Virus record (IMG/VR): IMGVR_UViG_3300029876_000390
Origin: a virus
Strand: one strand, 5' to 3'
Length of the DNA: 64,000 bases
In this document: piece after piece, positions 1 to 64,000 of the stretch
Position numbering within the stretch: the first letter of the stretch is position 1
Layout of the letters: each line of letters begins with the position of its first letter
The notes under the pieces: model-generated
What the model was told of the DNA's origin: nothing
The model's input: only the letters and a program-made list of their open reading frames with translations
Database searches by the model: none
Made by a program: the position numbers and the translations under genes

Positions 1-470
1 TTGCACCAAAAAAGTTATTAAAATTCGACATATCCACCTGTCGTTTTTTGGACACTTTTGGTTGTCGATTATTGGTGTCGGGTGTATACTATAAGAGCGT
101 TCAACGGAACTACAGCAATTGGTAGAAAATACCTGCTGTTTGACCTGAAAGCCACTTAGTATACATAACTGAACTGAGATTTCCCCCATAAGTGGCAGGA
201 AACTATACCAATAACGAAAGCAAATACATAGATAGGAAAATACATAGTATGAAGATTTTGATTTTAATTAGAAGCGTAATCAGCGCAAACAATTTCATAA
301 GAGGCCGAAGTACGGGGTTGCTCAGGAAGAAATCGTAGATTTTAACCTGACTTGTTGTCGACACCCTTTTTCAGAAGGATTGGGTCGGAGCATTCCAGAG
401 ACTGTGTACTTTGAGTAGCATCTGAGTACATAGTCACAGGGATGCCCCGGCCTTTTTTGCTGTTTATGCT

Positions 471-839
471 TTGGGAAAGGGGGTGTCAGGCGTGGTCGAT
501 ATTCACAGTGATGAGTATATTATCGGTCAGAATATCAGAAAATATCGTAAACAGAAAGGCTGGTCACAAAAAGATCTCAGCGATGCTGTGGACGTTGACC
601 GCGCCAATATTTCTGGAATTGAAAACGGTGAACGTGGTGTGATGAATTGCGTGATGCTGAAGCGGTTTGCCAGAGCCCTCGGTGTGTCGATGGATACACT
701 GATGGACGAAGAAGATGAGCATCCCTGTGCAGACACTTCAATTCAGGAAAAATATGATATGCTGAACCCCATGCACCAGGAGATGGTGAGAGAAAGCATC
801 GACTGCTATCTGCTTAAAGAGCAGAAAGTGGCAATTTGA
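471..839 (+). CDS. HTH XRE-family (Cro/CI-type) transcriptional regulator; the start codon is uncertain (TTG 471 or GTG 483/492).
   Basis: Translation contains the helix-turn-helix pattern IGQNIRKYRKQKGWSQKDLSDAVDVDRANISGIENGERG...LKRFARALGVSMDTL, typical of HTH_3. Confidence 0.65.
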   Translation: MGKGVSGVVDIHSDEYIIGQNIRKYRKQKGWSQKDLSDAVDVDRANISGIENGERGVMNCVMLKRFARALGVSMDTLMDEEDEHPCADTSIQEKYDMLNPMHQEMVRESIDCYLLKEQKVAI

Positions 840-842
840 AGA

Positions 843-886
843 TCGTACAGTACAAATCAAGCTGTGCGGTCTTTTTTTATGCCCAT
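843..886 (+). terminator. Putative intrinsic terminator after the XRE gene.
   Basis: Imperfect hairpin cgtacag..ctgtgcg followed by gtcTTTTTTTat. Confidence 0.35.
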
Positions 887-1299
887 AATGTCGTGAATTC
901 AAAAATGTATCAAATTTGACCCCAAAGTGTGTCAAGTCTGAAATCTGCAAGAGACCGTCATTTTGTTATCATATAGTCAGTTCAAGGGACAAGCCCACAG
1001 AGCCAAAACGAAAGTACCTGTCGGCAGTACCTCGGACAAATTAAAAAAATATCGAAGCCCGATTCTAGAGCAGGCGAAGGATACCATAAGCGATCTGACA
1101 GCACAGCAGAGTTATTTGCTGGAGCTGGAGGACTGAACATGGAATCACTCTAACCTTCTTTAGAATCGGGCTTTTTGCGTCTTTTGACCGCAGAGTCTGT
1201 CTGTTCCATGAGGGTGCCGCGAATCTGCCATGTATGTTCTTCAAAGCCAGAGCTTTCAGTATCCTTCCCTCCCAGAAGTCCGGGGGAAAGGACAGAACA

Positions 1300-2055
1300 A
1301 TGATGAACATGATGACTGGAGCAGTAGCAATCAACGGTGGAGTAGGTGTGATGGAGATCCATCAACCGCAGGTGGCAGTCAGCCAGATGGCAGCAAGCGC
1401 GGCACAGGCTGCAGAGCAGGTGGCTCTCAACGCACATATCACCCTGCGTGAGCTGAAGACAAAGATCGATACTGTGGTGGAAAAGAAACTTCCGACCTTT
1501 AAGACCCTTATGGAAAAGGAGCCGGTGGCAGTGGCACAGACAATGGTAAATGGAGCAAAGCTGACTGCTTATGAGAATGGCTATGCGGTGTATGAGGTGG
1601 ATGGCTCACATACAGTCATGGCGGTGGATCGCTGCAACGATTACCGCTATGACTTTACGGATGGGACCTACGAGGTGATCCCGGCAGAAGCATTCGAGGA
1701 TGTTGAGTGGAGTGTCCGTCTGCTGATGGAAGGTGAGCGTCGGATGGAGCATAACCTGAATAAGCGTGTGGCAGATTCAGAAAATGTTTCCCTGGAATGT
1801 GACGGCTCTGACTGGTCTGCAGCCGTTATGGTGGATTTTCTGGATGAAGACAATGCCGAGATGCTGGCTGACAGGGAGCTTCGCCGTTTGTACGCGGCTA
1901 TGAGCAGGCTCACTGAGCGTCAGACCGAGGTGATCCAGCTTTACTTCTATAAAGGTATGACGCTGCAGGAGATTGCAGAAGAGCTGGGGATAACAAAACC
2001 GGCTGTCCATTATGCGATGAAGGGTGCTCTCAAAAAAATGAGAAAAAGTTTTTGA
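1300..2055 (+). CDS. Sigma-70 region-4 (HTH) domain protein, putative phage transcription factor.
   Basis: C-terminus LTERQTEVIQLYFYKGMTLQEIAEELGITKPAVHYAMKGALKKMRK matches sigma-70 r4 / LuxR-like HTH. RBS GGAAAGGA lies 8 nt before ATG 1300. Confidence 0.55.
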   Translation: MMNMMTGAVAINGGVGVMEIHQPQVAVSQMAASAAQAAEQVALNAHITLRELKTKIDTVVEKKLPTFKTLMEKEPVAVAQTMVNGAKLTAYENGYAVYEVDGSHTVMAVDRCNDYRYDFTDGTYEVIPAEAFEDVEWSVRLLMEGERRMEHNLNKRVADSENVSLECDGSDWSAAVMVDFLDEDNAEMLADRELRRLYAAMSRLTERQTEVIQLYFYKGMTLQEIAEELGITKPAVHYAMKGALKKMRKSF

Positions 2056-2136
2056 AGAACTACTTAACTTTTGCCCCCAAACGGTGGTCTTTATGAGAGG
2101 GCCACCTCTCAAGTACATCGACAGGAGGAAAAACCT

Positions 2137-2685
2137 ATGAATGCAGAACGCATGAATATGGCGAATGCAACCGCCAAGATAGAAGGTTTTAAGGAGGCTC
2201 GTCCGCCCGGCGGTTTCCCGCTGGCATCAGCACCGAAGAAGATTTTTATCTGCTCGCCGTACCGACCAACGGCAAACGATCCGCCGTGCAGGAAGGCGCA
2301 GCTGGAGGCAAACATCCAGAGGGCAAAGACGGCCTGCAGGATTCTTGCCACAATGGGAGTCCTGCCACTGGCTCCGCATCTGTATTTTACTCAGTTCTTA
2401 AAGGATGAGGACGCACAGGAGCGTGCGACAGGAATCCGATTCGGAATGGAGTGGCTGGAAGCAGCGGATGAAGTGTGGGTGTTCGGCGAAACCATATCCG
2501 AGGGGATGGCGGCGGAGATCAAGAGAGCACATGAGTTGAAGAAGCCTGTTTGCAACCTCCCGGAGCCGGGACGCATGGTCGAGCTGCTTTTGAAGAGGCT
2601 TTCCGAGCAGTATCACATACCAATGGAAGATAAAACCGAAGAGCAGCAGGAAGCTGCAGAAAGTGAGGAAGACAATGGAGAATAA
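2137..2685 (+). CDS. DUF4406 / nucleoside 2-deoxyribosyltransferase-like protein.
   Basis: KKIFICSPYRP...LPLAPHLYFTQFL...EVWVFGETISEGMAAEIKRA pattern typical of DUF4406. RBS GGAGGAAAAACCT precedes the ATG. Confidence 0.55.
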   Translation: MNAERMNMANATAKIEGFKEARPPGGFPLASAPKKIFICSPYRPTANDPPCRKAQLEANIQRAKTACRILATMGVLPLAPHLYFTQFLKDEDAQERATGIRFGMEWLEAADEVWVFGETISEGMAAEIKRAHELKKPVCNLPEPGRMVELLLKRLSEQYHIPMEDKTEEQQEAAESEEDNGE

Positions 2686-3097
2686 GAACGAGAAGAGCAT
2701 GACTCTGGAGGAAATGATCGGCGAGATGCTGAAGGATGCCAAGGTGGTAAAGGTTCCGCTTCCTGCCAAGGCAGAGGAAAAAACGGAAACTCAGGAGCAG
2801 GATAAGCCGATGCCGGCACGCCCGTCTGGTGTTCCGTTCCTTTCGCTCAGCATCAAGAACCTGCACCTCCACATGGATGAGCGTATGACCTCGTACAACT
2901 ACGGTTTCGGACAGGAGCCGGATGCTGAAGCAGATGACCCGGTAGAGGACATCGACTTCGATGAGATGCTGGCTCACATCCACAAGGAAACCGGTCTGTG
3001 CGAGAAGGTCATTCTGGCAGTCCTGAAGGCACAGGCCGATTATCTGGATGACCTGTGGGGGAATGAGGAAGAAACCGGAGAGGAGGCAAACGCATGA
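2675..3097 (+). CDS. Hypothetical protein.
   Basis: ORF with RBS GAGGAAG before ATG 2675; overlaps the end of the upstream gene; no recognisable domain. Confidence 0.45.
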   Translation: MENKNEKSMTLEEMIGEMLKDAKVVKVPLPAKAEEKTETQEQDKPMPARPSGVPFLSLSIKNLHLHMDERMTSYNYGFGQEPDAEADDPVEDIDFDEMLAHIHKETGLCEKVILAVLKAQADYLDDLWGNEEETGEEANA

Positions 3098-3747
3098 TGG
3101 ACGAACTGAATGCTTTGAACGCTCCGAAAAAAGTCGTGGACGGTCTGGTCGAGGTCTTTGACGGTCTGGCGCAGATGTTTGCCGGCGTATCCGAGCAGCT
3201 GGATATGCTGGCGGCAAATGCAAAGACGGAGGACGAGCTGGAGCTTCCGGTGGCAGAGCAGCCGGTACTGCCTGTAACAGAAAAGAAAGGACCGGCGGTT
3301 TCGCATCCCCGTAAGAAGCCGGTCAAGAAAACCAAAAAGGTGGAAGAGACGGCTCCTTCGGCCATCGAGGAAGCCGCAGAGGTGCCTGTGGTAGAAGACC
3401 CTGACGAGGCAGAGGAAGCAGTGAACTCCGAGAGTTCAGAACCTACAGAAGGTGAACATCCGGTGGATGATGCGGATGCGCTGCCGTGGGAAGAAGATAC
3501 CGGCCAGAAAGAAGCACCGTCCGATAAAACCACGGACAAGGGCACACCTGCTGCCAAAGAGGAAACACAGTCTGCAGTGACGATCACCAAGGACGAGATC
3601 ACGGCGGTCATTGTCGCCAAGATCAAGAAGAAGCGTGATAACAACGAGAAGATCGGTCAGCTTCTGAAGACCTACGGTGTGGCCCAGCTGTCTGACCTGC
3701 CTGCAGAGAAGTACGAAGCATTTCTGGCAGATGTCTCCCAGATTTAA
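3094..3747 (+). CDS. Hypothetical acidic protein (Pro/Glu-rich).
   Basis: ATGA start-stop overlap with the upstream ORF; coding-like codon usage; low-complexity acidic middle region. Confidence 0.5.
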   Translation: MMDELNALNAPKKVVDGLVEVFDGLAQMFAGVSEQLDMLAANAKTEDELELPVAEQPVLPVTEKKGPAVSHPRKKPVKKTKKVEETAPSAIEEAAEVPVVEDPDEAEEAVNSESSEPTEGEHPVDDADALPWEEDTGQKEAPSDKTTDKGTPAAKEETQSAVTITKDEITAVIVAKIKKKRDNNEKIGQLLKTYGVAQLSDLPAEKYEAFLADVSQI

Positions 3748-3758
3748 GGGAGGTCATC

Positions 3759-4982
3759 ATGCCGGAAGTACATGCAATCCTTTCTGCTTCCAGTTCGAAG
3801 AGGTGGCTGAATTGCACGCCATCTGCAAGGCTGGAGCAGAACTTTCCAAATGAATCCTCGGTGTATGCCGAGGAGGGAACAGCCGCCCATGCGCTGGGCG
3901 AGTACAAGCTGCGGAAATATCTGCATGAACGGGTGAAGCGCCCTACCTCTGAATATGAGGATGAGGAGATGGAAGCGAACACGGATATCTATGCGGAGTT
4001 CATTATTTCCACGGTGGAACGCATCAAGGAGACCTGTCCGCATCCGCTGGTCATGGTGGAGGAGCGGCTGGATTACAGCTACCTGGTTCCATCTGGCTTT
4101 GGTACCGGCGACTGCGTGGTCATCGCAGATGGGACGCTGTATGTCATGGACTACAAGAACGGCAAGGGCGTGTTCGTAAACTGTGACCATAATCCGCAGA
4201 TGATGCTGTACGCCTTGGGTGCTTACCATGCCTACGGATATCTGTACAGCATCAAAAAGGTGTCCATGACCATTATCCAGCCGAGACTGGAAAATATCTC
4301 AACGTTTGAATGCAGTGTGGAGGAACTGCTGGACTGGGCAGAGACCTATGTCAGACCGAGGGCAAAGCTGGCCTTTGAAGGAAAAGGCGAGCAGGTTCCC
4401 GGTGACTGGTGTCGGTTCTGTCGTGCCAGAACTTCCTGCAAAGCCTGTGCCGATGAAGCAATGGCTCTGGTGAAAGAAGAGTTTCTGGATCTGGATGCCG
4501 GCGTGCTGGAGGAGGAAACCGAGGAAACAGATGCAACAGCATCCTTTGACCCGGACACCTCCGTGCCGACCTTCAAATCTCCGGCACTGCTTTCCAAGAC
4601 AGACATTGAGAAGATGCTGCCGACCCTGAGCCGTATCGAGTCATGGATCGAAGCTATCTTTGCCTATGTCAGTTCGGAGGCCATCAATCATGGCGTCAGC
4701 TGGGATGGGTATAAGGTGGTCGAGGGCAGGAGCAAGCGGCAGTTCCTTGATACGAAATCGGTGGTGGCTGCTGCAGAGAAGGCCGGATACACCGATATTT
4801 ATAAGACGGAGCTGATCTCCCTGACAGCCTTTGAAAAGCTCATGGGGAAGAAAAAGTTTCAGGAGATTCTGGGAGAGTTTGTGGTCAAGCCGCCCGGTAA
4901 GCTGGCACTTGTCCCGGATTCGGACCCCAGAGAGGCAGTCGATCTGCAGACTGCGGAAGATGAATTTGCTGTCCTCGACTGA
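3759..4982 (+). CDS. DUF2800 family protein (predicted PD-(D/E)XK nuclease of phage replication modules).
   Basis: N-terminus ILSASSSKRWLNCTPSARLE and overall architecture characteristic of DUF2800. Positioned upstream of DUF2815 and the family-A polymerase, as in the known module. Confidence 0.75.
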   Translation: MPEVHAILSASSSKRWLNCTPSARLEQNFPNESSVYAEEGTAAHALGEYKLRKYLHERVKRPTSEYEDEEMEANTDIYAEFIISTVERIKETCPHPLVMVEERLDYSYLVPSGFGTGDCVVIADGTLYVMDYKNGKGVFVNCDHNPQMMLYALGAYHAYGYLYSIKKVSMTIIQPRLENISTFECSVEELLDWAETYVRPRAKLAFEGKGEQVPGDWCRFCRARTSCKACADEAMALVKEEFLDLDAGVLEEETEETDATASFDPDTSVPTFKSPALLSKTDIEKMLPTLSRIESWIEAIFAYVSSEAINHGVSWDGYKVVEGRSKRQFLDTKSVVAAAEKAGYTDIYKTELISLTAFEKLMGKKKFQEILGEFVVKPPGKLALVPDSDPREAVDLQTAEDEFAVLD

Positions 4983-5027
4983 GGGCAGCAGCAATACACA
5001 AAAACAGATTGATGGAGGATTTTTATT

Positions 5028-5612
5028 ATGGCTAACAAGATTTCCAGTGCAACTAAGGTCGTGATTCCGTGCCGTATCTCTTTTGCAAACATTTTTGAAG
5101 CAAAGAGCATCAACGGCGGCGAGGCCAAGTATTCCGTTTCCTGCCTGATCCCGAAGGAGGACAAGAAGACCCTGCTGGCGATCCACAAGGCAGTGGAGGC
5201 AGCCAAGGAGGATGGCAAGACCCGTAAGTGGGGCGGTAAGATCCCGCCGAACCTGAAGCTGCCTCTGCGTGACGGTGACATCGACCGCCCGGACGACGAG
5301 AACTATCAGGAGCATTTCTTTGTGAATGCCTCCAGCAAGGATGCACCGCAGGTCGTGGACCGTCATGTCCAGCCTGTGACAGACCCGATGATGGTCTACT
5401 CCGGCTGCTACTGCAACGTCAGCGTGAACTTCTACGCTTTTAACGCCAATGGCAACCGCGGTGTGGCTGCCGGCTTGGGGAACGTACAGTTCGTCAAGGA
5501 TGGAGACCGTCTGTCCGGCAAGGCATCGGCAGAGTCTGATTTTGACGCGCTGGACGATGAGGATGTTCTGGGCGGCGATGCCGGTGAGGAACTGCCGGAT
5601 TACCTTCGCTAA
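5028..5612 (+). CDS. DUF2815 family protein (putative ssDNA-binding protein of the DUF2800-DUF2815-PolA module).
   Basis: About 190 aa; conserved position between DUF2800 and DNA polymerase; RBS GGAGGA before ATG 5028. Confidence 0.7.
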   Translation: MANKISSATKVVIPCRISFANIFEAKSINGGEAKYSVSCLIPKEDKKTLLAIHKAVEAAKEDGKTRKWGGKIPPNLKLPLRDGDIDRPDDENYQEHFFVNASSKDAPQVVDRHVQPVTDPMMVYSGCYCNVSVNFYAFNANGNRGVAAGLGNVQFVKDGDRLSGKASAESDFDALDDEDVLGGDAGEELPDYLR

Positions 5613-5690
5613 GAGAAATACAGATAAGTAACCGTGCCGGGGGATGCCAGAGTGTCCTCCGGCTTTTTACATCGAATAGAGGTGAGATAT

Positions 5691-7688
5691 TTGAAAGAAA
5701 CGCTGATCGATATTGAGACCTACAGCGAGGTGGATATCGGAAAATGCGGCCTGTACCGTTATGCCACAGACCCCAGCTTTGAGATCCTGCTGGTAGCATG
5801 GGCAACCGATGAAGGGGACGGCTTTGGAGAGACCAGATGTGCAGACCTTGCATCGGGAGAACCTATTCCGGCAGAACTGCTGGAGGATTTCCAGTCCGGC
5901 AATGTGCGCCTGATCGCTCACAATGCTTCCTTTGAGCGGGTCTGTTTTTCCGTGCATCTGCAAAGACATCTGCCGGGACAGTATCTGAAACCCGGAGAGT
6001 TCCTGTCGCCAGACAACTGGATCTGCACGATGGTCATGGCGGCATCGTTGACTCTGCCAATGGCTCTAAAGGATGTTGGAGCCGTGCTGAAGACCAGCCA
6101 GCAGAAAGATAAGGAAGGCGAGCGGCTGATCAAGCTGTTTTCCATGCCCTGTAAGCCAACGAAAAGCAATGGAATGCGTACCCGGAATCTTCCGGAGCAT
6201 TACCCGGCAGACTGGGAGAAGTTTAAGTATTACTGCATTCAGGATGTCAACACCGAGGTGGACATTTATAAGAGGCTGAAGAAATTCCCGATGCCGGAGC
6301 AGGAGTGGAAGCATTACCGGGTCAATGAGCGTATCAATGACCGGGGCGTAAAGATCGACACGGAACTGGTGCAACAGGCCATTGCCTGTGATCTGATGCT
6401 CTCAGATGCTATGAGTAAGAAAGCCTACGAACTGACAGGGCTTGAGAATCCCAACTCTGTGTCACAGCTGAAGTCATGGCTGGATGAGCGTGGCATCCCG
6501 ATGGACACGCTTGGCAAAAAGGATGTAGCGCAGATGATCGAGGAACTGGACAAGAACGGAGTGGATGCCGAGGCAATGGACATGCTGAAGCTACGGCTTC
6601 AGATGGCGAAAAGTTCTGTGAAGAAATACCAGGCGGCAGAACGCTGTGTCTGCTCAGATGGCAGAGCCAGAGGGCTGTTCCAGTTCTATGGGGCCAGCCG
6701 CACAGGTCGGTATTCCGGCCGGAATATCCAGTTGCAGAATCTGCCGCAGAACCATATTTCCACGCTGGATGAGGCGAGGGAACTGGTGAAGCTGGGGTGC
6801 TTTGATATGGTCGAGACCATCTACGGCAACACCCCGGACGTGCTTTCACAGCTGATCCGAACCATGCTGATCCCAAAAGAAGGCTGTGAGTTCATCGTGG
6901 CTGACTTCTCTGCCATCGAAGCCCGTGTGCTTGCATGGGAAGCCGGGGAGGACTGGCGACTGGAAGCCTTTCTGGAAGGAAAGGACATCTACTGTGCCTC
7001 TGCCAGCCAGATGTTTCATGTGCCGGTGGTGAAGCACGGCATCAACGGGGAACTTCGGCAGAAAGGAAAGGTGGCAGAGCTGGCCTGTGGTTATGGTGGT
7101 TCTTCCGGTGCGCTCATCAGTATGGGTGCTCTGCAGATGGGCCTGAAAGAAGAGGAACTGCCGGAGATCATCGATTCCTGGCGGGAAGCCAATCCAAAGA
7201 TCGTCCAGTATTGGTGGGATGTGGAAAAGGCGGCAACGCAGGCGTTCAAGACCGGAAAGCGACAGGAGATCGGCAAGCTGGCGTTTGAGTTTTATTCCGG
7301 TACGCTTTGGATGCTGCTTCCTTCTGACAGAAAGCTGGCGTATCTGAAGCCGAGATTGCAGCCGAACCGCTTCGGTCGCATGAGCCTGACCTATGAAGGA
7401 GTGGGTCAGAACCACAAATGGGCCAGACAGGAAACCTACTCCGGCCGGCTGGTGGAGAATGCGACACAGGCGATCGCCCGTGACATTCTGGCAGAAGCAA
7501 TGGCCCGGATGGAAGGCTATGGTCTGAATATCGTAGGTCACGTTCACGATGAAGTCATCATCGAAGCACCCAAGGATCAGTACACAGTGGATGAGGTCTG
7601 CAAGCTGATGTCTGTTAACCCGGAGTGGTGCAAAGACCTTCCTCTGAATGCTGCCGGATATAAGGGCAGCTATTACTTTAAGGATTAA
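5691..7688 (+). CDS. Family-A DNA polymerase (Pol I-like) with 3'-5' exonuclease domain; likely TTG start.
   Basis: Exo I motif LIDIETYS; polymerase motifs YGASRTGRYSGRNIQLQNLPQ, RQKGKVAELACGYGG, HVHDEVIIE (motif C-like). Confidence 0.85.
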   Translation: MKETLIDIETYSEVDIGKCGLYRYATDPSFEILLVAWATDEGDGFGETRCADLASGEPIPAELLEDFQSGNVRLIAHNASFERVCFSVHLQRHLPGQYLKPGEFLSPDNWICTMVMAASLTLPMALKDVGAVLKTSQQKDKEGERLIKLFSMPCKPTKSNGMRTRNLPEHYPADWEKFKYYCIQDVNTEVDIYKRLKKFPMPEQEWKHYRVNERINDRGVKIDTELVQQAIACDLMLSDAMSKKAYELTGLENPNSVSQLKSWLDERGIPMDTLGKKDVAQMIEELDKNGVDAEAMDMLKLRLQMAKSSVKKYQAAERCVCSDGRARGLFQFYGASRTGRYSGRNIQLQNLPQNHISTLDEARELVKLGCFDMVETIYGNTPDVLSQLIRTMLIPKEGCEFIVADFSAIEARVLAWEAGEDWRLEAFLEGKDIYCASASQMFHVPVVKHGINGELRQKGKVAELACGYGGSSGALISMGALQMGLKEEELPEIIDSWREANPKIVQYWWDVEKAATQAFKTGKRQEIGKLAFEFYSGTLWMLLPSDRKLAYLKPRLQPNRFGRMSLTYEGVGQNHKWARQETYSGRLVENATQAIARDILAEAMARMEGYGLNIVGHVHDEVIIEAPKDQYTVDEVCKLMSVNPEWCKDLPLNAAGYKGSYYFKD

Positions 7689-7700
7689 AGGGGGAACGAG

Positions 7701-8039
7701 ATGCCTCACGTTCTAAAAATGAAAGACGGAAAACTCCTGACACCCTTTGGCATCCGGGATCTGCTGGATGCGGTGCAGGACTATGCCGGAGAGGAACTCC
7801 GCCGGGAGATCGAGGAATATATCGAAACTAATGTGCAGGATATCGATGATTACGAAAAAGAGTACGACCGCATGGAACAGGAGAATGAACGCCTGGCTGA
7901 CCATCAGCGGTCGGTCCTCTGTGACATCCGGGACGAGGTGGATGCTCTGGACACACTTCTGCAAGATACCCGGCTGAACCGTAGACGTATGCAGGGAGCC
8001 GTTCGGATCATCCGGCAGATGATCAACCGGGAATTATAA
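7701..8039 (+). CDS. Hypothetical protein.
   Basis: ORF immediately after polymerase with RBS GGGGGAACGAG before ATG 7701. Confidence 0.5.
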   Translation: MPHVLKMKDGKLLTPFGIRDLLDAVQDYAGEELRREIEEYIETNVQDIDDYEKEYDRMEQENERLADHQRSVLCDIRDEVDALDTLLQDTRLNRRRMQGAVRIIRQMINREL

Positions 8040-8138
8040 GCACTTGTAGTTATAAAAACACGGCGTTTTTGTCGGAAGGACACGGACGCATAAACGGGCG
8101 TATAAATATGCGCCGCAGAGATAGAGAGGAAAATTGCT

Positions 8139-9206
8139 ATGAAAACAGGAAGAAATTTGCAGGAAGTCCTGGTCGAACTGAACCGTCAGAATCAGGCCAA
8201 GCAGGATTTTATCAGTCCGGCGCAGGGAATGCGCCTCCGGGAGGATGGACAGACTTTTGAGATCAACCATCTTACGACCAGCCAGCAGGAAGTGTTTGGT
8301 ACGACCTCGCTGTTCCATCGTCAGGTGGCATCAGCACTGGGTATCCCGGCCAAATACTATGATCTCATGCAGAAAGAAAAGCCGGAACTTCTTGCCGAGA
8401 ACGTGAACAGCTGGTTTTCGGACAAGCCCAGTTCTTACATGGTCCGTTCGATGGATTACGGTGCCGGACAGGTGGCCCGTGCGCTGCTGTCGGAACGCTA
8501 TCGCCGTATCGACAACATGGAGATTGCCACATCCGTCCTGCCGCTGTTTGCAGGCAACGATCAGTACGAGGTCATGTCCTGCGAGGTGACGGAGAACCGT
8601 CTGTATCTCAAGGTGGTCAATCACCGTCTGGAGATGGAAGTCCGCAAGGGCGATATCGTCCAGGCCGGTGTGATGATCTCCAACTCCGAGGTCGGTCTGG
8701 GAGCTGTGTCCATTCAGCCGCTGGTATACCGTCTGGTCTGCACCAACGGCATGGTGGTCAATGACATGGGCGAACGCCGTCATCATGTGGGCCGGCAGGC
8801 AAAAGCAGTGGAGGACAGCTTCGCACTGTATTCGGATGAGACGATGGAAGCAGAGGACAAGGCATTCCTGCTGAAACTCCGCGATACCACGATGGCCGCC
8901 ATTGATGAGAGTCGTTTCTCTCAGGTGGTCAGCCGCCTGCAGGAATCTATGGCAGTACCAATCACCGGCAAGGTGCAGGATGTGGTGCAGCTGACTGCCC
9001 AGAGTTATGGCATCAATGCCGAGGAGCAGGAAGGTATCCTCAAGTACCTCATTGAAGGCGGCGATCTTTCTCTGTACGGTCTGTCCAATGCGGTGACCCG
9101 CGCATCGCAGGACGTTGTTTCCTATGACCGCGCCACCACACTGGAAGGCATCGGCTGGCAGGTTGCCACGATGGAGCCGCAGCAGTGGAAGCAGATCAAT
9201 CAGTGA
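8139..9206 (+). CDS. Phage/plasmid-like protein, possibly DUF932-family (family assignment tentative).
   Basis: 355-aa ORF with RBS GAGAGGAAAATTGCT before ATG 8139; length and position in the replication module resemble DUF932 proteins, but no motif could be verified by eye. Confidence 0.5.
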   Translation: MKTGRNLQEVLVELNRQNQAKQDFISPAQGMRLREDGQTFEINHLTTSQQEVFGTTSLFHRQVASALGIPAKYYDLMQKEKPELLAENVNSWFSDKPSSYMVRSMDYGAGQVARALLSERYRRIDNMEIATSVLPLFAGNDQYEVMSCEVTENRLYLKVVNHRLEMEVRKGDIVQAGVMISNSEVGLGAVSIQPLVYRLVCTNGMVVNDMGERRHHVGRQAKAVEDSFALYSDETMEAEDKAFLLKLRDTTMAAIDESRFSQVVSRLQESMAVPITGKVQDVVQLTAQSYGINAEEQEGILKYLIEGGDLSLYGLSNAVTRASQDVVSYDRATTLEGIGWQVATMEPQQWKQINQ

Positions 9207-9215
9207 GGTGACGGT

Positions 9216-9452
9216 ATGGAAGATGTCATTCACTGGATTACAGAACACAAAGAGGAAAGCTCCCCGAACAGGAAAGTCAGTCACAGCCACCCGGACCCAA
9301 CTGCCAATGAAGCCATCGGCAATGTGGTTCGGGAAGAACGCAGGAAGAAGCAACGCCAAAGGAAACACCCTAAAAGGGAACACCAGGAAAAGAAACGCCC
9401 ACGCATCGGTGTCTGGCGGGCAGAGGAGGCGAAGCCGGATGAGGGAGAATGA
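9216..9452 (+). CDS. Small highly basic hypothetical protein.
   Basis: 78-aa ORF starting 10 nt after the upstream stop, RBS GAGGTGACGGT before ATG; Lys/Arg-rich C-terminus. Confidence 0.35.
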   Translation: MEDVIHWITEHKEESSPNRKVSHSHPDPTANEAIGNVVREERRKKQRQRKHPKREHQEKKRPRIGVWRAEEAKPDEGE

Positions 9453-9858
9453 AGTCGAAAAGCAGTTTGTGGAAGCAGTCAGGGCCGCCGGTGGGCAGGC
9501 CCTTAAATTCACCAGTCAGAGCATGAACGGTGTGCCGGATCGACTGGTTTTGCTGCTCGGCGGCAAGTGTGCTTTTGTGGAACTGAAAGCTCCCGGCAAG
9601 CAGATGCGTATCCTTCAGAGAAAACGCAGACTGCAGCTGGAGGCACTGGGCTTTCCGGTATTCTGCGTAGACCGCCCGGAACAGATCCAGCCTGCTATCC
9701 ATGCGTTGATTTGCTGGAAACCGGGCGAGCCTATCCCACAGGGGATCGGAGCAAAGATCCCGGAGCTGCCGGCGGTTACATTGCCGCAGGGAAATACACA
9801 AAGCGAGAAGCCGGAAACACGGGCACAGGATGTCGGGGAGGAGGTGATGCCCAAATGA
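9439..9858 (+). CDS. VRR-NUC domain nuclease.
   Basis: MRENEVEKQFVEAVRAAGGQALKFTSQSMNGVPDRLVLLLGGKCAFVELKAPGKQMRILQRKRRLQLEALGFPVFCV matches the VRR-NUC (PD-(D/E)XK) pattern D...ELK..G..L...Q. Confidence 0.75.
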   Translation: MRENEVEKQFVEAVRAAGGQALKFTSQSMNGVPDRLVLLLGGKCAFVELKAPGKQMRILQRKRRLQLEALGFPVFCVDRPEQIQPAIHALICWKPGEPIPQGIGAKIPELPAVTLPQGNTQSEKPETRAQDVGEEVMPK

Positions 9859-11237
9859 AGTTCATTCCTCATGATTATCAGAGCTACTGTACGGAGTATA
9901 TCAAAACACATCCGGTCGCAGCCCTTTTTCTGGATATGGGCTTGGGTTAAGGAAAGACCGTTATCACATTGACGGCCATCAAAGACCTTATGCTGGAGAC
10001 CTTTGAGGTCAGTAAGGCTCTCATCATCGCGCCGCTGCGTGTGGCCCGTGATACATGGCCGGCAGAGATCGAAAAGTGGGATCATCTGCAAGGTCTGGAT
10101 ATTTCCGTCATCGTAGGTGATACAAAGACACGCATTGCGGCACTCCACCACCCGGCGATGATCTATGTCGTCAACCGGGAAAATATCAAATGGCTGGTGG
10201 AGTATTATGAGAAAAACGGAATGCGCTGGGATTTTGGCATGGTCGTGATTGATGAGCTGTCATCGTTCAAGAACTACCAGTCCCAGCGTTTTAAATTCCT
10301 GCGGAAAGTCCGCCCGTATGTGAAACGATGGGTCGGATTGACCGGCACCCCTTCTTCCAATGGTCTCATGGATCTTTGGGCGGAGATCGGGATTCTGGAT
10401 GGCGGGGAGCGGCTTGGCAAATTCATCGGTCGGTACCGGGAAGCTTATTTCAAAGCCTCTTCCATGAATCCTTCCACGGGTGTTGTGTTCCAATACAAGC
10501 CCAGAGAAGGAGCAGAGGAGCTGATCTACCAGCGGATCTCGGATATCACGATTTCTATGAAAGCACTGGATTACCTTCATATGCCGGACTGTATTCCAAG
10601 CCGGTACGAGGTGGAGATGAACACGCAGGAACGGGAACTCTACGATATGCTTCGGAAAGATCTGCTGATCCCGCTGAAAGACGGTGACATAGATGCTGCC
10701 AATGCTGCATCACTGACAGGGAAACTGTTGCAGATGAGCAATGGCGCTGTCTATGACGAGAATGGCAAAGCACGAGTCATCCATGACCACAAGCTGGAAG
10801 CTCTCGAAGACCTGATCGAAGCGGCCAACGGACAGCCAGTGCTAGTGGCCTACTGGTTCAAGCATGACCGCCAGCGCATTATGGAGCATTTGGCAAAGCA
10901 AAAGATTCCGGTACGGGATATCAAGAGCAGTACCGACATCAAAGACTGGAATGCCGGGAACATTCCAGTTGCTCTGATCCATCCTGCATCGGCCGGACAT
11001 GGCCTGAACATCCAGCAGGGTGGACACATCCTCATCTGGTTCGGGCTGACATGGAGTCTGGAACTGTACCAGCAGACTAATGCCAGACTCTGGCGGCAGG
11101 GGCAGACGGATGTGGTCACTATCCACCATATCATCACCAAGGACACGGTGGACGAGGATGTCATGGCGGCTTTGGAGCAGAAGGACATGACACAGGAAAA
11201 ACTGATCTCAGCGGTCAAGGCACAGCTGGGGAGATAG
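9855..11237 (+). pseudogene. SNF2-family helicase gene interrupted by an in-frame TAA (9948-9950) inside Walker A. It reads LDMGLG-stop-GKTVITL, consistent with a 6-nt TTAAGG insertion into an expected DMGLGKT motif.
   Basis: ORF 9567-9950 (in-frame ATG 9855, MKFIPHDYQ...LDMGLG) and ORF 9969-11237 are in the same frame with a single stop between them. Downstream are SNF2 motifs (DELSSFKN, GLTGTPSSNGLMDLW, helicase C-terminal QTNARLWRQGQ). Combined length 461 codons, typical for this helicase. Confidence 0.7.
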
Positions 11238-11245
11238 GAGAGAAT

Positions 11246-11944
11246 ATGAAAAAGCATCTGTTTTTGAATGCAGAGGACCGCCGTCCGGCAGAGGAGAGCG
11301 ATTATCGTTATAAAAAATCCAAGCCGGTAACGGCAATGAAAGCAAAAAGAGACGAGGAGGGATTCTTCATCCCCTGGGCAATGTTCCGGCCGATTGGCGA
11401 AAAGGGACTCCTTTGTGAGCTCTTTGGCACGAGTCCGATCCGCAGGGCAGCAGACCTGCGGCTGAACCGGGATCTTCTCATGAAGGAAGCCTATGAGCAT
11501 GAAGTGGAACTTCTGATGTGCCATATCCGGGCAAGTGAGCTCTGGATGCAGCAGGAATTCTGTAAGGAAGAACAGGCTATGGAACTGTATCAGAAATCCA
11601 AGATCCAGAATATGCCCAAGCTCACCCCGGACGGAAAACGAAAGGTCCTGCTGGATGCACTCACATGGAAATACGACTGTGTCCAGCAGTACAAAAAGAT
11701 CTGTTTTCAGTTTGCAGAGGCGGTCATTGCAAGGGAAAAGAGCCAGAATCTGGAGAATGCGAACTGGGAGCACTTTATCGAGCAGTTCATCAAGAAAGCA
11801 AATGAACTGCCGGAAGCAAACCGCCGTTTGCTGGATCTTTTATATGAGACTGCGTGGCACACGATCTATGTTTTTAAGTACGGAATTGCTCCGGAGAAGG
11901 TGCCGGCACCCTGGTATGACAGGATGGGAGGCGTTGAAAAATGA
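11246..11944 (+). CDS. Hypothetical protein.
   Basis: 232-aa ORF, RBS GGAGAGAAT before ATG 11246. Confidence 0.5.
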   Translation: MKKHLFLNAEDRRPAEESDYRYKKSKPVTAMKAKRDEEGFFIPWAMFRPIGEKGLLCELFGTSPIRRAADLRLNRDLLMKEAYEHEVELLMCHIRASELWMQQEFCKEEQAMELYQKSKIQNMPKLTPDGKRKVLLDALTWKYDCVQQYKKICFQFAEAVIAREKSQNLENANWEHFIEQFIKKANELPEANRRLLDLLYETAWHTIYVFKYGIAPEKVPAPWYDRMGGVEK

Positions 11945-12252
11945 GCAGAGTAAGAAGTACTGCAAAAGTTGCTGTCAGTGAAAATATGGTCTGCTATGAG
12001 AACCTGGCAAATGCCATCATCCTGCAGGCGGTCAAGGATTATAAGTGGGCGCTTCACCGGCTGGATGTCAATCCAAAGAACCGGGATGCGATGCACGAGA
12101 AAGAAAGATTGGAACGATTCTTTCATTCTCCGTGGTATGAGGCGCTTACGGATTTGGATGCAGACCGGCTGATCGAAGGGGTGCAGGAGCGGGTGCGTCA
12201 GAAAGCAGCCAAGCGACGAAAGAAGAAAGCCACCGTGGAGGCGTTCAGCTAA
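11941..12252 (+). CDS. Hypothetical protein.
   Basis: ATGA overlap with the upstream gene; 103 aa with basic C-terminus. Confidence 0.45.
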   Translation: MSRVRSTAKVAVSENMVCYENLANAIILQAVKDYKWALHRLDVNPKNRDAMHEKERLERFFHSPWYEALTDLDADRLIEGVQERVRQKAAKRRKKKATVEAFS

Positions 12253-12287
12253 AAACCAATTGGATCGGTCAGAAAGGAGGACGAACT

Positions 12288-12836
12288 ATGGCTGAGGAAA
12301 AGAATGTGGCATCTGCCGCAAAACCTGAACAGGTGGATTGTCTGGAGCTGGTCAAAAAACTGGCCGATTCCTATCGCTGTTTGATCCGCAGGCGGGAACT
12401 GCTACGGCAGCAGTATGAAGAATCGAAGTCGTGGTTTTATACGAAAGATGAGATCATCTATAAACTGTCGCAGGGCGCACATGAGGAATCCGAACGGGTG
12501 CAGACAAGCGGCTTGTCGAACCCGGTGGAAAGAACGGTCCTTAATTGCGATAAGGTGCTGGCATCCATGAATCGGGAAGTGCAGACACAGCGCACGGAGC
12601 AGTTTCTGGAGCCTTACTATGAGGTTTGTGAGCAGATCGAACTCTTTGAGATCGGGCTTCGCAGTCTGCGCGGCCAGACCCGGCTTGTGGCGGAGCAGTT
12701 GTTTGTGGATGGGAAGAAGCAGTCGGAGATTACGGGGGCGGAAGGGAAATTGCTGACCCGGAGAACGGTAGTCCGGGAGAAAGAAAATGCCCTTATTGGA
12801 ATGGCCGACACAATTGGCCGCTATCAGAGGAGGTGA
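12288..12836 (+). CDS. Putative phage transcriptional regulator with sigma-70 region-4-like C-terminal HTH.
   Basis: RBS AAAGGAGGACGAACT before ATG; C-terminal segment RLVAEQLFVDGKKQSEITGAEGKLLTRRTVVREKENALIGMA resembles r4 / ArpU-like HTH. Confidence 0.4.
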   Translation: MAEEKNVASAAKPEQVDCLELVKKLADSYRCLIRRRELLRQQYEESKSWFYTKDEIIYKLSQGAHEESERVQTSGLSNPVERTVLNCDKVLASMNREVQTQRTEQFLEPYYEVCEQIELFEIGLRSLRGQTRLVAEQLFVDGKKQSEITGAEGKLLTRRTVVREKENALIGMADTIGRYQRR

Positions 12837-12844
12837 TACGGAAT

Positions 12845-13291
12845 ATGAAACAGGAAACAGCAGAGGATATGCTGGAGTTTGCAAAAGAAGTCTGCCAGAA
12901 ATACAGCAGGGTAAAAACGCTGGCGGAGGAAACACAAATGCAGTGGAGGCAGGATCTTGAAATGGCTGCGGATTCTAAATATCCGGGTGAAAAGGAAATG
13001 TATGACCGGCAGGCAGAAGAAAGTCTTGCAAGGTATACAGCGGTAAGAGAGTGGCTTGAGCTGGCTGATGCAGCGGCGTTTCGGATCAGAGACAGTAAGG
13101 CACAGATCGTTGTGAGACAGCACTGTCTGGATCGGATTCCGCTGAAAGCGGTCGAATTTGAGAATGGAAAGCATATGGGAAAAACAGTCGTCTTTTATCA
13201 TAAAAAAATCGGGCTGCAGCAGTTTTCAGAAGAGCTTTTCTCCAGCAAGGAGCAGATGTGGCAGCTGGAAAAAAAGTTCTGCAAAAACTGA
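12845..13291 (+). CDS. Hypothetical protein.
   Basis: ORF after RBS AGAGGAGG (alternative GTG start 12833); followed by a hairpin AACGG-aaacgaa-CCGTT + TTTTT at about 13300-13322. Confidence 0.45.
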   Translation: MKQETAEDMLEFAKEVCQKYSRVKTLAEETQMQWRQDLEMAADSKYPGEKEMYDRQAEESLARYTAVREWLELADAAAFRIRDSKAQIVVRQHCLDRIPLKAVEFENGKHMGKTVVFYHKKIGLQQFSEELFSSKEQMWQLEKKFCKN

Positions 13292-13439
13292 ACTTTACGA
13301 ACGGAAACGAACCGTTTTTGAACTTTTCCTTCTTAACTGTACATCGGTTTTTTGCTATACTTTAAACTAGGAAAATAGGAAAACAAAGGCATAAAGATAC
13401 TGGAAAGCATCCGGTGTTTTTATGCCTTTTTACATTTAC

Positions 13440-13476
13440 GGCCGCTATGAGGATTCCATCTTCAGCGGCCTTTTTG
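13440..13476 (+). terminator. Intrinsic terminator.
   Basis: GGCCGCT-(16 nt loop)-AGCGGCC followed by TTTTT; it lies inside the 60-aa track ORF 13422-13604, arguing that ORF is spurious. Confidence 0.45.
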
Positions 13477-13501
13477 CTATCAAACTGGAGGTGAGATCCC
13501 A

Positions 13502-14065
13502 ATGGGGAGAAAGAAAAAGAATGCCCGGTCAGCAGCACATGGACGAAAGATCCACGTTAATAAATACATCAATCAACGAGGGAAGACCAAGAAAAGGGCA
13601 GTAGTATCCTGTCAGCCGGCACCTAATAGAGTGCCGATTCAGGAGATGCCGCTTACCAGATGGCCGGTACCAAAGATACCGAAGCAGTATGAGATCTGGT
13701 TTGCAGAACTGGGGAATCATTATGGTACCTCGGTGCAGAGCGGGAACCGCCCGGTGCTGGTTATCAGCAACGATATGGCAAACCGCAATTCTCCGATTAT
13801 CACGGTGATTCCGATGAGTTCCAAGTTGAAGAAGCTGGAGCTGCCGGTACACATCCCGGTCACCGGGAGAGACTGCGAAATGCTCCGGGAAGAGGGAATG
13901 GAAGAATCCATTCTGCTGGTGGAGCAGATCACGACCATTGACAAGATGGTCCTGTGCAACCGGCTTTGCCGTGTGACCTCGGCCAAGAAAAAGCAGGAGA
14001 TCGAAGCTGCTGTTAAAAAGCAGTTTGCGATGCAGGCTTGCATGGGAAGGGAGGCGCAGGCATGA
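13502..14065 (+). CDS. PemK/MazF-like toxin (mRNA interferase fold) with an unusual basic N-terminal extension; the core domain starts at internal ATG 13646.
   Basis: WFAELGNHYGTSVQSGNRPVLVISNDMANRNSPIITVIPMSSKLKKLELPVHIPV matches the PemK/MazF signature (RP.LV.S.D..N......V.P.T). RBS GGAGGTGAG before ATG 13502. Confidence 0.6.
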   Translation: MGRKKKNARSAAHGRKIHVNKYINQRGKTKKRAVVSCQPAPNRVPIQEMPLTRWPVPKIPKQYEIWFAELGNHYGTSVQSGNRPVLVISNDMANRNSPIITVIPMSSKLKKLELPVHIPVTGRDCEMLREEGMEESILLVEQITTIDKMVLCNRLCRVTSAKKKQEIEAAVKKQFAMQACMGREAQA

Positions 14066-16491
14066 TGGACATCAAGAACATTCCGGGCAAGCTGAAAACG
14101 ACCTGCAGCTTCTGTGTCTGGAAGTTTGAAAAGCGTAACGGCCAGAAGACCAAGATGCCGTACAACCCGGCAACGGGAGAACGGGCAAAGATCAATGACC
14201 TGCGTACATTTTCGGATTTCAAGAATACCCTTGTCACCTATGCGATGGGCGGTTATGACGGTATCGGTATTGCTGTTGGCAACGGAATCGGAGCTTTTGA
14301 TATCGACCACTGTATCCGGGAGGATGGTACGCTGAACGATACGGCGGATACCGTCCTTTCCATCTTTCCTACGGCTTACGTGGAAAAATCTCCGTCCGGC
14401 AAAGGATTGCGAGGTTTCTTCTGTGTGCCGGAAGACTATGTTTACGACAAGACGGTCTACTACATCAATAACCGCAGCAAGGGGCTGGAAGTGTACATGC
14501 CCGGTGCGACGAACCGCTTCGTCACCGTAACGGGAGATGTTTACCGAACAGGTGAGATCCCGAACGATGAAACCGCAATGACGACACTGTTGGACACGCT
14601 GATGAAGCGAAACAAGCAGGTGCAGCAGACCCATTTCCAGCACCATTCGTATCTGGATGATGAGGCTGTTATCGCACACGCCAACGAAGCCAGCAACTCG
14701 GAAAAATTCAAAAAACTCTTTGCCGGTGACTGGGAAGACCTCTACGGCAGCCAGTCAGATGCGGATATGGCATTGCTGTCGATCCTGGCATTCTGGTGTG
14801 GCTGTGATGAGGAGCAGATGGACCGTATTTTTCGTACCTCAGGCCTGATGCGCGACAAGTGGGACAGAAAACAGGCTGGTTCGACCTACGGCGCGATCTC
14901 TATCCGTAACACGGTCAATACCTGTGCGGCCGTCTACATGCCGGTCAATGCGCAGGATATCGTGGATGAGGAGTTTTCCAAGCTGGATGAGGATGACTAT
15001 ATCGAATTCCAGCCGGATCTTACCAAGATCACGGTCACGCTGGAAGAAATGGCCCCGCATACAAATTCCCGGTATGGCAGAAATGAGATCGGCATGGGCA
15101 ATATGTTTGCGGATTATTTCAAGCAGATCGCCCGGTACAACAGTGAGCGTAAAGGCTGGTATGTCTATGACGGCTCTGTCTGGCGGCCGGACAAAGGCAA
15201 CCTCAAGGTATCGGAACTGGCAAAGCTGCTGGCGGACAAGCTGTATGTGTTTGCCCTGACGATTACCGAAGAGGATGCCAGAAAGCGGTTCATCGACCGT
15301 GTCCGAAAGCTGCAGCTGCGTAAGAACCGGGAAACGATGCTGAAAGATGCCATGTCCGTGTACCCGATCTCCATGCAGGCATTCGACAGGAACAAGTATT
15401 TCTTCAACTGCAAAAATGGAACGCTGGATATGCGGACATTGGAATTCAGGGAGCATCGGCCGGAGGATTATCTCACAATGGAATCCGGTATTACCTACGA
15501 CCCGGAAGCAGACTGTCCACGCTGGCACTCGTTTATCAAGGAGGTCATGTGCGGGGATGCGGATCTGGCAGACTTCCTTCAGCGTTCTTTGGGATACGCC
15601 CTGACAGGAGATACCTCGCAGGAGTGTATGTTTATCCTTTACGGTGCCACTTCCCGAAACGGCAAAGGCACTGCAATGGAAACATTCCTGAAGATTATGG
15701 GCGACTATGGAAAGACATCGAATCCGGATATGCTGGCAGCTAAATTCCGTGGTGGGAACACAGGCGGACCTTCGGAAGAAGTGGCTCGTCTGGTCGGTTC
15801 CAGATTTGTAAATATCTCTGAGCCGGAGAAGAAGATCACATTTAATGCGGCTCTCGTAAAAAGAATGACCGGCAACGATACCATCAACGCCCGATTCCTA
15901 AATGAGAACAGCTTTGATTTTGTGCCAGTGTTCAAGATTTTTATCAATACGAACTACCTGCCTAATGTCAATGATATGACCTTGTTCCAATCCGGCCGAC
16001 TGAAGATCATCCCATTTAACCGTCATTTTGAAGAGGGAGAACAAGACCAGGGGCTGAAGGGGCAGTTTGCGAAGCCGGAGAACCTGTCAGGTATTTTCAA
16101 CTGGTGTCTGGAAGGGTACAAAAAGTTCTGCCAGCGGGGTTTGGAACTTCCGCAGGCTGTCACGAAAGCAACGGAAGATTACAAGGATGATTCTGATCGG
16201 ATCGGGCAGTTCATTGAGGCGTGGCTTGAAAAAGAGGATGGGTCGGAACTTCGGACGGCGGCAGCATATCAGCTGTACACAAAGTGGTGTGAGGAGAACG
16301 GGTATTCCTCGGAGAACCAGAAGAACTTTAAAAATGCTATCGGTGTGCATTTCAAAGTGGTCCGAAAGCGTCCCAAAGGCGGTGGCGGACAGACTACGCT
16401 GATCATGGACTGCAAGTTCAAGGAAGTAGAAGCTGGAGCGGAAGACCTGACGGTACAGGACGCATATAAGCCAAAGGACAGCCTTTTGTGA
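14062..16491 (+). CDS. Phage primase-helicase (N-terminal bifunctional primase-polymerase-like domain + P4/D5-type SF3 helicase C-terminal domain).
   Basis: Walker A GATSRNGKGTAMETF and D5/P4-family C-terminal primase pattern; 810 aa; position in the replication module. Confidence 0.8.
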   Translation: MMDIKNIPGKLKTTCSFCVWKFEKRNGQKTKMPYNPATGERAKINDLRTFSDFKNTLVTYAMGGYDGIGIAVGNGIGAFDIDHCIREDGTLNDTADTVLSIFPTAYVEKSPSGKGLRGFFCVPEDYVYDKTVYYINNRSKGLEVYMPGATNRFVTVTGDVYRTGEIPNDETAMTTLLDTLMKRNKQVQQTHFQHHSYLDDEAVIAHANEASNSEKFKKLFAGDWEDLYGSQSDADMALLSILAFWCGCDEEQMDRIFRTSGLMRDKWDRKQAGSTYGAISIRNTVNTCAAVYMPVNAQDIVDEEFSKLDEDDYIEFQPDLTKITVTLEEMAPHTNSRYGRNEIGMGNMFADYFKQIARYNSERKGWYVYDGSVWRPDKGNLKVSELAKLLADKLYVFALTITEEDARKRFIDRVRKLQLRKNRETMLKDAMSVYPISMQAFDRNKYFFNCKNGTLDMRTLEFREHRPEDYLTMESGITYDPEADCPRWHSFIKEVMCGDADLADFLQRSLGYALTGDTSQECMFILYGATSRNGKGTAMETFLKIMGDYGKTSNPDMLAAKFRGGNTGGPSEEVARLVGSRFVNISEPEKKITFNAALVKRMTGNDTINARFLNENSFDFVPVFKIFINTNYLPNVNDMTLFQSGRLKIIPFNRHFEEGEQDQGLKGQFAKPENLSGIFNWCLEGYKKFCQRGLELPQAVTKATEDYKDDSDRIGQFIEAWLEKEDGSELRTAAAYQLYTKWCEENGYSSENQKNFKNAIGVHFKVVRKRPKGGGGQTTLIMDCKFKEVEAGAEDLTVQDAYKPKDSLL

Positions 16492-16763
16492 CCTTTTTTC
16501 TGATTTTGGGTGCTTTGTAGCATGTAGCTGGTTTGTAGCCGAGATTTCATAACCTTTTTTATTATTACTTTCTTTTATAGCTTTCTTATATAAAATTCAG
16601 CTACATGGTTGCTACATGCTACATGAGTTGAAAAGAAGAAAGGAAATTAAGAGAATGAACGGAAACCATGAACGGAGACAGGGTCGGCAGTTTTTGTGGG
16701 AGCCTATTTGTGGGCAAGGGCAAAGGCGGCCTGCTTTGTGATACATGAAAGAGAGGACAGAAC
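16492..16763. repeat. AT-rich intergenic region with inverted repeats of GTAGCATGTAGC; candidate replication origin / regulatory region.
   Basis: tttgtagcatgtagctggtttgtagcc at about 16515-16545 and cagctacatggttgctacatgctacatg at about 16591-16620 are reverse complements, flanking an AT-rich stretch directly downstream of the primase gene. Confidence 0.35.
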
Positions 16764-17831
16764 ATGAGTAAGATCATCACTTGTGAACAGGTCAGCAATG
16801 GTCATCCTGATAAGATCTGTGACCAGATCGCAGATGCTATTGTGACCGACATTCTTCAGCATGACAAGAACGCCCGTGTGGCAATCGAGTGTCTGCTGAA
16901 AAAGAGCCAGCTTTTTATTGCCGGCGAGGTCACCACCGATTACCGGCCAAACTACAACCAGATCGTCCACGATGTGTTCAACCGCATCGGCGCCGAAAAG
17001 CTGGGCTGGAACCTGACAGAGCTTCTCCGAATCGGCATTCTGGTGGACAAGCAGTCCCCGGATATTGCGCTGGGTGTGGACAAGGGCGGTGCCGGTGACC
17101 AGGGCATCATGTATGGCTATGCCACCAACGAGACGGCAGAGCAGATGCCCATTCCGTACATGGTCGCCACCAAGTTCCTGCAACTGCTGACGAACCATCC
17201 GTCTAAGATGTTCCGTGCAGATGCCAAGGCGCAGGTCAGCTACGATTACGACACCGGACGCATCACCACCTTCCTCTGCTCCGTGCAGCACAGCCCGGAT
17301 GTGGAGGTCAGCGACTTCCGGCACATCATCGAATCCATGATGGTGCTTGCCGCCTGCGAGTACGGACTGGACGGTGACTTTACGAAGCTGGTCAACCCGA
17401 CCGGCCGTTTCGTGCTGGGTGGTAGCTACGCCGACTGTGGTGTGACTGGCCGGAAGCTGGCATGCGATACCTACGGCGGCATCGGTCGCATGGGCGGCGG
17501 TGCTCTGAGCGGCAAAGATCCCACCAAGGTGGACCGTTCCGCTGCATACATGGCGAGGAAGATTGCCAAGGACATCGTGCAGGCGGGCTACGCAGACAAG
17601 TGCGAAGTCCAGCTGGCCTACGCCATCGGCGTGGTACAGCCAGTGGGTGTGGCAGTGGAGTGCTTCGGTACGGAGCACCAGTCCCTTGACTTCATCGAAG
17701 CCTACGTCCATGACAGCTACGACCTGACCCCGCAGGGTATCATCAAGCGGCTGGGACTGCTGGATGTAGATTACAACAAGGTCAGTGCCTACGGTCACTT
17801 CGGCAAGGCTGGTCTTCCGTGGGAGGACTGA
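16764..17831 (+). CDS. metK: S-adenosylmethionine synthetase (methionine adenosyltransferase).
   Basis: SNGHPDKICDQIADAIVTDIL (N-terminal MetK motif) and GGGALSGKDPTKVDRSAAYMARKIAK (MetK signature 2). RBS AGAGAGG before ATG. Confidence 0.85.
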   Translation: MSKIITCEQVSNGHPDKICDQIADAIVTDILQHDKNARVAIECLLKKSQLFIAGEVTTDYRPNYNQIVHDVFNRIGAEKLGWNLTELLRIGILVDKQSPDIALGVDKGGAGDQGIMYGYATNETAEQMPIPYMVATKFLQLLTNHPSKMFRADAKAQVSYDYDTGRITTFLCSVQHSPDVEVSDFRHIIESMMVLAACEYGLDGDFTKLVNPTGRFVLGGSYADCGVTGRKLACDTYGGIGRMGGGALSGKDPTKVDRSAAYMARKIAKDIVQAGYADKCEVQLAYAIGVVQPVGVAVECFGTEHQSLDFIEAYVHDSYDLTPQGIIKRLGLLDVDYNKVSAYGHFGKAGLPWED

Positions 17832-17834
17832 CCC

Positions 17835-18194
17835 ATGCCGTACAGACCAAAGACACCGTGCCATCACCCCGGCTGTCCGGAGCTGGTGGAAGCCGGCCGG
17901 CTCTACTGTGAGAAGCACCTGCCTCTCCACCCAGAAGCCACCCGGCCAGCAGCAAAGCGTGGATACAACAGACGTTGGCAGAAAGCCAGGAAGTCGTATC
18001 TCGAAGCCCATCCGCTGTGTGTGCAGTGTGCCAAGCAGGGTAAGTATGTCCGGGCAACGGTCGTGGATCACATCGTTCCGCATCGTGGTGACCAGAAACT
18101 TTTCTGGGACCAAAATAATTGGCAGGCTCTCTGCAAGAACTGTCACGATAAGAAGACGCTGACCGAAGACATCAACCCAACCTACACCTACTGA
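17835..18194 (+). CDS. HNH endonuclease.
   Basis: CxxC...H...N...H pattern: CVQCAKQGKYVRATVVDHIVPHRGDQKLFWDQNNWQALCKNCHDKKT. Confidence 0.8.
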   Translation: MPYRPKTPCHHPGCPELVEAGRLYCEKHLPLHPEATRPAAKRGYNRRWQKARKSYLEAHPLCVQCAKQGKYVRATVVDHIVPHRGDQKLFWDQNNWQALCKNCHDKKTLTEDINPTYTY

Positions 18195-18594
18195 CACCCC
18201 CGCCGGGGCCGGGGTCACTTCTCTACGGTGAAGTCACACGGAGACCGGTGGCCCCTTTTCTGTGAAAAACCGCAAAATTCATAGGCCGGGGGTCAGAGGA
18301 TTAACGGCGCAAAATGAAACAGGAAAATGTACAGGCATCGAAGCTTCGGTTCCGGTGCCATTCTTTTTCCCCGAAATGAACCAAAGTGTGTGAAACCTCT
18401 CGTAAACAGGGAGCTTTCGCACATTTTAGCTTGTTCCGGGAGGAGCGAGGGCGAGCGAAGATCGGCCGCCGCAACAACAATTCAACCAGGCGGGACGGGG
18501 CCGATTTCCACTTCGCCGCTTTTCGTATGAATTATGAGATTTTTCTAAGAAACCGCCGAAGAAACGGCGAAAAATGAGAGTGAGGTGAGGGTAG

Positions 18595-18894
18595 ATGGAA
18601 GATTACACGGCTGAGATGATCAAGGACATGGCTTTTTCGTTCTGCCCTCAGTGCGGTACAGCCATTGTACCGAATCATAAAGGCAGGCCGAGAAAGTTCT
18701 GCTCACCAGAATGCCGGTCAAGATGGAACAACACCCATCCAAAGCCGGAAAACTGGAGTACAGTGCGGTCAAAGATCTGTCCGGTGTGCGGCAGGGAGTT
18801 TTCCTACCGGCATCAGTACGGGTTGGAACGAAAATATTGCAGCCGGGCTTGTGCCAACCGGGGCAGAAAAAAGGAGGCGGACAGGAATGAGTGA
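18595..18894 (+). CDS. Zinc-ribbon protein, hypothetical.
   Basis: Four CxxC pairs (CPQCG, CSPEC, CPVCG, CSRAC); RBS GAGGTGAGGGTAG before ATG. Confidence 0.5.
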   Translation: MEDYTAEMIKDMAFSFCPQCGTAIVPNHKGRPRKFCSPECRSRWNNTHPKPENWSTVRSKICPVCGREFSYRHQYGLERKYCSRACANRGRKKEADRNE

Positions 18895-19129
18895 GAAAAT
18901 TATCGGTGTGTATCCATTGTTCAACACCGGGGGTATCTGTGTACATGCGATTGACGATGCGGAAGATAAGGTTCTGGCATCCGTGAACGGGGAAAACCTG
19001 GAATGGTGCGAGATGGCTGAACAGCCGCAGGAAGATGGAGATGAGATGGAGTCGGGCTTTTTGTTCGGCTCCTTTTTCGTGCCGTTCTCCGGGGTCGTAC
19101 GCATGTGAATCTAAAACGGGAGGGCTTAC

Positions 19130-20401
19130 ATGAAAGCGACTGCTGAACTGAAGATGCTGCCGGTGTCCGTACTCAAGCCGGCCGCATACAATCCCCGGAA
19201 AAAGCTGAAGCCGGGGGATAAAGAGTACGAGAAGATCAAGAACTCCATCACGGAGTTCGGTTTCGCAGATCCTTTGGTGGTCAATGCCGACATGACGATC
19301 ATCGGTGGTCACCAGAGACTGACCGTAGCGATGGAGCTGGGATACACCGAAGTGCCTTGTGCGGTGGTGGACATCGACAAGACCAGGGAGAAAGCCCTGA
19401 ACATCGCACTCAACAAGATCACGGGTGCATGGGATGATTCTCTGCTGGCTGACCTGCTCAAGGACATCGAAGATTCCAACTTCGACCTCGGTAAGACAGG
19501 CTTTGACCCGCCTGAGATCGAGACGCTGTTCAACAAGGTCCACAGCAAAGAGGTCAAGGAAGATGACTTCGATGTGGAATCGGAGCTGAAGCAGCCGTGC
19601 TTCTCCAAAGAGGGCGACCTCTGGCATCTGGGTAAGCACATCGTTCTGTGCGGCGATTCCACCAAGCCAGAATGCTACGATACCCTGATGGACGGCACCA
19701 AGGCCAATCTGGTTCTTTCCGATCCCCCTTATAACGTGGATGTGGAAGAAACGGCTGGCAAGATCCTGAATGACAACATGGGCGATTCGGAATTCTACCA
19801 GTTCCTGCTGGCAGCGTTCCAGCAGATGCACGGGCATCTGGCGGATGACGGCTCCATCTATATCTTCCATGCAGATACGGAAGGGCTGAACTTTAGAAAG
19901 GCATTCAAGGATGCAGGGTTCTACCTGTCCGGGTGCTGTATCTGGAAGAAGAATGCTCTGGTGCTGGGACGCAGTCCATACCAGTGGCAGCACGAGCCGT
20001 GTCTTTACGGCTGGAAGCAGAAGGGGAAACACCAGTGGTATTCCGACCGGAAGCAGACGACCATCTGGGAGTATGACCGGCCGAAGTCCAACAAGGACCA
20101 TCCGACCATGAAGCCCATCGGCCTGATGAGCTATCCGATCCGAAATTCCACCATGACCAACGGCATCGTCCTCGATCCGTTCCTTGGCAGCGGTTCTACC
20201 CTGATCGCCTGCGAAGAAACCGACCGTGTGTGCCGAGGCATCGAGCTGGACCCGAAGTTCGTGGATGTGATCGTGAAGCGTTATATCGAACACAGCGAGG
20301 GTCACTACGATGATGTGTATGTCATCCGTGACAGTCAGAAGCTGAAGTTCGAGGAAGTGGCGACCTTCGAGCCGGAAAGGGAGGTCGCTGATGGAGAATA
20401 A
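19130..20401 (+). CDS. ParB-like nuclease domain fused to DNA methyltransferase (N6-adenine / N4-cytosine class, DPPY motif).
   Basis: ParB N-domain motif IIGGHQRL; methylase motif IV LVLSDPPYNV and AdoMet-binding region LDPFLGSGST. Confidence 0.8.
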   Translation: MKATAELKMLPVSVLKPAAYNPRKKLKPGDKEYEKIKNSITEFGFADPLVVNADMTIIGGHQRLTVAMELGYTEVPCAVVDIDKTREKALNIALNKITGAWDDSLLADLLKDIEDSNFDLGKTGFDPPEIETLFNKVHSKEVKEDDFDVESELKQPCFSKEGDLWHLGKHIVLCGDSTKPECYDTLMDGTKANLVLSDPPYNVDVEETAGKILNDNMGDSEFYQFLLAAFQQMHGHLADDGSIYIFHADTEGLNFRKAFKDAGFYLSGCCIWKKNALVLGRSPYQWQHEPCLYGWKQKGKHQWYSDRKQTTIWEYDRPKSNKDHPTMKPIGLMSYPIRNSTMTNGIVLDPFLGSGSTLIACEETDRVCRGIELDPKFVDVIVKRYIEHSEGHYDDVYVIRDSQKLKFEEVATFEPEREVADGE

Positions 20402-22520
20402 ACAGCTGACCCTCGGCAGCCTCTTTGATGGCTCCGGGGGTTTTCCATTGGGCGGGCTTTTGACCGGGCAGATCACTCCGGTGTGGAGCAGTGAGATCGA
20501 GCCGTTTGCCATCCGGGTCACGACCAAGCGTCTGCCGCAGGTGAAGCATTATGGAGATGTGTCTACTATCAGCGGTGCAGACCTACCTCCTGTAGACATC
20601 ATCACTTTTGGCAGTCCCTGTCAGGATATGTCCATCGCGGGTAAGCGGGACGGTCTGGATGGTTCACGGTCCAGCCTGTTTTACGAAGCAATCCGAATCG
20701 TGAAGGAAATGAGGTGTAAGACCAATGGAGAAAAACCAAGATTTATCGTGTGGGAGAATGTGCCAGGGGCCTTCTCCTCAAACAAAGGACAGGACTTCAA
20801 AGCAGTCCTCGAAGCCGTCATCAGTGTTAAAGAACCGTCCGCCTCGGTGCCTGCGCCTGAGAAGAAAGGATGGCCTGACGCTGACTACTACGTGGGAGAC
20901 GGATGGAGCGTCGCGTATCGAGTTTTTGATGCACAATGGTGGGGCGTTCCCCAAAGAAGAAAACGTATCTACCTTGTCGCAGATTTTGCAGACCAGAGTG
21001 CCCCAAAGGTATTATTTGAGTCCGAAGGCATGTCTCGGTATTCTGCGGAGGGCTTCCGTGCGTGGCAAAGAGCTGCCGCCGTTGCTGAAAGCGGCGCTGG
21101 AGAGACAGGCTGCAGTGGAGCAGGAGGACGGCTCTGTCTGAACGATCAGGGCGGAGAGAGGATGGATGTGACGGAAGAGGTGACAGCCACCCTCCGTGCG
21201 GAGGCACATCATCCGCCGTGTGTTATGGAAGCCGCTGGTTTCTGTACCGAGCATTCCGCAAATGCCAGAAGCATTGGATACGAAGAGGAACGGTCACCGA
21301 CCCTCCGGGCTGGTGTTGTGCCTGCTGCCATCGCACTGGAAAATCATCCTGCTGACAGCCGGGTGAAGATTTCCGAGGATGGTAAGGTGCAGACACTGAC
21401 AAGTCGGTGCGGTACGGGCGGCGGTAATGTCCCGATGGTCATGGACGCTGTTGAAAATTCAGTGGAAAGCCCGGTGAAAGAAGTTGAAAACTCTCCGGCG
21501 GTCACATTGAAGATCCGTTCCGGGTGTGAAGGCGGTGGCAAGGGCGCTATCTGGCAGGAAGAAAAGTCAGCTACCCTCGGCTGCAACAACGACCAGACAC
21601 TGTTCGTTCCAAAATGCTACGGTGTCTGCTCTAAAGCCAGCCACTCCATGATGTCCGATAATCCGTATAGCGGCTTCTATGAAGCGGAGACCTCCCGGAC
21701 ACTAGACCGCAGTGGTGGAGATCCGACCTGCAATCAGGGCGGTATCTGCGTGGTAGAGCCGATCGCCTTTACCCGGAACCAGAGGGATGAAGTCCGGGAT
21801 CTGGGAGAGAAGTCAGCGGCACTTGCAGCAGAGCCGGGGATGAAGCAGCAGACCTTCGTCCTGCAGGGCAACATGATCGGCCGCAAGGATGAGAACGGTC
21901 CGCAGGGGGATGGCGTCAATGAGGATGTCTGCTTTACACTGGATGCCACTGACCGCCATGCAGTCTGCGCACCGGAGGATGTGTATGCCATGACCACCGG
22001 CTCCTATATGCAGGTGGCAAAAGAAGTCGCACCGACTCTGATGGCGCGGGATTACAAAGACCCGACCACCATCGCACCGGCACCGCATCTGAACGAGGGT
22101 GTTATGGGAACGGTGGCAACTGGGGCGCATCCCAGCGGCTTCAATGGGCAGGATGCTTTCAATGACCGTCTGGTCATCGACAACCCGGAAGCGCAGCCGA
22201 CACCTGTGACCTATACCGTCCGCCGTTTGACACCGACCGAGTGTGCCAGACTGCAAGGATTCCCGGACTGGTGGTGCAGAGATCTCGGAACGGAAAACCC
22301 GACCGAAGAAGAGCTGGCATTCTGGGCAGATGTGTTTGAAACACACCGCAAGATCGTGACCCATGCCAAGAAGCCGAAGACGGAGAAGCAGATCCGGAAA
22401 TGGCTGGCTGACCCGTATACGGATTCGGCAGAGTACCGTATCTGGGGCAACGGCATATGCTTAGCCAACGCATTTTTTGTTCTGGCCGGCATTGCATGGT
22501 GCGCAGGTCTGGAAGAATAA
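20391..22520 (+). CDS. DNA (cytosine-5)-methyltransferase with a long variable / target-recognition region.
   Basis: Motif I LFDGSGGF, motif IV GSPCQDMS, motif VI FIVWENVPG, C-terminal motifs after a roughly 350-aa variable region. Confidence 0.8.
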   Translation: MENKQLTLGSLFDGSGGFPLGGLLTGQITPVWSSEIEPFAIRVTTKRLPQVKHYGDVSTISGADLPPVDIITFGSPCQDMSIAGKRDGLDGSRSSLFYEAIRIVKEMRCKTNGEKPRFIVWENVPGAFSSNKGQDFKAVLEAVISVKEPSASVPAPEKKGWPDADYYVGDGWSVAYRVFDAQWWGVPQRRKRIYLVADFADQSAPKVLFESEGMSRYSAEGFRAWQRAAAVAESGAGETGCSGAGGRLCLNDQGGERMDVTEEVTATLRAEAHHPPCVMEAAGFCTEHSANARSIGYEEERSPTLRAGVVPAAIALENHPADSRVKISEDGKVQTLTSRCGTGGGNVPMVMDAVENSVESPVKEVENSPAVTLKIRSGCEGGGKGAIWQEEKSATLGCNNDQTLFVPKCYGVCSKASHSMMSDNPYSGFYEAETSRTLDRSGGDPTCNQGGICVVEPIAFTRNQRDEVRDLGEKSAALAAEPGMKQQTFVLQGNMIGRKDENGPQGDGVNEDVCFTLDATDRHAVCAPEDVYAMTTGSYMQVAKEVAPTLMARDYKDPTTIAPAPHLNEGVMGTVATGAHPSGFNGQDAFNDRLVIDNPEAQPTPVTYTVRRLTPTECARLQGFPDWWCRDLGTENPTEEELAFWADVFETHRKIVTHAKKPKTEKQIRKWLADPYTDSAEYRIWGNGICLANAFFVLAGIAWCAGLEE

Positions 22521-22741
22521 ACTGGCCCGCTATATTACTAGGTAGAAAGCGACCTGGTGATATGGTGGGCTTACATATTGGTCCTATTTACACAACAGAT
22601 TCTGCAGTTCCTTGTGTAATTGGTCGAACATGAAGAATATCGGGAAATGGCCTTGCTATTTGACCGGTTCAGAGTGATATATGTGCTACCGAAAAAAACA
22701 TCGGGACGTACAAAGACAAAAAACGAAAGGGGCAATGAATT

Positions 22742-23833
22742 ATGTTGAAATTTGAATTGAACATAGCAGACCGTAAGACACTTGCAAATCGCATGGAGGA
22801 GCTGATGGGCATCCATCCTTACTACACCAGAGCACCGCTGTACGCATATGACATCGGCAACTACACCATCGACCGGGACGGCAATCTTCTGGTCGAGCCG
22901 GAGAATGCAGATGCCGAGCTGCTGACGACTCTGTTGAATGAGGGGTTGATCCGCGGCGGCGAGAGCATTGAGAGCACGGATGACCAGCCGGAAAACACAG
23001 AGCCGACTGAAAATTTGGCAGATGAGCCTGTGGCCGAAGAGGAGCCGGATGATACGGCAGAGGATGGTGCAACAGAGGATGAGCCGGATGCAGAGGAATC
23101 GGAAAGCGAAGAGCAGCCGGAAGCAGAAGACCAGCCGGAAGAAGTACCGCTGGATCTGGAACTTGCCTTCCCAACCAGCCAGCATAACGGAGTGAGCCTT
23201 CGCAATCTGGTCAACCTCATCTACAGCCGGGGCCGACTCATCAGCAAGGCAACGGGCGGGCACTTCCATGTGGAAACCGACCTGGTCGAAACACTGCGGG
23301 ATGACAGCTGCACCTATACGGTGGCAAACTTCATCGAGGCACTTAAGGGTTACGAAGCACAGTGTGGAACTGCGATGGAAGGTCTGGTGATCACAGAAGA
23401 AAAGGTTTCCTTCACAGGATTCCCGACGGCTTCCGACTATGATCACCTGACGGCTTTTGGTCACCTTGCCATCCTGATGAACCAGCAGGCGATCAGCCAG
23501 AAGCGCATCCAGGCAAAGGATGTCAACGATGAGAATGAGAAATACGCACTCCGCACATGGCTTCTGCGGCTGGGCATGAATGGCCCGGACTTCAAGGAAA
23601 CCCGCAAGATTCTCATGGAGAACCTTTCCGGCCATGCGGCTTTCCGCACGGATGAGGAAGCACAGAAGTTTCTTGCAAGGGAAAAGGCAAAACGGGATGC
23701 CCTGAAAGCCGCGAAACTGGCGGCACAGAACGGCGATCCTGCCACAGGGGAAACGGTCGAACAGGAAGAAAACCAGCCGACACAGCCCGACTGTGGGGCA
23801 GACACGGCGCAGATGCTGGAGGCGGGAGCGTAA
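22742..23833 (+). CDS. Hypothetical protein with an acidic linker and a C-terminal module shared with the downstream amidoligase.
   Basis: C-terminal NDENEKYALRTWLLRLGMNGPDFKETRKILMENLSGHAAFR aligns with amidoligase C-terminal TDNEKYAMRCWMLRLGFIGDEFATAREILLRNMEGNASWR. Confidence 0.55.
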   Translation: MLKFELNIADRKTLANRMEELMGIHPYYTRAPLYAYDIGNYTIDRDGNLLVEPENADAELLTTLLNEGLIRGGESIESTDDQPENTEPTENLADEPVAEEEPDDTAEDGATEDEPDAEESESEEQPEAEDQPEEVPLDLELAFPTSQHNGVSLRNLVNLIYSRGRLISKATGGHFHVETDLVETLRDDSCTYTVANFIEALKGYEAQCGTAMEGLVITEEKVSFTGFPTASDYDHLTAFGHLAILMNQQAISQKRIQAKDVNDENEKYALRTWLLRLGMNGPDFKETRKILMENLSGHAAFRTDEEAQKFLAREKAKRDALKAAKLAAQNGDPATGETVEQEENQPTQPDCGADTAQMLEAGA

Positions 23834-23989
23834 GCTCCCAAGCCCCCAATGGGGGCCGGAAAATATGCGAGACCCTCTTCCATTGTAACGATATTAACTC
23901 TGAAAATGTACATTATCAAGCGGATAAACTGCAGAAATGTACACGATCATTCTGCCTTATATTTGTCGAATATATGTTCTTTTATATCC

Positions 23990-24018
23990 TTGCTATTATC
24001 CGCACCTGACGGTAATAT
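23990..24018 (+). promoter_or_regulatory. Conserved promoter cassette copy 1 (TTGCTA-N17-TAATAT) upstream of the amidoligase.
   Basis: ccTTGCTAttatccgcacctgacggTAATATgcacataccgaaaggg; same architecture and leader as six other copies. Confidence 0.55.
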
Positions 24019-24065
24019 GCACATACCGAAAGGGAAAACAAGGAAAAAACAAAGGAGAACATACC

Positions 24066-25004
24066 ATGAACGATAAAACAAGAGAGCAGATTGAAGCCAT
24101 GAAGAACCAGACCATCGGAGTTGAGATCGAGATGAACAACATCACCAGAGAAAAAGCGGCAAGAAAGGTTGCCGAGTACTTCGGAACCAGAGCATGGAAC
24201 GCAGCCAGCGAGTACGGATATTACAGCTGGGCTTGCAAGGACCAGCAGGGCAGGGTTTGGAAATTCCAGAGGGACGTGAGCATCTACGGACCGGACGCAG
24301 AAAAATGCGAACTGGTCACCCCGATCCTCACCTACGACGACATCGAAACCTTGCAGGAAATCATCCGACTGCTCCGCAAGGCAGGCGCAAAGAGTAGCCC
24401 AAGCCGCGGATGCGGGGTCCACATCCACATCGGCAAAGGCGACCACACCGCAAAGACCATCCGCAACCTTGTGAACATCATGGCGGCGCACGAACAGCAG
24501 ATAGGCAGAGCCATCCGGATTGACGCAGGGCGCACCGGACATTATTGCCAGGTGGTCAACCACCGCTTCCTCGACCGGCTGAACCGCGAGAAGCCGACCA
24601 CCATGCGCAAGCTGGAAGACATCTGGTACGAAGGCAACGGTTCCAGCTGGGAAAACCGGAATGCCCACTACAATTCAAGCCGGTACCACATGCTGAACCT
24701 CCATGCCACCTTTACAAAAGGGACCATTGAATTCCGCCTTTTCCAATTCGCAGACCCAGCGGACGGAAAGCGCAACGGGCTGCACGCCGGTGAGATGAAA
24801 GCCTACATCCAGCTTTGCCTCGCAATGAGCCAGCTTGCCAAGATGGTCAGAACGGCAAGTCCGAAGCCCCAGCAGACCGACAACGAAAAGTACGCGATGC
24901 GGTGCTGGATGCTGAGGCTGGGATTCATCGGGGATGAATTCGCAACGGCAAGGGAGATCCTTCTGCGGAACATGGAGGGCAACGCATCCTGGCGGAACAA
25001 ATAA
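24066..25004 (+). CDS. Amidoligase_2 family enzyme (glutamine-synthetase-like amidoligase fold).
   Basis: About 310 aa; segments IGVEIEMNN, CGVHIHIGKGDHTAKTIRNLVNIMAAHEQQIGRAI and HYNSSRYHMLNLHATFTKGTIEFRLFQ are consistent with the putative amidoligase family. Strong RBS AAAGGAGAACATACC before ATG. Confidence 0.65.
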   Translation: MNDKTREQIEAMKNQTIGVEIEMNNITREKAARKVAEYFGTRAWNAASEYGYYSWACKDQQGRVWKFQRDVSIYGPDAEKCELVTPILTYDDIETLQEIIRLLRKAGAKSSPSRGCGVHIHIGKGDHTAKTIRNLVNIMAAHEQQIGRAIRIDAGRTGHYCQVVNHRFLDRLNREKPTTMRKLEDIWYEGNGSSWENRNAHYNSSRYHMLNLHATFTKGTIEFRLFQFADPADGKRNGLHAGEMKAYIQLCLAMSQLAKMVRTASPKPQQTDNEKYAMRCWMLRLGFIGDEFATAREILLRNMEGNASWRNK

Positions 25005-25071
25005 GCCGGGATGCACGGGCACCTTTTGGGCGGGCAACCGCCCTTGAGGTGGTAGAAGGAGGTGCAGGTTT

Positions 25072-25308
25072 ATGAAAAGCACGTTAAAAAATGAAAACAC
25101 ACCGGGAGGCAGGACCTTTAAGGTGACCATCACCGAGACCTACCAGAGAACGGTGACCATTTATGAATCTGAGATGAAAGAGCCGACCGTGGAGGAAGCC
25201 CAGCGTGTGGCAGAGGACTGGTGGCGGAACAGCCAGATCGAGCTTGGGACGGAGGATTTCCAGGGAGTGGAGTTCACTGGCAGGGAGGACGGTGAGGCAG
25301 ATGCTTGA
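25072..25308 (+). CDS. Small hypothetical protein between the amidoligase and the cyclotransferases.
   Basis: 78-aa ORF, RBS GGAGGTGCAGGTTT before ATG; its stop overlaps the start of the next gene. Confidence 0.45.
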   Translation: MKSTLKNENTPGGRTFKVTITETYQRTVTIYESEMKEPTVEEAQRVAEDWWRNSQIELGTEDFQGVEFTGREDGEADA

Positions 25309-25822
25309 ACTGATCAGCCGAAGCCCATCCAGATATTACCTTGCCTACGGAAGCAACCTTGACATGGAGCGGATGGGAAAGAGATGCCCTTACGCTGTGG
25401 TGGTCGGCACGACCGAGATCATGGGCTACCGGCTCCTGTTCAAAAAGAGCAAGACCGGCTGCTATGCCACCATCGAGCAGGATGCCAATGAAAGCGTACC
25501 AGCAGTGGTCTGGAAACTCTCGGAATACGATGAGCTCCTGCTGGACCGGTACGAGGGCTGCCCAAGATACTACTACAAGAAACAGTTTCAGCTTCCGGTC
25601 TGGAACCTGAACGGGAACCGCATGAAAAAGGCAAAGCCCTGCATCGCTTATGTGATGCACGAGGACCGGCGGCTTGGCTGCCCGGATGCCGAGTATTTTG
25701 AACTGCTGCGCGGCGGATACAGCGACTGGGAATTTCCGCTGGACACACTGAAGCGTGGACTGGCAGCTAGTATCGGAAGGGCGGAAGCCATCCGGTATCT
25801 GAAGAAGCAGCAGATGATGTAA
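25301..25822 (+). CDS. Gamma-glutamyl cyclotransferase-like protein (AIG2 / GGCT fold), copy 1.
   Basis: YYLAYGSNLDMERM N-terminal motif and LDRYEGCPRYYYK core typical of the AIG2/BtrG/GGCT family. Confidence 0.7.
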   Translation: MLELISRSPSRYYLAYGSNLDMERMGKRCPYAVVVGTTEIMGYRLLFKKSKTGCYATIEQDANESVPAVVWKLSEYDELLLDRYEGCPRYYYKKQFQLPVWNLNGNRMKKAKPCIAYVMHEDRRLGCPDAEYFELLRGGYSDWEFPLDTLKRGLAASIGRAEAIRYLKKQQMM

Positions 25823-25952
25823 GAGTACACGATCAAAAGCAAAAAACATTGTGCAGTATATGATGCTTATCGGCCTTGATAAATCAGGGCAGAAGAGTGA
25901 TATATACCATACCGCCAGACAAGAGCGGAGAAAACCGAAGGGAGAGATTCAA

Positions 25953-26432
25953 ATGAAGAACAAGAAATATTACATCGCCTACGGCAGCAACCTGTCGGTG
26001 GAGCAGATGGCATACCGGTGTCCGGATGCAAAAATTGCAGGACAGGCGGTGCTTGCAGGCTGGGAGCTTTTGTTCCGCGGCTGCGCCACCATCGCACCGA
26101 ACCCGAAGAAGAACACGCCGGTTCTGGTGTGGGAGATCTCGGAAAGGGATGAAGGAAACCTCGACCTCTATGAGGGCTACCCGAACTACTACCGCAAGGA
26201 AGACCTGAACATCGAACTGCTCCGGGAAGGAGCGGAACCGGAGATGGTGACCGCAATGGTCTACATCATGGAGAACGACTTCGGACACCGCGCACCGAGC
26301 CGGTATTACTACAAAGTCCTGCATGACGGCTACAAGGCATTCCACTTCCCGATGCACATCCTCGAAGGTGCGCTGAAGGAATGCATGGATAAGGATGCCG
26401 CCCAGCGGATGATCGAGGAGGTGCAGGCATGA
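25953..26432 (+). CDS. Gamma-glutamyl cyclotransferase-like protein (AIG2 / GGCT fold), copy 2 (paralog).
   Basis: YYIAYGSNLSVEQM and LDLYEGYPNYYRK motifs; paralogous to 25301-25822. Confidence 0.7.
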   Translation: MKNKKYYIAYGSNLSVEQMAYRCPDAKIAGQAVLAGWELLFRGCATIAPNPKKNTPVLVWEISERDEGNLDLYEGYPNYYRKEDLNIELLREGAEPEMVTAMVYIMENDFGHRAPSRYYYKVLHDGYKAFHFPMHILEGALKECMDKDAAQRMIEEVQA

Positions 26433-26896
26433 ATTTCGCAGATCAGAAAATGGTCAAGAAGTTGAGAAAAGAGTTTCCGGTCGGATGCCGGATCGTCCTC
26501 GATGAGATGGATGATAGGCAGGCACCGCCCATCGGAACGCAGGGAACCTGCAACTGGGTCGATGATGCCGGAAACATCTTAGTGAGCTGGGACACCGGAA
26601 GCCATCTGAACGTTGCCTACGGCGCGGACAGTTGCCACCGTGTGGCAACGGATGCCGAGGTCAAGGTGTCGCTCGACCGCCTTGGTAAAACGCGACAGAC
26701 CGGCCCACGTTGCCCCAGGTGCGGAGCAAAGCCCGACTGCTATGACCATCAGCAGCAGGCACTCAGCCGAAGGGCGGCCATCCAGATCTGCAACCGCTGC
26801 GGAACGGAGGAAGCATTAGAGGACATTGCATGGGGCGGACAGCAGAAGATGCATCTTGCAGACTGGGCAATCGTGAAAGGAGCCTGGGTCGAATGA
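26429..26896 (+). CDS. DUF4314-like protein with C-terminal zinc-ribbon-like cysteines.
   Basis: GTQGTCNWVDDAGNILVSWDTGSHLNVAYGADS matches the DUF4314 pattern (V.DdG.I.V.WD.G); CPRCG...CNRCG pairs follow. Confidence 0.5.
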   Translation: MNFADQKMVKKLRKEFPVGCRIVLDEMDDRQAPPIGTQGTCNWVDDAGNILVSWDTGSHLNVAYGADSCHRVATDAEVKVSLDRLGKTRQTGPRCPRCGAKPDCYDHQQQALSRRAAIQICNRCGTEEALEDIAWGGQQKMHLADWAIVKGAWVE

Positions 26897-27264
26897 GGGT
26901 TCTCCTGATCAAACCGATGGAGCATCCGCAGGTGGTGGACATTGAAAACTCCCTGAAAGAGTTCTACCGCATCCTCGACTGCGACTGTATCACAGCCACC
27001 TACCCGTGGGAAGAACGAGCCGCCCTGGTCACCGATGACAACGGGCTGTTCACTGAGAAGTCATTCAGCAGATACATCCCGGAACTGGAGCAGCCCATCA
27101 AGGGGAACTTCTTCATCTGCGGATTGGGCGAGGAAGATTTCGCAGAGCTGCCCCAGGACCTCATCCAGAAATTCAGGGAACGCTTCTGGGTGCCGGAGGC
27201 ATTCGTCAGCATGTTCGGGCAGCTGGCAGTCATCCAGATGGATGACGGAACGAAGCCGGAATAA
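26893..27264 (+). CDS. DUF3846-like protein.
   Basis: ATGA-coupled to the upstream DUF4314-like gene, a pairing common in Clostridia; about 124 aa. Confidence 0.45.
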   Translation: MRVLLIKPMEHPQVVDIENSLKEFYRILDCDCITATYPWEERAALVTDDNGLFTEKSFSRYIPELEQPIKGNFFICGLGEEDFAELPQDLIQKFRERFWVPEAFVSMFGQLAVIQMDDGTKPE

Positions 27265-27335
27265 GATACCACAATCAGAAAAATACCCTCTCGGCCAGAA
27301 AAGACCGGGAGGGCTTGGTTTAACAGGAGGAGCCT

Positions 27336-27527
27336 ATGGGACACAGAAAGATGCCTGCTTATGGCGAGAGGGAACACGGCGGCAGATACATTCTGGATAA
27401 ATACGAATGGTCGAGAAATCACTGCAAGGCGGTGACCATCCGCAGATGGAAAAGGGACCTGAAAAAGAAAGCCAGAGCGCATAACCGCAGAGTGATGCAT
27501 CAGGCAATACATGGCGAAGCCGATTAG
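27336..27527 (+). CDS. Small basic hypothetical protein.
   Basis: RBS AACAGGAGGAGCCT before ATG; 63 aa, Arg/Lys-rich. Confidence 0.4.
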   Translation: MGHRKMPAYGEREHGGRYILDKYEWSRNHCKAVTIRRWKRDLKKKARAHNRRVMHQAIHGEAD

Positions 27528-27726
27528 ACGGAAAATGGGGGCCTCAAAAGAATGAGAACCCCCTTCCAGTTTACTGTATATTACCTCTGGAAAGCAACGA
27601 TAGCAAGGAGAACCGCCGCCATAATGTACACAAACATCTGGCAGCGGTTTTGTGTATCATACCAAACCAAAACCGGGGATACGAGGCAGAGCCCCAGCCT
27701 CTGCTGGGGAGCCTCTGGGGGATTCC

Positions 27727-27978
27727 TTAGAAGAAATCCCTCATGCTCATGCCGACCTCGTTCAGTCGTTCCTCCATGCTGTGGTAGTGCCAATCCTCTT
27801 CCTCTTCTTCGGCTTCTTCCTCAAGCTCCTCTGGGAAAGGGTCGTGCCGCCATCCGGCTTTCTGGTATTCTTCTTCTCGGATGTCGTTGCGGTCGTAAAT
27901 GTCCAGCTCGTATTCTTCTTCAAGCTCTGCGATGCGGCTTTCGATTGCGGTTTCAACTTCTGTAATGGTCTTTTTCAT
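27727..27978 (-). CDS. Small highly acidic protein (possible DNA mimic); the only minus-strand gene in this island.
   Basis: Minus-strand RBS GGAGG 8 nt upstream of ATG 27978; sequence contains EELEEEAEEEEEDWHYH. Confidence 0.5.
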   Translation of the reverse strand: MKKTITEVETAIESRIAELEEEYELDIYDRNDIREEEYQKAGWRHDPFPEELEEEAEEEEEDWHYHSMEERLNEVGMSMRDFF

Positions 27979-28127
27979 GGTTTTTGTCCTCCGTTTTTGG
28001 TTTGGTTTTCTTTGCTTTCGTTGTGTGTATAATGCCGCAGAAACACATATATAGCAAGTCAATCAGGGGTCATATATGTACCAAACATGAGGGGCGAAGA
28101 TCGTTGATAATATGACGTTTTATGGCC

Positions 28128-28156
28128 TTGCTATCACAGGGCGGTGACGGTAATAT
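28128..28156 (+). promoter_or_regulatory. Conserved promoter cassette copy 2.
   Basis: ccTTGCTAtcacagggcggtgacggTAATATacagctac. Confidence 0.55.
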
Positions 28157-28187
28157 ACAGCTACAAAAAGCAAAGGAGGACAGCAAA

Positions 28188-28364
28188 ATGGCTGATTGGA
28201 GAACATGGAAAAAAGGGAGAAAGACAACATGGCACTGGAACGAATTCGATGGAAGCGGAAGCCGGGAAGGAATCATCACCGAGGTTCATGAAGACCATGC
28301 GATTATGGAAGCAGACGGCATGCACCTTTGGATCGACGATGACACGGCAGAGATGTTCAGCTAA
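28188..28364 (+). CDS. Small hypothetical protein (59 aa).
   Basis: RBS AAAGGAGGACAGCAAA before ATG; followed by the perfect hairpin CGGGGAG-ggaaaa-CTCCCCG (28369-28388). Confidence 0.5.
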   Translation: MADWRTWKKGRKTTWHWNEFDGSGSREGIITEVHEDHAIMEADGMHLWIDDDTAEMFS

Positions 28365-28444
28365 GAAAACGGGGAGGGAAAACTCCCCGGATAAACACAT
28401 AAATCCTCCAGATCAGGGGGCAGATGATCGTGTACTTTAGCCGC

Positions 28445-28473
28445 TTGATAGTGTCCGGCAGTGACGGTAATAT
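28445..28473 (+). promoter_or_regulatory. Conserved promoter cassette copy 3, with the upstream GATCGTGTACTTTAGCCGC box.
   Basis: gatcgtgtactttagccgcTTGATAgtgtccggcagtgacggTAATATacagctacc. Confidence 0.55.
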
Positions 28474-28503
28474 ACAGCTACCAAAACGAAAGGGGCAAAG
28501 AAC

Positions 28504-28710
28504 ATGGAACGCTACACTTACGAGATCACCTTTACACGGCTGGATGGACAGCCGGATGAAATCCAGCAGCACACCAGCGAGGAGCTGGCAAGAGAATGCT
28601 TCCGGCCTTTCGATGAGCCGGACAGTGCAGAGATGTACAGCAAAATCGAACTTAGCCGCCACGACTGGGAGGCAGCCACGGATGAGATTCTGGAAACGAT
28701 GACATTCTGA
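28504..28710 (+). CDS. Small hypothetical protein (68 aa).
   Basis: RBS AAAGGGGCAAAGAAC before ATG. Confidence 0.5.
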   Translation: MERYTYEITFTRLDGQPDEIQQHTSEELARECFRPFDEPDSAEMYSKIELSRHDWEAATDEILETMTF

Positions 28711-28725
28711 GAGGAGAACAAAAAC

Positions 28726-28986
28726 ATGACTTACACAAAAATCAACCTTTACCTTGCGAACGGAATCCCAGAGGCACTCAGCAACCTCTGGTACGGAAGC
28801 GACAGCGCGGTGGTCGAGATCAGGGATGCCGTTGAGGATGCGAAGAACGGCAAGGACCTTCTGAACCGCATCCAGAAGATGAAGCTCCTGCGGAAATTCA
28901 CCCTCGACAGGGAGAACGAAAGTCGCATCCGCTTCAAGGGAACGGACTGCTGGGGCAACGTAAGCTACCTCGAAATCATTCGCTAA
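28726..28986 (+). CDS. Small hypothetical protein (86 aa), co-transcribed with the upstream ORF.
   Basis: RBS GAGGAGAACAAAAAC before ATG; followed by the terminator GGCTGG-aaatga-CCAGCC-TTTT (29010-29031). Confidence 0.5.
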   Translation: MTYTKINLYLANGIPEALSNLWYGSDSAVVEIRDAVEDAKNGKDLLNRIQKMKLLRKFTLDRENESRIRFKGTDCWGNVSYLEIIR

Positions 28987-29115
28987 AGGCAAGGCCGACA
29001 GGCGCAAGGGGCTGGAAATGACCAGCCTTTTGCTCGTGTCTGTCTTCCGAAAGCTGGCATGAAAAGCACATAAATATGACAATTACAGGATTGAATGATC
29101 GTGTAGTTTAGCCGC

Positions 29116-29144
29116 TTGATAGTACTCCGGGGTGACGGTAATAT
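29116..29144 (+). promoter_or_regulatory. Conserved promoter cassette copy 4.
   Basis: gatcgtgtagtttagccgcTTGATAgtactccggggtgacggTAATATacagtcaccgaaagggg. Confidence 0.55.
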
Positions 29145-29188
29145 ACAGTCACCGAAAGGGGAAAACAACAAAAACGGAGGATACGACA

Positions 29189-29638
29189 ATGACGAAGAAC
29201 GAAGACCGCATCAATAAACTTTTCAAGGAACTGGTACCGGATACGGGCAAGGCAGACAGCCTCGCAGGGGAGCTGGTAAGGGCAATGAGCCGCATCGGAT
29301 ACCGCTTTTACAACGACGGCGACCAGCTGGGCATCGGCTACGGCAAGGAAACCTGCAACCCTGCAGGGCGGTTCCTTGGAGCCAAGGGCAACGACAAAAT
29401 CGCAAAGCTGACTGCAGATGCCTGGGCAGTCTACAGTGAGGAAGCCTACGAAAAGGTTCTGGACATCCTTTGCGGAGCGGTTGCCGACTATGTTGAGCAG
29501 AACCCAGACCTTAGAAACCAGCCGACCGAAGATATGTGGGACTTCAAGGATGAGGAAGAAGACCAGGATGACAGCTGGGACGAGGAAGAAGATGACTGGG
29601 ACGAAGAGGAAGATTACGAGGACGAAGAAAACTACTAA
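29189..29638 (+). CDS. Hypothetical protein with extremely acidic C-terminal tail (DEEEDQDDSWDEEEDDWDEEEDYEDEENY); candidate DNA-mimic / anti-restriction protein.
   Basis: RBS AAAACGGAGGATACGACA before ATG; 150 aa; the last 30 residues are about 80% Asp/Glu. Confidence 0.55.
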   Translation: MTKNEDRINKLFKELVPDTGKADSLAGELVRAMSRIGYRFYNDGDQLGIGYGKETCNPAGRFLGAKGNDKIAKLTADAWAVYSEEAYEKVLDILCGAVADYVEQNPDLRNQPTEDMWDFKDEEEDQDDSWDEEEDDWDEEEDYEDEENY

Positions 29639-29734
29639 GCCAGAGAAACAAATGGGGCTTGCCGGAAACGGCGGCCCTTTTCTTCTGCTGTAATACGCAC
29701 AGTTCCGGGTGGCTATCTTTGTGTAGTATAGCCG

Positions 29735-29763
29735 CTTGATAGTGTGTGACATAGACGGTAATA
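29735..29763 (+). promoter_or_regulatory. Conserved promoter cassette copy 5.
   Basis: gtgtagtatagccgcTTGATAgtgtgtgacatagacggTAATATgcacataccgaaacgg. Confidence 0.55.
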
Positions 29764-29808
29764 TGCACATACCGAAACGGAAAACCAAGAAAAACGGAGG
29801 AAACCACC

Positions 29809-30000
29809 ATGAAGAAGAACATTACCAAGGAAGAAGAAAAATCCCTGCTGGAGATCGCCAAGCGCCTGATGGCAGCGGTAGACAGTCGGGGCGACCTCGA
29901 AGCCCGCGACAATGACAGCGAGGACTTCATTGAGGTTCCGGTCTGGGGCATCCAGAAAGCAATGGAGGAAGCCTACCTGCTGGGACGGATGAACAGATAA
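29809..30000 (+). CDS. Small hypothetical protein (63 aa).
   Basis: RBS AAAACGGAGGAAACCACC before ATG. Confidence 0.5.
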   Translation: MKKNITKEEEKSLLEIAKRLMAAVDSRGDLEARDNDSEDFIEVPVWGIQKAMEEAYLLGRMNR

Positions 30001-30123
30001 ACCGACAGCCCCCGACACAGCCCCACACAGGGGCTTGTGCCACGGGTGGCAAAACAATCCGAAGGAACCGACAACGCCCCAGACAGGGGCAGATGTGGCG
30101 GCGTGGAGGAAGGGAAAGCACAC

Positions 30124-30330
30124 ATGGAAGAACGGATGATGGATGTCATCGTGGAAATCTACAACCACATGGATGACAGCGATAAGGATGCCTTCACGCT
30201 GGAGGCTGCCGAGGATATGGTGGAAGACCAGATCAGGATGGACAAGGAAGCTGGACGGGAACCGCTGGCATATGACCCGCAGTTCTTCTACGATACCATT
30301 GTGGAACTCATGAAGCAGGACGCAGAGTGA
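30124..30330 (+). CDS. Small acidic hypothetical protein (68 aa).
   Basis: Preceded by hairpins GCCCC-acaca-GGGGC and GCCCC-agaca-GGGGC; start ATG 30124 after GGAGGAAGGGAAAG. Confidence 0.4.
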   Translation: MEERMMDVIVEIYNHMDDSDKDAFTLEAAEDMVEDQIRMDKEAGREPLAYDPQFFYDTIVELMKQDAE

Positions 30331-30379
30331 CGTACATTCTGCCTGGTATTCCGGGCAGAAGATCGTGTACTTTAGCCGC

Positions 30380-30408
30380 TTGCTATCCTTTGCACCTGAC
30401 GGTAATAT
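30380..30408 (+). promoter_or_regulatory. Conserved promoter cassette copy 6.
   Basis: gatcgtgtactttagccgcTTGCTAtcctttgcacctgacggTAATATgcacataccgaaaggg (the spacer is identical to copy 1). Confidence 0.55.
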
Positions 30409-30465
30409 GCACATACCGAAAGGGGGAGGCCCCAAGGGAAAAACGAAAACACGGAGGATTTTATC

Positions 30466-30750
30466 ATGAAAAAGCATTTGATCGACTTTCCAGAAAACAA
30501 CATCAGCATAGAGAGTTTCTACGACCGACTCAGACCTTGCTACGACAGCATCATGCAGTTCGGTGACCGGGTTTTGGTTGCCCAGATGAACTGGAATGGC
30601 ATGCTGGAGGGAGCGGTATACGGATTTGTCGAAGACCCAGAGGAAGGCTGGTCACCGATTGAGTGCCGACTGGAGCTTCTGAAGATTTCCGATGAGACCT
30701 ACACGGATGCCGGTCACGCGATCGAGTGGTGCATCAAGAACGCATACTGA
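30466..30750 (+). CDS. Small hypothetical protein (94 aa).
   Basis: RBS AACACGGAGGATTTTATC before ATG. Confidence 0.5.
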   Translation: MKKHLIDFPENNISIESFYDRLRPCYDSIMQFGDRVLVAQMNWNGMLEGAVYGFVEDPEEGWSPIECRLELLKISDETYTDAGHAIEWCIKNAY

Positions 30751-30861
30751 AAAGGGCAGAGCTCCTTCGGGGGCTTTTGCTCGTAGTGGCGGATTTCTCC
30801 GGCGTGTAAATACACATAAATCCGACAAAAAGAGGTGTGTATGATCGTGCAGCATAGCCGC

Positions 30862-30890
30862 TTGCTATGTCCGGGCGGTGACGGTAATAT
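30862..30890 (+). promoter_or_regulatory. Conserved promoter cassette copy 7.
   Basis: gatcgtgcagcatagccgcTTGCTAtgtccgggcggtgacggTAATATacagtcac. Confidence 0.55.
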
Positions 30891-30948
30891 ACAGTCACAA
30901 CGAAGGGAAAAGCCCTACGGAAAACAAAACACACGGAGGATACAGAAC

Positions 30949-31326
30949 ATGACGAACAAAGCAAAAACCTACCTCAAGAACATTCAGGAAGCCGACACCG
31001 AGAAGAAGCTGATTGGCATCGAGATCGCCTTCAAGCAGGACATGACCCTCAGCTGCAACGACCTCGGAAGCCTTTGCAGGGCGGCAGAAGACAAGCGGTA
31101 CAGCCTGCGGAACAACGAGGAAACGCTGAAGCTGAAGCAGATCCTTTTCTTCCGGACGAAAGCGGAGATGGATGCCTACCACGACATGAGCCGCAAGCCG
31201 GAAGACTGGACAGAAGCGGAGATCGAGCAGCAGAGAAGCCGCTTCTGCAGCGTCTGGCAGGTCATCGAGGAAGCGGAGCTGGTCGATGAGTACGAGGCTT
31301 GGAAGGAAGCCAACCCCAACGCATAA
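30949..31326 (+). CDS. Small hypothetical protein (125 aa).
   Basis: RBS ACACGGAGGATACAGAAC before ATG; followed by the GCCCC-gaaaa-GGGGC hairpin (about 31348-31365). Confidence 0.5.
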   Translation: MTNKAKTYLKNIQEADTEKKLIGIEIAFKQDMTLSCNDLGSLCRAAEDKRYSLRNNEETLKLKQILFFRTKAEMDAYHDMSRKPEDWTEAEIEQQRSRFCSVWQVIEEAELVDEYEAWKEANPNA

Positions 31327-31517
31327 CAGCACCCAAAAGGTACACGCCCCGAAAAGGGGCTGTGCCTCGTATCCGATGTGTTTTATATAAAGTTGTCAAA
31401 ATGGGAAACTATTTACTATTCATACGAAAAAGTTTCCCGTTTGGGAAAATGATATTTTAAGGACTTCTTTGGAGGTCCTTTTTCTTTACCCATTTTTGCA
31501 GAAAGGAGGAGATGCCA

Positions 31518-31997
31518 ATGGCTACCAGAGGCAGAAAACCAAAGCCGACCGCCATGAAGGAGCTGGAAGGCAATCCGGGCAAGCATCCGCTGAACACCAG
31601 CGAACCGAAGCCTAACAAGAAAGCACCGGCCTGTCCGAAGTGGCTGGAGCCGGAAGCAAAGAAAGAGTGGCGCAGACTTGCAAAACAGATGGAAGCCATC
31701 GGCATCCTGACCGAAGTGGATATGGCGGCCTTTGCCGGTTACTGTCAGGCATATGCCCGATGGAAGGAGGCAGAGGAGTTCATCACCCAGCACGGCACCA
31801 TTGTCAAGACCCCGTCCGGCTACTGGCAGCAGGTGCCGCAGGTGTCCATCGCACAGACCTATCTGAAGATTATGAACAAGTTCGCAGAGCAGTTCGGCCT
31901 GACCCCGTCCTCCCGAAGCCGCATCATTGCTTCGGACGGCGGTCCTGCGGATGCTACCGATGAGATGGAAAATCTGCTGGGAGGAGGTGGAAGCTGA
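31518..31997 (+). CDS. terS: Terminase small subunit, P27 family.
   Basis: KELEGNPGKHPLN motif and Lys/Arg-rich N-terminus typical of P27-family terS; RBS AAAGGAGG 8 nt before ATG 31518. Confidence 0.8.
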   Translation: MATRGRKPKPTAMKELEGNPGKHPLNTSEPKPNKKAPACPKWLEPEAKKEWRRLAKQMEAIGILTEVDMAAFAGYCQAYARWKEAEEFITQHGTIVKTPSGYWQQVPQVSIAQTYLKIMNKFAEQFGLTPSSRSRIIASDGGPADATDEMENLLGGGGS

Positions 31998-33622
31998 TGG
32001 CAGAGTGCAGACCGAAAAACTATCCGAAACTGAAGGACTATAAACCAAGTCGGTTCATGCTTCCCAGCTGCCATTACGATGCCGCAAAAGCAGATCGGGC
32101 AGTAACCTTTATTGAGAACCTCCGACACACCAAAGGTAAGTGGGCAGGAAAGCGGTTCTGGCTGCTTCCGTGGCAGGAGCAGATCATCCGGGATGTGTTC
32201 GGCATCGTGGACGAAAAAGGGAACCGTCAGTTTCGCACGGCTTATGTCGAAATCGGCAAGAAAAACGGAAAATCCGAGCTTGCCGCTGCGGTGGCCTTGT
32301 ATCTGCTTTTTGCCGATAATGAGCCGTCTGCTGAAGTCTATGGTGCTGCCGCTGACCGCCAGCAGGCATCCATCGTTTTTGATGTTGCCCATCAGATGGT
32401 GCAGATGACCCCGGCACTTTTGAAACGGTGCAAGATCATGGCAGCCACCAAGCGAATCGTGAACTACGGAAACGCAGGATTCTATCAGGTTTTGTCTGCA
32501 GAAGTCGGTACGAAGCACGGCTTGAACGTGTCTGGTCTTGTTCTGGATGAGGTTCATGCCCAGCCAAACCGAAAACTCTACGATGTCCTTACCAAAGGTT
32601 CCGGTGATGCCCGTGAACAGCCTCTGTTCTTTTTAATCACCACGGCCGGCACGGACAAGGAGAGCATCTGTTACGAGCTCCACATGAAGGCACTTGACCT
32701 GTTGGCCGGACGTAAGATCGACCACACCTTCTACCCCGTGGTTTATGGACTGACAGATGAAGATGACTGGCACGATGAAGCCAACTGGTATAAAGCCAAT
32801 CCCTCTCTCGGCCAGACCATCCAGATCCAGCGTGTCCGGGATGCGTACCAGGAAGCACTTGATAACCCGGCAGAGGAGAATGTGTTCAAGCAGCTCCGTC
32901 TGAATATGTGGGTGTCCTCGTTGACCCGGTTCATACCGGAACACATCTACAACCTCGGCAACCAGCCTATCGACCTTGAAGCCCTCAAGGGCCGTGACTG
33001 TTATGGAGGACTCGACTTGTCCAGCACCGGAGACATCACGGCTTTTGTGCTGATGTTCCCGCCCAGAGTTCCAGAGGAAAAATACATCATGCTTCCGTTC
33101 TTCTGGATACCGGAGGATACGATTCCCCAGCGTGTGCGCAGGGCATCCGTTCCGTATGATGTCTGGTATCAGCAGGGCTACCTGATGGCGACCGAGGGCA
33201 ATGTCATCCATTACGGTTTCATTGAGAAGGTCATCGAGGAGCTGGGCAAGACTTATCACATTTTGGAGATTGCCTTTGACCGATGGGGAGCGGTGCAGAT
33301 GACCCAGAACCTTGAGGGGATGGGATTCACAGTTGTGCCTTTCGGTCAGGGCTTTAAAGATATGAGCCCGCCTACCAAGGAGTTCTACAAGCTCCTGATG
33401 GAAGGCAGGATCATCCACGGCGGTAATCCGGTCATGGCATGGATGGCGGGGAATGTGGTCGTGGATACCGACCCAGCTGGCAACATCAAGCCGACCAAGG
33501 CGAAGTCGCCGGAGAAGATCGATGGTATCGTCGCTGCGATCATGGCACTGGACCGCTGTATCCGAAATGAAGGTCAGCAGCAGGGAAGCGTCTACGACGA
33601 ACGTGACATGATTGTTTTTTGA
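31997..33622 (+). CDS. terL: Terminase large subunit (Terminase_1-like ATPase + nuclease).
   Basis: Walker A VEIGKKNGKSELAAAV, Walker B LVLDEVH, C-terminal nuclease region with DGIVAAIMAL. Confidence 0.9.
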   Translation: MAECRPKNYPKLKDYKPSRFMLPSCHYDAAKADRAVTFIENLRHTKGKWAGKRFWLLPWQEQIIRDVFGIVDEKGNRQFRTAYVEIGKKNGKSELAAAVALYLLFADNEPSAEVYGAAADRQQASIVFDVAHQMVQMTPALLKRCKIMAATKRIVNYGNAGFYQVLSAEVGTKHGLNVSGLVLDEVHAQPNRKLYDVLTKGSGDAREQPLFFLITTAGTDKESICYELHMKALDLLAGRKIDHTFYPVVYGLTDEDDWHDEANWYKANPSLGQTIQIQRVRDAYQEALDNPAEENVFKQLRLNMWVSSLTRFIPEHIYNLGNQPIDLEALKGRDCYGGLDLSSTGDITAFVLMFPPRVPEEKYIMLPFFWIPEDTIPQRVRRASVPYDVWYQQGYLMATEGNVIHYGFIEKVIEELGKTYHILEIAFDRWGAVQMTQNLEGMGFTVVPFGQGFKDMSPPTKEFYKLLMEGRIIHGGNPVMAWMAGNVVVDTDPAGNIKPTKAKSPEKIDGIVAAIMALDRCIRNEGQQQGSVYDERDMIVF

Positions 33623-33646
33623 TATGAAGATTTGGAGGAAAAAGCT

Positions 33647-33862
33647 ATGAAGTATCTGATGAGTGCAGAATGGTGGAAGGCAGCCGGCATCCGCGCTGCA
33701 AAGACGATGTTCCAGACCGGCGCGGCTCTGGTCGTGACACAGATGCCCGGCGGCACTGTGGACTGGACGGCGGTCGGCAGTGCAGTGATCGTGGCGGGTG
33801 TTGCGTCCCTCGGTACCAGCCTTGCCGGTCTGCCGGAACTGGAGAAAGGGGATAAGGCCTAA
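33647..33862 (+). CDS. Small hydrophobic / membrane protein (holin-like or packaging-associated).
   Basis: RBS GGAGG 8 nt before ATG 33647; 71 aa with hydrophobic segments AALVVTQMPGG and VIVAGVASLGTSLAGL. Confidence 0.45.
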   Translation: MKYLMSAEWWKAAGIRAAKTMFQTGAALVVTQMPGGTVDWTAVGSAVIVAGVASLGTSLAGLPELEKGDKA

Positions 33863-35259
33863 TGGGATTCTGGGAATGGATGGGGTTTGAGAACCCAAGG
33901 GATTCTCCCAAAACAGAACAGCCAAAAGAAGGTCTGCCGCAGGTCACGGATAACGTCCGAGATTCCGGGCAGACCTTTGTGTTTGGCCGCTCCAATGCCG
34001 GGGAGCAGGTGGATGAGAAAGCCGCCATGCAGATCCCGACTGTGTATGCCTGTGTCCGTCTGCTGGCGGAGTCCATTGCGGCACTGCCGCTGCATCTGTA
34101 CCGGGTGACAGACGATAACGGCAACAAGGAAAAGGCGCGGGATCATCCGTTGTACAAGATTCTGTATCGCCAGCCCAACCCAGAGATGACATCCTTTGTC
34201 TTTTGGGAAACGCTGATGACTCACTTGCTTCTCTGGGGCAACGCCTACGCACAGATCGTCCGGGATGGCAAGAACACGGTGCTGGGGCTGTATCCGCTTT
34301 TGCCGGAAAATGTCGAAGTCGACCGGGATGAGAGCGGTGAGCTCTATTATATCTACCACGCATACACGGATGAAGTTCCGGGAGAGCAGAATAAAGACCT
34401 CTACTTCCGCCGGGACGAGATCTTCCATGTGCCGGGTCTGGGTTTCAATGGTCTGATCGGTTTTTCACCGATCGCCATGATGAAGAACAGCCTCGGCACT
34501 TCCATTGCGGTGGACAAGTATGGCTCGTCCTTCTTCAAGAATGGTGCACAGCCCAGTGGTGTACTGGAACACCCCGGTGTTTTAAAAGACCCGAATCGTG
34601 TCCGGGATAACTGGGAGGCAGCATATGGCGGTGCAGCCAATGCCCATCGCGTGGCTGTGCTGGAAGAGGGCATGGCCTACAAACCGATCTCTCTGCCACC
34701 GGAGGACAGTCAGTTCCTTGAAACGAAACAGTTTTCTGTGACGGAGATCTGCCGTATTTTCCGTGTGCCTCCGCATCTGGTAGCTGATCTGTCCAGAGCT
34801 ACCTTTTCTAACATTGAATACCAGTCGCTGAACTTTGTGATGCACTCCCTGACCCCGTGGCTTGTCCGCATCGAGCAGGGCATCATCAAGGATCTGCTGC
34901 TGGAAGAGGAGCAGGATACCTACTTCCCAAAATTCAATGTGGACGGTCTGCTCCGTGGCGACTACCAGAGCCGGATGAACGGTTACGCGACCGGCATCAG
35001 CAACGGCTTCCTCTCTCCGAATGATGTGCATCGTCTGGAGAACATGGATCTCATCCCGGCAGAGGAGGGCGGAGATGACTACTATCTGAACGGCGGCTAT
35101 GTGAAGCTGAAAGATGCAGGGGTGGCACAGCAAAATAAAGCTGCCGCAGTCCAGCAGAATCAGCCGAAACAGACACAGCCCGAAACGGAAGAAGAACCTG
35201 ACAGCGATAACCGGCTGAGTGAGAGTAAGCCAAAGAAACGAGAAAGGAGAACCCGATGA
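33862..35259 (+). CDS. Portal protein, HK97 family.
   Basis: Position after terL and before the prohead protease; length 465 aa; C-terminal acidic/basic tail; conserved portal core segments such as GNAYAQIVRDG and LPPEDSQFLETKQF. Confidence 0.8.
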   Translation: MGFWEWMGFENPRDSPKTEQPKEGLPQVTDNVRDSGQTFVFGRSNAGEQVDEKAAMQIPTVYACVRLLAESIAALPLHLYRVTDDNGNKEKARDHPLYKILYRQPNPEMTSFVFWETLMTHLLLWGNAYAQIVRDGKNTVLGLYPLLPENVEVDRDESGELYYIYHAYTDEVPGEQNKDLYFRRDEIFHVPGLGFNGLIGFSPIAMMKNSLGTSIAVDKYGSSFFKNGAQPSGVLEHPGVLKDPNRVRDNWEAAYGGAANAHRVAVLEEGMAYKPISLPPEDSQFLETKQFSVTEICRIFRVPPHLVADLSRATFSNIEYQSLNFVMHSLTPWLVRIEQGIIKDLLLEEEQDTYFPKFNVDGLLRGDYQSRMNGYATGISNGFLSPNDVHRLENMDLIPAEEGGDDYYLNGGYVKLKDAGVAQQNKAAAVQQNQPKQTQPETEEEPDSDNRLSESKPKKRERRTR

Positions 35260-36155
35260 AGAAATTCTGGAACTGGATCAAAAACAGTGACGATACCAGA
35301 ATCCTCCGGCTGGAAGGCCCCATCGATGAGGAATCATTCTGGGGCGATGAGATCACGCCGCAGATGTTCCGGGATGAGCTGGAATCCGGCGAAGGGGATG
35401 TGACCGTCTGGATCAACTCTCCGGGCGGAAATGTGTTCGCCGCTGCCGAGATCTATACCATGCTTAAGGACTACAAGGGCAGCATCACGGTCAAGATCGA
35501 TGCGATTGCGGCATCGGCGGCATCTGTTGTGGCAATGGCCGGTGATACTGTCCAGATGAGCCCTGTTGCCATGCTGATGATCCATGACCCCAGCACGGTT
35601 GCGATGGGCAACACCAAGGACATGGAGAAAGCCATTGAGGTGCTGACCGAAGTCAAGGAGAGCATCATCAATGCCTATGCTGCAAAGAGCGGACTCAGCC
35701 ACGCCCGTATTGCCAACCTCATGAGCAATGAGACTTGGATGAATGCGAAGAAGGCTGTGGAGCTGGGCTTCGCAGACGAGATCCTCTTTGCAAAGAAAGA
35801 GGAGGAGCCGGACAGTGACCCGGCAGACCCGGAGAATCCGGAAGAAGACCCTGACAGTGAACCGGGCGAGGGCGAAGAAAAGAAGCCGTTCCAGAAGGAT
35901 ACGGCAGGGCACCTTTTCTCCAGCCGTCAGATGGATCTAATCGTCCTGAACCGTCTGGGGGTGAAGCCGGAAGACGTAGGTCAGAAGCACACTGAGCCGA
36001 AGGAGCCGCCTGCTGACCCGAAACCGTCCGCAGAGCCGACACCTCCGGCCGAACCACCTGCCAATTCAGGCCCTGTCCTTGATCTGGACGGCAAGACCGA
36101 GGATGGCAGCATCCCCTACAATATCCTGATGAAACAGCTTGAGTGCATGAAGTGA
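35256..36155 (+). CDS. Prohead (head maturation) protease, ClpP-like S14 / HK97 family.
   Basis: VWINSPGGNVFAAAEIYTMLKDYKGSITVKIDAIAASAASVVAMAGD matches the ClpP-fold serine protease motif (GG...G...A.SAAS). Confidence 0.85.
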   Translation: MKKFWNWIKNSDDTRILRLEGPIDEESFWGDEITPQMFRDELESGEGDVTVWINSPGGNVFAAAEIYTMLKDYKGSITVKIDAIAASAASVVAMAGDTVQMSPVAMLMIHDPSTVAMGNTKDMEKAIEVLTEVKESIINAYAAKSGLSHARIANLMSNETWMNAKKAVELGFADEILFAKKEEEPDSDPADPENPEEDPDSEPGEGEEKKPFQKDTAGHLFSSRQMDLIVLNRLGVKPEDVGQKHTEPKEPPADPKPSAEPTPPAEPPANSGPVLDLDGKTEDGSIPYNILMKQLECMK

Positions 36156-36212
36156 TGTGCATTCAGGCTGTTTTTTATATCACCACAAATCAATCTATGG
36201 AGGACAAACACT

Positions 36213-45600: not shown

Positions 45601-48111
45601 TCCGGGATTTCCTCTACGATTTCCGGTATCAAGTCCACCATCACGAACGGTTTTAACAGTGCAGTTTCCTTTATCAAGGGTCTGGCTGGACAGGCGTTCT
45701 CGTGGGGCTCTGACATGATCGGCAACATTGTGTCCGGTATCCAGTCGAGGATTCAGGATGTGGCAAGTGCTGTATCGGGAGTGGCAGACCGTATCCGTTC
45801 CTTCCTGCACTTCTCTGTGCCGGATGAAGGACCTCTGGCAGATATGGAAAGCTGGATGCCGGACTTCATGCAGGGTCTGGCAAACGGTATCACGACCAAC
45901 ACCAGCCTTGTGACTGCGGCGGCGGAGAACCTGTCCACCACGCTGTCTACCTCCATCACCAACTCCATGAGGGGTGTGGAGCAGGCATACAGTAAGAGCT
46001 GGGCAGCCATCAGCCAGACGGTGAAAACCGGAACGGCAGGTGTGAGTGCTGCGATGAGATCCGCATGGAGTTCCATTACGACCAGTACCGCCAGCACATG
46101 GAATACCATCAAGTCCAGTATCCAGAACAGCTTCTCGGTGGTGAAATCCAATGTGACCTCTGCGACAGCAGCAGTGAAAACGTCCATGACCAGTGCATGG
46201 AATGCGGTGAAGTCGCTGACAACGACCAGCTGGAACGGAATTAAAACGGTCATTACCACAGCGTGGAACGGGATTAAATCCCTTACCACCTCTGCGACCG
46301 CTTCTGTAAAAACGTCCATGACCAGCGCATGGAATGCGGTGAAAAACCTGACGAATACCAGCTGGAATGGTATCAAAACAGTCATCACGACTGCATGGAA
46401 CAGCATCAAGAGTCTTACAACTTCCTCTGTATCCGCAGTTCGCAGTACGGTCACAAGCGGCTGGAACACACTGAAATCTACCACGACCTCTGCCTTCAAC
46501 AGCATCAAGTCCGCGGTGTCTTCGGCAATGTCCAGCCTGCGCAGCACGGTTTCTTCTGGTGTTGCAAGTATCAGGAGCAGTTTTAACTCGCTCGGTTCGA
46601 TTGCTTCTTCGGCATACCGCTGGGGTGCAGATATCTGTTCCCAGATGGCGTCAGGTGTCCGGGCAGCAGCCGGTTCCGTGATCGCAGCGGCAGAAAATGT
46701 CGCAAGCAGGGTCAGAAGTCTGCTGCATTTCTCTGTACCAGATGAAGGACCTCTGTCCGATGCAGATACCTATATGCCGGACTTCATGAAGCTGCTGGCG
46801 ATCGGCATTAAGAAAAATGTCAAGTCGGTGGTGAAAGCCGTGCAGGGACTTGCCGGGTCTATGAGCAACAACCTCACGACCCCGGTAGATTCTCTGGGCG
46901 ACTGGATGGATTCCGTGGTCGGCAGTTTTGCTACCACGATCAAGAAAAGTCAGAGCGGTATCGGTAGTGCTGCAAGGAATGCGGGCAGCGGTATCCAGTC
47001 CCAGTTGATGTCCGGGCTTTCCGGTCTGAAAACACAGTTCCAGCAGATCTGGACTGACCTGCAGGGTATCACCAAAACCGCAGTCGGCGGCATGAGCGAT
47101 GAAGTGAAGCAGGGCTTTTCGGATATGAAGGATTCCATTGGAGAGCTGAGTTCTCAGACCAGTTCCCTTGGAAATGCGATCCGCAGTCTTGGCGATACCT
47201 TCAACTCGGATTTCCTAAAGAGCCTGGGCAACGGCATCAGCAAGGTCGGTGACACGGTCAATACGGTCACGGGTCTAGTGGACAAGCTCGGCTCTATGAA
47301 GAACACCATCGGAAATCTCGGAAATACGATGCAGAACCTTGGCAATGTCCTCGGTACAGAGAACGGCGGTGGTCTGTTGTCCAACATCGGAGATTTCTTG
47401 TCGAAGATCGGCAGTGCAGATGGAGGTCAGATCGTGTCGAAGTTTGGCAATCTGATCTCTGGGCTGACCTCTAAAATGGGCGGTCTGGGAGAGGGAATCT
47501 CCGGCATCATCTCGAAGCTGGGAAGCCTTGGCTCCAGCGGTGGGGGAATCCTGTCGAATCTGGGCGGGCTGCTTTCCGGTGTAGTGTCGAAGATCGGCGG
47601 CTTAGGCGGCAGTCTTTCTGGGCTTCTGTCTGGTGTGGGTTCCACATTGGGCGGAATTGCTGGTTCTGCCGGTTCCGCAATCGCAGGACTGTTCGGCTCG
47701 GTTGGCACGACCGTATCCGGTCTGGCTGCTGGTGCGGGATCGGCTCTGGCTGGTATCGCTTCCTCGGCCGGAGGAGTGCTTGCTTCGGCAGGTACAGCAT
47801 TGGCCGGTCTTGCCGGTCCTGCAGGTATCGCAGTGGCAGCCGTTGGCGGCATCGGTCTTGGACTTACCGCTCTCTGGAAAAACTGCGATGGCTTCCGGGA
47901 AGGTGTCACAAATATCTGGAACAAGGTTACGTCGGTATTCTCGAATGGTGTGAATGCAGAACCTTTCCAAAACGATCAGTTCCGTGTCGACGGATATGCA
48001 GGTGGTCATGAAGCAGAAATCTGCGTTCACCGGAAAGAAGATCCTGTTTTTGGGAGACAGCATCACGGCACTGAACACATCGGAGCGTGGCTGGGTAAGA
48101 TACTTCAATGA
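42634..48111 (+). CDS. Tail tape measure protein (1825 aa) with extensive internal tandem repeats and a C-terminal Gly-rich region.
   Basis: N-terminal coiled coil, TMP-like core (VGKKFLPVTAAVTGLGTAAVKTAADFDSEMSKVSAISGATGDDFDQLRAKAREMGAKTKFSASEAASAMEYMAMAGW), more than 25 degenerate repeats of the SxWNAIxT...T type, RBS AAGGAGGTGGTCATCCAC before ATG 42634. Confidence 0.8.
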   Translation: MASRIQGITVEIGGDTTKLSKALESVNKSIKGTQSGLKDVNKLLKLDPSNTELVVQKQKMLKDAIEATKEKLATLKTAAQQANEQLANGEITQQQYDALQREIVETEQNLRSLQDQAATTNATLAKIDEVGEKLQNIGSSVENVGKKFLPVTAAVTGLGTAAVKTAADFDSEMSKVSAISGATGDDFDQLRAKAREMGAKTKFSASEAASAMEYMAMAGWKTSDMLNGIEGVMNLAAASGEDLATTSDIVTDALTAFGLSAADSGHFADILAAASSNANTNVSMMGETFKYCAPIAGALGFSAEDTAEAIGLMANSGIKASQAGTSLRTIMNNLSGEVTFVGKNIGEVTIATSNADGSMRSLNDILADCRVAFSGLSESEKAANAEALVGKNAMSGFLALMNSSETDINKLRGAIENCDGASESMAETMQDNLNGQLTILKSQLEELAISFGDILMPTIRKIVSAVQQLVDKLNSMDEGTRETIIKIGLLAASIGPLLIVLGKTISTVGTAMRGFSSLAKGVRLLITHVGSASGVFSKLGVVLGGLSGPVVAVVAVIGTLVAAFMNLWNTNEEFRTAITSIWNDIVSKVKGFCDQLTQRINGLGFDFKDVTEVLKAVWDGFCQVLAPLFEGAFQNIATILGVVLDTLLGLFDVFSNVFSGNWSGAWEAVKGIFSSIWDGVKSIFSTTLTALKSALDVFLGLFGTDWQTVWGSIKSFFETVWSGISSFFSNTVSAIQSVATTVFTAVSGFFTTVLTSIQTTFSTIWTAIYTAVSSVLNTIHTTVTTVWTAISTAISTVMNTISTTITSVWNGIYNTIKPLLDAFKYLFETIWQAIQILISAALTAIQTKISSIWNAIVAFVTPMLTGLQTTFSTVWSAIQTAISTVLTAIQTAVTTVWNAIVSFLSPLLTGIQTRMSTAWNAIKTVISTVLSAIQSTVSSIWNAISSKIYGVVNGIKSVVSSGWNAMKSTVSSLSNSIKSAATTAFNSMKSGISSTISGIKSTITNGFNSAVSFIKGLAGQAFSWGSDMIGNIVSGIQSRIQDVASAVSGVADRIRSFLHFSVPDEGPLADMESWMPDFMQGLANGITTNTSLVTAAAENLSTTLSTSITNSMRGVEQAYSKSWAAISQTVKTGTAGVSAAMRSAWSSITTSTASTWNTIKSSIQNSFSVVKSNVTSATAAVKTSMTSAWNAVKSLTTTSWNGIKTVITTAWNGIKSLTTSATASVKTSMTSAWNAVKNLTNTSWNGIKTVITTAWNSIKSLTTSSVSAVRSTVTSGWNTLKSTTTSAFNSIKSAVSSAMSSLRSTVSSGVASIRSSFNSLGSIASSAYRWGADICSQMASGVRAAAGSVIAAAENVASRVRSLLHFSVPDEGPLSDADTYMPDFMKLLAIGIKKNVKSVVKAVQGLAGSMSNNLTTPVDSLGDWMDSVVGSFATTIKKSQSGIGSAARNAGSGIQSQLMSGLSGLKTQFQQIWTDLQGITKTAVGGMSDEVKQGFSDMKDSIGELSSQTSSLGNAIRSLGDTFNSDFLKSLGNGISKVGDTVNTVTGLVDKLGSMKNTIGNLGNTMQNLGNVLGTENGGGLLSNIGDFLSKIGSADGGQIVSKFGNLISGLTSKMGGLGEGISGIISKLGSLGSSGGGILSNLGGLLSGVVSKIGGLGGSLSGLLSGVGSTLGGIAGSAGSAIAGLFGSVGTTVSGLAAGAGSALAGIASSAGGVLASAGTALAGLAGPAGIAVAAVGGIGLGLTALWKNCDGFREGVTNIWNKVTSVFSNGVNAEPFQNDQFRVDGYAGGHEAEICVHRKEDPVFGRQHHGTEHIGAWLGKILQ

Positions 48112-48754
48112 GATCATCCAGCCGGAGCGGTTTGTAAACCTGTCGGTATCCAGTGCCAGATGGTGCGATTATGAGGACAGCGTTTACGATGGCAACCCGG
48201 TCTTTTCCGGACCGGATCAGAACCACAACAATGTCATGGGCAATCAGGTGGAAAAACTCATCCGAGGCAAGGACAAGACCAGCCCTCACTACAAGGAAGT
48301 GACTGCCTACGCCGACTTTGATATGATCCTGATCGCCTGTGGTACGAATGATGGTGTTCCTTCCGGCGATATGGAAGGCGCTTTCACTTCAGAGAATGAA
48401 ATGGTCGCCATCGAAGAGCTGGACCGCAGGGCGTTTGCATCAGCATTCCGGTACAGCATCGAAAAACTGCAGCAGCTGTACCCGGCGGCGAAGATTTATA
48501 TCTGTACGCCGATTCAGGGCTATATCACAACCCGGAGCTATGCACAGTCCAAGGCGAAAGGCGATTATCTGAAACTTCTTGCTGGCAGGATGTCTCTGGA
48601 AGTCATTGATACTTTCTGCTGTGGTATCTGTGACATCTACGAGAAAAAGAATGCCAATGGCCGCTACCTGATTGATGGTCTGCATCCGAATGCGGCAGGC
48701 GCAAAGAAGATCGGAGTGTTCAATGCCAGTGCAGTGATTGCCAGCTATCGATAA
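48008..48754 (+). CDS. SGNH/GDSL-family hydrolase (esterase / lipase-acylhydrolase fold). Start uncertain (47954/47996/48008); overlaps the 3' end of the TMP ORF in the +1 frame.
   Basis: Block I KILFLGDSITA (GDS(L) motif with catalytic Ser), a later Gly block, and DGLHPN (catalytic Asp-x-x-His) near the C-terminus. Confidence 0.65.
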   Translation: MKQKSAFTGKKILFLGDSITALNTSERGWVRYFNEIIQPERFVNLSVSSARWCDYEDSVYDGNPVFSGPDQNHNNVMGNQVEKLIRGKDKTSPHYKEVTAYADFDMILIACGTNDGVPSGDMEGAFTSENEMVAIEELDRRAFASAFRYSIEKLQQLYPAAKIYICTPIQGYITTRSYAQSKAKGDYLKLLAGRMSLEVIDTFCCGICDIYEKKNANGRYLIDGLHPNAAGAKKIGVFNASAVIASYR

Positions 48755-48857
48755 TCAAATTCCACGGCTTGTCCGTGTTTTTATATACAATCCATATCAA
48801 AGGGCAGCTTCGGCTGTCTATTTTTATTGCCCGGATACGGGCGGAAAGGACGGAATT

Positions 48858-49280
48858 ATGCAGAATGTGATCGACAAGATTGAATGGATGTTTGCAGGCC
48901 TGGGTGGTTTCCTGGGCTGGTTCTTCGGCGGGTTTGACGGCTTTTTGTATGCACTTGTAGTGTTCGTGGTCTGTGACTACTTCACCGGGGTGCTGGCGGC
49001 AGCTATCAAGCATGAGCTTTCTTCTGAAGTAGGCTTTAAGGGAATCGCCAAGAAAGTATGTATCTTTGTGCTGGTTGGTATTGCCAATATCATTGACACA
49101 CAGATCCTTCAGAATGGAGCCGCCATCCGCACCGCTGTGGTGTTCTTCTATCTGGCTAACGAGGGCCTGAGCTGTCTTGAGAATGCAGCCGTGATCGGTC
49201 TTCCGGTGCCGGAGAAGCTCAAGGAGATGCTGGCACAGCTGAAAGACGAGCGCGATCAGGACAAAATCGACAAGCAGTAA
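48858..49280 (+). CDS. Holin (phage_holin_4_1 / TcdE-like).
   Basis: Three hydrophobic segments (FAGLGGFLGWFFGGFDGFLYALVVFVVCDYFTGVLAAAI; VCIFVLVGIANIID; AVVFFYLANEGLS) and a charged C-terminus; lies upstream of the endolysin. Confidence 0.7.
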   Translation: MQNVIDKIEWMFAGLGGFLGWFFGGFDGFLYALVVFVVCDYFTGVLAAAIKHELSSEVGFKGIAKKVCIFVLVGIANIIDTQILQNGAAIRTAVVFFYLANEGLSCLENAAVIGLPVPEKLKEMLAQLKDERDQDKIDKQ

Positions 49281-49334
49281 TCAACCGGGAGGGGCGTTAA
49301 GCCTCTCCCACATTTTATTTAGGAGGAACGGACC

Positions 49335-50042
49335 ATGAGTATGAAAGAATATCCCGCAAAGCTGACGACCGGCTACTACCGTGTGCGTGAGGACTGGGAA
49401 GATGAAGCATCCCAGCTTGGCGCATACCGCCTGCTGGCGAATGCAAAAGCCAAGTGCGATGAGAATCCCGGTAGCCGTGTGTTTGACAATGACGGCAATG
49501 TGATCTACCCGGAGGAGGCTGTGCCGGTGACAGGTGCAGAAGAAGCGGAGGAAAAGCCGGTTATGGACGAGCCGGAAGGGAAAGTACCGGACGAGGAGCC
49601 TTCGGAAGAGAAGGACACCCCTGTGACGGATGAGCAGAAAGAGGGACCCGGAAAGGAAGAGTATCCGACTGCAGAGGAACTCCCGGCAGCAATCGCCTAT
49701 GGCAAGCTCAAGACTCTTATGAATATCCGGGAAATGCCGGATACCAGTGCAGAGGTTGTGACCATCTATAAGAAGAATACGCTGATCGAAATCGTGGAGT
49801 TCTGTGCCGGCTGGCTGAAGATCAAATGCCCGGAAGCGACGAGCGGTCTGGCCTATGTTCTTAACAGTGCGGATACCTATGCCTTTACCGCCAGCAAGAT
49901 CTACACCGTTGTTCCGGGCGACAACCTCTGGAAGATTGCAGAGAAGGAACTGGGGGATGGAAGCCGTTGTGCCGATATCCGCGCACTGAACGGTCTGACT
50001 TCCAATGCCATCCGGGTCGGTATGAAGCTGCTGATCCCGTAA
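49335..50042 (+). CDS. Cell-wall-binding protein with SH3b-like and C-terminal LysM domains, with no catalytic domain recognised.
   Basis: LysM: YTVVPGDNLWKIAEKELGDGSRCADIRALNGLTSNAIRVGMKLLIP. SH3-like segment KLKTLMNIREMPDTSAEVVTIYKKNTLIEIVEFCAGWLKIK. Confidence 0.6.
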   Translation: MSMKEYPAKLTTGYYRVREDWEDEASQLGAYRLLANAKAKCDENPGSRVFDNDGNVIYPEEAVPVTGAEEAEEKPVMDEPEGKVPDEEPSEEKDTPVTDEQKEGPGKEEYPTAEELPAAIAYGKLKTLMNIREMPDTSAEVVTIYKKNTLIEIVEFCAGWLKIKCPEATSGLAYVLNSADTYAFTASKIYTVVPGDNLWKIAEKELGDGSRCADIRALNGLTSNAIRVGMKLLIP

Positions 50043-50108
50043 ACGGTGCATTTCGACGCTTTTTTAGGACTTCAATTCCCAACAGCATAACTGTATACTA
50101 GGGCTGAG

Positions 50109-50420
50109 GTGATGAAAATGAACGAAGTGCTCATGGCAGAAGATGTGTTAAGACCGTATGGCATCACATTGTATTACAAGGGCTGCGAATATCTGAGGGA
50201 TGCAATCATCCTGCACTGGCATCAGCCGAACCTGATACCAGGTCAGCTCATACAGCTTGTTGCAAATCAAAAAGGGGCTAAGAAGAGTAGTGTCCTCGGC
50301 ACCATTTCTACGATCGCAAACGTAGCGTGGAAAGTCAATGGGACAGGCGGCGAAAAACCGATGTCTGCCATGAAGTTCGTCTGTAGGATGCTAGAAGAAG
50401 CGGATGGGATTATAAAATAA
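50109..50420 (+). CDS. Stand-alone Spo0A C-terminal (DNA-binding) domain-like protein.
   Basis: GITLYYKGCEYLRDAIIL...SVLGTISTIANVAWKVNGTGGEKPMSAMKFVCRMLE resembles the Spo0A_C helix-turn-helix region (…AIEVAW…KPTNSEFIAMVADKL…); tentative. Confidence 0.45.
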   Translation: MMKMNEVLMAEDVLRPYGITLYYKGCEYLRDAIILHWHQPNLIPGQLIQLVANQKGAKKSSVLGTISTIANVAWKVNGTGGEKPMSAMKFVCRMLEEADGIIK

Positions 50421-50483
50421 CAAAATAACCACAGCACGAGACTCGGAGTGATCCGGGTCTCGATTTTTTTAGGAGGAATCGAT

Positions 50484-51956
50484 ATGGGATACACCAATAG
50501 TCCACTCGTTGTTTACACCAAACTCTCCCCGAACCATTCCGGGCAGAGAACACACAGCATTGACCGCATCACGCCGCATTGCGTGGTAGGCCAGCTTTCT
50601 GCAGAGAGCATTTGCGGATGTTTTACCAGTCCGACCCGTCAGGCCAGCTGTAACTATGGCATTGGCACGGACGGCCGTGTTTCTCTGTGCGTGAAGGAGA
50701 AGAACCGCAGCTGGTGCTCGTCCAGCAATTCCAATGACCAGAGAGCAGTCACCATCGAATGTGCCAGCGACATGAATGAGCCGTATGCGATGAACAGCGC
50801 CGTATATAACTCGCTCGTTAAGCTCTGCATCGATATCTGCAAACGTAACGGCAAGAAGAAGCTCCTGTGGCTGGGCGACAAGAATAAAACCCTCAACTAC
50901 GCTCCGGCAGCAGACGAGATGATCCTGACTGTTCATCGCTGGTTTGCCAACAAAAGCTGTCCCGGAAACTGGCTGTACGCCCGTCTGGGTGATCTGGCAG
51001 CAAGGGTGACGGCGGCACTTGGCGGTTCATCTTCATCCGGCCTGCAGGCATCTTCCCTTAAGAACCTGTCTGAAGCCGAGGCAGTGGCAGAGATCGGTCC
51101 ATTGTTTACCGAAAACCAGAAGCAGTCCGGCATCCTTGCCTGCGTGTCGATGGCGCAGTTTATTCTGGAGTCCGGCTACGGTAAGAGTGAATTGGCACAG
51201 AATGCTAATAACTGCTTTGGCATGAAGACCTCGCTTTCCGGGAACAGCTGGAGCGGCAGCAGTTGGGATGGCAAGTCGGTCTATACCAAGAAAACGCAGG
51301 AGCAGAATGCCGATGGCAGCTATGTCACGATTACCGCTAATTTCCGAAAGTACGCCTGTGTGGAGGACTCCATTGCCGACCACGCGGCATATCTGCTTGG
51401 TGCGATGAATGGCAGCAGGAAACGTTATGAAGGTCTGGCAGGATGCACGGATTACAAGAAGGCTGTGCAGATCATCAAGGATGGCGGCTATGCCACCAGC
51501 CACACCTATGTGCAGAATCTCTGCAATATCATCGAACGCTGGAACCTGACACAGTATAATGCTGCAACCCAGAACCATGAAAGTATCATCTCTGGCTGGT
51601 ATCGTGTGCGTAAGAGCTGGCAGAATGCAGCTTCCCAGAAAGGGGCGTTCCATGATCTGTCCTATGCGAAGCAGTGTGCGGATGCGAATCCGGGGTATAC
51701 GGTTTTTGACCCGACCGGAAAGGCGGTCTATCCTGTGAATCAGACTGCGTCTGTGCCGTATGCGGTTCGAGTGTCCATCAATGACCTCAACATCCGTAAA
51801 GGACCAGGCACAAACTACGGCAAGACCGGTTATTACACCGGAAGGGGCGTGTTCACCATCGTGGCAGAATCTGCTGGTGCTGGTTCTGTGAAAGGCTGGG
51901 GCAAGCTGAAATCCGGTGCAGGCTGGATCGCACTTGACTTCGCAGCACGTATCTGA
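50484..51956 (+). CDS. Endolysin: N-acetylmuramoyl-L-alanine amidase (amidase_2/PGRP) + glucosaminidase domain + C-terminal SH3-like repeats.
   Basis: Amidase_2 region HSIDRITPHCVVG...TIECASD; glucosaminidase motif ILACVSMAQFILESGYGKSELAQNANNCFGMK; two SH3-like repeats (GWYRVRKSWQN..., VRVSINDLNIRKGPGTNYG...). Confidence 0.8.
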   Translation: MGYTNSPLVVYTKLSPNHSGQRTHSIDRITPHCVVGQLSAESICGCFTSPTRQASCNYGIGTDGRVSLCVKEKNRSWCSSSNSNDQRAVTIECASDMNEPYAMNSAVYNSLVKLCIDICKRNGKKKLLWLGDKNKTLNYAPAADEMILTVHRWFANKSCPGNWLYARLGDLAARVTAALGGSSSSGLQASSLKNLSEAEAVAEIGPLFTENQKQSGILACVSMAQFILESGYGKSELAQNANNCFGMKTSLSGNSWSGSSWDGKSVYTKKTQEQNADGSYVTITANFRKYACVEDSIADHAAYLLGAMNGSRKRYEGLAGCTDYKKAVQIIKDGGYATSHTYVQNLCNIIERWNLTQYNAATQNHESIISGWYRVRKSWQNAASQKGAFHDLSYAKQCADANPGYTVFDPTGKAVYPVNQTASVPYAVRVSINDLNIRKGPGTNYGKTGYYTGRGVFTIVAESAGAGSVKGWGKLKSGAGWIALDFAARI

Positions 51957-52176
51957 CCTTCATGGGCTTTCCTGAAAAGGAGAGCCTTTTACATACAACG
52001 CAATCGTCAGTTCTGCCCGATTATATGGGCAGATATTCTACGATTTATAGTTCGGATATCACTTGCTATAAGTGCCGGATAGAGCAAATATGTCACTACC
52101 CGAAGATAGGAAAAGGCGGTGGCATTACCACACGTTTTCCTTTCGGAAGGAAAATCTGACGAAAGGAGAGGACGAT

Positions 52177-54279
52177 ATGGAGTCAAATGCTTTTCTGAAT
52201 GACTTGATGTCAAAGATGAAGCTGCCGGAAGCAAAAGGAAAGAAAAAGGCAGAACAGAGTGAATCGGTGGCGCAGATTCTTGCCGCCATGCAAAAGGTCA
52301 AGACTGAGAAAAAGAAGCCGCCTGTAACCAGCTACGCACCGACAAAAGAAATGCCGGTGAATGAGCTGGAGAGTATGGAAGAATTCTCCCAGCTCGCATC
52401 CGATGTGATGCAGGAATGCCGGCCGGCAATACCAGCGGTGAAAACATCAATTTCAGAGAAGACTGTTCGGGTCGCCGCATATATCCGTGTTTCTTCCACC
52501 AATCCGGCACAGGAGGATTCGTATGAAATGCAGGAACGCTACTTTATGTCACTCCTGGCAGGAAATGCAGGGTGGACATCCGCCGGCATTTATTCCGATC
52601 ATGGCATTTCCGCAACAAGCAGGGAAGGACGGACAGGTTTCAACCGTTTGCTCCGGCACTGCAAGCAGGGGAAAATTGACCGTGTAATCTGCAAGTCCAT
52701 CAGCCGTTTTGCCCGAAACACGCAGGACTTCCTTGTGGCATTGCGGACCTTAAAGGAAAACAATGTCACGATCCTGTTTGAGCGGGAAGCGATGGATACA
52801 GCGGATGCTTACAGCGAGTTCATTCTTACTACGCTGGCCGCCATTGCCCAGGAAGAGAGCCGTTCGATTTCAGCAAACATTGCATGGAGCAATCAGAAAC
52901 GGTTTCCGGCCGGAAATGTCTGCAACAAGGATATCTACGGATACGAATTCCGCAAAGGGGAGTATACAGTGAACGAGAACGGATACCGATACCGGGCAGT
53001 GTTCATCATCCCGGAAGAAGCAGAGATTGTTCGGATGGTGTTCCGGTTTTTTACAAAAGAAGAGCTGAGCTTCACACAGATCGCCCAGAAGCTGGATGCC
53101 CTGCATATCCCGCCGCCGAACAGCGGATGCAGACAGCGGCAAAAGCGGAAGCCGACTGTGCTGCCAGCTGGCGCACTAAAGGAAGAAGATAAGCGGGGGT
53201 GGACGGCAACGGATGTTCGGTACATGATCGCAAATGTTCGTTACTGCGGTTCCGTACTTTGTCAGAAGACCTTCACCGATCACAGGAATGGGCATAAACA
53301 GAAGGTCAATAAGGGGGAAAAGCCGAAATACCTGATACGAAATCATCATCCGGCTATCATTTCGGAAGAATTGTGGCAGGAAGCACAGGAAGTCTGGAAG
53401 GCATACACGGCAAAGTATAGGGGCATCGAAAAGGGAAGAAACGAAAGAAACTATTCCAAGCTCCTGCTGTGTGGAGAATGCGGACGGTATTTTCAAGGCC
53501 ATTCCACAACAAGGACAACCATCTGGCGGTGTGCGACGAAGCTCGCCCAGCAGGGACAGAAGCGCTGCCGAATGGAACCGATTTATGAAGAGCAGATCCA
53601 GACGCTGCTTTGCAAAGCATTTGCCGAAAAATTCAAGCTGGGTGAGAAGATGGATGCAGAAGTCCATGAGGTCATGCAGATGATCTCCAAAGCACCCATT
53701 GATAATGCGAGAAATCAGGCATTAAAGAACCTGACTGAGAAGCTGAGAGAGATCCATGATTTCGACCATATGGAGCAGGAAGGGGATTTTCTGAAACGCC
53801 AGCTGTCTGCAGTGAACTATAGCATTCGGGATGTCCACCAGCACATTCGGGATATTCAGGCGGAAAAAGAAGCATTGAAAGTGCGATGTGAGGTGCTGGG
53901 AGAACCGAGAGATAAAGAAGCAGTCACAGAGTTAGAAAACCGACTTCTCAATGAAGAAGAACAGCTGGAGAAGCTGGAACATGAAGCCCAGCAACAGGCC
54001 GAACAGGTTCGGTACATGGAAGATTACTGGAAGAAGCTGGAGCAGACCCATGAAATCCGGGAGAAAACGCTGCAATGGCTGGATTCTCTGGCGGGAGGGA
54101 CGCAGATGTTTCTGGATGAAGCAGTTGGAACGTATGTGAAAGCCTTTGTGCTTTCCGTTACCATTTTTTCACCGAAACATTTTAGAATCCACTGGTTTGA
54201 TGACACCTGTACGGAAGTGGAGTGTGACAGCGTATTTGAGGGCTATCAGCAGCCTGGCATGATAAGGAGGAAGTATTGA
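52177..54279 (+). CDS. Large serine recombinase (integrase), first of a tandem pair.
   Basis: Resolvase catalytic domain VAAYIRVSSTNPAQEDSYEMQ...DRVICKSISRFARN, recombinase domain, zinc-ribbon (CGECGRYF...CRCA...CR), coiled-coil C-terminus. Confidence 0.85.
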   Translation: MESNAFLNDLMSKMKLPEAKGKKKAEQSESVAQILAAMQKVKTEKKKPPVTSYAPTKEMPVNELESMEEFSQLASDVMQECRPAIPAVKTSISEKTVRVAAYIRVSSTNPAQEDSYEMQERYFMSLLAGNAGWTSAGIYSDHGISATSREGRTGFNRLLRHCKQGKIDRVICKSISRFARNTQDFLVALRTLKENNVTILFEREAMDTADAYSEFILTTLAAIAQEESRSISANIAWSNQKRFPAGNVCNKDIYGYEFRKGEYTVNENGYRYRAVFIIPEEAEIVRMVFRFFTKEELSFTQIAQKLDALHIPPPNSGCRQRQKRKPTVLPAGALKEEDKRGWTATDVRYMIANVRYCGSVLCQKTFTDHRNGHKQKVNKGEKPKYLIRNHHPAIISEELWQEAQEVWKAYTAKYRGIEKGRNERNYSKLLLCGECGRYFQGHSTTRTTIWRCATKLAQQGQKRCRMEPIYEEQIQTLLCKAFAEKFKLGEKMDAEVHEVMQMISKAPIDNARNQALKNLTEKLREIHDFDHMEQEGDFLKRQLSAVNYSIRDVHQHIRDIQAEKEALKVRCEVLGEPRDKEAVTELENRLLNEEEQLEKLEHEAQQQAEQVRYMEDYWKKLEQTHEIREKTLQWLDSLAGGTQMFLDEAVGTYVKAFVLSVTIFSPKHFRIHWFDDTCTEVECDSVFEGYQQPGMIRRKY

Positions 54280-56483
54280 TGAACAGACAAATGACACAAG
54301 GGACGGTTGCAAACAATGTGCAGGTGATTCCGGCAACGAAGCGGAGAGTGTCTGCCGGCGGTCAGCTGAAAAAGGCAAAGGACATTCGGGTTGCCGCTTA
54401 CGGCCGTGTTTCAACCGATGAGCTTGCCCAGCAGATTTCGTATGAGGGGCAGAAAAGCTATTACACGAAGCTGATCAATGAAAAAGAAGGCTGGACTTTT
54501 GCCGGAATGTATGCAGATGAAGCAATCTCCGGCACCAACCGTAACCACCGCACCGAGTTTAATCAGATGATGCAGGATGCGCTGGACGGGAAGATCGATT
54601 ACATCATTACAAAGTCCATTTCCCGATTTGCACGAAATACGGTCGATACGCTGAACTGCGTGAGACAGCTTCGGCAGTGTGACCCGCCAATCGGTGTATA
54701 CTTCGAAAAGGAGAACATTGACACGCTGGATGCGTCTGGCGAACTGCTCCTGACCATCCTTTCAGCATTGGCACAGGAAGAGAGCAATTCGATCTCCAAG
54801 AATATCAGCTGGAGTATTCAAAAGCGGTTTCAGGAAGGGATTGCCTTTGGAAACCCACGGTCGGTCTACGGTTATACGGACGGTGAGACGAATAAGGACT
54901 GGGTCATTGTAGAAGAACAGGCCAAGGTGGTGCGGTTCATCTTCGATGAGTTCCTTCTGGGAAAATCTTCTTACAAAATCAGCAATGAACTGAATGAAAA
55001 GGGAATTCCTTCATCCAAAGGGACAAAATGGCAAAGCGAAAGTGTGGATTTTATCCTCCGGAATGAAAAATATGTTGGTGACTGCGAAATGCAGAAAACG
55101 GTTACCGTCGATTTCCTGAGCCACAAGACGATTCCAAACAATGGAGAAGCTCCGAAATTTTATGTGACGGACCACCATGTCCCAATTATCAATCGCGCGG
55201 TATGGATGCGGGCACAGGAAATCCTGGCACACAGAAAGAAAAACCGAACGAAAAAGAAGGATGAAAAGCGGGAAAAACGAGTGGGCAAGGATGTCTTTGA
55301 TAACCTGGTATGCGGAAAATGCGGAGCCCCCTTTTACCGCAGAACCCTGCAGGCAAGAGCCACGCACTTCGAGGATGACAGGTGCCTAGATGCCTGCCGC
55401 AGTGAGCTGTTGGCACAGGGGAGTTCGCCGGATGACTACTATGAACGGTATTATTACACCTATCCCGTTTGGCGGTGCTCAAGTCTAAAAGATACCTCAC
55501 CGACCAACGATGGGCCATTTATGGGAAAAGCAGACCCGGATGTTGCCTGGCATCCGATTTATATTGGCGAAGGAGATGCAAAGTGCCCTTCCCATTTTGT
55601 ATACGAGACGGCGGTCAAGCAGAGCTTCATGGAAATGTTGTACGCCATCAAGCGCGACCATGAAGAAAACGGGGAGAACGCATGGATCGATTCGGAATTC
55701 CGGATGATCTACCAGAAGGTGCAGGAGCACGTCGCAGAACGGGATTCTTCCAGAAAAACAGAACTGGATGAGCAGATTCTGCAGCTGGAGGAAAAAATGG
55801 CTCAGATGCAGGGGCGGCTGAAAGAAGCAGTAGAGCGTGGCCGCCAGAAAGCCAGCCCGGAGATTGATACCTACGAAAGACTGGTGGATGATCTGCGAGA
55901 GCGTTTGAATGAGAAAATGGACGAACGGCAGCAACTCAGCCAGGAAGAACAGCTTCTTTCGGAGATGAAGCACAACTACGACTTTTTCATCCGCTGCCTG
56001 GAAGCCCTGCCCGAAATCAACAAGGCCGGCATGAAGCTGAATGTCAATGGTCTGGATACAGATGGAAGCTGCCTGCGTGACTTTGGCGGCAAGGCACGAA
56101 GCAAAATCCTGAGTGATATCCGGCGTGGAAAAAGAAAGATGGGTGCAGACCGGGTGGAACAGGCTCCGGATTTCCTGGAATTTGAAAAGGGCGTTTACTT
56201 CGCATTCATCAAGGAAGGAATCGTTGACGGTGATGTGATCACCTACACGACGAATTTTGGAGTCAAGCTGACCAGCACCGGCAACAGCCGGACGCTGATG
56301 GCTTTCATCGGATTCCGCAGATGCAATCCGAATAAAACGGTCGAGGTGCTGATGGACGGCTGGCAGGTCAACGGACTCTGCATTCGGTACCATAGAGAAA
56401 AGAGAAAGGAAAAAACGGCACACACGCTGATGATCCGGAAACGGAAAGCACAAGAACGAGCATTGCTGGAGCAGGAAGCGTGA
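54279..56483 (+). CDS. Large serine recombinase (integrase), second of the tandem pair.
   Basis: VAAYGRVSTDELAQQISYEGQ...DYIITKSISRFARN; TGATG start-stop overlap with the first recombinase; zinc-ribbon CGKCGAPF. Confidence 0.85.
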   Translation: MNRQMTQGTVANNVQVIPATKRRVSAGGQLKKAKDIRVAAYGRVSTDELAQQISYEGQKSYYTKLINEKEGWTFAGMYADEAISGTNRNHRTEFNQMMQDALDGKIDYIITKSISRFARNTVDTLNCVRQLRQCDPPIGVYFEKENIDTLDASGELLLTILSALAQEESNSISKNISWSIQKRFQEGIAFGNPRSVYGYTDGETNKDWVIVEEQAKVVRFIFDEFLLGKSSYKISNELNEKGIPSSKGTKWQSESVDFILRNEKYVGDCEMQKTVTVDFLSHKTIPNNGEAPKFYVTDHHVPIINRAVWMRAQEILAHRKKNRTKKKDEKREKRVGKDVFDNLVCGKCGAPFYRRTLQARATHFEDDRCLDACRSELLAQGSSPDDYYERYYYTYPVWRCSSLKDTSPTNDGPFMGKADPDVAWHPIYIGEGDAKCPSHFVYETAVKQSFMEMLYAIKRDHEENGENAWIDSEFRMIYQKVQEHVAERDSSRKTELDEQILQLEEKMAQMQGRLKEAVERGRQKASPEIDTYERLVDDLRERLNEKMDERQQLSQEEQLLSEMKHNYDFFIRCLEALPEINKAGMKLNVNGLDTDGSCLRDFGGKARSKILSDIRRGKRKMGADRVEQAPDFLEFEKGVYFAFIKEGIVDGDVITYTTNFGVKLTSTGNSRTLMAFIGFRRCNPNKTVEVLMDGWQVNGLCIRYHREKRKEKTAHTLMIRKRKAQERALLEQEA

Positions 56484-56492
56484 TTTTGGGAA

Positions 56493-56545
56493 CCCCACTG
56501 GATGAGACACTCTGTCTTGTCTGGTGGGGATTTTTTTGTTTTTGG
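56493..56545 (+). terminator. Strong intrinsic terminator after the tandem recombinases, probably at the prophage right end.
   Basis: CCCCACtggatgagacactctgtcttgtctgGTGGGGa followed by TTTTTTTGTTTTT. Confidence 0.5.
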
Positions 56546-56630
56546 AGGATTTTTTTCCGAACCCATTGCTATGTGCAAAATTCTGCTATATGTTGAGAGT
56601 ACAGAAATACACATAGCAGGAGAGAACGAC

Positions 56631-57029
56631 ATGAAGAGATTAGCATGGCTTTCAGTAGAAGATTATGCAGCGACCCAGATGGAGCTGGTGGTCGTGAGTG
56701 CAATGAAAGGGTATCTGCGGCGGATGCCGGAGAAAGAAGCATTTAAAAAAGTAGAGGCTATCCTTGACCCGAAGGTAATCCGGTTAACCGGTGATGATGG
56801 CGCACCGATGCCTATACAAAGCAATGTTGACGGAGCAAAGCTCGCTGCGTTCATCGATGCGGCCGTGGCAGACAGCATCAGGGAGCTGGAGAAGAGGGAA
56901 GATGGCCTGTCAAAAGCTGGCGTGACTATGTTAGGAAATGTGGATGGTAAGAGCATGGTGGAGCAGATGAGTCCCCAGTTTTTGGAGTTCGTACTGGATG
57001 CGTATCGGAATTTGAAATACGGAAAATAA
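56631..57029 (+). CDS. Hypothetical protein.
   Basis: RBS CAGGAGAGAACGAC before ATG 56631; 132 aa. Confidence 0.45.
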   Translation: MKRLAWLSVEDYAATQMELVVVSAMKGYLRRMPEKEAFKKVEAILDPKVIRLTGDDGAPMPIQSNVDGAKLAAFIDAAVADSIRELEKREDGLSKAGVTMLGNVDGKSMVEQMSPQFLEFVLDAYRNLKYGK

Positions 57030-57043
57030 AAACGAAAAAGGCG

Positions 57044-57072
57044 TTGATAATTTCTGAAGAATAGGGTATAAT
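57044..57072 (+). promoter_or_regulatory. Consensus sigma-70-type promoter TTGATA-N17-TATAAT in an AT-rich islet.
   Basis: gcgTTGATAatttctgaagaatagggTATAATgaatt, 55 nt upstream of the ATPase gene. Confidence 0.5.
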
Positions 57073-57126
57073 GAATTTGATGGAAAATAAAAACGTGAAA
57101 ACCGTTTTTAGAAGGGAGAATGGTAC

Positions 57127-58278
57127 ATGAAAATACTTCGTATTACAGCACAAGGGCTTCCGTTGTTTAAGGAGGACTTGGATATTTGCTTTTACACTCA
57201 GCAGCGTGTGAGTGAAGATGACAAGAATAATTTGTACAACCTGATTGATAACTATTACCTTCATTCTGCATGTGCGTTTATTGGAATCAATGCTTCTGGT
57301 AAAACCTCTGTGTTGAAAGTCATCAATTTAGCACTGAACATTATAAAGAATGAGCCAATCAATCATGTGGAGGCAAAAACCATTCTTGGAGGATCAGAGA
57401 AAGCTACGATTCGCACATACTTTTATGATAAGCGCAAATATATCTGCTGTCTTGAAACCGTGATTACAGCGAAAAAAGCAAAGACAGGCGAGTATGTGTA
57501 TTCAATCTTGTCTGAAAGACTATGGGAGAAGCCGATTGCAAGCGTTAAGTCGAAAAAATATTTGACGGATTTCGATGGAATAGAGCCTGTTGATTCACGT
57601 AATAGCAATGAAGCTTATCTTTCAGATGATGTCAGCTTTATTATCGCTCATAATAAAAAGGTAAATGACGCTGTTGATGTGTTTAGCCTTCTTTCTTATA
57701 CGAATGTGAATGTTTTGCCTTTTACAGAAGATATTCCGCTGGAAGTGATTACTTTTCTTGACCCGACTATCGAGAAGCTATGTTTTGAGCAGGCGGAAGG
57801 AAAAACATTTATTCATCTGAAATTTACAGATGAAGATGAGATTATCTTGAATAATGCGGTAGATCTTGAGCAGTATTTGTCTTCTGGTACAATTAAGGGC
57901 ATTATTACATTTTCGATGGTGAAAGAGGTTCTTCAATCTGGAGGATACCTTCTGGTAGATGAAATTGAAAATCATTTTAATAAAGAAATTGTAACGACTC
58001 TGATGCGCTTCTTCATGGACAGCCGACTTAACAAAAGAGGCGGAACGCTGATTTTTACAACGCATTATCCGGAACTGCTGGATGAATATGACCGAAATGA
58101 TGGAATTTGTATCGTAAGAAATCGAAATGGCATTACAGTGGAAAACTTGAGCTATATTCTAAAGCGCAATGACATTAAGAAGAGCGATGCATATCAAAGC
58201 GGATTCCTGGAAGGAACAACTCCTGCGTATGAAGCATATATGCGTTTGAAGAAAAATCTGGCCGCTTCAATTAAATAA
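57127..58278 (+). CDS. AAA_21/ABC-type ATPase (AriA/AbiLi/OLD-ATPase-like) of a two-gene defence module.
   Basis: Walker A GINASGKTSVLKV, Walker B GYLLVDEIENHF, H-loop LIFTTHYPELL; low GC (about 38%) versus about 55% in the surroundings. Confidence 0.75.
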   Translation: MKILRITAQGLPLFKEDLDICFYTQQRVSEDDKNNLYNLIDNYYLHSACAFIGINASGKTSVLKVINLALNIIKNEPINHVEAKTILGGSEKATIRTYFYDKRKYICCLETVITAKKAKTGEYVYSILSERLWEKPIASVKSKKYLTDFDGIEPVDSRNSNEAYLSDDVSFIIAHNKKVNDAVDVFSLLSYTNVNVLPFTEDIPLEVITFLDPTIEKLCFEQAEGKTFIHLKFTDEDEIILNNAVDLEQYLSSGTIKGIITFSMVKEVLQSGGYLLVDEIENHFNKEIVTTLMRFFMDSRLNKRGGTLIFTTHYPELLDEYDRNDGICIVRNRNGITVENLSYILKRNDIKKSDAYQSGFLEGTTPAYEAYMRLKKNLAASIK

Positions 58279-58291
58279 GGGAGGCGGTAGG

Positions 58292-58810
58292 ATGAAGTTA
58301 GCACCATATATAGCGTGTATATGTGAAGGATCAGCAGAAGCTGCAATTATTGATGTTCTAGTGGATAATAATCTTTTGATTTTTACAAGAGAAGATATGC
58401 TTGAAGAAAGTGTTATTCGCTGCAGGAGTGCTAAGACATTTGAGGAACGCTTCTTACGTAAAGGATTTAAAGATCAGATTTCTGTCATAAGGATTCTTGA
58501 CTCTCGGAGAGAAGAGTTTAGGCTTAGCAAAGCCTATGAGAAGAAGGTTGATGTGATCAATGTTATTACTGCTCCAGAGATAGAGATGCTGATTATTCAT
58601 AGCGAAGGAGCTTATGAGCGATTTAAGCGTTCAGGAAAGAAACCTAGTGAATTCTGTAAAGCAGATCTTCGTATGCATAATGTGAAATCGTATGATTTTG
58701 TGAAAGATTATTTTAGTAATCCACAGACATTAGTTAATGCAATAAAAGAGTATCGTAGAACCGCAAATATTCCTAAAGGTGAATATAGTTTATCAGATCT
58801 GTTAAAATAA
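58292..58810 (+). CDS. Small Toprim-like (DUF4435/RloB-like) partner protein of the ATPase; family assignment tentative.
   Basis: N-terminal YIACICEGSAEAAIIDVL resembles the first Toprim motif (conserved Glu in xEGxxD); 172 aa; translationally adjacent to the ATPase (14-nt gap, RBS GGGAGGCGGTAGG). Confidence 0.45.
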   Translation: MKLAPYIACICEGSAEAAIIDVLVDNNLLIFTREDMLEESVIRCRSAKTFEERFLRKGFKDQISVIRILDSRREEFRLSKAYEKKVDVINVITAPEIEMLIIHSEGAYERFKRSGKKPSEFCKADLRMHNVKSYDFVKDYFSNPQTLVNAIKEYRRTANIPKGEYSLSDLLK

Positions 58811-58880
58811 AGATTTGCCCACTGGCGAACTGTGTAACTCTTACATGGTACGCTTGTGGTCTTCTTTTTTTTTGCCTCAT

Positions 58881-58950
58881 CCCGCATGAACCACAGACAG
58901 CACTCCGGTGTAAATCGAAGTGCAGTTGTGGCTTATGCGGGCTTTTTTGT
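58881..58950 (+). terminator. Large hairpin terminator between convergent genes.
   Basis: CCCGCATGAACCACA-(31 nt)-TGTGGCTTATGCGGG followed by CTTTTTTGTT; preceded by a T9 run at about 58865-58873. Confidence 0.5.
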
Positions 58951-58973
58951 TATGTGGTCAACGAGTTACAAAA

Positions 58974-59315
58974 TCATACTCCCAATCCGTATAAAATCGC
59001 TTTCAGTTCCTTTACCATTCGGGTAAGAATCTCCTGCTCAAGTGTGTTGCAGTCCAAAAGCAGACGGTGAATCTCGGAATCGGCAGTGGAAGCTGAGTGT
59101 GTCAGACTGTCTACGAGAAGGTCGTCTGCGGAAACATTCAGAAAGTTTGCAATCTGAACGAGTGATTCCAAACTTGGCTTGCTCTTTCCAAGTTCTATGT
59201 TACTAATGTGCTTATTTCCTACTCCGCATCTGAAAGCAAGTTCTTCCTGTGATAAATTTTCCTTACTCCTGAAATCAGCGATACGCTGTCCAAGTGCAGT
59301 ATAATCAATTGCCAT
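58974..59315 (-). CDS. HTH XRE-family transcriptional regulator.
   Basis: LGQRIADFRSKENLSQEELAFRCGVGNKHISNIELGKSKPSLESLVQIANFLNVSADDLL is a canonical HTH_3. Confidence 0.75.
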   Translation of the reverse strand: MAIDYTALGQRIADFRSKENLSQEELAFRCGVGNKHISNIELGKSKPSLESLVQIANFLNVSADDLLVDSLTHSASTADSEIHRLLLDCNTLEQEILTRMVKELKAILYGLGV

Positions 59316-59562
59316 GTGTGGTCCTCCTTATGAATCCCGCATAAGGCAGTACGATTATCCCGCATGAAAATGCACATAGCAACTGATTATAGAAGAGTTT
59401 AAGACCGCAAAAGCCTACACCCCTATCTGCTGTGTGGTCTTAGCACTTTTTTCCATCTGCTAGATGGAATTTTTAAGTACACTCCACCTGTCAGATGGAG
59501 GTCAAAACGCCACACACACTCTATAATATAAATGTAGAAAAGACTGCACATGGAAAGGAACG

Positions 59563-60543
59563 ATGATGACGAGCAAAGGAGAAAAAGGGATTCTTACATT
59601 ATATAGTGATGTACAGGCGACTTCTGTTCGTTGGCTGTGGTATCCGTTCATAGCAGTTGGGAAGATCACATTACTGCAAGGCGACCCCGGCGATGGTAAG
59701 TCTACAATGATGATGAATCTGATAGCAGAGTTATCTAAAGGCGGAAAGCTGCCGGATGGCAAAGCAGTCGGATTATCGCAGAGGGTCATTTACCAATGTT
59801 CAGAAGATGGTGTGTCAGATACCATCAAGCCCCGGCTGGAAAAGTGTGGGGCAGATTGTGGGAATGTGGCTTTTATAAATGAAGAAACATACAGTGGCCT
59901 GACACTGGCTGATGAACGCATCCGGCAGGCTATTATAGAATTTCGGCCACGGCTTGTGGTTATTGACCCGATACAGGCTTATCTCGGAAGTGATTCTGAC
60001 CTTCAGATTGCAGGCAGAGCCAGAAAGCTGATGCAGCGTCTTGGTATGTGGGCATCTGTATATGATTGCGCCATTGTGCTGATCGGTCACCTCAATAAAA
60101 AAGAGGGAACAAAAGGCCTGTATCGGAGCCTTGGCAGTATTGATGTGGTGGCGGCTGCCCGGAGTGTCCTGCAGGTGGAGCGAGATCCAAAGAACACAGA
60201 TGTCCGTATCGTCCGGCAGATAAAAAACAGTCTGGCTCCGTCAGATGGAGAAATCAAATTTTCGATAACAGCGGAGCAGGGCTTCCAATGGCTGGAATGT
60301 GAAATAGCACAGGACCCGGCAGCAGAGCCGGAAACACCAGTATTTGAATCAAAGTCTGAAAAAGCAGCCTACCTGATTAAGAAGCTGCTTTCAGAAGATG
60401 ATATGAGATCCAGAGAAATCTATATGCGGTTGAGCGATGAAGGTATTAGCCGTAGAACAGCAGAAAACACAAAGAAAGAACTCGGCATCCGAAGTTATCG
60501 GAAGATGCGCCAGTGGTATTGGAGCATAAAACCGGGGGAATGA
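59563..60543 (+). CDS. AAA_25 / RecA-like ATPase (plasmid/IME RepA-like).
   Basis: Walker A LLQGDPGDGKSTMMMNL, Walker B LVVIDPIQAYL, GHLNKK segment; 326 aa; RBS GGAAAGGAACG before ATG. Confidence 0.65.
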   Translation: MMTSKGEKGILTLYSDVQATSVRWLWYPFIAVGKITLLQGDPGDGKSTMMMNLIAELSKGGKLPDGKAVGLSQRVIYQCSEDGVSDTIKPRLEKCGADCGNVAFINEETYSGLTLADERIRQAIIEFRPRLVVIDPIQAYLGSDSDLQIAGRARKLMQRLGMWASVYDCAIVLIGHLNKKEGTKGLYRSLGSIDVVAAARSVLQVERDPKNTDVRIVRQIKNSLAPSDGEIKFSITAEQGFQWLECEIAQDPAAEPETPVFESKSEKAAYLIKKLLSEDDMRSREIYMRLSDEGISRRTAENTKKELGIRSYRKMRQWYWSIKPGE

Positions 60544-60556
60544 GAGGAACTATAGA

Positions 60557-62431
60557 ATGAGCAGTGGAACAGAAGCGATAGATCGTAAGCAGAGAATTAG
60601 AGACCGATATAGAGGCGTGGATACTTCCGAACTGGAGGTTATCCCGGCCAAAATTGTGGAGGGGCTTGGAGAAAGCACCTCTATTCGTCGTGTCGCTGCC
60701 TATGTACGTGTTTCCACTGACAATGATGAACAGACCTCCTCGTATGAGCTTCAGAAAAATTATTATACGGACTACATTAAGGCCCAACCCGGCTGGGAGT
60801 TTGTTGGCATTTATGATGATGAAGGAATCAGCGGCACTTCGCTGGCACACCGCAAAGGAATGCAGCAGCTGATCGAGGATTGTAAGGCGGGAAAGATTGA
60901 CCTGATTCTTACAAAGTCCATCGCCCGTTTTGCCAGAAATATCGTTGACTGCCTTTCTGTTATCGAAACGCTGAAGAATCTTGACCCACCTGTAGGGGTA
61001 AAATTTGAAGCGGATAATATCTACACCCTGGACAGTAACGGACGCATGATCCTGACGATTCTGGCATCCGTGGCAGAGGAAGAATCCCATTCCAAATCAA
61101 TTATCATGAACTGGTCCATTGATCGCCGGTTCAGCCGTGGACTTTTCCTTACGCCGGCGTTGCTTGGATATGACCAGGATGAGGATGGTAACCTTGTGGT
61201 GAATCAGGATGAGGCTCAGACAGTAAAGGTCATTTATTACCTGTACCTGAATGGATTTTCGCTGAAGGATATTGCGGAACTTCTGACAGATTACGAGCGG
61301 AAGACGAAGCTGGGAAACACGGAATGGAATCCGGGCACGATTGCCGGAATCATTGCAAATGAACGCCATTGTGGGGATGTGCTGGCGAGAAAGACTTTCA
61401 CACCAAACTTCCTTACGCACAAGGCAAAGAAGAACAACAATGATCGAACGCAGTACCGTCAGCGGGACCATCACGAGGCGATTGTTTCCAGAGATGTTTT
61501 CAATGCGGCCAATCATCTGCGCGCATCCCGGACGTATAAAAAGAAAAATCATCCGTTGCCAGTTTTGAGTGTGGTAGATGATGGCATCCTTCGCGGATAT
61601 GTGCCTTTTGATAAGGATTGGACAGGTTTCTCGGCAGAGGAATACCGGGAAGCATCCGAAAGCGTCATGCGGGAAAAACAGTCCAACACGGTAGAAGTAA
61701 GGAATCGTCTGGATCTTACTGGCTATGAAGTAGTCCGGGCACAGTATTTTGCAACCTTGCAGAATCCGGCGATGACAATTTCAAACGGAAGGCTGCGTTT
61801 TAATGCTGCCTGTCTGAAAAAGTTTGATGATGTGGAGTATGTAGAATTGCTTCTGAATTCAGTTGACAGATGTATTGCCATTCGGCCGTGCGAAAAGAGC
61901 AATCCGAATGCAATCCGCTGGGGCAGATTGAAAGAAGGACGCTGGTGTGCAAATACCCTTGGGTGCCGAGGACTGGCAAAGGCTCTTTTTGACATTATGG
62001 AGTGGGACGAAGATTTGAAATACCGCTTCCGTGGTCAGCTTGTGGAGCAGGGAGGCGATAAGCTGATGCTCTTTGAACTGGATGAGCCGGAGATGATCAA
62101 GGTGGAGGAAATCGTCCTGCCACCTAAGGAGGAAGAATCGGAAGGCGAAACAGTTAAAAAGACGATTTATATTTTCCCACCGGAATGGGCGGGGACTTTT
62201 GGCCAGCCAATCACGAGCGTCGCACAGATTGGTATTTTGCAGCAGGAGCATTATGCCGGCAATTGGGATGTACTTCGGCCGGCATCAGAAATTAAGGAAA
62301 TGAACATTTTTACCGCAGATGGTCTAAATACACTGCTCCATGAAGCGGAAGAAATTATGGAAGGATGGATTGACATAGATGGAGGAAAACAAAACGTTGA
62401 TGCCGCCGAAGGAGCAGGCATTGGAGACTGA
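60557..62431 (+). CDS. Large serine recombinase (third copy) with C-terminal DUF4368-like domain.
   Basis: VAAYVRVSTDNDEQTSSYELQ...DLILTKSIARFARN catalytic domain; recombinase domain; C-terminal domain paralogous to the two downstream ORFs. Confidence 0.85.
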   Translation: MSSGTEAIDRKQRIRDRYRGVDTSELEVIPAKIVEGLGESTSIRRVAAYVRVSTDNDEQTSSYELQKNYYTDYIKAQPGWEFVGIYDDEGISGTSLAHRKGMQQLIEDCKAGKIDLILTKSIARFARNIVDCLSVIETLKNLDPPVGVKFEADNIYTLDSNGRMILTILASVAEEESHSKSIIMNWSIDRRFSRGLFLTPALLGYDQDEDGNLVVNQDEAQTVKVIYYLYLNGFSLKDIAELLTDYERKTKLGNTEWNPGTIAGIIANERHCGDVLARKTFTPNFLTHKAKKNNNDRTQYRQRDHHEAIVSRDVFNAANHLRASRTYKKKNHPLPVLSVVDDGILRGYVPFDKDWTGFSAEEYREASESVMREKQSNTVEVRNRLDLTGYEVVRAQYFATLQNPAMTISNGRLRFNAACLKKFDDVEYVELLLNSVDRCIAIRPCEKSNPNAIRWGRLKEGRWCANTLGCRGLAKALFDIMEWDEDLKYRFRGQLVEQGGDKLMLFELDEPEMIKVEEIVLPPKEEESEGETVKKTIYIFPPEWAGTFGQPITSVAQIGILQQEHYAGNWDVLRPASEIKEMNIFTADGLNTLLHEAEEIMEGWIDIDGGKQNVDAAEGAGIGD

Positions 62432-63071
62432 AAGAGATGCAAAGGCTGAAGAACTGGAGAGCACTTTTTCATATGATGGATATCAAGTGGTGCGAAAAGA
62501 ACTGTTCGCTCACCTCCGGGACCCGGCAATTGTGATTCGAAAAGACAGCATCACATTCAACACAGCCTGTATCAGTGGGCTGGAAGATGTGGTTTATGTA
62601 CACGTCATGTTCAACAGTGACTTGAAGCGTATCGTTGTACGCGGCTGTGATGAAAATGATAAGGATGCTTTGCGTTGGTGTATTGCGAAGCCGGACAAGC
62701 GAAAGAGCAGAAAGATGTCCTGTAAACCATTTTCAGAATTGGTTTATAACGAGATGGGCTGGGATAGTGACTGCCGCTATAAGATACTGGGGTATCGAAT
62801 CAGCTTTGAGGGAGAGACCTTGTATGTTTTTGACCTTCTCGTGCCAGAAATTTTCCACGAAAGTCAGAAACGGAAGAAAGGGGAAAGTGCGCCACAATCA
62901 GAGGAAACAAAGCCTGTGAATACCAGGAAGGGATTTTACCCAGATGATATTGCGGGTACTTTTGGCGTGCCTGTAGAAGAACACCTGAAAGAATCAGAAG
63001 TGAAGCATATAGATGGATATGTGTCAATGGGCATCCTGACGGGGACGGCCCCCGGTGCTAGTGCGGATTAG
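62379..63071 (+). CDS. Stand-alone paralog of the recombinase C-terminal (DUF4368-like) domain.
   Basis: YQVVRKELFAHLRDPAIVIRKDSITFNTACISGLEDVVYVHVMFNSDLKRIVVRGCDENDKDALRWC aligns with recombinase C-terminus YEVVRAQYFATLQNPAMTISNGRLRFNAACLKKFDDVEYVELLLNSVDRCIAIRPCEKSNPNAIRW. Confidence 0.5.
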   Translation: MEENKTLMPPKEQALETERDAKAEELESTFSYDGYQVVRKELFAHLRDPAIVIRKDSITFNTACISGLEDVVYVHVMFNSDLKRIVVRGCDENDKDALRWCIAKPDKRKSRKMSCKPFSELVYNEMGWDSDCRYKILGYRISFEGETLYVFDLLVPEIFHESQKRKKGESAPQSEETKPVNTRKGFYPDDIAGTFGVPVEEHLKESEVKHIDGYVSMGILTGTAPGASAD

Positions 63072-63119
63072 AAGGATGAAAAGAAACCAAGGGGGAAGTG
63101 CGCCCATTTTTAGGAGGAG

Positions 63120-63608
63120 GTGAGTAGATTGCAGGAACAGAAAATATGGCACGCCGGTGTTCTCGGTATGACATTAAACGTGGATGAAGGACGAATCACC
63201 ATTTTTCGCAGTACGCTTGAAGTGCTTGGCTGGCCATCGCATTATCGGTTTCTATACAATCCTCAGATGAATCAGATCGCCGTACAGGTATGCAGTGCCA
63301 CGGATGCGGGAGCTCATCGGGTGGGTAAACTGAACGAGTTCAGCAGCTGTGAGATCAAGTGCGTGGCCTTCGTGCGAATGGTTTATAAAAATGCCCAATG
63401 GGATAAGCGCAGATCTTACCGCATGATTGGAAATCTGTTCCCGGAGCAGAGGTTGGTCAGCTTTCAAATTCAAGAAGCACTGCCGATTGAAAATGGGAGA
63501 GTGCTGGACGGAACAGGAAGCCCCACGTTTGCCCTGTGTCGGGCAGAAGGGTCTCCATCGCAAAACAATCCCACCCCGGAAGAAAAAGCCGACAGTGGGG
63601 CAATGTGA
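63120..63608 (+). CDS. Second, more divergent paralog of the same domain.
   Basis: ITIFRSTLEVLGWPSHYRFLYNPQMNQIAVQVCSATDAGAHRV aligns with the same segment of the recombinase C-terminal domain. Confidence 0.4.
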   Translation: MSRLQEQKIWHAGVLGMTLNVDEGRITIFRSTLEVLGWPSHYRFLYNPQMNQIAVQVCSATDAGAHRVGKLNEFSSCEIKCVAFVRMVYKNAQWDKRRSYRMIGNLFPEQRLVSFQIQEALPIENGRVLDGTGSPTFALCRAEGSPSQNNPTPEEKADSGAM

Positions 63609-64000
63609 GGGGCGTGTGGCGAAGCAAAGGAAAAGGCTGGATCCGAAAAATAGAATATCCGAAATAAAAGAAGCCCACTTGGTTACCATCCGGCTTGCTT
63701 AAAGCGTAGCAGGCAGGAACGGAAACCAGGTGGGCTTTTTTCAACAATCAAATAAGTGAGCTTTTTGCACCGATATTTAGGTCATCAATTTTCGAGTTGA
63801 TGGCCTATTTTTTGCGTCTGAAAACATAGAAACACTATATGTAGTAGTTGATGATTATTTTAAACCGATATATTGTATTTTTTCGAAGGGATGCGTAGTA
63901 AAGGAAATTTCTATATCCAAACGGTGGATCAGAAACCTACATTCTAAGTATAAGGGAACTTATGTGGGCGCGAAATTCATTATGCCGGTTCCCTGTAAGC

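Follow-up and report, generated by a model that had tools for sequence, protein, structure and literature searches.

A putative stop-hop in the P-loop of an SNF2-type helicase gene from phages of Bacillota

The hexanucleotide TAAGGA at positions 9948-9953 of the window (here meaning the whole 64,000-nt stretch of viral DNA, IMG/VR record IMGVR_UViG_3300029876_000390) probably serves as a programmed short-range translational bypass site, or "stop-hop", in the gene for an SNF2-type helicase. By the mechanism proposed, ribosomes would start at the ATG at 9855, read 31 codons, and pause when peptidyl-tRNA-Gly occupies GGT (9945-9947) in the P site and the A site presents the slowly decoded TAA. 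For a fraction of these ribosomes, pairing of the peptidyl-tRNA would then be lost, the mRNA would slide by 6 nt, and the tRNA would re-pair with GGA (9951-9953), with decoding restarting at AAG 9954 and nine nucleotides yielding a single glycine. The predicted product is an SNF2-type helicase of the usual kind, its motif I having the canonical sequence DMGLGKT and the expected tryptic junction peptide being THPVAALFLDMGLGK, while ribosomes terminating at the TAA would release a 31-residue peptide. Inserts of this type are conserved and under selection and, as read from the alleles compared, a hop over the insert by peptidyl-tRNA-Gly is the sole route that would give DMGLGKT in every insert class. 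The hop itself, together with its efficiency and purpose, is inferred.

The interrupted helicase gene

The helicase gene belongs to a replication module with the following features:

5634-7688, plus strand: family A DNA polymerase, replication module
7701-8039, plus strand: small ORF, replication module
8139-9206, plus strand: DUF932 protein, replication module
9439..9858, plus strand: endonuclease gene, PHROG 93, VRR-NUC-like by eye
9840..9844, plus strand: Shine-Dalgarno sequence GGAGG, 10 nt before the helicase ATG and inside the 3' end of the upstream endonuclease gene
9855..9947, plus strand: helicase ORF part 1, 31 codons from the ATG at 9855-9857, MKFIPHDYQSYCTEYIKTHPVAALFLDMGLG
9939..9944, plus strand: nucleotide-constrained Gly-1/Leu stretch ahead of the take-off codon, from codon third-base statistics of interrupted alleles
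9945..9947, plus strand: proposed take-off codon GGT (Gly31), from the GGY bias in interrupted alleles
9948..9950, plus strand: TAA stop, conserved as a stop across carriers; proposed A-site codon at take-off, bypassed rather than decoded
9951..9953, plus strand: proposed landing codon GGA, from comparison of the triplet before the resume codon across insert classes
9954..11237, plus strand: helicase ORF part 2, 427 codons from the Lys codon AAG of GKT to the TAG at 11235-11237

The helicase start overlaps the endonuclease stop (ATGA), and the two genes are therefore probably translationally coupled. A Pfam search with the endonuclease (9439..9858) returned no match at E ≤ 1e-3. Part 1 of the helicase encodes the Q-motif (HDYQ), strand beta-1, and the first half of motif I, with codons 27-31 (GAT ATG GGC TTG GGT; 9933-9947) reading D M G L G. 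After the TAA, the same frame reads GGA AAG ACC (G K T) and stays open until the TAG at 11235-11237. Part 2 contains the SNF2-related and Helicase_C domains. In the window, the 12-mer GGTTAAGGAAAG is found once, where 0.01 occurrences would be expected.

Deletion of six nucleotides (TTAAGG at 9946-9951 or, equivalently, TAAGGA at 9948-9953) gives back DMGLGKT. The resulting product matches Pfam SNF2-rel_dom (PF00176, E = 9e-19) and Helicase_C (PF00271, E = 1.5e-5), aligns end to end with PHROG 62, "DNA helicase" (residues 1-457, E = 1e-172), and is ungapped over motif I relative to the solved SNF2/Rad54 helicase 1z63 (LADDMGLGKT). It is this hop product alone that has the features of an SNF2-related (SF2) helicase; as written in the DNA, motif I is interrupted. 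The original prediction had placed an in-frame TAA within Walker A of a replication-module helicase of the SNF2 type, and had noted that taking out an apparent 6-nt insert brings back DMGLGKT; the searches, the alignment, and inspection of the site agree with it on each of these points.

Distribution of the insert

A scan of IMG/VR for D-M-G-L-G-NNN-G-K-T returned 103 loci (TGA 54, TAA 47, and two with a sense codon). Both sense hits lie in unrelated proteins, leaving 101 contigs with a helicase context and no sense codon among them. The 47 loci that fit the degenerate D-M-G-L-G-TAA-G-K-T pattern are independent viral contigs, so that the feature goes well beyond chance and belongs to more than this one assembly. 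Many of these TAA contigs are close relatives of the window. Among the first 104 unique metagenome hits, 70 carry D-M-G-L-G-stop-G-K-T (TGA 36, TAA 33, TAG 1), and the single sense-codon helicase in that sample (L323, DMGLGLGKT) sits on a contig of 0.99x coverage with a premature stop. Stop-to-sense changes therefore amount to 0/101 in IMG/VR and 1/71 in the metagenome sample.

In the loci selected by pattern, GGN AAR AC is imposed by the search itself; an unbiased sample of 134 non-redundant homologues was chosen by the C-terminal part only. This sample contains 114 intact genes, with DMGLGKT uninterrupted, and 20 interrupted ones (about 15%) bearing inserts of 4, 5, 6, or 7 nt, and annotated phages contribute 9-nt and TAGGT variants. 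The insert classes, which are lineage-specific and heritable, include TGAC, TAGC, TAGGA, TAGGT, TGAGC, TGAGT, TGAGAGC, TGAGGGC, and TGAAAAGGC. A stop (TGA, TAA, or TAG) directly follows the Gly codon in every class and in 103/103 non-redundant interrupted alleles. Past the insert, AAR-ACN (Lys-Thr) always comes next, at the head of an intact ORF of about 420 codons. A relative 92% identical to the window (L188) illustrates the interchange of TGA and TAA between close relatives, and in another locus (L110) a TAGGA insert follows the first Gly codon of G-L-G, where a +5 hop would likewise give DMGLGKT. The INPHARED records in which the gene is listed as two "hypothetical proteins" are mostly intact, the second feature being an overlapping upstream gene.

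The site is also present in isolate genomes (Ruminococcus sp. 5_1_39BFAA, Dorea acetigenes, and Streptococcus porci DSM 23759) and in deposited phage records, and the phages that carry it span those of Clostridia, Streptococcus, and Erysipelothrix. Lysogens with interrupted alleles include Dorea acetigenes Sanger_03 and Erysipelothrix rhusiopathiae ZJ. A sequencing or assembly artefact, which the original prediction had listed as one possibility, would have to recur in these genomes and records as well as in 47 + 54 viral contigs from many samples, and is vanishingly improbable. The footprint-like insertion it had also suggested does not fit inserts of one kind that recur at one codon across divergent phages, with the stop essentially never replaced by a sense codon.

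Selection on both parts of the gene

Taken at face value, a stop at codon 32 within Walker A kills the protein, and the original prediction called the gene inactivated, naming a null mutation that marks a defective prophage among several possible causes. A helicase pseudogene that decays with its prophage, repeated through clonal descent, would also suit the kinship of many TAA contigs with the window, and some copies may indeed be decaying, such as L189, which has an extra TAG in the Q-motif codon, and L108, which is without the 5' part. Yet the same-codon inserts occur in many divergent phages and prophages, and several lines of evidence make an inactivating lesion very unlikely. Carriers are 46-100% identical in protein, with third codon positions randomised and synonymous sites saturated, and the downstream ORF is intact in 84/84 loci with enough sequence (410-440 aa, and one of 470). 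Downstream dN/dS is 0.05-0.09 in the out-of-frame classes and about 0.06 in a 5-nt class; four TAGGA genes have a pS of 0.40-0.51 and a pN of 0.03-0.05, and the TGAC and TGAGC pairs have a pS of about 0.77 and a pN of 0.12-0.23. Upstream, pN is likewise well below pS over the N-terminal 26 codons of interrupted alleles, a sign of purifying selection. The ribosome-binding site and start are conserved, with the ggaggtgatgcc-NN-ATG arrangement kept in all interrupted alleles examined and a constant 31 codons from the start through the take-off codon. The stop itself is never lost through further decay, and the interrupted alleles are scattered over the helicase tree, with at least 30 state changes in the C-terminal tree and at least 11 in the N-terminal tree. 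Finally, the helicase is among the nine marker genes of Ca. Heliusvirales, and the polymerase, terminase, portal, and protease of the window's prophage are intact.

A further reading has two separate polypeptides, a 31-residue peptide and an independently started C-terminal protein, acting jointly or with the C-terminal part alone serving without ATPase activity. Gene callers annotate some relatives in this manner (31-aa and 404-aa ORFs in PV036450, and false upstream starts in PV036457 and Javan422), and UGAGG and UAAGG are weakly Shine-Dalgarno-like. Against this, no start codon (ATG, GTG, or TTG) was found between the stop and GGN-AAR-ACN, the first in-frame start in the window being the TTG at 9969, past GKT, and the 4-nt inserts TGAC and TAGC have no Shine-Dalgarno-like sequence. 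A downstream start would free the Lys-Thr codons from selection, but they are invariant after the insert, the independent evidence for this being limited to the 20 interrupted alleles of the unbiased sample. We also know of no precedent for a P-loop split between two chains at G|GKT, and this arrangement is highly improbable.

Codon constraints at the site

The proposed take-off codon is GGY in 102/103 non-redundant interrupted alleles, versus 67% of intact homologues; in the metagenome sample, it is GGT in 46 cases, GGC in 22, and GGG in two. Immediately ahead of the resume codon, TAGGA, TAGGT, and the classes of 6, 7, and 9 nt have a GGN triplet, and the others have AGC, AGT, or GAC. In every class, the landing triplet can form at least two of three pairs with the GCC anticodon. 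Speaking against a hop, the commonest landing codon, GGA, is non-cognate for the tRNA-Gly with that anticodon, and AGC, AGT, and GAC are near-cognate. The use of TAG agrees with tRNA-Gly landing: 6-nt inserts hardly ever begin with it, which would make an out-of-frame GGG landing site, but TAGGA, TAGGT, and TAGC do, and there the G of TAG opens the landing triplet. In the 7-nt class TGAGGGC, a point against the hop, an out-of-frame GGG lies one nucleotide ahead of the GGC that would be productive. The Gly before Lys is present in all 114-115 intact homologues, although the parsing pattern itself required GGN there.

Further upstream, 91% of 56 interrupted sequences (<85% identical) have a C as the last base of the Gly-1 codon, with other third positions random, and the Leu codon is UUR or CUC/CUG in interrupted alleles but mostly CUU in intact ones. 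The preference for GGC at Gly-1 and the avoidance of CUU at Leu are constraints at the nucleotide level.

Read-through, frameshifting, and changes of code as rival readings

Conventional recoding might operate class by class, with read-through of the 6- and 9-nt inserts, a prfB-like +1 shift on those of 4 and 7 nt, and a -1 shift on those of 5 nt, lengthening the P-loop, or the stretch before it, by one or two residues. If the 6-nt class of the window is taken alone, read-through is compatible with the sequence: the product would be DMGL-GxGKT, with GxGKT retained, and the expected peptide for the window allele is THPVAALFLDMGLG[Q/K/Y/W]GK. A +1 shift on TGAGGGC would give G-E-G-K-T and a -1 shift on TAGGA or TAGGT would give G-L-G-K-T; the L323 helicase has DMGLGLGKT with a sense codon, and the GGY-UGA-C site of the TGAC class resembles the CUU-UGA-C shift site of prfB. 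By the same logic, however, Ser or Asp would replace the invariant Gly before Lys in TGAC, TAGC, TGAGC, TGAGT, and TGAGAGC, classes that persist under purifying selection, and the 9-nt insert would yield xKGKT. Stop-to-sense mutations would be expected to be common if a protein two residues longer were functional, yet they are rare (see above), and the L323 exception is the low-coverage contig with a premature stop. TGA and TAA, which would be misread as different amino acids, swap freely, and UAA, the stop at the window's site, is the hardest of the three to read through. Because the 4-, 5-, and 7-nt inserts are out of frame and nevertheless conserved and selected, read-through is excluded as a common mechanism, and the class-by-class scheme as a whole is unlikely.

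The original prediction had judged recoding improbable. It is nevertheless the option that the evidence favours, in the form of a ribosomal hop over the insert and not of codon reassignment or read-through. Its further statement that TAA is not reassigned was well founded, as other large genes in the window read normally with the standard code. Long ORFs, among them those for the polymerase, terminase, and portal, run without interruption, the window's genes showed no other credible in-frame stop, and all three stops are used at the site across relatives. A suppressor tRNA or code change was rejected, as the window lacks tRNA genes and its other genes are free of internal stops. A second "GGA TAA GGC" at 33853 was discarded as an off-frame coincidence where a small ORF meets the portal gene. 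Recoding of TAG to Gln in L189, which has a TAG at the Q-motif codon, was considered and not adopted, the ORF-length comparison being ambiguous.

Possible removal or use of the insert at the nucleic acid level

The insert might be removed without the ribosome, by RNA excision or editing, or might serve chiefly at the DNA level, as a target for a nuclease or for recombination or as protection from one, with decoding secondary. The insert of T4 gene 60 protects against the MobA nuclease, and the constraints on Gly-1 and Leu noted above act at the nucleotide level. In L108, the TAA is precisely where homology to the window sets in, the upstream sequence being unrelated, Thoeris-like cargo, and alleles with 93-96% identical C-termini differ in a 5' segment ending 20-45 nt past the site, much like co-conversion tracts. 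This reading is nonetheless distinctly unlikely. L108 is a single contig, and no flanking gene, an endonuclease in particular, is consistently linked to the interrupted state: neither a linked homing endonuclease nor an interrupted-specific gene was found within ±3.5 kb, where the top ORF family occurs in at most 34/92 interrupted loci and gene enrichments merely mirror clades. To our knowledge, 4-9 nt is shorter than any known intron, and no RNA structure that would support self-excision was found around the site. A DNA-level role would, moreover, still require protein synthesis across the insert. The genes upstream in L108 encode an M78 peptidase, a PIN protein, and Thoeris-like ThsB/ThsA, and a search for the junction returned a single contig.

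Efficiency and purpose of the proposed hop

Folding around the site revealed no conserved RNA structure or pseudoknot that might act as a stimulator (RNAalifold gave an empty consensus for 44 diverse sequences of the 6-nt class, and the mean local-fold z was -0.09). The N-terminal residues are mostly MKF[IMV]PH in interrupted alleles and MKY[NKSE]PH in intact ones, yet those of L115 (interrupted) equal those of L195 (intact). Efficient bypass of T4 gene 60 needs both RNA-structure and nascent-peptide signals; since no RNA structure and no distinguishing nascent-peptide signal were found for the helicase, the efficiency of the stop-hop may be low. Its likeliest purpose would be to limit active helicase to a small, possibly condition-dependent, fraction of the translation of the coupled replication operon. 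A rival purpose, by analogy with the MobA protection afforded by the gene 60 insert, would be the breaking of a conserved DNA target, for which no supporting evidence was found in this analysis.

Comparison with known bypass and recoding systems

Natural bypassing is known from very few systems, namely the T4 gene 60 family, Magnusiomyces mitochondria, and phage Hau3. Synthetic stop-hops proceed with an efficiency of about 1% or less. The +5 and +6 "forward hops" engineered in E. coli by Weiss, Dunn, Atkins, and Gesteland in 1987, as cited in PMC5009743, work when matched codons flank the stop, and natural occurrences were not known as of the 2016 review by Atkins et al. (PMC5009743). The helicase site resembles these constructs in that matched or near-matched codons flank a stop, 9 nt (8 nt for +5) would yield one amino acid, and a slow stop in the A site would serve as trigger, with no need for an elaborate RNA signal. 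Unlike the engineered reporters, it is natural and conserved across Bacillota phages, lies in an essential catalytic motif, and would use tRNA-Gly over distances of +4 to +9.

T4 gene 60, in which the gap is 50 nt and the third bases of the take-off and landing codons may differ, shares with the helicase site, as proposed here, a Gly take-off codon, an immediate stop, and landing on a Gly codon, and both are phage DNA-metabolism genes (topoisomerase subunit versus helicase). In contrast, the helicase gap is 4-9 nt, and no take-off stem-loop or other conserved structure, clear nascent-peptide signal, or linked homing endonuclease was found. In gene 60 homologues, both codons are always read by the same tRNA, whereas GGY to GGA is the commonest pair at the helicase site.

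Expression of prfB (RF2) depends on a programmed +1 frameshift at CUU-UGA-C, with an overlapping codon and a Shine-Dalgarno sequence needed three nucleotides upstream. As in prfB, an early A-site stop would provide the pause, the TGAC class has the form GGY-UGA-C, and output would follow termination efficiency, making the site a possible regulatory sensor. Unlike prfB, the helicase genes mostly have in-frame sites (+6), and their GKT glycine would be lost in a +1 shift. The "byp" elements of Magnusiomyces mitochondria are mobile, 27-55 nt long, and scattered over many genes. Like them, the helicase inserts are short, numerous, independent, and located in coding sequence, the "byp" elements being skipped between matching triplets with an undecodable codon after each; unlike them, the helicase inserts occur at one position in one gene family, plus the neighbouring Gly codon in L110.

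In the terminase gene of Streptomyces phage Hau3, 10-nt inserts start with the rare codon UUA; after UUA had been changed to UAA, bypassing of one insert was confirmed in E. coli by mass spectrometry (PMC10732093). Both cases would involve short-range bypass in a phage gene, with an insert that opens with a slow codon, a proposed regulatory role, and insert-free homologues. The Hau3 site differs in its hungry sense codon, dependence on bldA tRNA availability, and predicted flanking structures with a Shine-Dalgarno sequence, whereas the helicase has a true stop, shorter inserts, and no structure that could be found.

Phage lineage and significance

The nine markers of Ca. Heliusvirales are TerL, portal, MCP, protease, DNA polymerase I, helicase, nuclease, and two unknowns. 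The window encodes Pol A, endonuclease, helicase, TerL, portal, and a ClpP-like protease in the order expected for this lineage, its replication module matches the replication-related markers, and its nearest annotated records are Heliusvirales. The helicase, in which the site sits, is thus a marker for a lineage that ranks among the most widespread phages of the human gut.

More likely than not, the helicase sites would represent a first natural stop-hop family, with a minimal, structure-free signal (GGY, stop, 1-6 nt, and an AAR resume codon) in the P-loop of a core helicase from phages of several Bacillota classes. Hops of +4 to +9 with near-cognate landing would be a normal, selected mode of expression in gut Firmicutes, and may act as a termination-efficiency sensor that gates replication. 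No published description of the site was found in the literature on stop-hops, bypassing, SNF2/P-loop helicases, or Heliusvirales, a search in which subscription journals were thinly covered and a prior description is possible. If confirmed, this would be the first natural stop-hop found in reports, filling the gap named by the 2016 review (PMC5009743). The more than 100 natural variants (4-9 nt, three stops, and several landing triplets) constitute a ready mutational series for working out take-off and landing rules. If output follows release-factor activity or ribosome traffic, phage DNA replication could be coupled to host physiology.

There is also a practical side to the site. Gene callers split or mis-start the helicase, as in the PV036450, PV036457, and Javan422 records above, and pipelines would call such prophages defective, but an in-frame stop in a catalytic motif is no proof of a dead gene.

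The Interrupted Helicase Gene

The helicase gene at 9855-11237 (plus strand) is divided by a stop codon within motif I (Walker A), and its parts are as follows:

9855, plus strand: ATG start codon, 10 nt 3' of GGAGG and overlapping the stop of the upstream endonuclease gene (ATGA)
31 codons from ATG 9855, plus strand: part 1, reading MKFIPHDYQSYCTEYIKTHPVAALFLDMGLG
9948-9950, plus strand: in-frame stop TAA, directly after the 31 codons
GGA 9951 onward, to the stop TAG at 11235-11237, plus strand: part 2, in the same frame and beginning GKTVITLTAIKD

Part 2 comprises 428 codons from GGA 9951, or 427 from the AAG (Lys) at 9954, the proposed resume codon. The window sequence confirms the anatomy first proposed, with the stop inside Walker A and DMGLGKT regained by removal of 6 nt. 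Restored in this way, the protein belongs to the SNF2-related helicases (Pfam SNF2-rel_dom and Helicase_C) and matches PHROG 62 end to end (E = 1e-172), and its motif I aligns without gaps to that of the solved SNF2/Rad54 helicase 1z63. The surrounding replication module consists of a family A DNA polymerase, a DUF932 protein, the endonuclease and the helicase, and the terminase, portal and protease genes of the prophage are all intact. Immediately 3' of the helicase lies an ORF (11246-11944; 232 aa) with no Pfam or PHROG match, homologues of which occur at 24 of 92 interrupted loci, all within the window-like clade, and at none of 114 intact loci. A candidate second recoding site, GGA TAA GGC at 33853-33855 between long open frames, was rejected as an off-frame coincidence; it falls where a 76-aa membrane-like ORF (33632-33862) stops and the portal gene (33862-35259) begins.

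Distribution Among Viruses and Metagenomes

A degenerate D-M-G-L-G-TAA-G-K-T pattern was found in 47 IMG/VR contigs. With the middle codon unconstrained, 103 loci were recovered (TGA 54, TAA 47, TAG 0, sense 2); both sense-codon loci encode unrelated proteins, and all 101 stop-bearing loci encode the same helicase, in the context xYQxYxIxxI...LFL. The C-terminal proteins of carriers range down to 46% identity with that of the window, and third codon positions near the site hold essentially no information among 56 sequences less than 85% identical around it. In metagenomes, the first 120 matches listed yielded 104 unique sequences, with TGA in 36, TAA in 33 and TAG in one; the other 34, bearing sense codons, belong to other protein families (among them a recurring DMGFGFGKT motif and a DMGFGSGKTYDLEVW motif), one helicase excepted. 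In no other helicase homologue found does a sense codon occupy the place of the insert; this gene, on a human-gut contig (OQIR01009581, coverage 0.99), reads DMGLG-L-GKT (codon CTT), and its ORF ends prematurely about 30 codons further on.

Wherever the sequence extends far enough (84 loci), the downstream ORF is intact, at 410-440 codons in all but one locus, where it has 470. The original prediction of a null mutation marking a defective prophage is not upheld by these 101 diverse helicase loci sharing the stop and their intact downstream ORFs, and the insert is very probably not damage but a functional feature kept by selection.

Insert Classes and Their Common Rule

A sample blind to the site was assembled using an alignment of 11 diverse C-terminal parts, beginning 12 residues after GKT, with which 80 viral and 80 genomic loci were fetched, giving 134 non-redundant genes. 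Motif I is uninterrupted (D/E-M/C-G-L-G-K-T/S) in 114 of these; the other 20 are interrupted at exactly the same place.

Inserts by length, sequence and source
4 nt: TGAC, TAGC; unbiased sample
5 nt: TAGGA, TGAGC, TGAGT; unbiased sample
5 nt: TAGGT; PV036457
6 nt: TRAGGN; unbiased sample
7 nt: TGAGGGC, TGAGAGC; unbiased sample
9 nt: TGAAAAGGC; PV036450

TAGGA is also present in Erysipelothrix phage phi1605 (MF172979), and TGAGGGC in Streptococcus phage Javan422, a prophage of S. porci DSM 23759. Carriers include isolate genomes (Ruminococcus sp. 5_1_39BFAA, Dorea acetigenes and S. porci) and MAGs of Faecalibacterium (96% identical to the window), Oscillospiraceae and Lachnospiraceae. In one further MAG (SFRL01000051.1), the hop site is still TGA, and a TAG replaces the invariant Q-motif Gln codon (HDYQ) about 75 nt 5' of it (MKFVPHDY*SY); either a further lesion or an error may account for this, or the phage may be one that recodes TAG as Gln.

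Every insert is headed by a stop codon directly after a Gly codon, the proposed take-off codon (GGT 9945-9947, Gly31, in the window), and is directly followed by AAR ACN (Lys-Thr), which heads the long ORF. Of 103 non-redundant interrupted genes, 102 have GGT or GGC as take-off codon, against only 67% GGY in intact genes. The proposed landing triplet before AAR is GGN, AGC, AGT or GAC, so that two or more of its three bases can always pair with tRNA-Gly of anticodon GCC. Shifting peptidyl-tRNA-Gly from take-off codon to landing triplet yields DMGLGKT in all 15 insert sequences (9 insert types). The same shift, by +5, also does so at the site of IMGVR_UViG_3300029092_000252 just upstream of locus 3001, where TAGGA follows the first, not the second, Gly codon of G-L-G (GAC ATG GGT TAGGA CTC GGA AAA ACG); the device seems to have arisen independently here. 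TAG is nearly missing from the 6-nt class, where UAG-GGN would create an out-of-frame GGG. It does serve as the stop of TAGGA, TAGGT and TAGC, its G there forming the first base of the landing triplet. Both patterns fit landing by pairing.

Selection and Proposed Mechanism

In the four TAGGA genes, whose parts lie in different frames, the downstream ORF shows synonymous differences of 40-51% and non-synonymous differences of 3-5% (dN/dS about 0.06). Likewise, pS and pN are 0.77 and 0.12 for the TGAC pair and 0.76 and 0.23 for the TGAGC genes; for the TGAGGGC genes, pN is 0.26 with synonymous sites saturated. In the 26 codons 5' of DMGLG, pN is well under pS. The RBS and start codon are conserved at a fixed distance, with exactly 31 codons from the start to the end of the take-off codon, and no start codon lies between the stop and GKT. 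One functional protein must therefore be made from both parts, which requires recoding at the insert. Recoding, which the original prediction held to be unlikely, is the option favored by purifying selection on both parts, including the out-of-frame classes.

The best-supported mechanism, and a reasonably probable one, is a short programmed bypass, or hop. The ribosome would pause with peptidyl-tRNA-Gly in the P site and the stop in the A site, the tRNA would un-pair, the mRNA would slip 4-9 nt, the tRNA would pair again, and decoding would start again at Lys. The combination of read-through for in-frame classes with single-nucleotide frameshifting for the others fits less well, as read-through is usable only by the 6- and 9-nt classes, and frameshifting would place Ser or Asp instead of the invariant Gly before the P-loop Lys in TGAC, TAGC, TGAGC, TGAGT and TGAGAGC. 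A hop has precedents: the synthetic +5 and +6 "stop-hops" (Weiss et al. 1987, via PMC5009743) share the site's geometry, T4 gene 60 shares the Gly take-off and adjacent stop, and the 10-nt bypass of the phage Hau3 terminase (PMC10732093) is the nearest natural analogue.

No conserved RNA structure was detectable at the hop site. Locally, interrupted alleles differ from intact ones at synonymous positions only, in the Gly-1 and Leu codons of G-L-G and in the take-off codon, and these differences persist between nearest neighbours. At Gly-1 and Leu (window 9939-9944 and equivalents, loci L001-L266), just 5' of the take-off codon, the synonymous constraint is strong. Gly-1 is GGC in 91-95% of interrupted alleles versus about 9% of intact ones. 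Interrupted alleles spell Leu as UUR, CUC or CUG and rarely as CUU (3 of 103), the codon that most intact ones use (64%). Other third positions near the take-off codon are random in interrupted alleles. The Gly-1/Leu bias may possibly act via the E-site codon or the mRNA just 5' of the E site.

Recombination at the Site

On the C-terminal protein tree, interrupted and intact genes intermingle, so that at least 30 state changes are needed, whereas a tree of the N-terminal 29 residues requires only 11, relative to about 66 with shuffled labels. In three pairs of loci (L115/L195, L145/L223 and L064/L127), C-termini are 93-96% identical and the 5' ~100 nt are very different, with differences extending 20-45 nt past the site, where the switch point falls. 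Such contrasts indicate frequent recombination within the helicase gene. By the two trees and these 5' switches, the site therefore moves with its own 5' segment and is reshuffled by recombination. To turn TRAGGN into any of the non-6-nt inserts, one or two insertions or deletions of a single base within the G run suffice, changes that would be lethal frameshifts were the gene ordinary. No flanking gene or endonuclease specifically linked to interrupted alleles was found.

In IMGVR_UViG_3300001528_001086 (locus 2940-2965), the C-terminal helicase protein is 96% identical to that of the window (DNA alignment about 80%), and DNA homology starts exactly at the hop-site TAA. The AT-rich DNA on its 5' side is unrelated and carries genes for an M78 peptidase, a PIN protein and Thoeris-like ThsB (TIR) and ThsA (Macro), along with a perfect TTGACA-17-TATAAT promoter. 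This junction could be a recombination breakpoint or an assembly chimera.

Purpose and Novelty

Given no stimulators, hop efficiency may be low; of all translation of a tightly coupled operon, no more than a small fraction would then yield active helicase. We infer that this cap is the site's purpose; the fraction might depend on termination efficiency. Alternatively, the insert may serve to disrupt a putative conserved DNA target, much as that of gene 60 does with the target of MobA, a purpose hinted at only indirectly by the mosaic tracts in helicase 5' ends and by the breakpoint exactly at TAA.

In-frame stop-hopping has been demonstrated in synthetic constructs, and in nature "no occurrences are known" (Atkins et al. 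2016; PMC5009743). No prior description of the helicase site was found in the full-text literature searched, whose coverage leaves out most subscription journals; that literature includes the two papers defining Ca. Heliusviridae/Heliusvirales, which take this helicase as a marker gene. Public phage records mis-annotate the interrupted gene, as a 31-aa "hypothetical protein" plus a 5'-truncated ORF in PV036450 (35704-37065), and as a CDS from a false start in the downstream frame in PV036457 (34855-36225) and MK448934 (8240-9535).

Follow-up and report, generated by a model that had tools for sequence, protein, structure and literature searches.

A gene block encoding the SAM synthetase MetK and two DNA methyltransferases lies inside a phage, between its replication and packaging genes, in the 64,000-nt viral stretch analysed here (IMG/VR record IMGVR_UViG_3300029876_000390; hereafter, the window). 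This MetK–methyltransferase block is real but known: it has been described from prophages of Streptococcus and from the Heliusvirales, an order of gut phages, and is therefore ordinary for its lineage. GenBank phage annotations record it, the same hypothesis was put forward in 2014 (PMC4260502), and order-wide counts appeared in 2024 (PMC11283538). The 2024 paper (Nat Commun) treated the genes as auxiliary metabolic genes and did not analyse the MetK clade, the absence of a riboswitch or the methyltransferase cassettes. Our additions are the short clade to which MetK belongs, the missing riboswitch, counts of how often MetK is linked to its partners, and the cassettes of the C5-cytosine DNA methyltransferase (C5-MTase). 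The apparent cassette build of this very long enzyme is the only point of the block that may be new. Two readings, taken together, seem to us reasonably probable: that the genes serve DNA modification in a temperate, Phi1207.3-like phage of the Ca. Heliusvirales, residing as a prophage in a Lachnospiraceae host, and that MetK would supply this phage with SAM for methylating its own DNA.

The block and its phage context

All genes of the block lie on the plus strand. On its upstream side, MetK adjoins the last gene of the replication module, which encodes a D5/NrS-1-type primase-helicase of 817 aa (14038..16491; Pfam D5_N 9e-31, NrS1-1_pol-like_HBD 3e-29, Pox_D5 9e-10); a D5 primase stands in the equivalent place in Phi1207.3 and phi29862. 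An intergenic leader (16492..16763) precedes the short-form MetK of 355 aa (16764..17831), and 3 nt past the MetK stop codon begins the gene for an HNH endonuclease of 119 aa (17835..18194; PF01844 8e-10, phrog_144 3e-37). Two small ORFs follow. One encodes a 99-aa double zinc-ribbon protein (18595..18894) with two CxxC...CxxC motifs and matches to phrog_1271 and phrog_2308 (~1e-17); its Pfam zinc-ribbon matches are weak and below cut-off, and its homologues occupy the equivalent position in related loci. The other, of 73 aa (18887..19108), gave no match in a Pfam search. Next come a 423-aa fusion of ParB_N with a class-beta N6A/N4C methyltransferase (19130..20401; hereafter, ParB-MTase) and the 709-aa C5-MTase (20391..22520), whose gene shares its first 11 nt with the end of the ParB-MTase gene. 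The original prediction had named the four main genes, and the Pfam and NCBIfam families agree with its identifications; it had missed the two small ORFs between HNH and ParB-MTase. Genes for terS, TerL, portal, ClpP, capsid, tape measure, lysin and three serine recombinases lie 3′ of the block, and the window also carries two amidoligase-like and two GGCT genes. A near-identical prophage is integrated in Clostridium fessum SNUG30386.

The order MetK-HNH-(small ORFs)-ParB-MTase-C5-MTase spans Streptococcus prophages to gut Clostridia phages. It recurs in Phi1207.3, phi29862, the Evtepia phage NatCom_11697, 80 IMG/VR loci and, as prophages, the genomes of C. fessum and S. cristatus. In Phi1207.3, Phi10394.4, phi29862 and the Javan phages, both order and sizes match those of the window (MetK 353 aa, HNH 121 aa, ParB+N6/N4 methyltransferase 410 aa). 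The Streptococcus block runs from a D5 primase, further upstream, through MetK-HNH-small ORF-ParB-MTase-C5-MTase-DUF4314 to terS/TerL/portal/ClpP/capsid, and three serine recombinases are again present. Identity between these prophages and the window is 56–58% for MetK, 68% for ParB-MTase and 74–77% for TerL. The window differs in its additional two amidoligase-like and two GGCT genes, in its predicted gut Lachnospiraceae host, and in its C5-MTase: the Streptococcus enzymes, at ~30% identity, have only 388–426 aa and short variable regions, whereas the window enzyme has 709 aa. From the Heliusvirales gut phages (NatCom genomes) there is no essential difference, and the window is a member of this group. 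Their backbone is that of the window, amidoligase and GGCT genes are typical, and their long C5-MTases are matched over ~1.8–2.3 kb (~600–765 aa) at 47–61% identity.

How tightly MetK is tied to its neighbours was counted in 61 MetK loci with at least 6 kb of downstream sequence, dereplicated to 25. HNH follows MetK in 50 of the 61 (median gap 4 nt) and in 17 of the 25, while a ParB-MTase lies downstream in 56 (median 1.5 kb) and in 20, respectively. The C5-MTase, first presented as a companion of MetK, turns out to be its least constant partner, found with it in just 38 of the 61 loci and in 9 of the dereplicated set. Five of the 25 have no methyltransferase within 6–8 kb downstream. In the genome NatCom_991, HNH, ParB-MTase and a C5-MTase of 729 aa are present, but all that is left of MetK is an N-domain remnant of 275 aa. 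Given this remnant, and given that ~41% of Heliusvirales have no MetK (PMC11283538), MetK is dispensable for the block. Phage MetK had been called uncommon. This holds over all phages, where a MetK homologue occurs in 139 of 50,697 phage records, but not in the lineage, where MetK (K00789) is found in 58.9% of Ca. Heliusvirales genomes and C5-MTase (K00558) in 67% (PMC11283538). At least 531 MetK-encoding stretches are present in IMG/VR, and viral metK has been listed as an abundant auxiliary gene in human-associated viromes.

The ParB-MTase matches ParB_N (1e-8, aa 6–89) and N6_N4_Mtase (4e-28, aa 193–382) in Pfam, as well as phrog_498 (1e-186), and contains the SDPPYN motif. Its nearest NCBIfam models, all far under their cut-offs, are adenine methyltransferases (YhdJ-like, CcrM), and the fused amino-methyltransferase probably writes m6A. 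ParB_N followed by PF01555 is also the architecture of the known phage fusions of a ParB-CTPase fold to N6_N4, and a 2025 survey, which assigned them no role, found ParB_N/PF01555 fusions to be enriched in phages and prophages (PMC12704722). No cognate restriction endonuclease was found beside the methyltransferases, whose neighbours are the primase, MetK, the HNH protein (phrog_144), the zinc-ribbon and small ORFs, and the amidoligases. The HNH protein does not form a restriction-modification pair with them: it is constant in the lineage and is retained in NatCom_991 in spite of the truncated MetK there. We take this nuclease to be associated with packaging and not a restriction partner. Thus, with no restriction enzyme adjoining them and an HNH gene that persists whichever methyltransferases are present, both methyltransferases are orphans.

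Origin and proposed role of MetK

The window MetK is complete, as the original prediction had held: the catalytic motifs are present on alignment, and the gene lies within the phage. Its three Pfam domains all exceed their gathering scores (S-AdoMet_synt_N 8e-26, _M 1e-24, _C 2e-55; PF00438, PF02772, PF02773), it scores 393.4 bits on the TIGR01034 equivalog model of NCBIfam against a cut-off of 309.4, and it matches phrog_1569 (7e-135) over profile positions 2–345 of 346. The sequence contains GHPDKICDQI and GGGALSGKDPTKVDRSAAY. Compared with the 384-aa MetK of E. coli, it is 45% identical and is 29 aa shorter because of four discrete deletions. All substrate- and metal-binding motifs are kept, namely GHPDK, E42, the gating loop KQSPDI, GAGDQG, DAK, TGRK and SGKDP.KVDRS. 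According to published work, purifying selection acts on viral metK, and Lake Mendota has yielded transcripts of the viral gene.

The leader of the gene contains four clustered GCTACATG octamers. Rfam searches gave no match at all, either across the window at gathering score or, with the limit relaxed to E ≤ 1, within 16300–19200, and so no SAM riboswitch, whereas the same type of search placed a SAM-I riboswitch 5′ of six of seven cellular metK controls. Having a leader without this element, the window metK is not of the S-box-regulated type. Firmicute cellular MetKs belong to the same family and have the same catalytic motifs, but they are 375–400 aa long and 43–50% identical to the window copy, which at 355 aa has the four deletions and no riboswitch.

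These four deletions are common to the MetKs of the window, of Streptococcus phages and of the Evtepia phage, and the short MetKs form one clade on a long branch in a neighbor-joining tree drawn without bootstrap. The window MetK is 53–98% identical to phage-type copies and at most 50% identical to cellular MetKs; those of cellular Lachnospiraceae, Oscillospiraceae and Ruminococcus, at 43–48%, are no closer than that of Bacillus. A single short clade, shared deletions and these identities together argue against recent capture from the host, a possibility that the original prediction had proposed to check by phylogeny. The view that MetK is either such a capture or a host gene beyond the prophage boundary is already contradicted by these data and by the phage replication and packaging genes on its two sides, and we give it hardly any weight. 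What could be said for it is that Oribacterium parvum (Lachnospiraceae) has a short-clade metK of 352 aa that is chromosomal and riboswitch-controlled. A cellular source or sink for the short clade therefore exists, and this chromosomal member also lends indirect support to the predicted synthesis of SAM from methionine and ATP by the short enzymes.

A phage-made supply of SAM for methylating phage DNA is plausible, and the authors of the study on Phi1207.3, an S. pyogenes prophage, proposed in 2014 that MetK serves as methyl-donor supply (PMC4260502). During lytic growth, phage MetK would make SAM from host methionine and ATP, and this copy of the enzyme would escape the S-box feedback of the host. 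SAM would thereby not become limiting for the two orphan methyltransferases, which would methylate replicating phage DNA ahead of packaging. The C5-MTase, with its long cassette-built region, would probably recognise several different sequences. We propose that, because both enzymes would act before packaging, progeny DNA would be pre-protected against many restriction systems. Phage T3 likewise manipulates the SAM pool of its host against methylation-dependent defences, by means of an enzyme of unrelated fold, but it does so in the opposite direction: T3 destroys SAM, stays unmethylated, and disables Type I R-M and BREX, whereas the window phage would make SAM with a MetK of its own and carries its own methyltransferases. 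The T3 enzyme, described in the original prediction as hydrolysing SAM, is in fact a lyase rather than a hydrolase and acts as an inhibitor of host MetK as well (PMC12707154).

Phage MetK is functionally uncharacterised only in part, since aggregation and biofilm of S. agalactiae change when a prophage metK is deleted and complemented (PMC8223999). These GBS phenotypes, the only functional data, concern the host in the lysogen and not anti-restriction, and they speak against the SAM-supply view; so do the dispensability of MetK for the block and the five of 25 dereplicated MetK loci that have no methyltransferase 6–8 kb downstream. One could suppose instead that the main role of MetK is lysogenic conversion, such that its expression in the prophage state would raise or rewire SAM-dependent processes of the host (cell wall, polyamines, AI-2, biofilm), and that its adjacency to the methyltransferases is historical. 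The phage is indeed temperate, with three serine recombinases and an integrated relative in C. fessum, and MetK is accessory in the lineage. In S. agalactiae 12/111phiA, deleting or complementing the prophage metK changed flocculation, chain length and glycocalyx, yet most complemented GBS strains were unrestored and secondary mutations were present (PMC8223999). The position of the gene also fits poorly: it sits within a replication-to-packaging operon and not at the prophage end, where morons usually lie, the constant HNH gene is 3–4 nt away, and a ParB-MTase co-occurs in 56 of 61 loci. On balance, we regard lysogenic conversion as an unlikely main role. Less likely again is that MetK counters a SAM shortage caused by SAM-lyase competitor phages or by host responses, or that it feeds a use of SAM other than DNA methylation. 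The level of SAM is certainly contested, in that T3 defeats Type I R-M and BREX with a lyase that breaks down SAM and blocks the MetK of the host (PMC12707154); the window metK is riboswitch-free, and some relatives have other SAM-related genes beside the methyltransferases, such as one annotated "radical SAM domain protein." However, the window ORFs that were scanned included neither a SAM lyase nor a radical-SAM gene, and a literature search found no SAM-depleting defence that a phage MetK counters. Supply of SAM for self-methylation is the role that we prefer.

Cassettes in the C5-methyltransferase

The C5-MTase matches PF00145 (1e-41) and TIGR00675 (143 bits against a cut-off of 101) and contains GSPCQ and WENVPG. 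Motifs I (FxGxGG), IV (PCQ, Cys77), VI (ENV), VIII (QRRKR) and IX align to M.HhaI in order, in an alignment that covers aa 8–139, 174–198 and 609–628; motif X (GNG, aa 686–688) was read from the translation. Between motifs VIII and IX lies an expanded variable region of 410 aa (aa 199–608; 20985..22214), compared with 98 aa in M.HhaI. Across the family this region ranges from 128 to 707 aa, and relatives of the enzyme reach 968 aa. It contains divergent units of ~35 aa with an invariant "TL" core, of which seven are detected by HMM and nine by eye in the window enzyme. The unit HMM finds 388 units in the family, whereas 302 controls, reversed or shuffled, give none. Every unit falls inside the variable region, which lengthens by ~37 aa with each of them. 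Although identity among the units of one C5-MTase is only 22%, every unit type recurs at ≥60% identity in 7–63 of 141 distant family representatives. Clean gains and losses of cassettes of 30–42 aa separate C5-MTases that are otherwise >90% identical.

We read these units as candidate target-recognition cassettes, and their arrangement suggests that the C5-MTase is multispecific. The Bacillus phage enzymes M.SPRI, M.Rho11sI, M.H2I and M.Phi3TI are, like the window enzyme, orphan phage methyltransferases in which the C5 core is conserved and the VIII–IX region enlarged. These multispecific enzymes carry short modules in tandem within that region, each with a T-[LIV] core, but they are 439–503 aa long, compared with 709 aa and 7–9 units in the window. 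The unit HMM matches three to four positions in each of them, below threshold. In the target-recognition domains (TRDs) of the SPR, rho11s and H2 methyltransferases, the matches fall at plausible positions with sub-threshold scores of −2 to +5 bits, from a profile whose power is low because it has only 31 positions.

A stronger version of the multispecific reading is that the enzyme is "hyper-multispecific," such that each of the 7–9 cassettes would be an independent TRD, phages would shuffle them against host restriction, and the riboswitch-free MetK would pay the SAM bill. We entertain this version tentatively and consider it rather doubtful. We rate somewhat higher, though at less than an even chance, the alternative that the variable region is not a set of independent TRDs. 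It would then be a single stretch, large or flexible, with a DNA-binding or regulatory function, or else an assembly of mostly dead pseudo-domains, and the specificities of the enzyme would number one or two. A search of the unit profile against PDB, which returned no C5-MTase and no significant similarity to the solved TRDs of M.HhaI or M.HaeIII, is in line with this alternative, as are the sub-threshold matches to known multispecific enzymes. An AlphaFold model of residues 212–630, uninformative with a pLDDT of 21–28, is counted on this side too. The Bacillus phage enzymes themselves reportedly carry inactive pseudo-domains, a point ascribed to Lange et al. 1991. Against a single region or dead modules stand the restriction of the units to the place of the TRD, the retention of their T-L core, the recurrence of unit types in distant proteins in spite of their low mutual identity, and the clean coming and going of whole cassettes in near-identical proteins.

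If the candidate cassettes do recognise targets, natural variants one cassette apart, such as the 709-aa and 752-aa forms with their difference of one 39-aa cassette, would provide a ready dissection of target recognition, and new m5C specificities could be drawn from these variants. Should the enzyme prove hyper-multispecific, it would write more motifs than any characterised enzyme; to our knowledge, the most written by a characterised C5-MTase is five, by M.BssHII. These questions concern a common set of genes. In clusters at 90% identity, the window MetK is represented by 5,635 sequences and a 752-aa variant of the C5-MTase by 4,296, and the MetK–methyltransferase block is among the most abundant gene sets of human gut metagenomes.

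The MetK-methyltransferase block in its phage setting

The window is a temperate siphovirus-type genome in which MetK (16764-17831, 355 aa; Pfam S-AdoMet_synt_N, _M and _C) is followed on the + strand by an HNH protein (17835-18194, 119 aa; PF01844), a ParB-methyltransferase (MTase) fusion (19130-20401, 423 aa; ParB_N and N6_N4_Mtase) and a C5-MTase (20391-22520, 709 aa; DNA_methylase). The ORF list and the Pfam and NCBIfam matches placed all four genes, which encode intact proteins, where the original prediction had put them, and its annotation of them was right. MetK scores 393 bits against the NCBIfam equivalog TIGR01034, whose curated cut-off is 309, and the C5 enzyme scores above the cut-off of TIGR00675. 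Between the HNH and ParB-MTase genes, two small ORFs had been overlooked: one (18595-18894) encodes a 99-aa protein with a double zinc ribbon, the other (18887-19108) is 73 aa long.

The genome begins with HTH and sigma-like regulators, followed by a DUF2800 nuclease, an Enc34-type SSB, a family A DNA polymerase, an SNF2 helicase, a MazF-like protein and a D5/NrS-1 primase. The block comes next, then two amidoligase-like and two gamma-glutamyl-cyclotransferase (GGCT) genes, DUF4314 and DUF3846, then terS, TerL, portal, ClpP protease, capsid, tape measure and lysin, and at the end three large serine recombinases. Since replication genes precede MetK and packaging genes follow it, the gene lies within the phage and not at its boundary; we therefore rejected the possibility of a host gene outside the prophage. 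Clostridium fessum SNUG30386 carries a virtually identical prophage segment at about 864-877 kb of scaffold NZ_PYLO01000001.1, with proteins 97-100% identical from MazF and primase through the C5-MTase. A megablast search of the region against phage records returned one faecal contig at 85% identity and otherwise short matches. ARAGORN found no tRNA. A promoter and terminator scan of 13-32 kb gave a result no better than shuffles, and the operon structure is therefore inferred solely from a 3-nt gap and an 11-nt overlap.

The same gene arrangement occurs in other phages of the candidate order Ca. Heliusvirales, to which the window phage, Phi1207.3, phi29862 and NatCom_11697 belong. In the Streptococcus pyogenes prophage Phi1207.3 (2014; PMC4260502), orf23 encodes a D5 primase, orf29 a SAM synthetase (353 aa), orf30 an HNH protein (121 aa), orf32 a ParB-like plus DNA methylase protein (410 aa) and orf33 a C5 methylase, followed by terS, TerL and portal; three serine recombinases are also present. 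According to GenBank records, S. pyogenes phi29862 and the gut Evtepia phage NatCom_11697 (PV036427.1) have an identical gene order; in the latter, the MetK gene (8998-10044) is mislabelled as a peptidase. Several long C5-MTases in NatCom records are likewise labelled as hypothetical proteins.

Linkage was assessed in 80 IMG/VR loci with MetKs of the short clade, the phage-type enzymes with four common deletions, and counted in the 61 loci with at least 6 kb downstream. The HNH gene follows MetK in 50 of these (median gap 4 nt), the ParB-MTase lies downstream in 56 (median distance 1.5 kb) and the C5-MTase in 38. When the loci were dereplicated at 90% MetK identity, 25 remained, with counts of 17, 20 and 9, respectively. 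Thus, of the two methyltransferases, the ParB fusion and not the C5 enzyme is the constant partner of MetK. The Acutalibacteraceae phage NatCom_991 has the HNH protein, the ParB-MTase and a 729-aa C5-MTase, but its MetK is reduced to a 275-aa N-domain remnant. Because this phage keeps the block without a full MetK, MetK is an accessory insertion in a constant HNH-MTase block. The remnant (6109-6936 in NatCom_991), situated between the HNH and ParB-MTase genes, matches the MetK N-terminal domain only (PF00438, 3e-11) and may be a degenerate or repurposed MetK; a PAPS-reductase-like ORF (8237-8992) lies between the ParB-MTase and the 729-aa enzyme. In the window, no restriction endonuclease adjoins the methyltransferases, so both are orphans. 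The HNH protein is no restriction partner, and we rejected a restriction-modification system for want of an endonuclease.

Several features surround the block. A MazF/PemK-like toxin ORF (13502-14065, +; PF02452, 1e-20) directly precedes the primase gene, whose start it overlaps; no antitoxin partner was identified for it, and homologues lie upstream of MetK in most related loci. The C5-MTase is directly followed by two amidoligase-like ORFs, of which the first (22742-23833, +) is acidic and of low complexity in its centre and the second (23937-25004, +) matches Amidoligase_2 (1e-55), and by two AIG2/GGCT-like ORFs (25205-25822 and 25851-26432, +), all within 22742-26432. An amidoligase and GGCT pair holds this position in NatCom_991, NatCom_11697 and many IMG/VR relatives. 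The region 28438-30890 (+), with further sites at 28146 and 24008, has five exact copies of TAGCCGCTTGMTA-N12-16-GACGGTAATAT, where none is expected by chance. The five sit in six copies of a repeat of ~83 nt, spaced 317-671 nt apart; in the two repeat copies inspected (29134-29200 and 29754-29820), an RBS-like GGAGGA and an ATG follow. Just before what is probably the true start of an amidoligase gene, there is a seventh GACGGTAATAT. These repeats resemble a class of promoters specific to the phage, and the phage-encoded sigma-like protein (1234-2055) may be what recognises them. No such putative promoter lies upstream of MetK or the methyltransferases. Between the three large serine recombinases (52072-56483 and 60557-62431), which Phi1207.3 also has, come ORFs (57127-58278) for an AbiEii-like AAA_21 ATPase and an AAA_25 protein, and GC content falls to 0.42-0.43 at 56000-60000. 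This region may be the prophage end plus cargo or a neighbouring element.

A clade of short MetKs and its control

The original prediction had judged MetK complete, and alignment to the E. coli enzyme agrees: every substrate- and metal-binding motif is kept, and the protein looks catalytically intact. The protein falls 29 aa short of E. coli MetK in length owing to four separate deletions, which remove 5 aa behind the gating loop, 4 aa, 3 aa and the final 14 aa. Exactly the same four deletions occur in the Streptococcus and Evtepia phage MetKs, and a dedicated PHROGs family, phrog_1569, matches the window protein end to end (7e-135).

Recent capture from a host, which had been raised as a possibility, does not fit these data. 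When one genome per species was scanned, the window MetK shared 53-98% identity with short-type copies, whereas ordinary cellular MetKs, 375-400 aa long, reached at most 50%. The MetKs of Lachnospiraceae, Oscillospiraceae, Ruminococcus and Acutalibacteraceae resemble it no more closely than Bacillus MetKs do, and in a neighbour-joining tree, built without bootstrap, the short MetKs form one clade on a long branch. Recent capture was therefore rejected. Oribacterium parvum ACB1 (NZ_KE148312.1, 5787-7056) encodes a phage-type short MetK of 352 aa, 59% identical to the window's, which the tree groups within the short clade. Its gene is preceded by a SAM-I riboswitch and lies among the core chromosomal genes AsnA, TrkH/TrkA, TIM, PGK and GAPDH, which suggests that the short form can act as a housekeeping enzyme. 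Either this MetK represents the source lineage of the phage gene, or a phage gene replaced the host metK.

The phage gene has no riboswitch. Rfam identified no family anywhere in the window, and none at E ≤ 1 around MetK; the same search placed a SAM-I riboswitch directly upstream of metK in six of seven cellular controls. Judged from its leader, the window MetK thus appears to escape the feedback control that is usual for metK. The 64-kb window has four GCTACATG octamers, one of them inverted, and all lie in a 105-nt part of the MetK leader (16521-16625). These octamers are confined to relatives with the same primase variant and are missing from contigs whose MetK is 98-99% identical but whose primase differs, a pattern that indicates mosaic recombination at the primase-MetK junction. 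A conserved MetK operator was accordingly rejected, since the cluster travels with one primase variant only.

The variable region of the long C5-methyltransferase

Alignment of the C5-MTase with M.HhaI places motifs I-VI at aa 8-139, VIII at 174-198 and IX at 609-628; its variable region is therefore 410 aa long, compared with 98 aa in M.HhaI. By eye, this region contains nine '..(S/T/A)xTL..' segments, 23-79 aa apart. Self-BLASTP detected no internal repeats, because the units are so divergent that only a family-trained HMM detects them. We seeded such an HMM with the by-eye segments and rebuilt it in four rounds on 150 family representatives (50%-identity clusters), excluding the window enzyme from every rebuild. 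It found 7 units in the window enzyme and 388 in the family, all between motifs VIII and IX, and had matches in 0 of 302 reversed or shuffled controls. Among 71 full-length relatives, the variable region ranges from 128 to 707 aa, with ~37 aa added per detected unit (r = 0.60).

The window's seven units share a mutual identity of only 22%, and each unit type recurs at ≥60% identity in 7-63 of the 141 other representatives with detected units. Clean cassettes of 30-42 aa are present or absent among C5-MTases otherwise more than 90% identical. A 39-aa unit, QTFVAQPE..ATRSDQM, distinguishes the 749-752-aa form from the 709/710-aa form, and a 32-aa unit occurs in forms of 739, 779 and 795 aa; further variants are 782 and 798 aa long. 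The first two protein searches returned near-identical proteins only and so report abundance, not diversity, which was taken from a 50%-representative search and a profile search. The query is covered to at least 80% by 22 phage records, and near-full-length matches are 47-74% identical among the matches listed. Long C5-MTases are the norm in gut Heliusvirales, and thus a lineage trait and no peculiarity of the window. In a close relative of 802 aa, two stretches of ~47 aa are exactly duplicated, one spanning motif IV and the other within the variable region; the cause may be an assembly error or genuine tandem duplication.

Trautner, Noyer-Weidner and colleagues reportedly described the same architecture for the multispecific C5-MTases of Bacillus phages. 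In M.SPRI, M.Rho11sI and M.H2I, the unit HMM marks 3-4 positions each, with T-[LIV] cores, at sub-threshold scores of −2 to +5 bits. Against PDB sequences, the unit profile matched no C5-MTase and had chance matches only (actinohivin, phenylalanine dehydrogenase). The AlphaFold2 model, made from an 87-sequence alignment, has a mean pLDDT of 42 and values below 30 over residues 212-630, and is therefore uninformative on the variable region. It is reasonable to infer that the enzyme is multispecific and cassette-built; we rate this as a candidate reading because of the sub-threshold Bacillus matches, the blank PDB search and the uninformative model.

A proposed role in SAM supply and its alternatives

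During lytic replication, a feedback-free MetK would be expressed together with two DNA methyltransferases of different chemistry. It would prevent SAM from limiting the methylation of many genome copies, and the methylated progeny would withstand restriction in the next host. This self-methylation role, previously published as a suggestion, seems to us somewhat probable. Its main rival is lysogenic conversion, in which MetK would alter the SAM-dependent physiology of the host. That is the sole role with any experimental backing, as deletion and complementation of metK in a Streptococcus agalactiae prophage affected aggregation and biofilm (PMC8223999); even so, we consider it unlikely. Counter-defence against SAM depletion is a possible role but an unsupported one. 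The original prediction had contrasted MetK with T3 as a phage hydrolysing SAM, a description that needs correction: the T3 SAMase acts as a lyase and, in addition, blocks the MetK of the host (PMC12707154).

The MetK-methyltransferase block is already known and is typical of its phage order. Among Ca. Heliusvirales genomes, 67% carry a DNA (cytosine-5)-methyltransferase and 58.9% an S-adenosylmethionine synthetase (2024; PMC11283538), and fusions of ParB with N6/N4-MTases are phage-enriched (PMC12704722). A 2021 survey counted viral metK among the organosulfur auxiliary genes that dominate in human-associated viromes; it noted that the binding motifs are conserved, that the gene is under purifying selection and that it co-occurs with dcm in S. 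suis phages. Of 50,697 phage records, 139 contain a MetK homologue, and 90 of these are Streptococcus phages; IMG/VR has at least 531 MetK-encoding stretches. What our work adds is the cassette structure seen in the long C5-MTase, together with features of the short MetK at the level of its clade.

Follow-up and report, generated by a model that had tools for sequence, protein, structure and literature searches.

Gene organization of the locus

The window analyzed here is a 64,000-nucleotide stretch of viral DNA (IMG/VR record IMGVR_UViG_3300029876_000390) from a temperate phage of Candidatus Heliusvirales type that infects gut Clostridia; the taxonomy of its relatives places the related elements in Ca. 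Heliusvirales. A forward-strand operon begins with gene B (24066–25004), an Amidoligase_2 carboxylate-amine ligase of 312 residues with a pI of 9.35. It continues with C (25072–25308), a 78-residue DpnD/PcfM-like accessory protein (PF14207, 1.1e-7), and with two GGCT/AIG2-like cyclotransferases, D (25301–25822, 173 residues, pI 9.0) and E (25953–26432, 159 residues). These are followed by F (26429–26896), a DUF4314 protein with a C-terminal zinc ribbon (PF14192, 6.4e-27), by the DUF3846 protein G (26893–27264; PF12957, 6e-23), and lastly by a basic 63-residue ORF (27336–27527) that is conserved in related loci and gave no family match in the profile scan. The ORFs described in an earlier note on this DNA are all present, but that note ended the module at 26432, whereas the operon runs on to about 27527 and thereby gains the DUF4314, DUF3846 and 63-residue ORFs. 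Its description of the genes as tightly coupled suits the C/D, E/F and F/G overlaps but not the gaps of 67 nt between B and C and of 130 nt between D and E. Gene F is a conserved backbone gene that also occurs without B, as in Javan191, which has F and lacks both B and a GGCT.

Upstream on the same strand lies gene A (22742–23833), a 363-residue amidoligase paralogue in which an acidic insert (residues about 77–135) is disordered; its net charge is −45 and its pI 4.3. The module that A had been said to share with the ligase is real, but it is not limited to the C-terminus, the homology spanning at least residues 137–306. All of the ExE, HxH and ExR residues are lost in A, and phages without the ligase also carry it. 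Its sequence marks A as a catalytically dead paralogue that has a promoter to itself and takes no part in the catalytic cycle. The earlier suggestion of a docking partner common to A and the ligase is unsupported, A being a dead paralogue that is also found without the ligase.

The conserved promoter cassette of the earlier note proved real. Where 0 copies of CTTGMTA-N17-TAATAT would be expected, the window has nine, all of them inside 23.9–30.9 kb. One forward copy, TTGCTA-17-TAATAT (23989–24018, + strand), sits 48 nt before the start codon of the ligase and would drive the B operon, with an RBS (GGAG) preceding the ATG at 24066. Two reverse-facing copies on the minus strand are convergent with gene A (23891–23920) and with the B operon (27578–27607). 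Sequence reading, repeat and alignment also place a degenerate forward copy at 22650–22700, upstream of gene A, in which TTGCTA ... GATATA ... ACCGAAA is followed by an RBS resembling that of the cassette at 28483–28502. The cassette is predicted to be a host-type (sigma-A-like) promoter.

Predicted activities of the ligase and the cyclotransferases

B matches the Pfam Amidoligase_2 profile PF12224 (E = 9.5e-56, 189.8 bits against a cut-off of 22) over positions 1–244 of 245, and phrog_2443, 'amidoligase enzyme', in PHROGs. The structure model of B (pLDDT 96.6) has the GS/GCL catalytic fold, and its closest structures are glutamate-cysteine ligases and glutamine synthetases, which have in common that they activate the γ-carboxyl group of glutamate; no solved structure was found for the family of B itself. 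The ExE, HxH and ExR motifs and R206 show little or no variation across 64 representatives of 36–65% identity, among which E20, E22, E82, H119, H121, R206, E222 and R224 are each invariant or at least 90% conserved. We take the three motifs to correspond to the metal- and phosphate-binding motifs of GS.

D and E both match the GGACT profile PF06094 (cut-off 22.8 bits), D with 1.5e-8 and 35.7 bits and E with 5.5e-12 and 46.7 bits, and E additionally matches AIG2_2, PF13772 (1.3e-6, 29.2 bits, cut-off 27). In PHROGs, both fall into phrog_2520, 'gamma-glutamyl cyclotransferase' (D 3.7e-36, E 1.2e-41). The matches to PF12224, PF06094 and PF13772, all above cut-off, bear out the amidoligase and GGCT assignments of the earlier note. 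D and E are indeed paralogues (35% identity, E = 2e-31) and contain both of the motifs that it quoted. Human GGCT (2pn7/3cry) aligns to E, including YGSNL and the position of the catalytic Glu98. Related loci yielded 80 D and 80 E ORFs, and only one of these, an E ORF without a YGSNL match, does not have both YGSN[LM] and LDx[YF]EG; D orthologues retain YGSNL and LDRYEG. Cyclization by GGCT requires the free α-amine of the glutamyl group. GGACT-type enzymes cleave γ-glutamyl-ε-lysine, the known substrate being the free isopeptide rather than protein-bound lysine.

By analogy to these relatives, B would be a Mg-ATP-dependent carboxylate-amine ligase of the glutamine-synthetase/glutamate-cysteine-ligase superfamily that turns the γ-carboxyl of L-glutamate into an activated acyl phosphate and then couples it to an amine, X, to give γ-glutamyl-X. 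In D or E, the free α-amine of the glutamyl group would then attack the γ-amide and release X and 5-oxoproline, such that B and D/E may constitute a write/erase cycle for the γ-glutamyl amide. The modeled proximity of B to glutamate-cysteine ligases and glutamine synthetases, together with its GGCT partners, argues for the γ-glutamyl ligation and removal chemistry proposed earlier. Were the two activities tightly coupled, the net reaction would be Glu + ATP → 5-oxoproline + ADP + Pi; such a cycle is futile and brings no evident selective benefit, which counts against this reading. As X we would first suspect an amine of low molecular weight, be it an amino acid or a polyamine, because the closest structural relatives of B, like the nearest solved relative of E, act on free small molecules, and because the pair is accompanied by no conserved tag or target protein.

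B and D are basic throughout, with a median pI of 9.07 for the 64 representatives and 9.4 for the loci. To us this seems atypical of small-molecule metabolic enzymes in the superfamily of B and may point to a macromolecular partner of polyanionic or acidic nature. B might then write, and D/E erase, a single γ-glutamyl group on a macromolecule, either a lysine of a host or phage protein or an amine tied to a polyanion such as nucleic acid, in the service of counter-defense or host take-over. GGACT-type chemistry on γ-glutamyl-ε-lysine fits this proposal, PF06094 being the best Pfam match of both D and E, as do the orphan methyltransferases nearby and the small acidic ORFs that follow strong promoters. 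Nevertheless, the closest structural neighbors of B are small-molecule ligases, the established substrate of GGACT is the free isopeptide, and the pair has no conserved encoded target across distant phages. We consider this explanation unlikely.

The fold of B is also that of Dop and PafA, and the combination of an enzyme, a dead paralogue (recalling PafA/Dop) and a small ORF after B brings pupylation to mind, with B ligating a C-terminal Glu of the 78-residue protein to lysines and A acting in the manner of Dop. However, glutamate-cysteine ligase and YbdK outscore both PafA and Dop, and A is without any catalytic residue and occurs without B. The C-termini of C vary (...REDGEADV, ...AEGGEVGD, ...ACELPQM) and have no terminal Glu/Gln motif, and C is missing from loci L059, L062–L072 and others. 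A glutamyl group linked within a peptide, having no free α-amine, could not be removed by GGCT. The absence of a conserved tag and the α-amine requirement of GGCT thus leave the peptide-tag option of the earlier note unsupported, and pupylation proper, for which both a conserved Gly-Gly-Glu/Gln C-terminus and a competent second paralogue are lacking, is disfavored as extremely improbable.

Conservation of the ligase–GGCT pairing

At least one GGCT lies within 3 kb downstream of B in 80 of 81 IMG/VR loci. The one exception is a truncated contig, and the pairing is therefore present in every evaluable locus. Genome loci at 39–41% identity (L109, L110, L113) have it as well. The two families are again found together in Bacillus phage 035JT001, in Arthrobacter phage Laroye and in LUZ24-like Pseudomonas phages, in agreement with the earlier expectation of a conserved gene neighborhood. 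Many loci have just one GGCT, which indicates that the minimal unit is B plus a single GGCT. No conserved candidate target is encoded alongside the pair across distant phages.

An uncoupled explanation would treat these genes as co-located auxiliary metabolic cargo for nitrogen or amino-acid metabolism, the GGCTs degrading host γ-glutamyl compounds for amino-acid salvage or for destruction of a host metabolite while B separately makes an amide. Published annotations class such genes as auxiliary metabolic genes (PMC10945688; PMC11318856), MetK is encoded nearby, and some amidoligase-bearing phages are without a GGCT, no such neighbor being detectable for the FP_Taranis and Porphyromonas phage amidoligases. 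Yet the adjacency is strict at 39–99% identity and is seen again in four unrelated phage groups; without a functional link between the enzymes this would be difficult to account for, and we regard the uncoupled explanation as distinctly unlikely.

Genomic surroundings

The module is embedded in an array of cassettes between the methyltransferases and terS. Upstream lie HNH (17835–18194), a ParB-N6 methyltransferase (19130–20401) and a C5 methyltransferase (20391–22520), and downstream terS/terL (31512–33622). The position between HNH and terS next to two methyltransferases is therefore as first described, except that MetK (16764–17831) is upstream of HNH rather than within this interval. The same kinds of phage genes (methyltransferases, HNH, terS and terL) flank the module in related loci, so it belongs to the phage and is not a host housekeeping operon. 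Both methyltransferases of the window are orphan, and small acidic ORFs behind strong promoters are found among the neighbors of the module. The profile scan of the ORFs showed cargo domains of mobile-element type (DpnD/PcfM, DUF4314, DUF3846, DUF6900 and Nmad4), the Nmad4 protein being encoded within the same cargo array as the amidoligase module. The module is dispensable cargo of the phage and can be lost, as in the decay variants L106 and L112. Plasmid occurrence is rare, amounting to 10 records, all non-mobilizable.

The placement directly after two DNA methyltransferases raises the alternative that the enzymes handle a protecting group or an intermediate in a pathway of DNA base or nucleotide modification. 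One precedent would be butirosin biosynthesis, in which BtrJ is reportedly an ATP-dependent γ-glutamyl ligase and BtrG an AIG2/GGCT-like enzyme that removes the group; we take BtrJ to be an ATP-grasp rather than a GS-like enzyme and its context to be ACP-bound biosynthesis, which is absent here. γ-Glutamyl-polyamine intermediates feeding base hypermodification would be another. Nmad4 in the same array, a nucleoside 2-deoxyribosyltransferase-like gene (2071–2685) and the basic pI of B and D fit such chemistry, and viral contigs with thymidine-hypermodification genes can also contain Pfam matches to amidoligase and GATase (PMC8989533). In the ORFs scanned (1.2–33.6 kb), however, 5-hmdU kinase, aGPT-Pplase, dUMP hydroxymethylase and TET/JBP are absent, and in the Bacillus and Arthrobacter phages the pair is located away from methyltransferases. 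This alternative appears quite improbable.

Proteins A–G have neither a transmembrane segment nor a signal peptide, which indicates a cytoplasmic location. This speaks against modification of cytoplasmic cell-envelope precursors, for example the glutamate of the peptidoglycan stem peptide, as a route to receptor change and superinfection exclusion, as does the absence of Mur-ligase or envelope genes nearby. Moreover, stem peptides do not offer the L-glutamyl group with a free N-terminus on which GGCT depends. On the other side, the phage is temperate and a lysogen might make use of its host-type promoters, and PMC11318856 credits the idea to Iyer et al. 2009. We judge it very unlikely.

Relation to known systems

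The amidoligase–GGCT association is, as we understand it, also stated in the Pfam family text. It is already annotated in PHROGs, and genome papers on LUZ24-like, Arthrobacter and Clostridium prophage genomes have noted it. According to PMC11318856 and PMC10945688, Amidoligase_2–AIG2/GGCT neighborhoods on phages and mobile elements were predicted by Iyer, Abhiman, Burroughs and Aravind in 2009 (Mol Biosyst 5:1636). The novelty suggested in the earlier note was thus overstated, although its statement that the phage-encoded version is uncharacterized agrees with the literature surveyed, in which no experimental work on it was found. As far as those two accounts describe them, the predicted neighborhoods resemble the present one in having the same two families adjacent in a Firmicutes phage with the same ligate-and-cleave logic, and differ in that the module here is minimal (a ligase with one or two GGCTs) and resides in Heliusvirales gut phages. 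A dead ligase paralogue and a promoter-cassette array around such a module were not found in the literature surveyed.

In the LUZ24-like Pseudomonas phages UFV-P2, tf, PaP3 and LUZ24, an early-region cluster comprises COOH-NH2_lig, Amidoligase_2, a class II GATase, ATP-grasp and AIG2/GGCT (PMC3890496). It likewise brings Amidoligase_2 and AIG2/GGCT together on the early-gene strand, but it has three more enzymes, none of which is in the window, and its hosts are Proteobacteria rather than Clostridia. Laroye gp97–99 encode a GGCT, an amidoligase and a class II glutamine amidotransferase; the adjacent GGCT and Amidoligase_2 are shared, whereas the GATase is extra, B is only 23% identical, and the genes lie at the right end of the genome beside a helicase and an exonuclease. 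Glutamate-cysteine ligase/YbdK (GCS2) and γ-glutamylcyclotransferase constitute two steps of the Meister γ-glutamyl cycle. Compared with GCS2, B is unusually basic and only 11–12% identical, and the other members of that cycle (glutathione synthetase, GGT and 5-oxoprolinase) have no match among the scanned ORFs of the window, including A, C, F, G and the small ORFs. In contrast to PafA/Dop/Pup pupylation, the present system has no Pup-like tag, its paralogue is dead, and its GGCT partners are incompatible with removal of a peptide tag.

Possible role in the phage

The module is a further member of an already predicted and annotated but uncharacterized pairing. Among the scanned ORFs, PADLOC gave zero matches to defense systems, NCBIfam gave zero matches pointing to an anti-defense or take-over role, and neither an ArdA/Ocr-type match nor a validated anti-defense gene is present; the sole argument for such a role is genomic location. 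This location-derived role is counted against the small-amine cycle, as are the basic character of B and D, the amidoligase phages without a GGCT, and the decay variants. We nevertheless favor that cycle tentatively, at somewhat below an even chance when taken as a whole: an ATP-driven writing and erasing of γ-glutamyl amines, transcribed from a host-type cassette and carried as phage cargo. The phage with this module is a widespread human-gut prophage, in which the cycle may serve host take-over or counter-defense.

Gene organization of the region

ORF calling places the region's genes on the + strand, with identities taken from Pfam and PHROG scans. A replication module (DUF2800 nuclease, PolA, SNF2 helicase, MazF-like protein and D5/NrS-1-type primase) is followed by MetK (16764-17831), HNH (17835-18194), a zinc-ribbon protein (18595-18894), a ParB-N6 DNA methyltransferase (19130-20401) and a C5 methyltransferase of 709 aa (20391-22520). 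Next come protein A (363 aa, 22742-23833), the Amidoligase_2 ligase B (24066-25004, E 9.5e-56), the DpnD/PcfM-like protein C (25072-25308), the GGACT/AIG2 cyclotransferases D (25301-25822) and E (25953-26432), the DUF4314 and zinc-ribbon protein F (26429-26896), the DUF3846 protein G (26893-27264) and a 63-aa ORF that ends the B unit. A run of small, mostly acidic ORFs, including DUF6900 and Nmad4 proteins, lies between this ORF and terS and terL (31512-33622). Given this gene order, the coordinates in the earlier note and its assignment of B to Amidoligase_2 and of D and E to GGACT/AIG2 are correct.

Several of the small ORFs behind the promoter cassettes described below are very acidic (pI 4.0-4.3; 29186-29638, 27727-28062 on the - strand, 28504-28710 and 30070-30330), one of them with an Asp/Glu-rich tail. 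They gave no family matches and could be proteins of the DNA-mimic type. The ORF at 27727-28062 (111 aa) would be the sole reverse gene of the region. To the left of the replication module lies a nucleoside 2-deoxyribosyltransferase-like protein (2071-2685; phrog_355, 8e-24).

The ligase and its linkage to cyclotransferases

The conserved columns of B are G18, E20, E22, R63, D70, S72, E82, H119, H121, R156, R206, N211, H213, E222 and R224, which we take to represent the ExE, HxH and ExR metal and phosphate motifs of glutamine synthetase. The protein is basic, with a pI of 9.35 (median 9.07 for 64 representatives). No PDB entry matched the ligase family by sequence or by profile search, and the many viral models in BFVD labelled 'amidoligase enzyme' carry no specific function. 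Longer Amidoligase_2 representatives revealed no informative domain fusion, DUF6262 being the only partner found. An intron or intein in B, suspected from matches of 1.3 kb at some loci, was rejected, as the extra length consists of the C-terminal part of A together with B; these loci gave no Rfam match.

A GGCT gene lies within 3 kb downstream of B in 80 of the 81 loci with a full-length B, the sole exception being a contig that ends 123 bp past B. Among the genome loci the pairing holds down to 39-41% identity. The pairing of ligase and cyclotransferase genes recurs in three other phage groups. It occurs in Bacillus subtilis phage 035JT001 (genes 41 and 45) and in Arthrobacter phage Laroye (gp97-99, with a class II GATase), and LUZ24-like Pseudomonas phages have an early module with Amidoligase_2, AIG2, COOH-NH2_lig, GATase and ATP-grasp enzymes (PMC3890496). 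No GGCT was detectable near the ligase in FP_Taranis and Porphyromonas phages. Linkage of C, F and G to the pair is not strict; C is missing from many loci, and Streptococcus phage Javan191 has F and an A-like protein, with B and GGCT both absent.

D and E are 35% identical. E aligns with human GGCT over its full length; YGSNL falls in register, as does the catalytic Glu, which is the residue that 3cry carries in mutated form, and both motifs are kept in all recovered GGCT ORFs but one. Two copies are present in 60 loci; since about twenty carry a single copy, one GGCT suffices and the duplication is lineage-specific.

Protein A is a pseudoenzyme

The earlier note had described a C-terminal module shared by A and B. 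The two proteins are indeed homologous, and the homology is wider than such a module: profile-profile comparison matched A137-306 to B116-312 (probability 99.8%, E 2.8e-30), and in a joint alignment the N-terminal strand-helix regions are also collinear. All catalytic positions are replaced or deleted in A: ExE has become K-F-E/K, HxH has become E-L-A, ExR has become S-F-T, and the segments with R63, D70, E82, R206 and H213 are absent. Because no catalytic position survives, A is a pseudoenzyme, one that belongs to the conserved backbone of the region and is not an obligatory partner of B. An interaction between the highly acidic A and the basic B is conceivable from their composition.

Short, A-like dead amidoligase paralogues directly follow the two methyltransferases in Javan191 (locus L082, 4554-5237) and, as similar genes labelled 'virulence-related protein', in Streptococcus, Erysipelothrix and Gardnerella phages, all of them phages without an active amidoligase or GGCT. 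The existence of such paralogues indicates that the A-type pseudoenzyme has a function of its own.

Promoter cassettes

The core CTTGMTA-N17-TAATAT has nine exact matches in the 64 kb, against 0 expected, and all fall at 23.9-30.9 kb. Each belongs to a cassette of about 80 nt comprising promoter and RBS, and the array (23891-30890) is confined to the cargo region. Seven copies face forward (starts at 23989, 28127, 28444, 29115, 29735, 30379 and 30861), each 30-60 nt 5' of a start codon with a GGAG-type RBS. Two copies on the - strand (23920 to 23891 and 27607 to 27578) lie immediately 3' of A and of the 63-aa ORF, so that A on the one hand and B through the 63-aa ORF on the other are units bracketed by convergent cassettes. 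This arrangement may reflect antisense control or the recombination boundaries of moron-like units. A degenerate copy is found at 22650-22700. The hexamers are near the sigma-70/sigma-A consensus, which suggests transcription by host RNA polymerase. A sigma-factor-like protein encoded at 1234-2055, left of the replication module (several sigma-factor PHROGs, about 1e-13), could be relevant to these promoters.

Both A and the 63-aa ORF have, past their stop codons, a copy of a repeat some 40 nt long (AATGGGGGCC...CTTCCA; 23840-23887 and 27534-27573), which overlaps the reverse-cassette leaders. The copy after A includes a GC-rich palindrome at 23840-23856 (GCCCCCAATGGGGGC), which could work bidirectionally. 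The listed 80-aa ORF at 28122-28364 overlaps the cassette at 28127-28172; translation probably begins at the internal ATG at 28188, for a product of 58 aa.

Distribution of the element

Nucleotide and protein searches of a phage collection matched about 50 'NatCom/IMGVR/CHVD' genomes. The ones examined fall under Candidatus Heliusvirales in their classification and have the same gene order as the window. The Heliusvirales paper names MetK and methyltransferases as common genes and does not mention the amidoligase. Single-protein scans recovered 80 IMG/VR loci and 29 genome loci. The lineage is extremely common in metagenomes of the human gut: when ligase sequences are clustered at 90% identity, a single cluster has 3767 members, and the representative homologues number roughly 4600. 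Methyltransferases, HNH and terS/terL are present in every locus with enough flank, which places the module in a phage and not in a housekeeping operon of the host. A conjugative leading-region gene was also considered and ruled out, because the plasmid collection yielded only 10 records with a match, all non-mobilizable.

Near-identical prophages reside in the cultured isolates Clostridium fessum SNUG30386, Blautia faecis DFI.3.66 and Faecalibacterium intestinale CLA-AA-H281. In the prophage loci L087, L088 and L089, from isolates assigned to these three species and thereby to three genera and two families, B is 98-99% identical and the cargo array is the same; possible explanations are an exceptionally wide host range, a transfer in the recent past or contaminated assemblies. 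Decay variants also occur. In a Wujia chipingensis MAG (L106, 6621-11030) an insertion of about 3.4 kb splits the B gene, and in an Acetatifactor MAG (L112, about 6001-6315) a deletion leaves only B residues 208-312 beside the C5 methyltransferase, a remnant that matches the C5-MTase/Amidoligase_2 'fusion' protein P0002 of the protein database.

Possible function

Three observations point to the formation and cleavage of a gamma-glutamyl amide: the predicted fold of B, the family to which D and E belong, and the strict linkage of ligase and cyclotransferases. GGCT chemistry depends on a glutamyl group whose alpha-amine is free; should the product of B be the substrate of D and E, the acyl donor would therefore have to be free glutamate and not the C-terminus of a peptide. 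This requirement, along with the variable tails of C and its patchy presence, argues against the peptide tag offered as an option in the earlier note, and a Pup-like tag is disfavored. As the nearest relatives act on small molecules, our leading guess for the amine acceptor would be a small molecule. The basic pI of B and D would also fit a macromolecular target. In one such scheme, which we consider improbable, B would be the writer and the GGCTs the erasers of mono-gamma-glutamylation on a macromolecule, be it a host protein of defence or housekeeping or an amine associated with a polyanion. The highly acidic dead paralogue A would then be a decoy for the basic ligase, its adaptor or its regulator. 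We infer an anti-restriction role from the neighbourhood only. Proteins A-G have no transmembrane segments and no PADLOC matches, and NCBIfam gave nothing meaningful for them, its single match (A to sigma-54) lying far below threshold; the ORFs scanned yielded no hypermodification enzyme.

The primary prediction of amidoligase-GGCT systems is said to be that of Iyer et al. in 2009. Literature searches gave annotations and no biochemical or genetic characterisation, in line with the earlier view that no phage version has been characterised; nor did the literature or PDB sequence and profile searches yield an assay or a solved structure. In Clostridium clostridioforme prophages two 'amidoligase' ORFs and a GGCT are annotated (PMC11318856), which is the arrangement of A, B and GGCT. 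The amidoligase and GGCT genes of a Planctomycetes-associated phage were read as auxiliary metabolic genes (PMC10945688), LUZ24-like (PMC3890496) and Arthrobacter phages offer annotation only, and amidoligase and GATase matches lie near thymidine-hypermodification genes (PMC8989533). A paper on polyvalent proteins mentions none of the module's domains (PMC5512222).

The module belongs to a known kind that is uncharacterised, and it is a genuine and well-conserved example of that kind. New here are the recognition of A as a pseudoenzyme, the definition of a minimal core of two enzymes and the architecture of promoter cassettes. Amidoligase-GGCT modules span many unrelated phages, and the prediction has stood unexplained since 2009; being minimal, with two enzymes, the version in the window is a practical entry point to the substrate. 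A metabolite target would make this an unusual auxiliary metabolic module that spends ATP, and a defence component or macromolecule would mean new counter-defence chemistry. If the macromolecular writer/eraser scheme were true, it would be a new type of reversible modification in phage-host conflict, in a lineage that is among the most prevalent phages of the human gut.

Follow-up and report, generated by a model that had tools for sequence, protein, structure and literature searches.

Integron arrays have a tyrosine integrase, attC sites, and one common Pc promoter. The morons of lambdoid and other temperate phages share no common flanking sequence, are often of deviating base composition, and are believed to enter by illegitimate recombination. 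The middle promoters of T4 depend on the phage-encoded factor MotA/AsiA and carry a MotA box in place of the -35. Promoter-early stem-loop (PeSL) cassettes are known in T4-type myoviruses (Arbiol et al. 2010, PMC2839356; Comeau et al. 2014, PMC4122927), and their mini-circles and promoter strength have been demonstrated (PMC2839356, PMC4122927). Morons were also discussed, and a comparison with integron gene cassettes was also made, for the PeSL phages (PMC2839356).

We analyzed a 64-kb stretch of viral DNA (the window), which appears to come from a temperate Ca. Heliusvirales-type siphovirus, probably a Faecalibacterium prophage. The nearest known analogue of its cassette array is the PeSL cassettes. 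Both systems have repeated cassettes of ~70-100 bp with a sigma-70-like promoter and a stem-loop, cluster in a variable region rich in small ORFs of unknown function, give every ORF its own promoter and terminator, and show insertions, deletions, and replacements between related phages with junctions in the cassette. However, PeSL cassettes belong to virulent T4-like myoviruses of Gram-negative bacteria, whereas this phage is a temperate siphovirus of gut Clostridia; there are several hyperplastic regions there and a single array adjoining terS here; the hairpin here lies outside the conserved motif, varies in sequence and position, and is part of the 3' end of the preceding unit; and the conserved part here takes in an invariant GACGG at the -10 plus an upstream box that is phased and contains GC, against an AT-rich upstream region there. 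As with morons, individual accessory genes, each with a promoter and terminator to itself, are present in some otherwise syntenic temperate relatives and absent from others, but all units in the window share one cassette, exchange occurs within that cassette, and GC content is unremarkable (0.51-0.53 in the array versus 0.52-0.58 nearby). Like T4 middle promoters, the cassettes offer many copies of one extended motif that goes beyond the needs of a host sigma factor, as for a phage regulon; unlike them, they retain the -35, and the only sigma-like protein here has region 4 alone. As in an integron, small and exchangeable genes, most of them unknown, stand in order at a single site in the genome, but there is no tyrosine integrase or attC structure, and each cassette has its own promoter.

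RESULTS

Seven cassettes in the window

Seven copies of CTTG(A/C)TA-N12-GACGG-TAATAT, all on the plus strand, were found where the initial annotation had placed them. Exact GACGGTAATAT occurs seven times in the 64 kb, again only on the plus strand (starts at 24008, 28146, 28463, 29134, 29754, 30398, and 30880), with TTGCTA or TTGATA at exactly 17 nt ahead in 7/7 copies. With up to one mismatch there were eight matches versus 0.39 expected, a number reached in 0/100 shuffles. A profile built only from copies of other genomes recovered all seven at E <= 6e-12 (4.5e-15 for cassette 1). The direct repeats in the window are spaced 317-671 nt apart.

23964..24037, plus: cassette 1; -35 TTGCTA 23990-23995, GACGG 24008-24012, -10 TAATAT 24013-24018, predicted +1 A 24025; predicted to drive the amidoligase operon
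23940-23949, minus: inverted box TGATCGTGTA of cassette 1, 40 nt upstream of the -35
28102..28175, plus: cassette 2; -35 TTGCTA 28128-28133, -10 28151-28156, predicted +1 A 28163; predicted target, 58-aa ORF 28188-28364 (plus)
28419..28491, plus: cassette 3; box TGATCGTGTA 28425-28434, -35 TTGATA 28445-28450, -10 28468-28473, predicted +1 A 28480; predicted targets, 68-aa ORF 28504-28710 and 86-aa ORF 28726-28986 (plus)
29092..29163, plus: cassette 4; box 29096-29105, -35 TTGATA 29116-29121, -10 29139-29144, predicted +1 A 29151; predicted target, acidic 149-aa ORF 29189-29638 (plus; helical bundle, disordered acidic tail)
29710..29783, plus: cassette 5; degenerate box ATCTTTGTGTAG, -35 TTGATA 29736-29741, -10 29759-29764, predicted +1 A 29771; predicted target, DUF6900 ORF 29809-30000 (plus)
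30124-30330, plus: 68-aa ORF downstream of the DUF6900 ORF, with no promoter of its own and probably sharing cassette 5
30354..30425, plus: cassette 6; box AGATCGTGTA 30360-30369, -35 TTGCTA 30380-30385, -10 30403-30408, predicted +1 A 30415; predicted target, Nmad4 ORF 30466-30750 (plus)
30836..30909, plus: cassette 7; box TGATCGTGCA 30842-30851, -35 TTGCTA 30862-30867, -10 30885-30890, predicted +1 A 30897; predicted target, 125-aa ORF 30949-31326 (plus), the last gene before terS

The window holds four further degenerate copies, one on the plus strand and three on the minus strand. The plus-strand copy (25876-25904), located 5' of the second GGACT gene (25953-26432), is of class B, a form that accounted for 12 of the 121 unique copies found by anchoring on the -35. 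Cassette 2 and the minus-strand copy at 28057-28029 form a back-to-back pair.

25826..25904, plus: variant "class B" cassette; TTGATA 25876-25881, then AGAGT-GATATA (TGaTATATA); inverted box 25826-25835
28057-28029, minus: TTGCTA-N17-CATTAT with the usual AAAAACGGAGGA leader; predicted target, acidic 83-aa ORF 27978-27727 (minus)
27616-27588 (element 27545..27616), minus: orphan copy, TTGCTA-N12-AGAGG-TAATAT-ACAGT, running directly into a hairpin (27575-27545) and then ATTTTCC, with no ORF; antisense to the 63-aa basic ORF at its 3' end
23919-23891, minus: box 23949-23940, TTGATA 23919-23914, N17, TAATAT 23896-23891; lacks GACGG and is aimed at the end of gene 22742-23833

Genes and hairpins of the array

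Each cassette precedes one or more genes, as had been proposed, but not always a single short ORF: cassette 1 leads into a 312-aa amidoligase operon, and cassettes 3 and 5 precede two ORFs each (68 and 86 aa; 63 and 68 aa). Nor are the small proteins devoid of recognizable domains, since two of them match Pfam (DUF6900 and Nmad4). The small proteins are putatively accessory in function, the anti-defence role first suggested for them being a candidate one, and their neighbors include several recognizable families.

24066..27264, plus: enzyme-gene block, predicted to be served by cassette 1 and the class B copy
24066-25004, plus: Amidoligase_2
25072-25308, plus: DpnD/PcfM
25301-25822 and 25953-26432, plus: GGACT, two genes
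26429-26896, plus: DUF4314 plus zinc ribbon
26893-27264, plus: DUF3846
27336..31326, plus (one minus): small accessory ORFs of the array
27336-27527, plus: 63-aa basic ORF

A stable hairpin follows every unit (z -1.9 to -4.5), but a U-tract is present in only about half, so the units may not be fully insulated from one another. The strong terminator-like hairpin ~35 nt ahead of the terS start marks where the array gives way to the packaging genes.

28370..31367, plus: unit-end hairpins, whole set
28370-28389; 29004-29033 (followed by UUUUG); 29654-29678 (followed by UUUUCUUCU), plus: hairpins
30020-30034 and 30076-30090, plus: hairpins, GCCCC-N5-GGGGC
30337-30360; 30754-30782 (followed by UUUUG); 31338-31367, plus: hairpins
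31459..31480, plus: strong terminator-like hairpin, 9 bp, then TTTTCTTT

Promoter anatomy and upstream box

The cassette is built like a sigma-70-type promoter: a 17-nt spacer (TTG(A/C)TA-N17-TAATAT in 7/7 window copies), an A 7 nt past the -10, and a purine-rich leader of 20-60 nt that ends in a Shine-Dalgarno site and start codon. The initiating regions are as originally described (TAATAT-ACAG in four copies, TAATAT-GCACATACCGAAA(G/C)GG in three), whereas the common leader end, AAAACGGAGGA, holds for only 4/7. Among 365 instances (224 loci plus the window), 320 had a Shine-Dalgarno site, start codon, and ORF within 80 nt, compared to 19% of random positions. When searches of other genomes were anchored only on the -35 context, TAATAT stood at exactly 17 nt in 97 of 121 unique copies and GACGG was present in 98 of 121; the -10 and GACGG are thus conserved although they were not selected for. 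Conversely, anchoring only on GACGGTAATAT gave a range of -35 sequences (TTGATA, 122; TTGCTA, 102; TGGATA, 38; TTGAAT, 6; TTGACT, 3; TTGACA, 1) that resembles the variation of a sigma-70 -35. The 12 bases of the spacer carry 0.1-0.4 bit each, whereas the A 7 nt after the -10 is conserved, which suggests selection rather than recent copying. On these sequence features, the cassettes are predicted to be active promoters, and the array would be transcribed early.

The GACGG-TAATAT core is almost invariant across copies, in motif scans that demanded this core and so undersampled the full range of variants. The TAATAT -10 matches the consensus at only 4/6 positions, and TGGATA, found in one phage subgroup, would make a poor -35 for a primary sigma factor. 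Such a near-invariant core exceeds what recognition by the primary sigma factor explains. The upstream box assigned to five copies is a fair description: GATCGTGTAC occurs with at most one mismatch at 28426, 29097, and 30361 and in degenerate form at 30843 and 29716. Among unique copies, 105 had box GATCGTGTA 10 nt from the -35, 34 had it at 19-20 nt, and 2 at 30 nt; in 15 it was inverted, at 41 nt. These helically phased distances suggest a dedicated regulator and fit the earlier idea that one regulator governs all units. No upstream box was found near the XRE gene in the window.

A sigma-like protein with region 4 only

The protein that had been called sigma-r4 is not a full sigma factor. 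It and 62 homologues matched sigma region 4 only; no sigma-2 domain was found, and in the model of the protein a beta domain occupies the sigma-2 place. Its gene is the first or second of the window's early operon, the cassette-bearing NatCom_3870 has a weak counterpart at the equivalent position, and there are contigs that hold both the region-4 protein and the motif.

1300-2055: region-4-plus-beta-domain protein, 251 aa

Distribution and exchange of units

Profile and motif searches found the same cassette in related phages: it occurs at >220 phage and prophage loci of gut Clostridia. More than 280 distinct copies from divergent phages, including phages whose TerL proteins are only ~62-65% identical, keep the core, with unrelated 12-nt spacers and unrelated genes downstream. 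The identical type of cassette precedes ~37 unrelated gene families (protein clusters), in keeping with the proposed modularity. Hosts of core-bearing phages include Faecalibacterium, Blautia, Lawsonibacter, Wujia, and Ruminococcus, and the cassette-bearing phages, a widespread lineage of the human gut, resemble Ca. Heliusvirales. In another kind of prophage, the core also stands ahead of large serine recombinase genes. The cassette had no match in the plasmid collection and no Rfam family at threshold.

Unit lists vary among relatives: entire units are present in one and missing in another, and the junctions fall within the cassette; the original reading of shuffled promoter-ORF-hairpin modules therefore holds. 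Relative L174 lacks the 58-aa unit, and its junction matches the window copy at 28146 to the left of the -35 and the copy at 28463 to the right of the -10. In L148 there is an additional 165-aa unit, and two alignment blocks overlap at 29729-29778. A 16-nt inverted repeat (27661-27676 and 27991-28006) brackets the 83-aa ORF unit, a pattern suggestive of inversion. Repetition, anatomy, spread, and gain and loss of units at the cassette are thus all directly observed.

DISCUSSION

On balance, we think it probable that the array serves its phage, a temperate siphovirus similar to Ca. Heliusvirales and probably a prophage of Faecalibacterium, as a store of portable promoter cassettes of the sigma-70 type. 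A quite different possibility, which we consider unlikely but worth serious attention, is a phage-specific promoter class that is silent with host polymerase alone and needs a phage protein to redirect or activate the polymerase, either the region-4-plus-beta-domain protein (1300-2055) or another binder of GACGG or the upstream box. These would then be middle or late promoters, not constitutive or early ones, as with the MotA-dependent middle promoters of T4. The invariant 11-nt core beside a spacer free to vary, -35 positions 5 and 6 that are almost always TA rather than the consensus CA (with the TGGATA variant), the phasing of the box, the place of the region-4 gene in the early operon, its counterpart in NatCom_3870, and the contigs with both protein and motif all favor such a class. 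The initiating region, moreover, covaries with the bases before GACGG to give GTGAC-N11-GTCAC, a hint that a dimer may bind across the -10 and +1. However, a region-4 protein without sigma-2 cannot alone read a -10, the -35, spacer, and -10 form an ordinary bipartite sigma-70 promoter, and the same core stands ahead of serine recombinase genes in another kind of prophage.

That adjacency, the large serine recombinase of the window phage itself (60557-62431), and the gain, loss, and inversion of units with junctions in the cassette could instead point to a core that is mainly a recombination site, like integron attC, with a dedicated recombinase moving cassettes and the promoter likeness secondary. 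We regard this as very improbable: neither dyad symmetry nor inverted repeats of the att kind were seen around the units, the crossover zone is the stretch of highest identity, as homologous recombination predicts, the core is intact in integrated prophages, and orientation and distance to the Shine-Dalgarno site and start codon are fixed, which such a site would not need. Hardly credible at all is the view that the repeats are nonfunctional, either remnants of a small mobile element or the product of recent tandem duplication without any part in regulation. Duplication could yield direct repeats 317-671 nt apart, but conservation of the core in >280 distinct copies from divergent phages, ahead of unrelated genes, largely refutes this view, whose remnant form the initial annotation had kept as an alternative; terminal inverted repeats are absent, copies are always intergenic and co-oriented with the following gene, and neither the plasmid collection nor Rfam (at threshold) gave a match.

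If the cassettes are indeed portable sigma-70-type promoters, host RNA polymerase with its primary sigma factor would read them, and each accessory gene or gene pair would be its own transcription unit closed by a hairpin. GACGG and the box GATCGTGTA, placed whole helical turns from the -35, would most likely be contact sites for a phage-encoded regulator, in which case all units would form one regulon. As long, near-identical direct repeats, the cassettes let homologous recombination add, delete, swap, and invert units, on the evidence of comparison among relatives, so that the region between the DNA-modification genes and terS acts as a plug-in site for accessory genes.

Cassette copies in the window

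The window is a prophage that is read almost wholly on the + strand. Its main genes and the promoter-like repeats of the array, which lies between the DNA-modification/amidoligase genes and terS, are as follows.

Gene content of the window and positions of cassette copies (cassettes 1 to 7 by the start of the -35 element)
471-839, XRE regulator
1300-2055 (start 1234 or 1300), protein with a sigma region 4 domain ("region-4 protein")
Replication genes: DUF2800 nuclease, Enc34-type ssDNA-binding protein, family A DNA polymerase (PolA), SNF2 helicase, D5-type primase
DNA-modification genes: SAM synthetase, HNH, ParB-N6 methylase, C5 methylase
After the modification genes: two amidoligase paralogues, array, TerS/TerL/portal, structural genes
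Near the right end: large serine recombinase
23919-23891, minus strand, degenerate copy
23990, + strand, cassette 1
25876, + strand, variant copy of class B, TTGATA...AGAGT-GATATA
27616-27588, minus strand, orphan copy, TTGCTA-N12-AGAGG-TAATAT, with a terminator-like hairpin directly after it (27545-27616 overall) and no ORF
28057-28029, minus strand, degenerate copy back to back with cassette 2, predicted promoter of an acidic 83-aa ORF
28128, 28445, 29116, 29736, 30380 and 30862, + strand, cassettes 2 to 7

The 64-kb window has seven exact copies of the 11-mer GACGGTAATAT, which are spread from 24008 to 30880 and all lie on the + strand. With up to one mismatch allowed, there were eight matches versus 0.39 expected, and 0 of 100 shuffles reached eight. 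All seven copies have TTGCTA or TTGATA at exactly 17 nt ahead of the -10 side and continue, downstream of the core (GACGG-TAATAT), with either ACAG... or GCACATACCGAAAGG. The upstream box, GATCGTGTAC, was present exactly or with one mismatch in three copies and in degenerate form in two more. All seven window cassettes were recovered (E values of 6e-18 to 6e-12) by a profile that drew exclusively on copies from other genomes. The initial annotation, which had placed and described seven such cassettes, was therefore accurate. The seven canonical copies and four degenerate ones lie within 7.4 kb.

The orphan copy (27545-27616, minus strand) has a predicted RNA of ~45 nt, antisense to the 3' end of a 63-aa basic ORF (27336-27527); it could specify a small antisense RNA or be the remnant of a deleted unit. 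TGTCGAA (23964-23970), ~20 nt ahead of the -35 element of cassette 1, is identical to the Bacillus Spo0A-box consensus. Elsewhere in the window, a protein with a PemK/MazF-like toxin domain (13502-14065, within the replication module) and an AAA_21 (AbiEii-like) ATPase near the right end (57127-58278) may be phage-borne toxin or exclusion genes.

Promoter-like anatomy

In all seven window copies, the -35 element is related to TTGACA and the spacer is exactly 17 nt, within the 17 +/- 1 nt of sigma-70 promoters; the TATAAT-related -10 element, TAATAT, agrees with the consensus at four of six positions, A2 and T6 among them. Among 315 unique core-anchored copies, the -35 element was TTGATA in 122, TTGCTA in 102, TGGATA in 38, and TTGAAT, TTGACT, or TTGACA in a few. 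With TTG fixed and the last three bases looser, this variation follows the pattern of sigma-70 -35 elements. When copies elsewhere were anchored on the -35 context only, 97 of 121 unique copies had TAATAT at exactly 17 nt and 98 had GACGG; a second class among them (n = 12) carried AGAGT-GATATA. An A is conserved 7 nt past the -10 element (1.1 bit) and is followed by C, placing a purine within the 6 to 8 nt expected of a start site. This A, a C before TTG, and a T before GACGG were conserved though not demanded by the search, and the 12 bases between the -35 element and GACGG were nearly free (0.1 to 0.4 bit). Since free bases are flanked by fixed ones, cassette conservation points to selection on individual bases and away from recent duplication or gene conversion. 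In 88% of copies, versus 19% of random positions in the same loci, an ORF of 35 aa or more with its SD sequence and start codon began no more than 80 nt downstream. On evidence that is all in silico, the reading of the cassettes as promoters is coherent.

Other sigma consensuses (H, E, F, G, K, D, and 54, compared by eye) were rejected, as none fits both sequence and spacing. Structured RNA in the leaders was rejected as well; an Rfam scan of 22000-33000 gave nothing above threshold, its only match being to a ctRNA at 29651-29688 (22 bits versus a gathering score of 50; E = 0.47).

Features beyond an ordinary promoter

Three features of the cassette, namely, the core, the box, and a covariation, exceed the needs of a primary sigma factor. 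GACGG-TAATAT hardly varies among phages with proteins 60 to 65% identical, and it is very rare for TAATAT to shift toward TATAAT. The end of the box, GATYGTGYR, is 10 nt upstream of the -35 element in 105 unique copies, 19 to 20 nt upstream in 34, and 30 nt upstream in 2, and 15 copies have the box inverted, at 41 nt. Such spacings correspond to whole turns of the helix, as would be expected of a protein obliged to face polymerase. Finally, the two bases that precede GACGG covary with the initiating region; they are GT in 50 of the 77 ...GTCAC-class copies versus 10 of the 61 ...CATAC-class copies. The resulting dyads over -10 and +1 (GTGAC-N11-GTCAC or CGGTA-N9-TACCG) are only a hint, since the copies are mutually related.

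Exact copies of TGATCGTGTA in the window are confined to the array, where they occur in both orientations. At up to two mismatches, it had no match in 1-4200, that is, near the XRE gene, and an operator of the XRE repressor was rejected as the identity of the box for that reason.

The region-4 protein has its sigma region 4 domain joined to an N-terminal six-strand beta domain, and its family counts hundreds of metagenomic homologues and is positioned at the head of the early operon. No sigma-2 domain was found in it, and a phage sigma factor combining sigma-2 and sigma-4 is not what this phage has.

In prophages of other Clostridia (loci L123, L134, L136, L165, L168, L176, L190, and L204), the core is part of the 3' end of a gene for a SHOCT_2-domain protein, whose C terminus it encodes (...DLIxxxxDGNM, stop), and tandem large serine recombinase genes are directly downstream. 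These copies, all retrieved by the exact core, show no synonymous codons for D, G, and N.

Units, hairpins, and recombination

A stable hairpin (z of -1.9 to -4.5) closes every unit, a unit being a cassette with its following ORF(s) and hairpin; such hairpins had initially been noted for most units. U-tracts were seen only at the hairpins after 28986, 29638, and 30750. At the end of the array, a perfect 9-bp hairpin (31459-31480), then TTTTCTTT, stands only ~35 nt ahead of the terS start and so leaves no room for a promoter between. The region 31450-31600 is 89 to 94% identical among relatives, and 31390-31450 never aligns. Given this conservation pattern and the position of the hairpin, the late genes may depend on read-through or antitermination from the array; alternatively, this region may be part of the packaging site.

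The arrays of relatives are syntenic and differ by whole units. In a Lawsonibacter locus (L174), the 58-aa unit is absent, and the junction matches window cassette 2 to the left of the -35 element and the cassette 3 unit to the right of the -10 element. In a Wujia locus (L148), an extra 165-aa unit with a cassette on both sides is located where two alignment blocks overlap on cassette 5. This deletion and insertion, with the differing unit lists in relatives, bear out the earlier view of the array as recombinationally shuffled units. Around the sole minus-strand unit is a 16-nt inverted repeat (27661-27676 and 27991-28006; 94% complementary), one arm of which is that unit's own leader; the repeat has the look of a scar left by inversion between cassette leaders. 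The inverted-repeat search found only this scar and the back-to-back promoter pair. There were no terminal repeats at the units, and a mobile-element remnant or integron was rejected on that account.

The closest parallel among known systems is the promoter-early stem-loop (PeSL) cassettes of T4-type phages. These pair strong sigma-70-like promoters with stem-loops, border uncharacterized ORFs in variable regions, and bring about insertions, deletions, and replacements through recombination (PMC2839356, PMC4122927). The window array likewise clusters in a variable region beside small ORFs, with insertion/deletion and replacement junctions inside the cassette. In PeSL the conserved motif includes both promoter and stem-loop; here the promoter part is conserved, and a hairpin of varying sequence and distance, outside the motif, precedes most cassettes. 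PeSL can form circular cassette molecules and belong to T4-like myoviruses. The window phage is of temperate siphovirus type with a serine integrase, so the array is an analogue of PeSL and not a member. New relative to PeSL are the setting in temperate phages of Gram-positive gut anaerobes, the distinctive extended core, and the phased upstream box. Units resemble morons in having their own promoter and terminator (in silico) and in being present or absent between syntenic relatives, but morons have no common flank and often a deviant base composition, whereas these units share one cassette and have a GC content (0.51 to 0.53) close to that of the surrounding sequence. Integrons, in contrast, have a tyrosine integrase (IntI), attC imperfect inverted repeats, and one promoter, whereas here each unit has a promoter; no IntI-type tyrosine integrase was found among the ORFs scanned.

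Interpretation of the cassettes

We favor, with reasonable though not high confidence, the reading that the cassettes are sigma-70-type promoters. Host polymerase would read each one, and a cassette with the next hairpin would form a self-contained unit. The extra conserved elements would be sites for a phage regulator that joins the units in one regulon, and the cassettes would double as stretches of homology through which units are gained, lost, or inverted. The main rival is a phage-specific promoter class that would need a phage factor for any activity. The near-invariant core and helically phased box are what it would explain, and the -35 variation and 17-nt spacer are those of ordinary sigma-70 promoters; we consider this rival unlikely, if still a serious one. 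A further reading, likewise unlikely in our view, is that the core and the phased GATCGTGTA box serve as a recognition code for a dedicated phage transcription factor found throughout the lineage, and that gut heliusviruses have a promoter class of their own. The region-4-plus-beta-domain protein heading the early operon may be a candidate for such a factor. If this were true, that class would control exchangeable host-takeover or counter-defence genes, and its motif could be a genome-wide flag for new accessory genes in unculturable gut phages.

Two further readings fit the data poorly. That the cassette serves as a recombination site would accord with the junctions inside it, but it sits badly with the fixed orientation and distance to SD and start codon, and we hold it to be very improbable. 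The pattern of fixed and free bases speaks against a non-functional repeat, and we give that reading hardly any credence.

Distribution and lineage

The motif recurs: at least 120 viral-contig loci carry it, many in multiple copies, and a scan of one genome per species yielded the full motif in ~100 places, mostly in gut or rumen Clostridia. Plasmids gave no match to the cassette. A contig of Faecalibacterium intestinale has seven copies with spacing identical to that in the window, and this species is therefore the probable host. A near-identical array is also present in Faecalibacterium strain CLA-AA-H281. Further hosts include Lawsonibacter, Blautia, Wujia, Acetatifactor, Eubacterium, and Oscillospiraceae. 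Gene order is constant (ParB-methylase, C5 methylase, amidoligase, DUF4314, amidoligase, GGACT, array, TerS/TerL), even in a second group with TerL only ~64% identical. The amidoligase pair and GGACT genes are conserved throughout the phage group; in the window, the second, divergent paralogue (22742-23833; PHROG 2443, E = 1e-38; no Pfam match) adjoins Amidoligase_2 upstream.

In a search for cultured or annotated relatives, megablast of the region returned one unannotated faecal phage contig, and matches in the cassette search were confined to three Ruminococcus NatCom phages, classed as Ca. Heliusvirales. Window TerL is 64.6% identical to that of one of these, NatCom_3870, and 76% identical to that of streptococcal Javan prophages. 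Of the marker-type genes of the order (as listed in PMC11283538), the window has DUF2800 nuclease, Enc34-type SSB, PolA, SNF2 helicase, HNH, C5 methylase, and SAM synthetase; the likeness to Ca. Heliusvirales is one of TerL identity and gene content. In the streptococcal relative phiSC070807, small ORFs are packed before terS without intergenic cassettes; per-gene promoters throughout the order were therefore rejected, and the array is specific to the Clostridia-infecting branch. The two papers defining the Heliusviridae/Heliusvirales lineage make no mention of promoters, and the searched literature held no relevant paper on the motif string.

Accessory genes

The array has ten small ORFs, mostly without known function. 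Across genomes, the ORFs downstream of the cassette form ~37 clusters, including amidoligase, a 149-aa acidic protein, Nmad4, DUF6900, a 125-aa protein, DUF7678, DUF7698, and an LPD28-domain protein seen in a relative. In a different kind of prophage, large serine recombinases also follow the cassette. Searches of Pfam, PHROGs, PADLOC, and PDB sequences found no anti-defence homologues among the array proteins, and the 149-aa protein amounts to a generic helical bundle and an acidic tail. Nmad4, DpnD/PcfM, DUF3846, and DUF4314 are families of a kind known from the invasion-phase genes of mobile elements. LPD28 counts among the polyvalent-protein domains described in PMC5512222. The array may have an anti-defence role, an idea drawn from position and association only.

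Ca. Heliusviridae/Heliusvirales have been reported in over 90% of the participants of one study, and the cassette would be a shared control element in this common gut phage lineage. It can be used to search for accessory genes ("guilt by promoter") and has already flagged ~37 families, of which almost none has a known function. Genetic tools are few for Faecalibacterium, Blautia, and further Clostridia of the gut, and the cassettes are candidate compact natural promoter and leader parts for them. Cassette-mediated gene shuffling, hitherto a matter of T4-type phages, would be extended to temperate phages of Gram-positive anaerobes.
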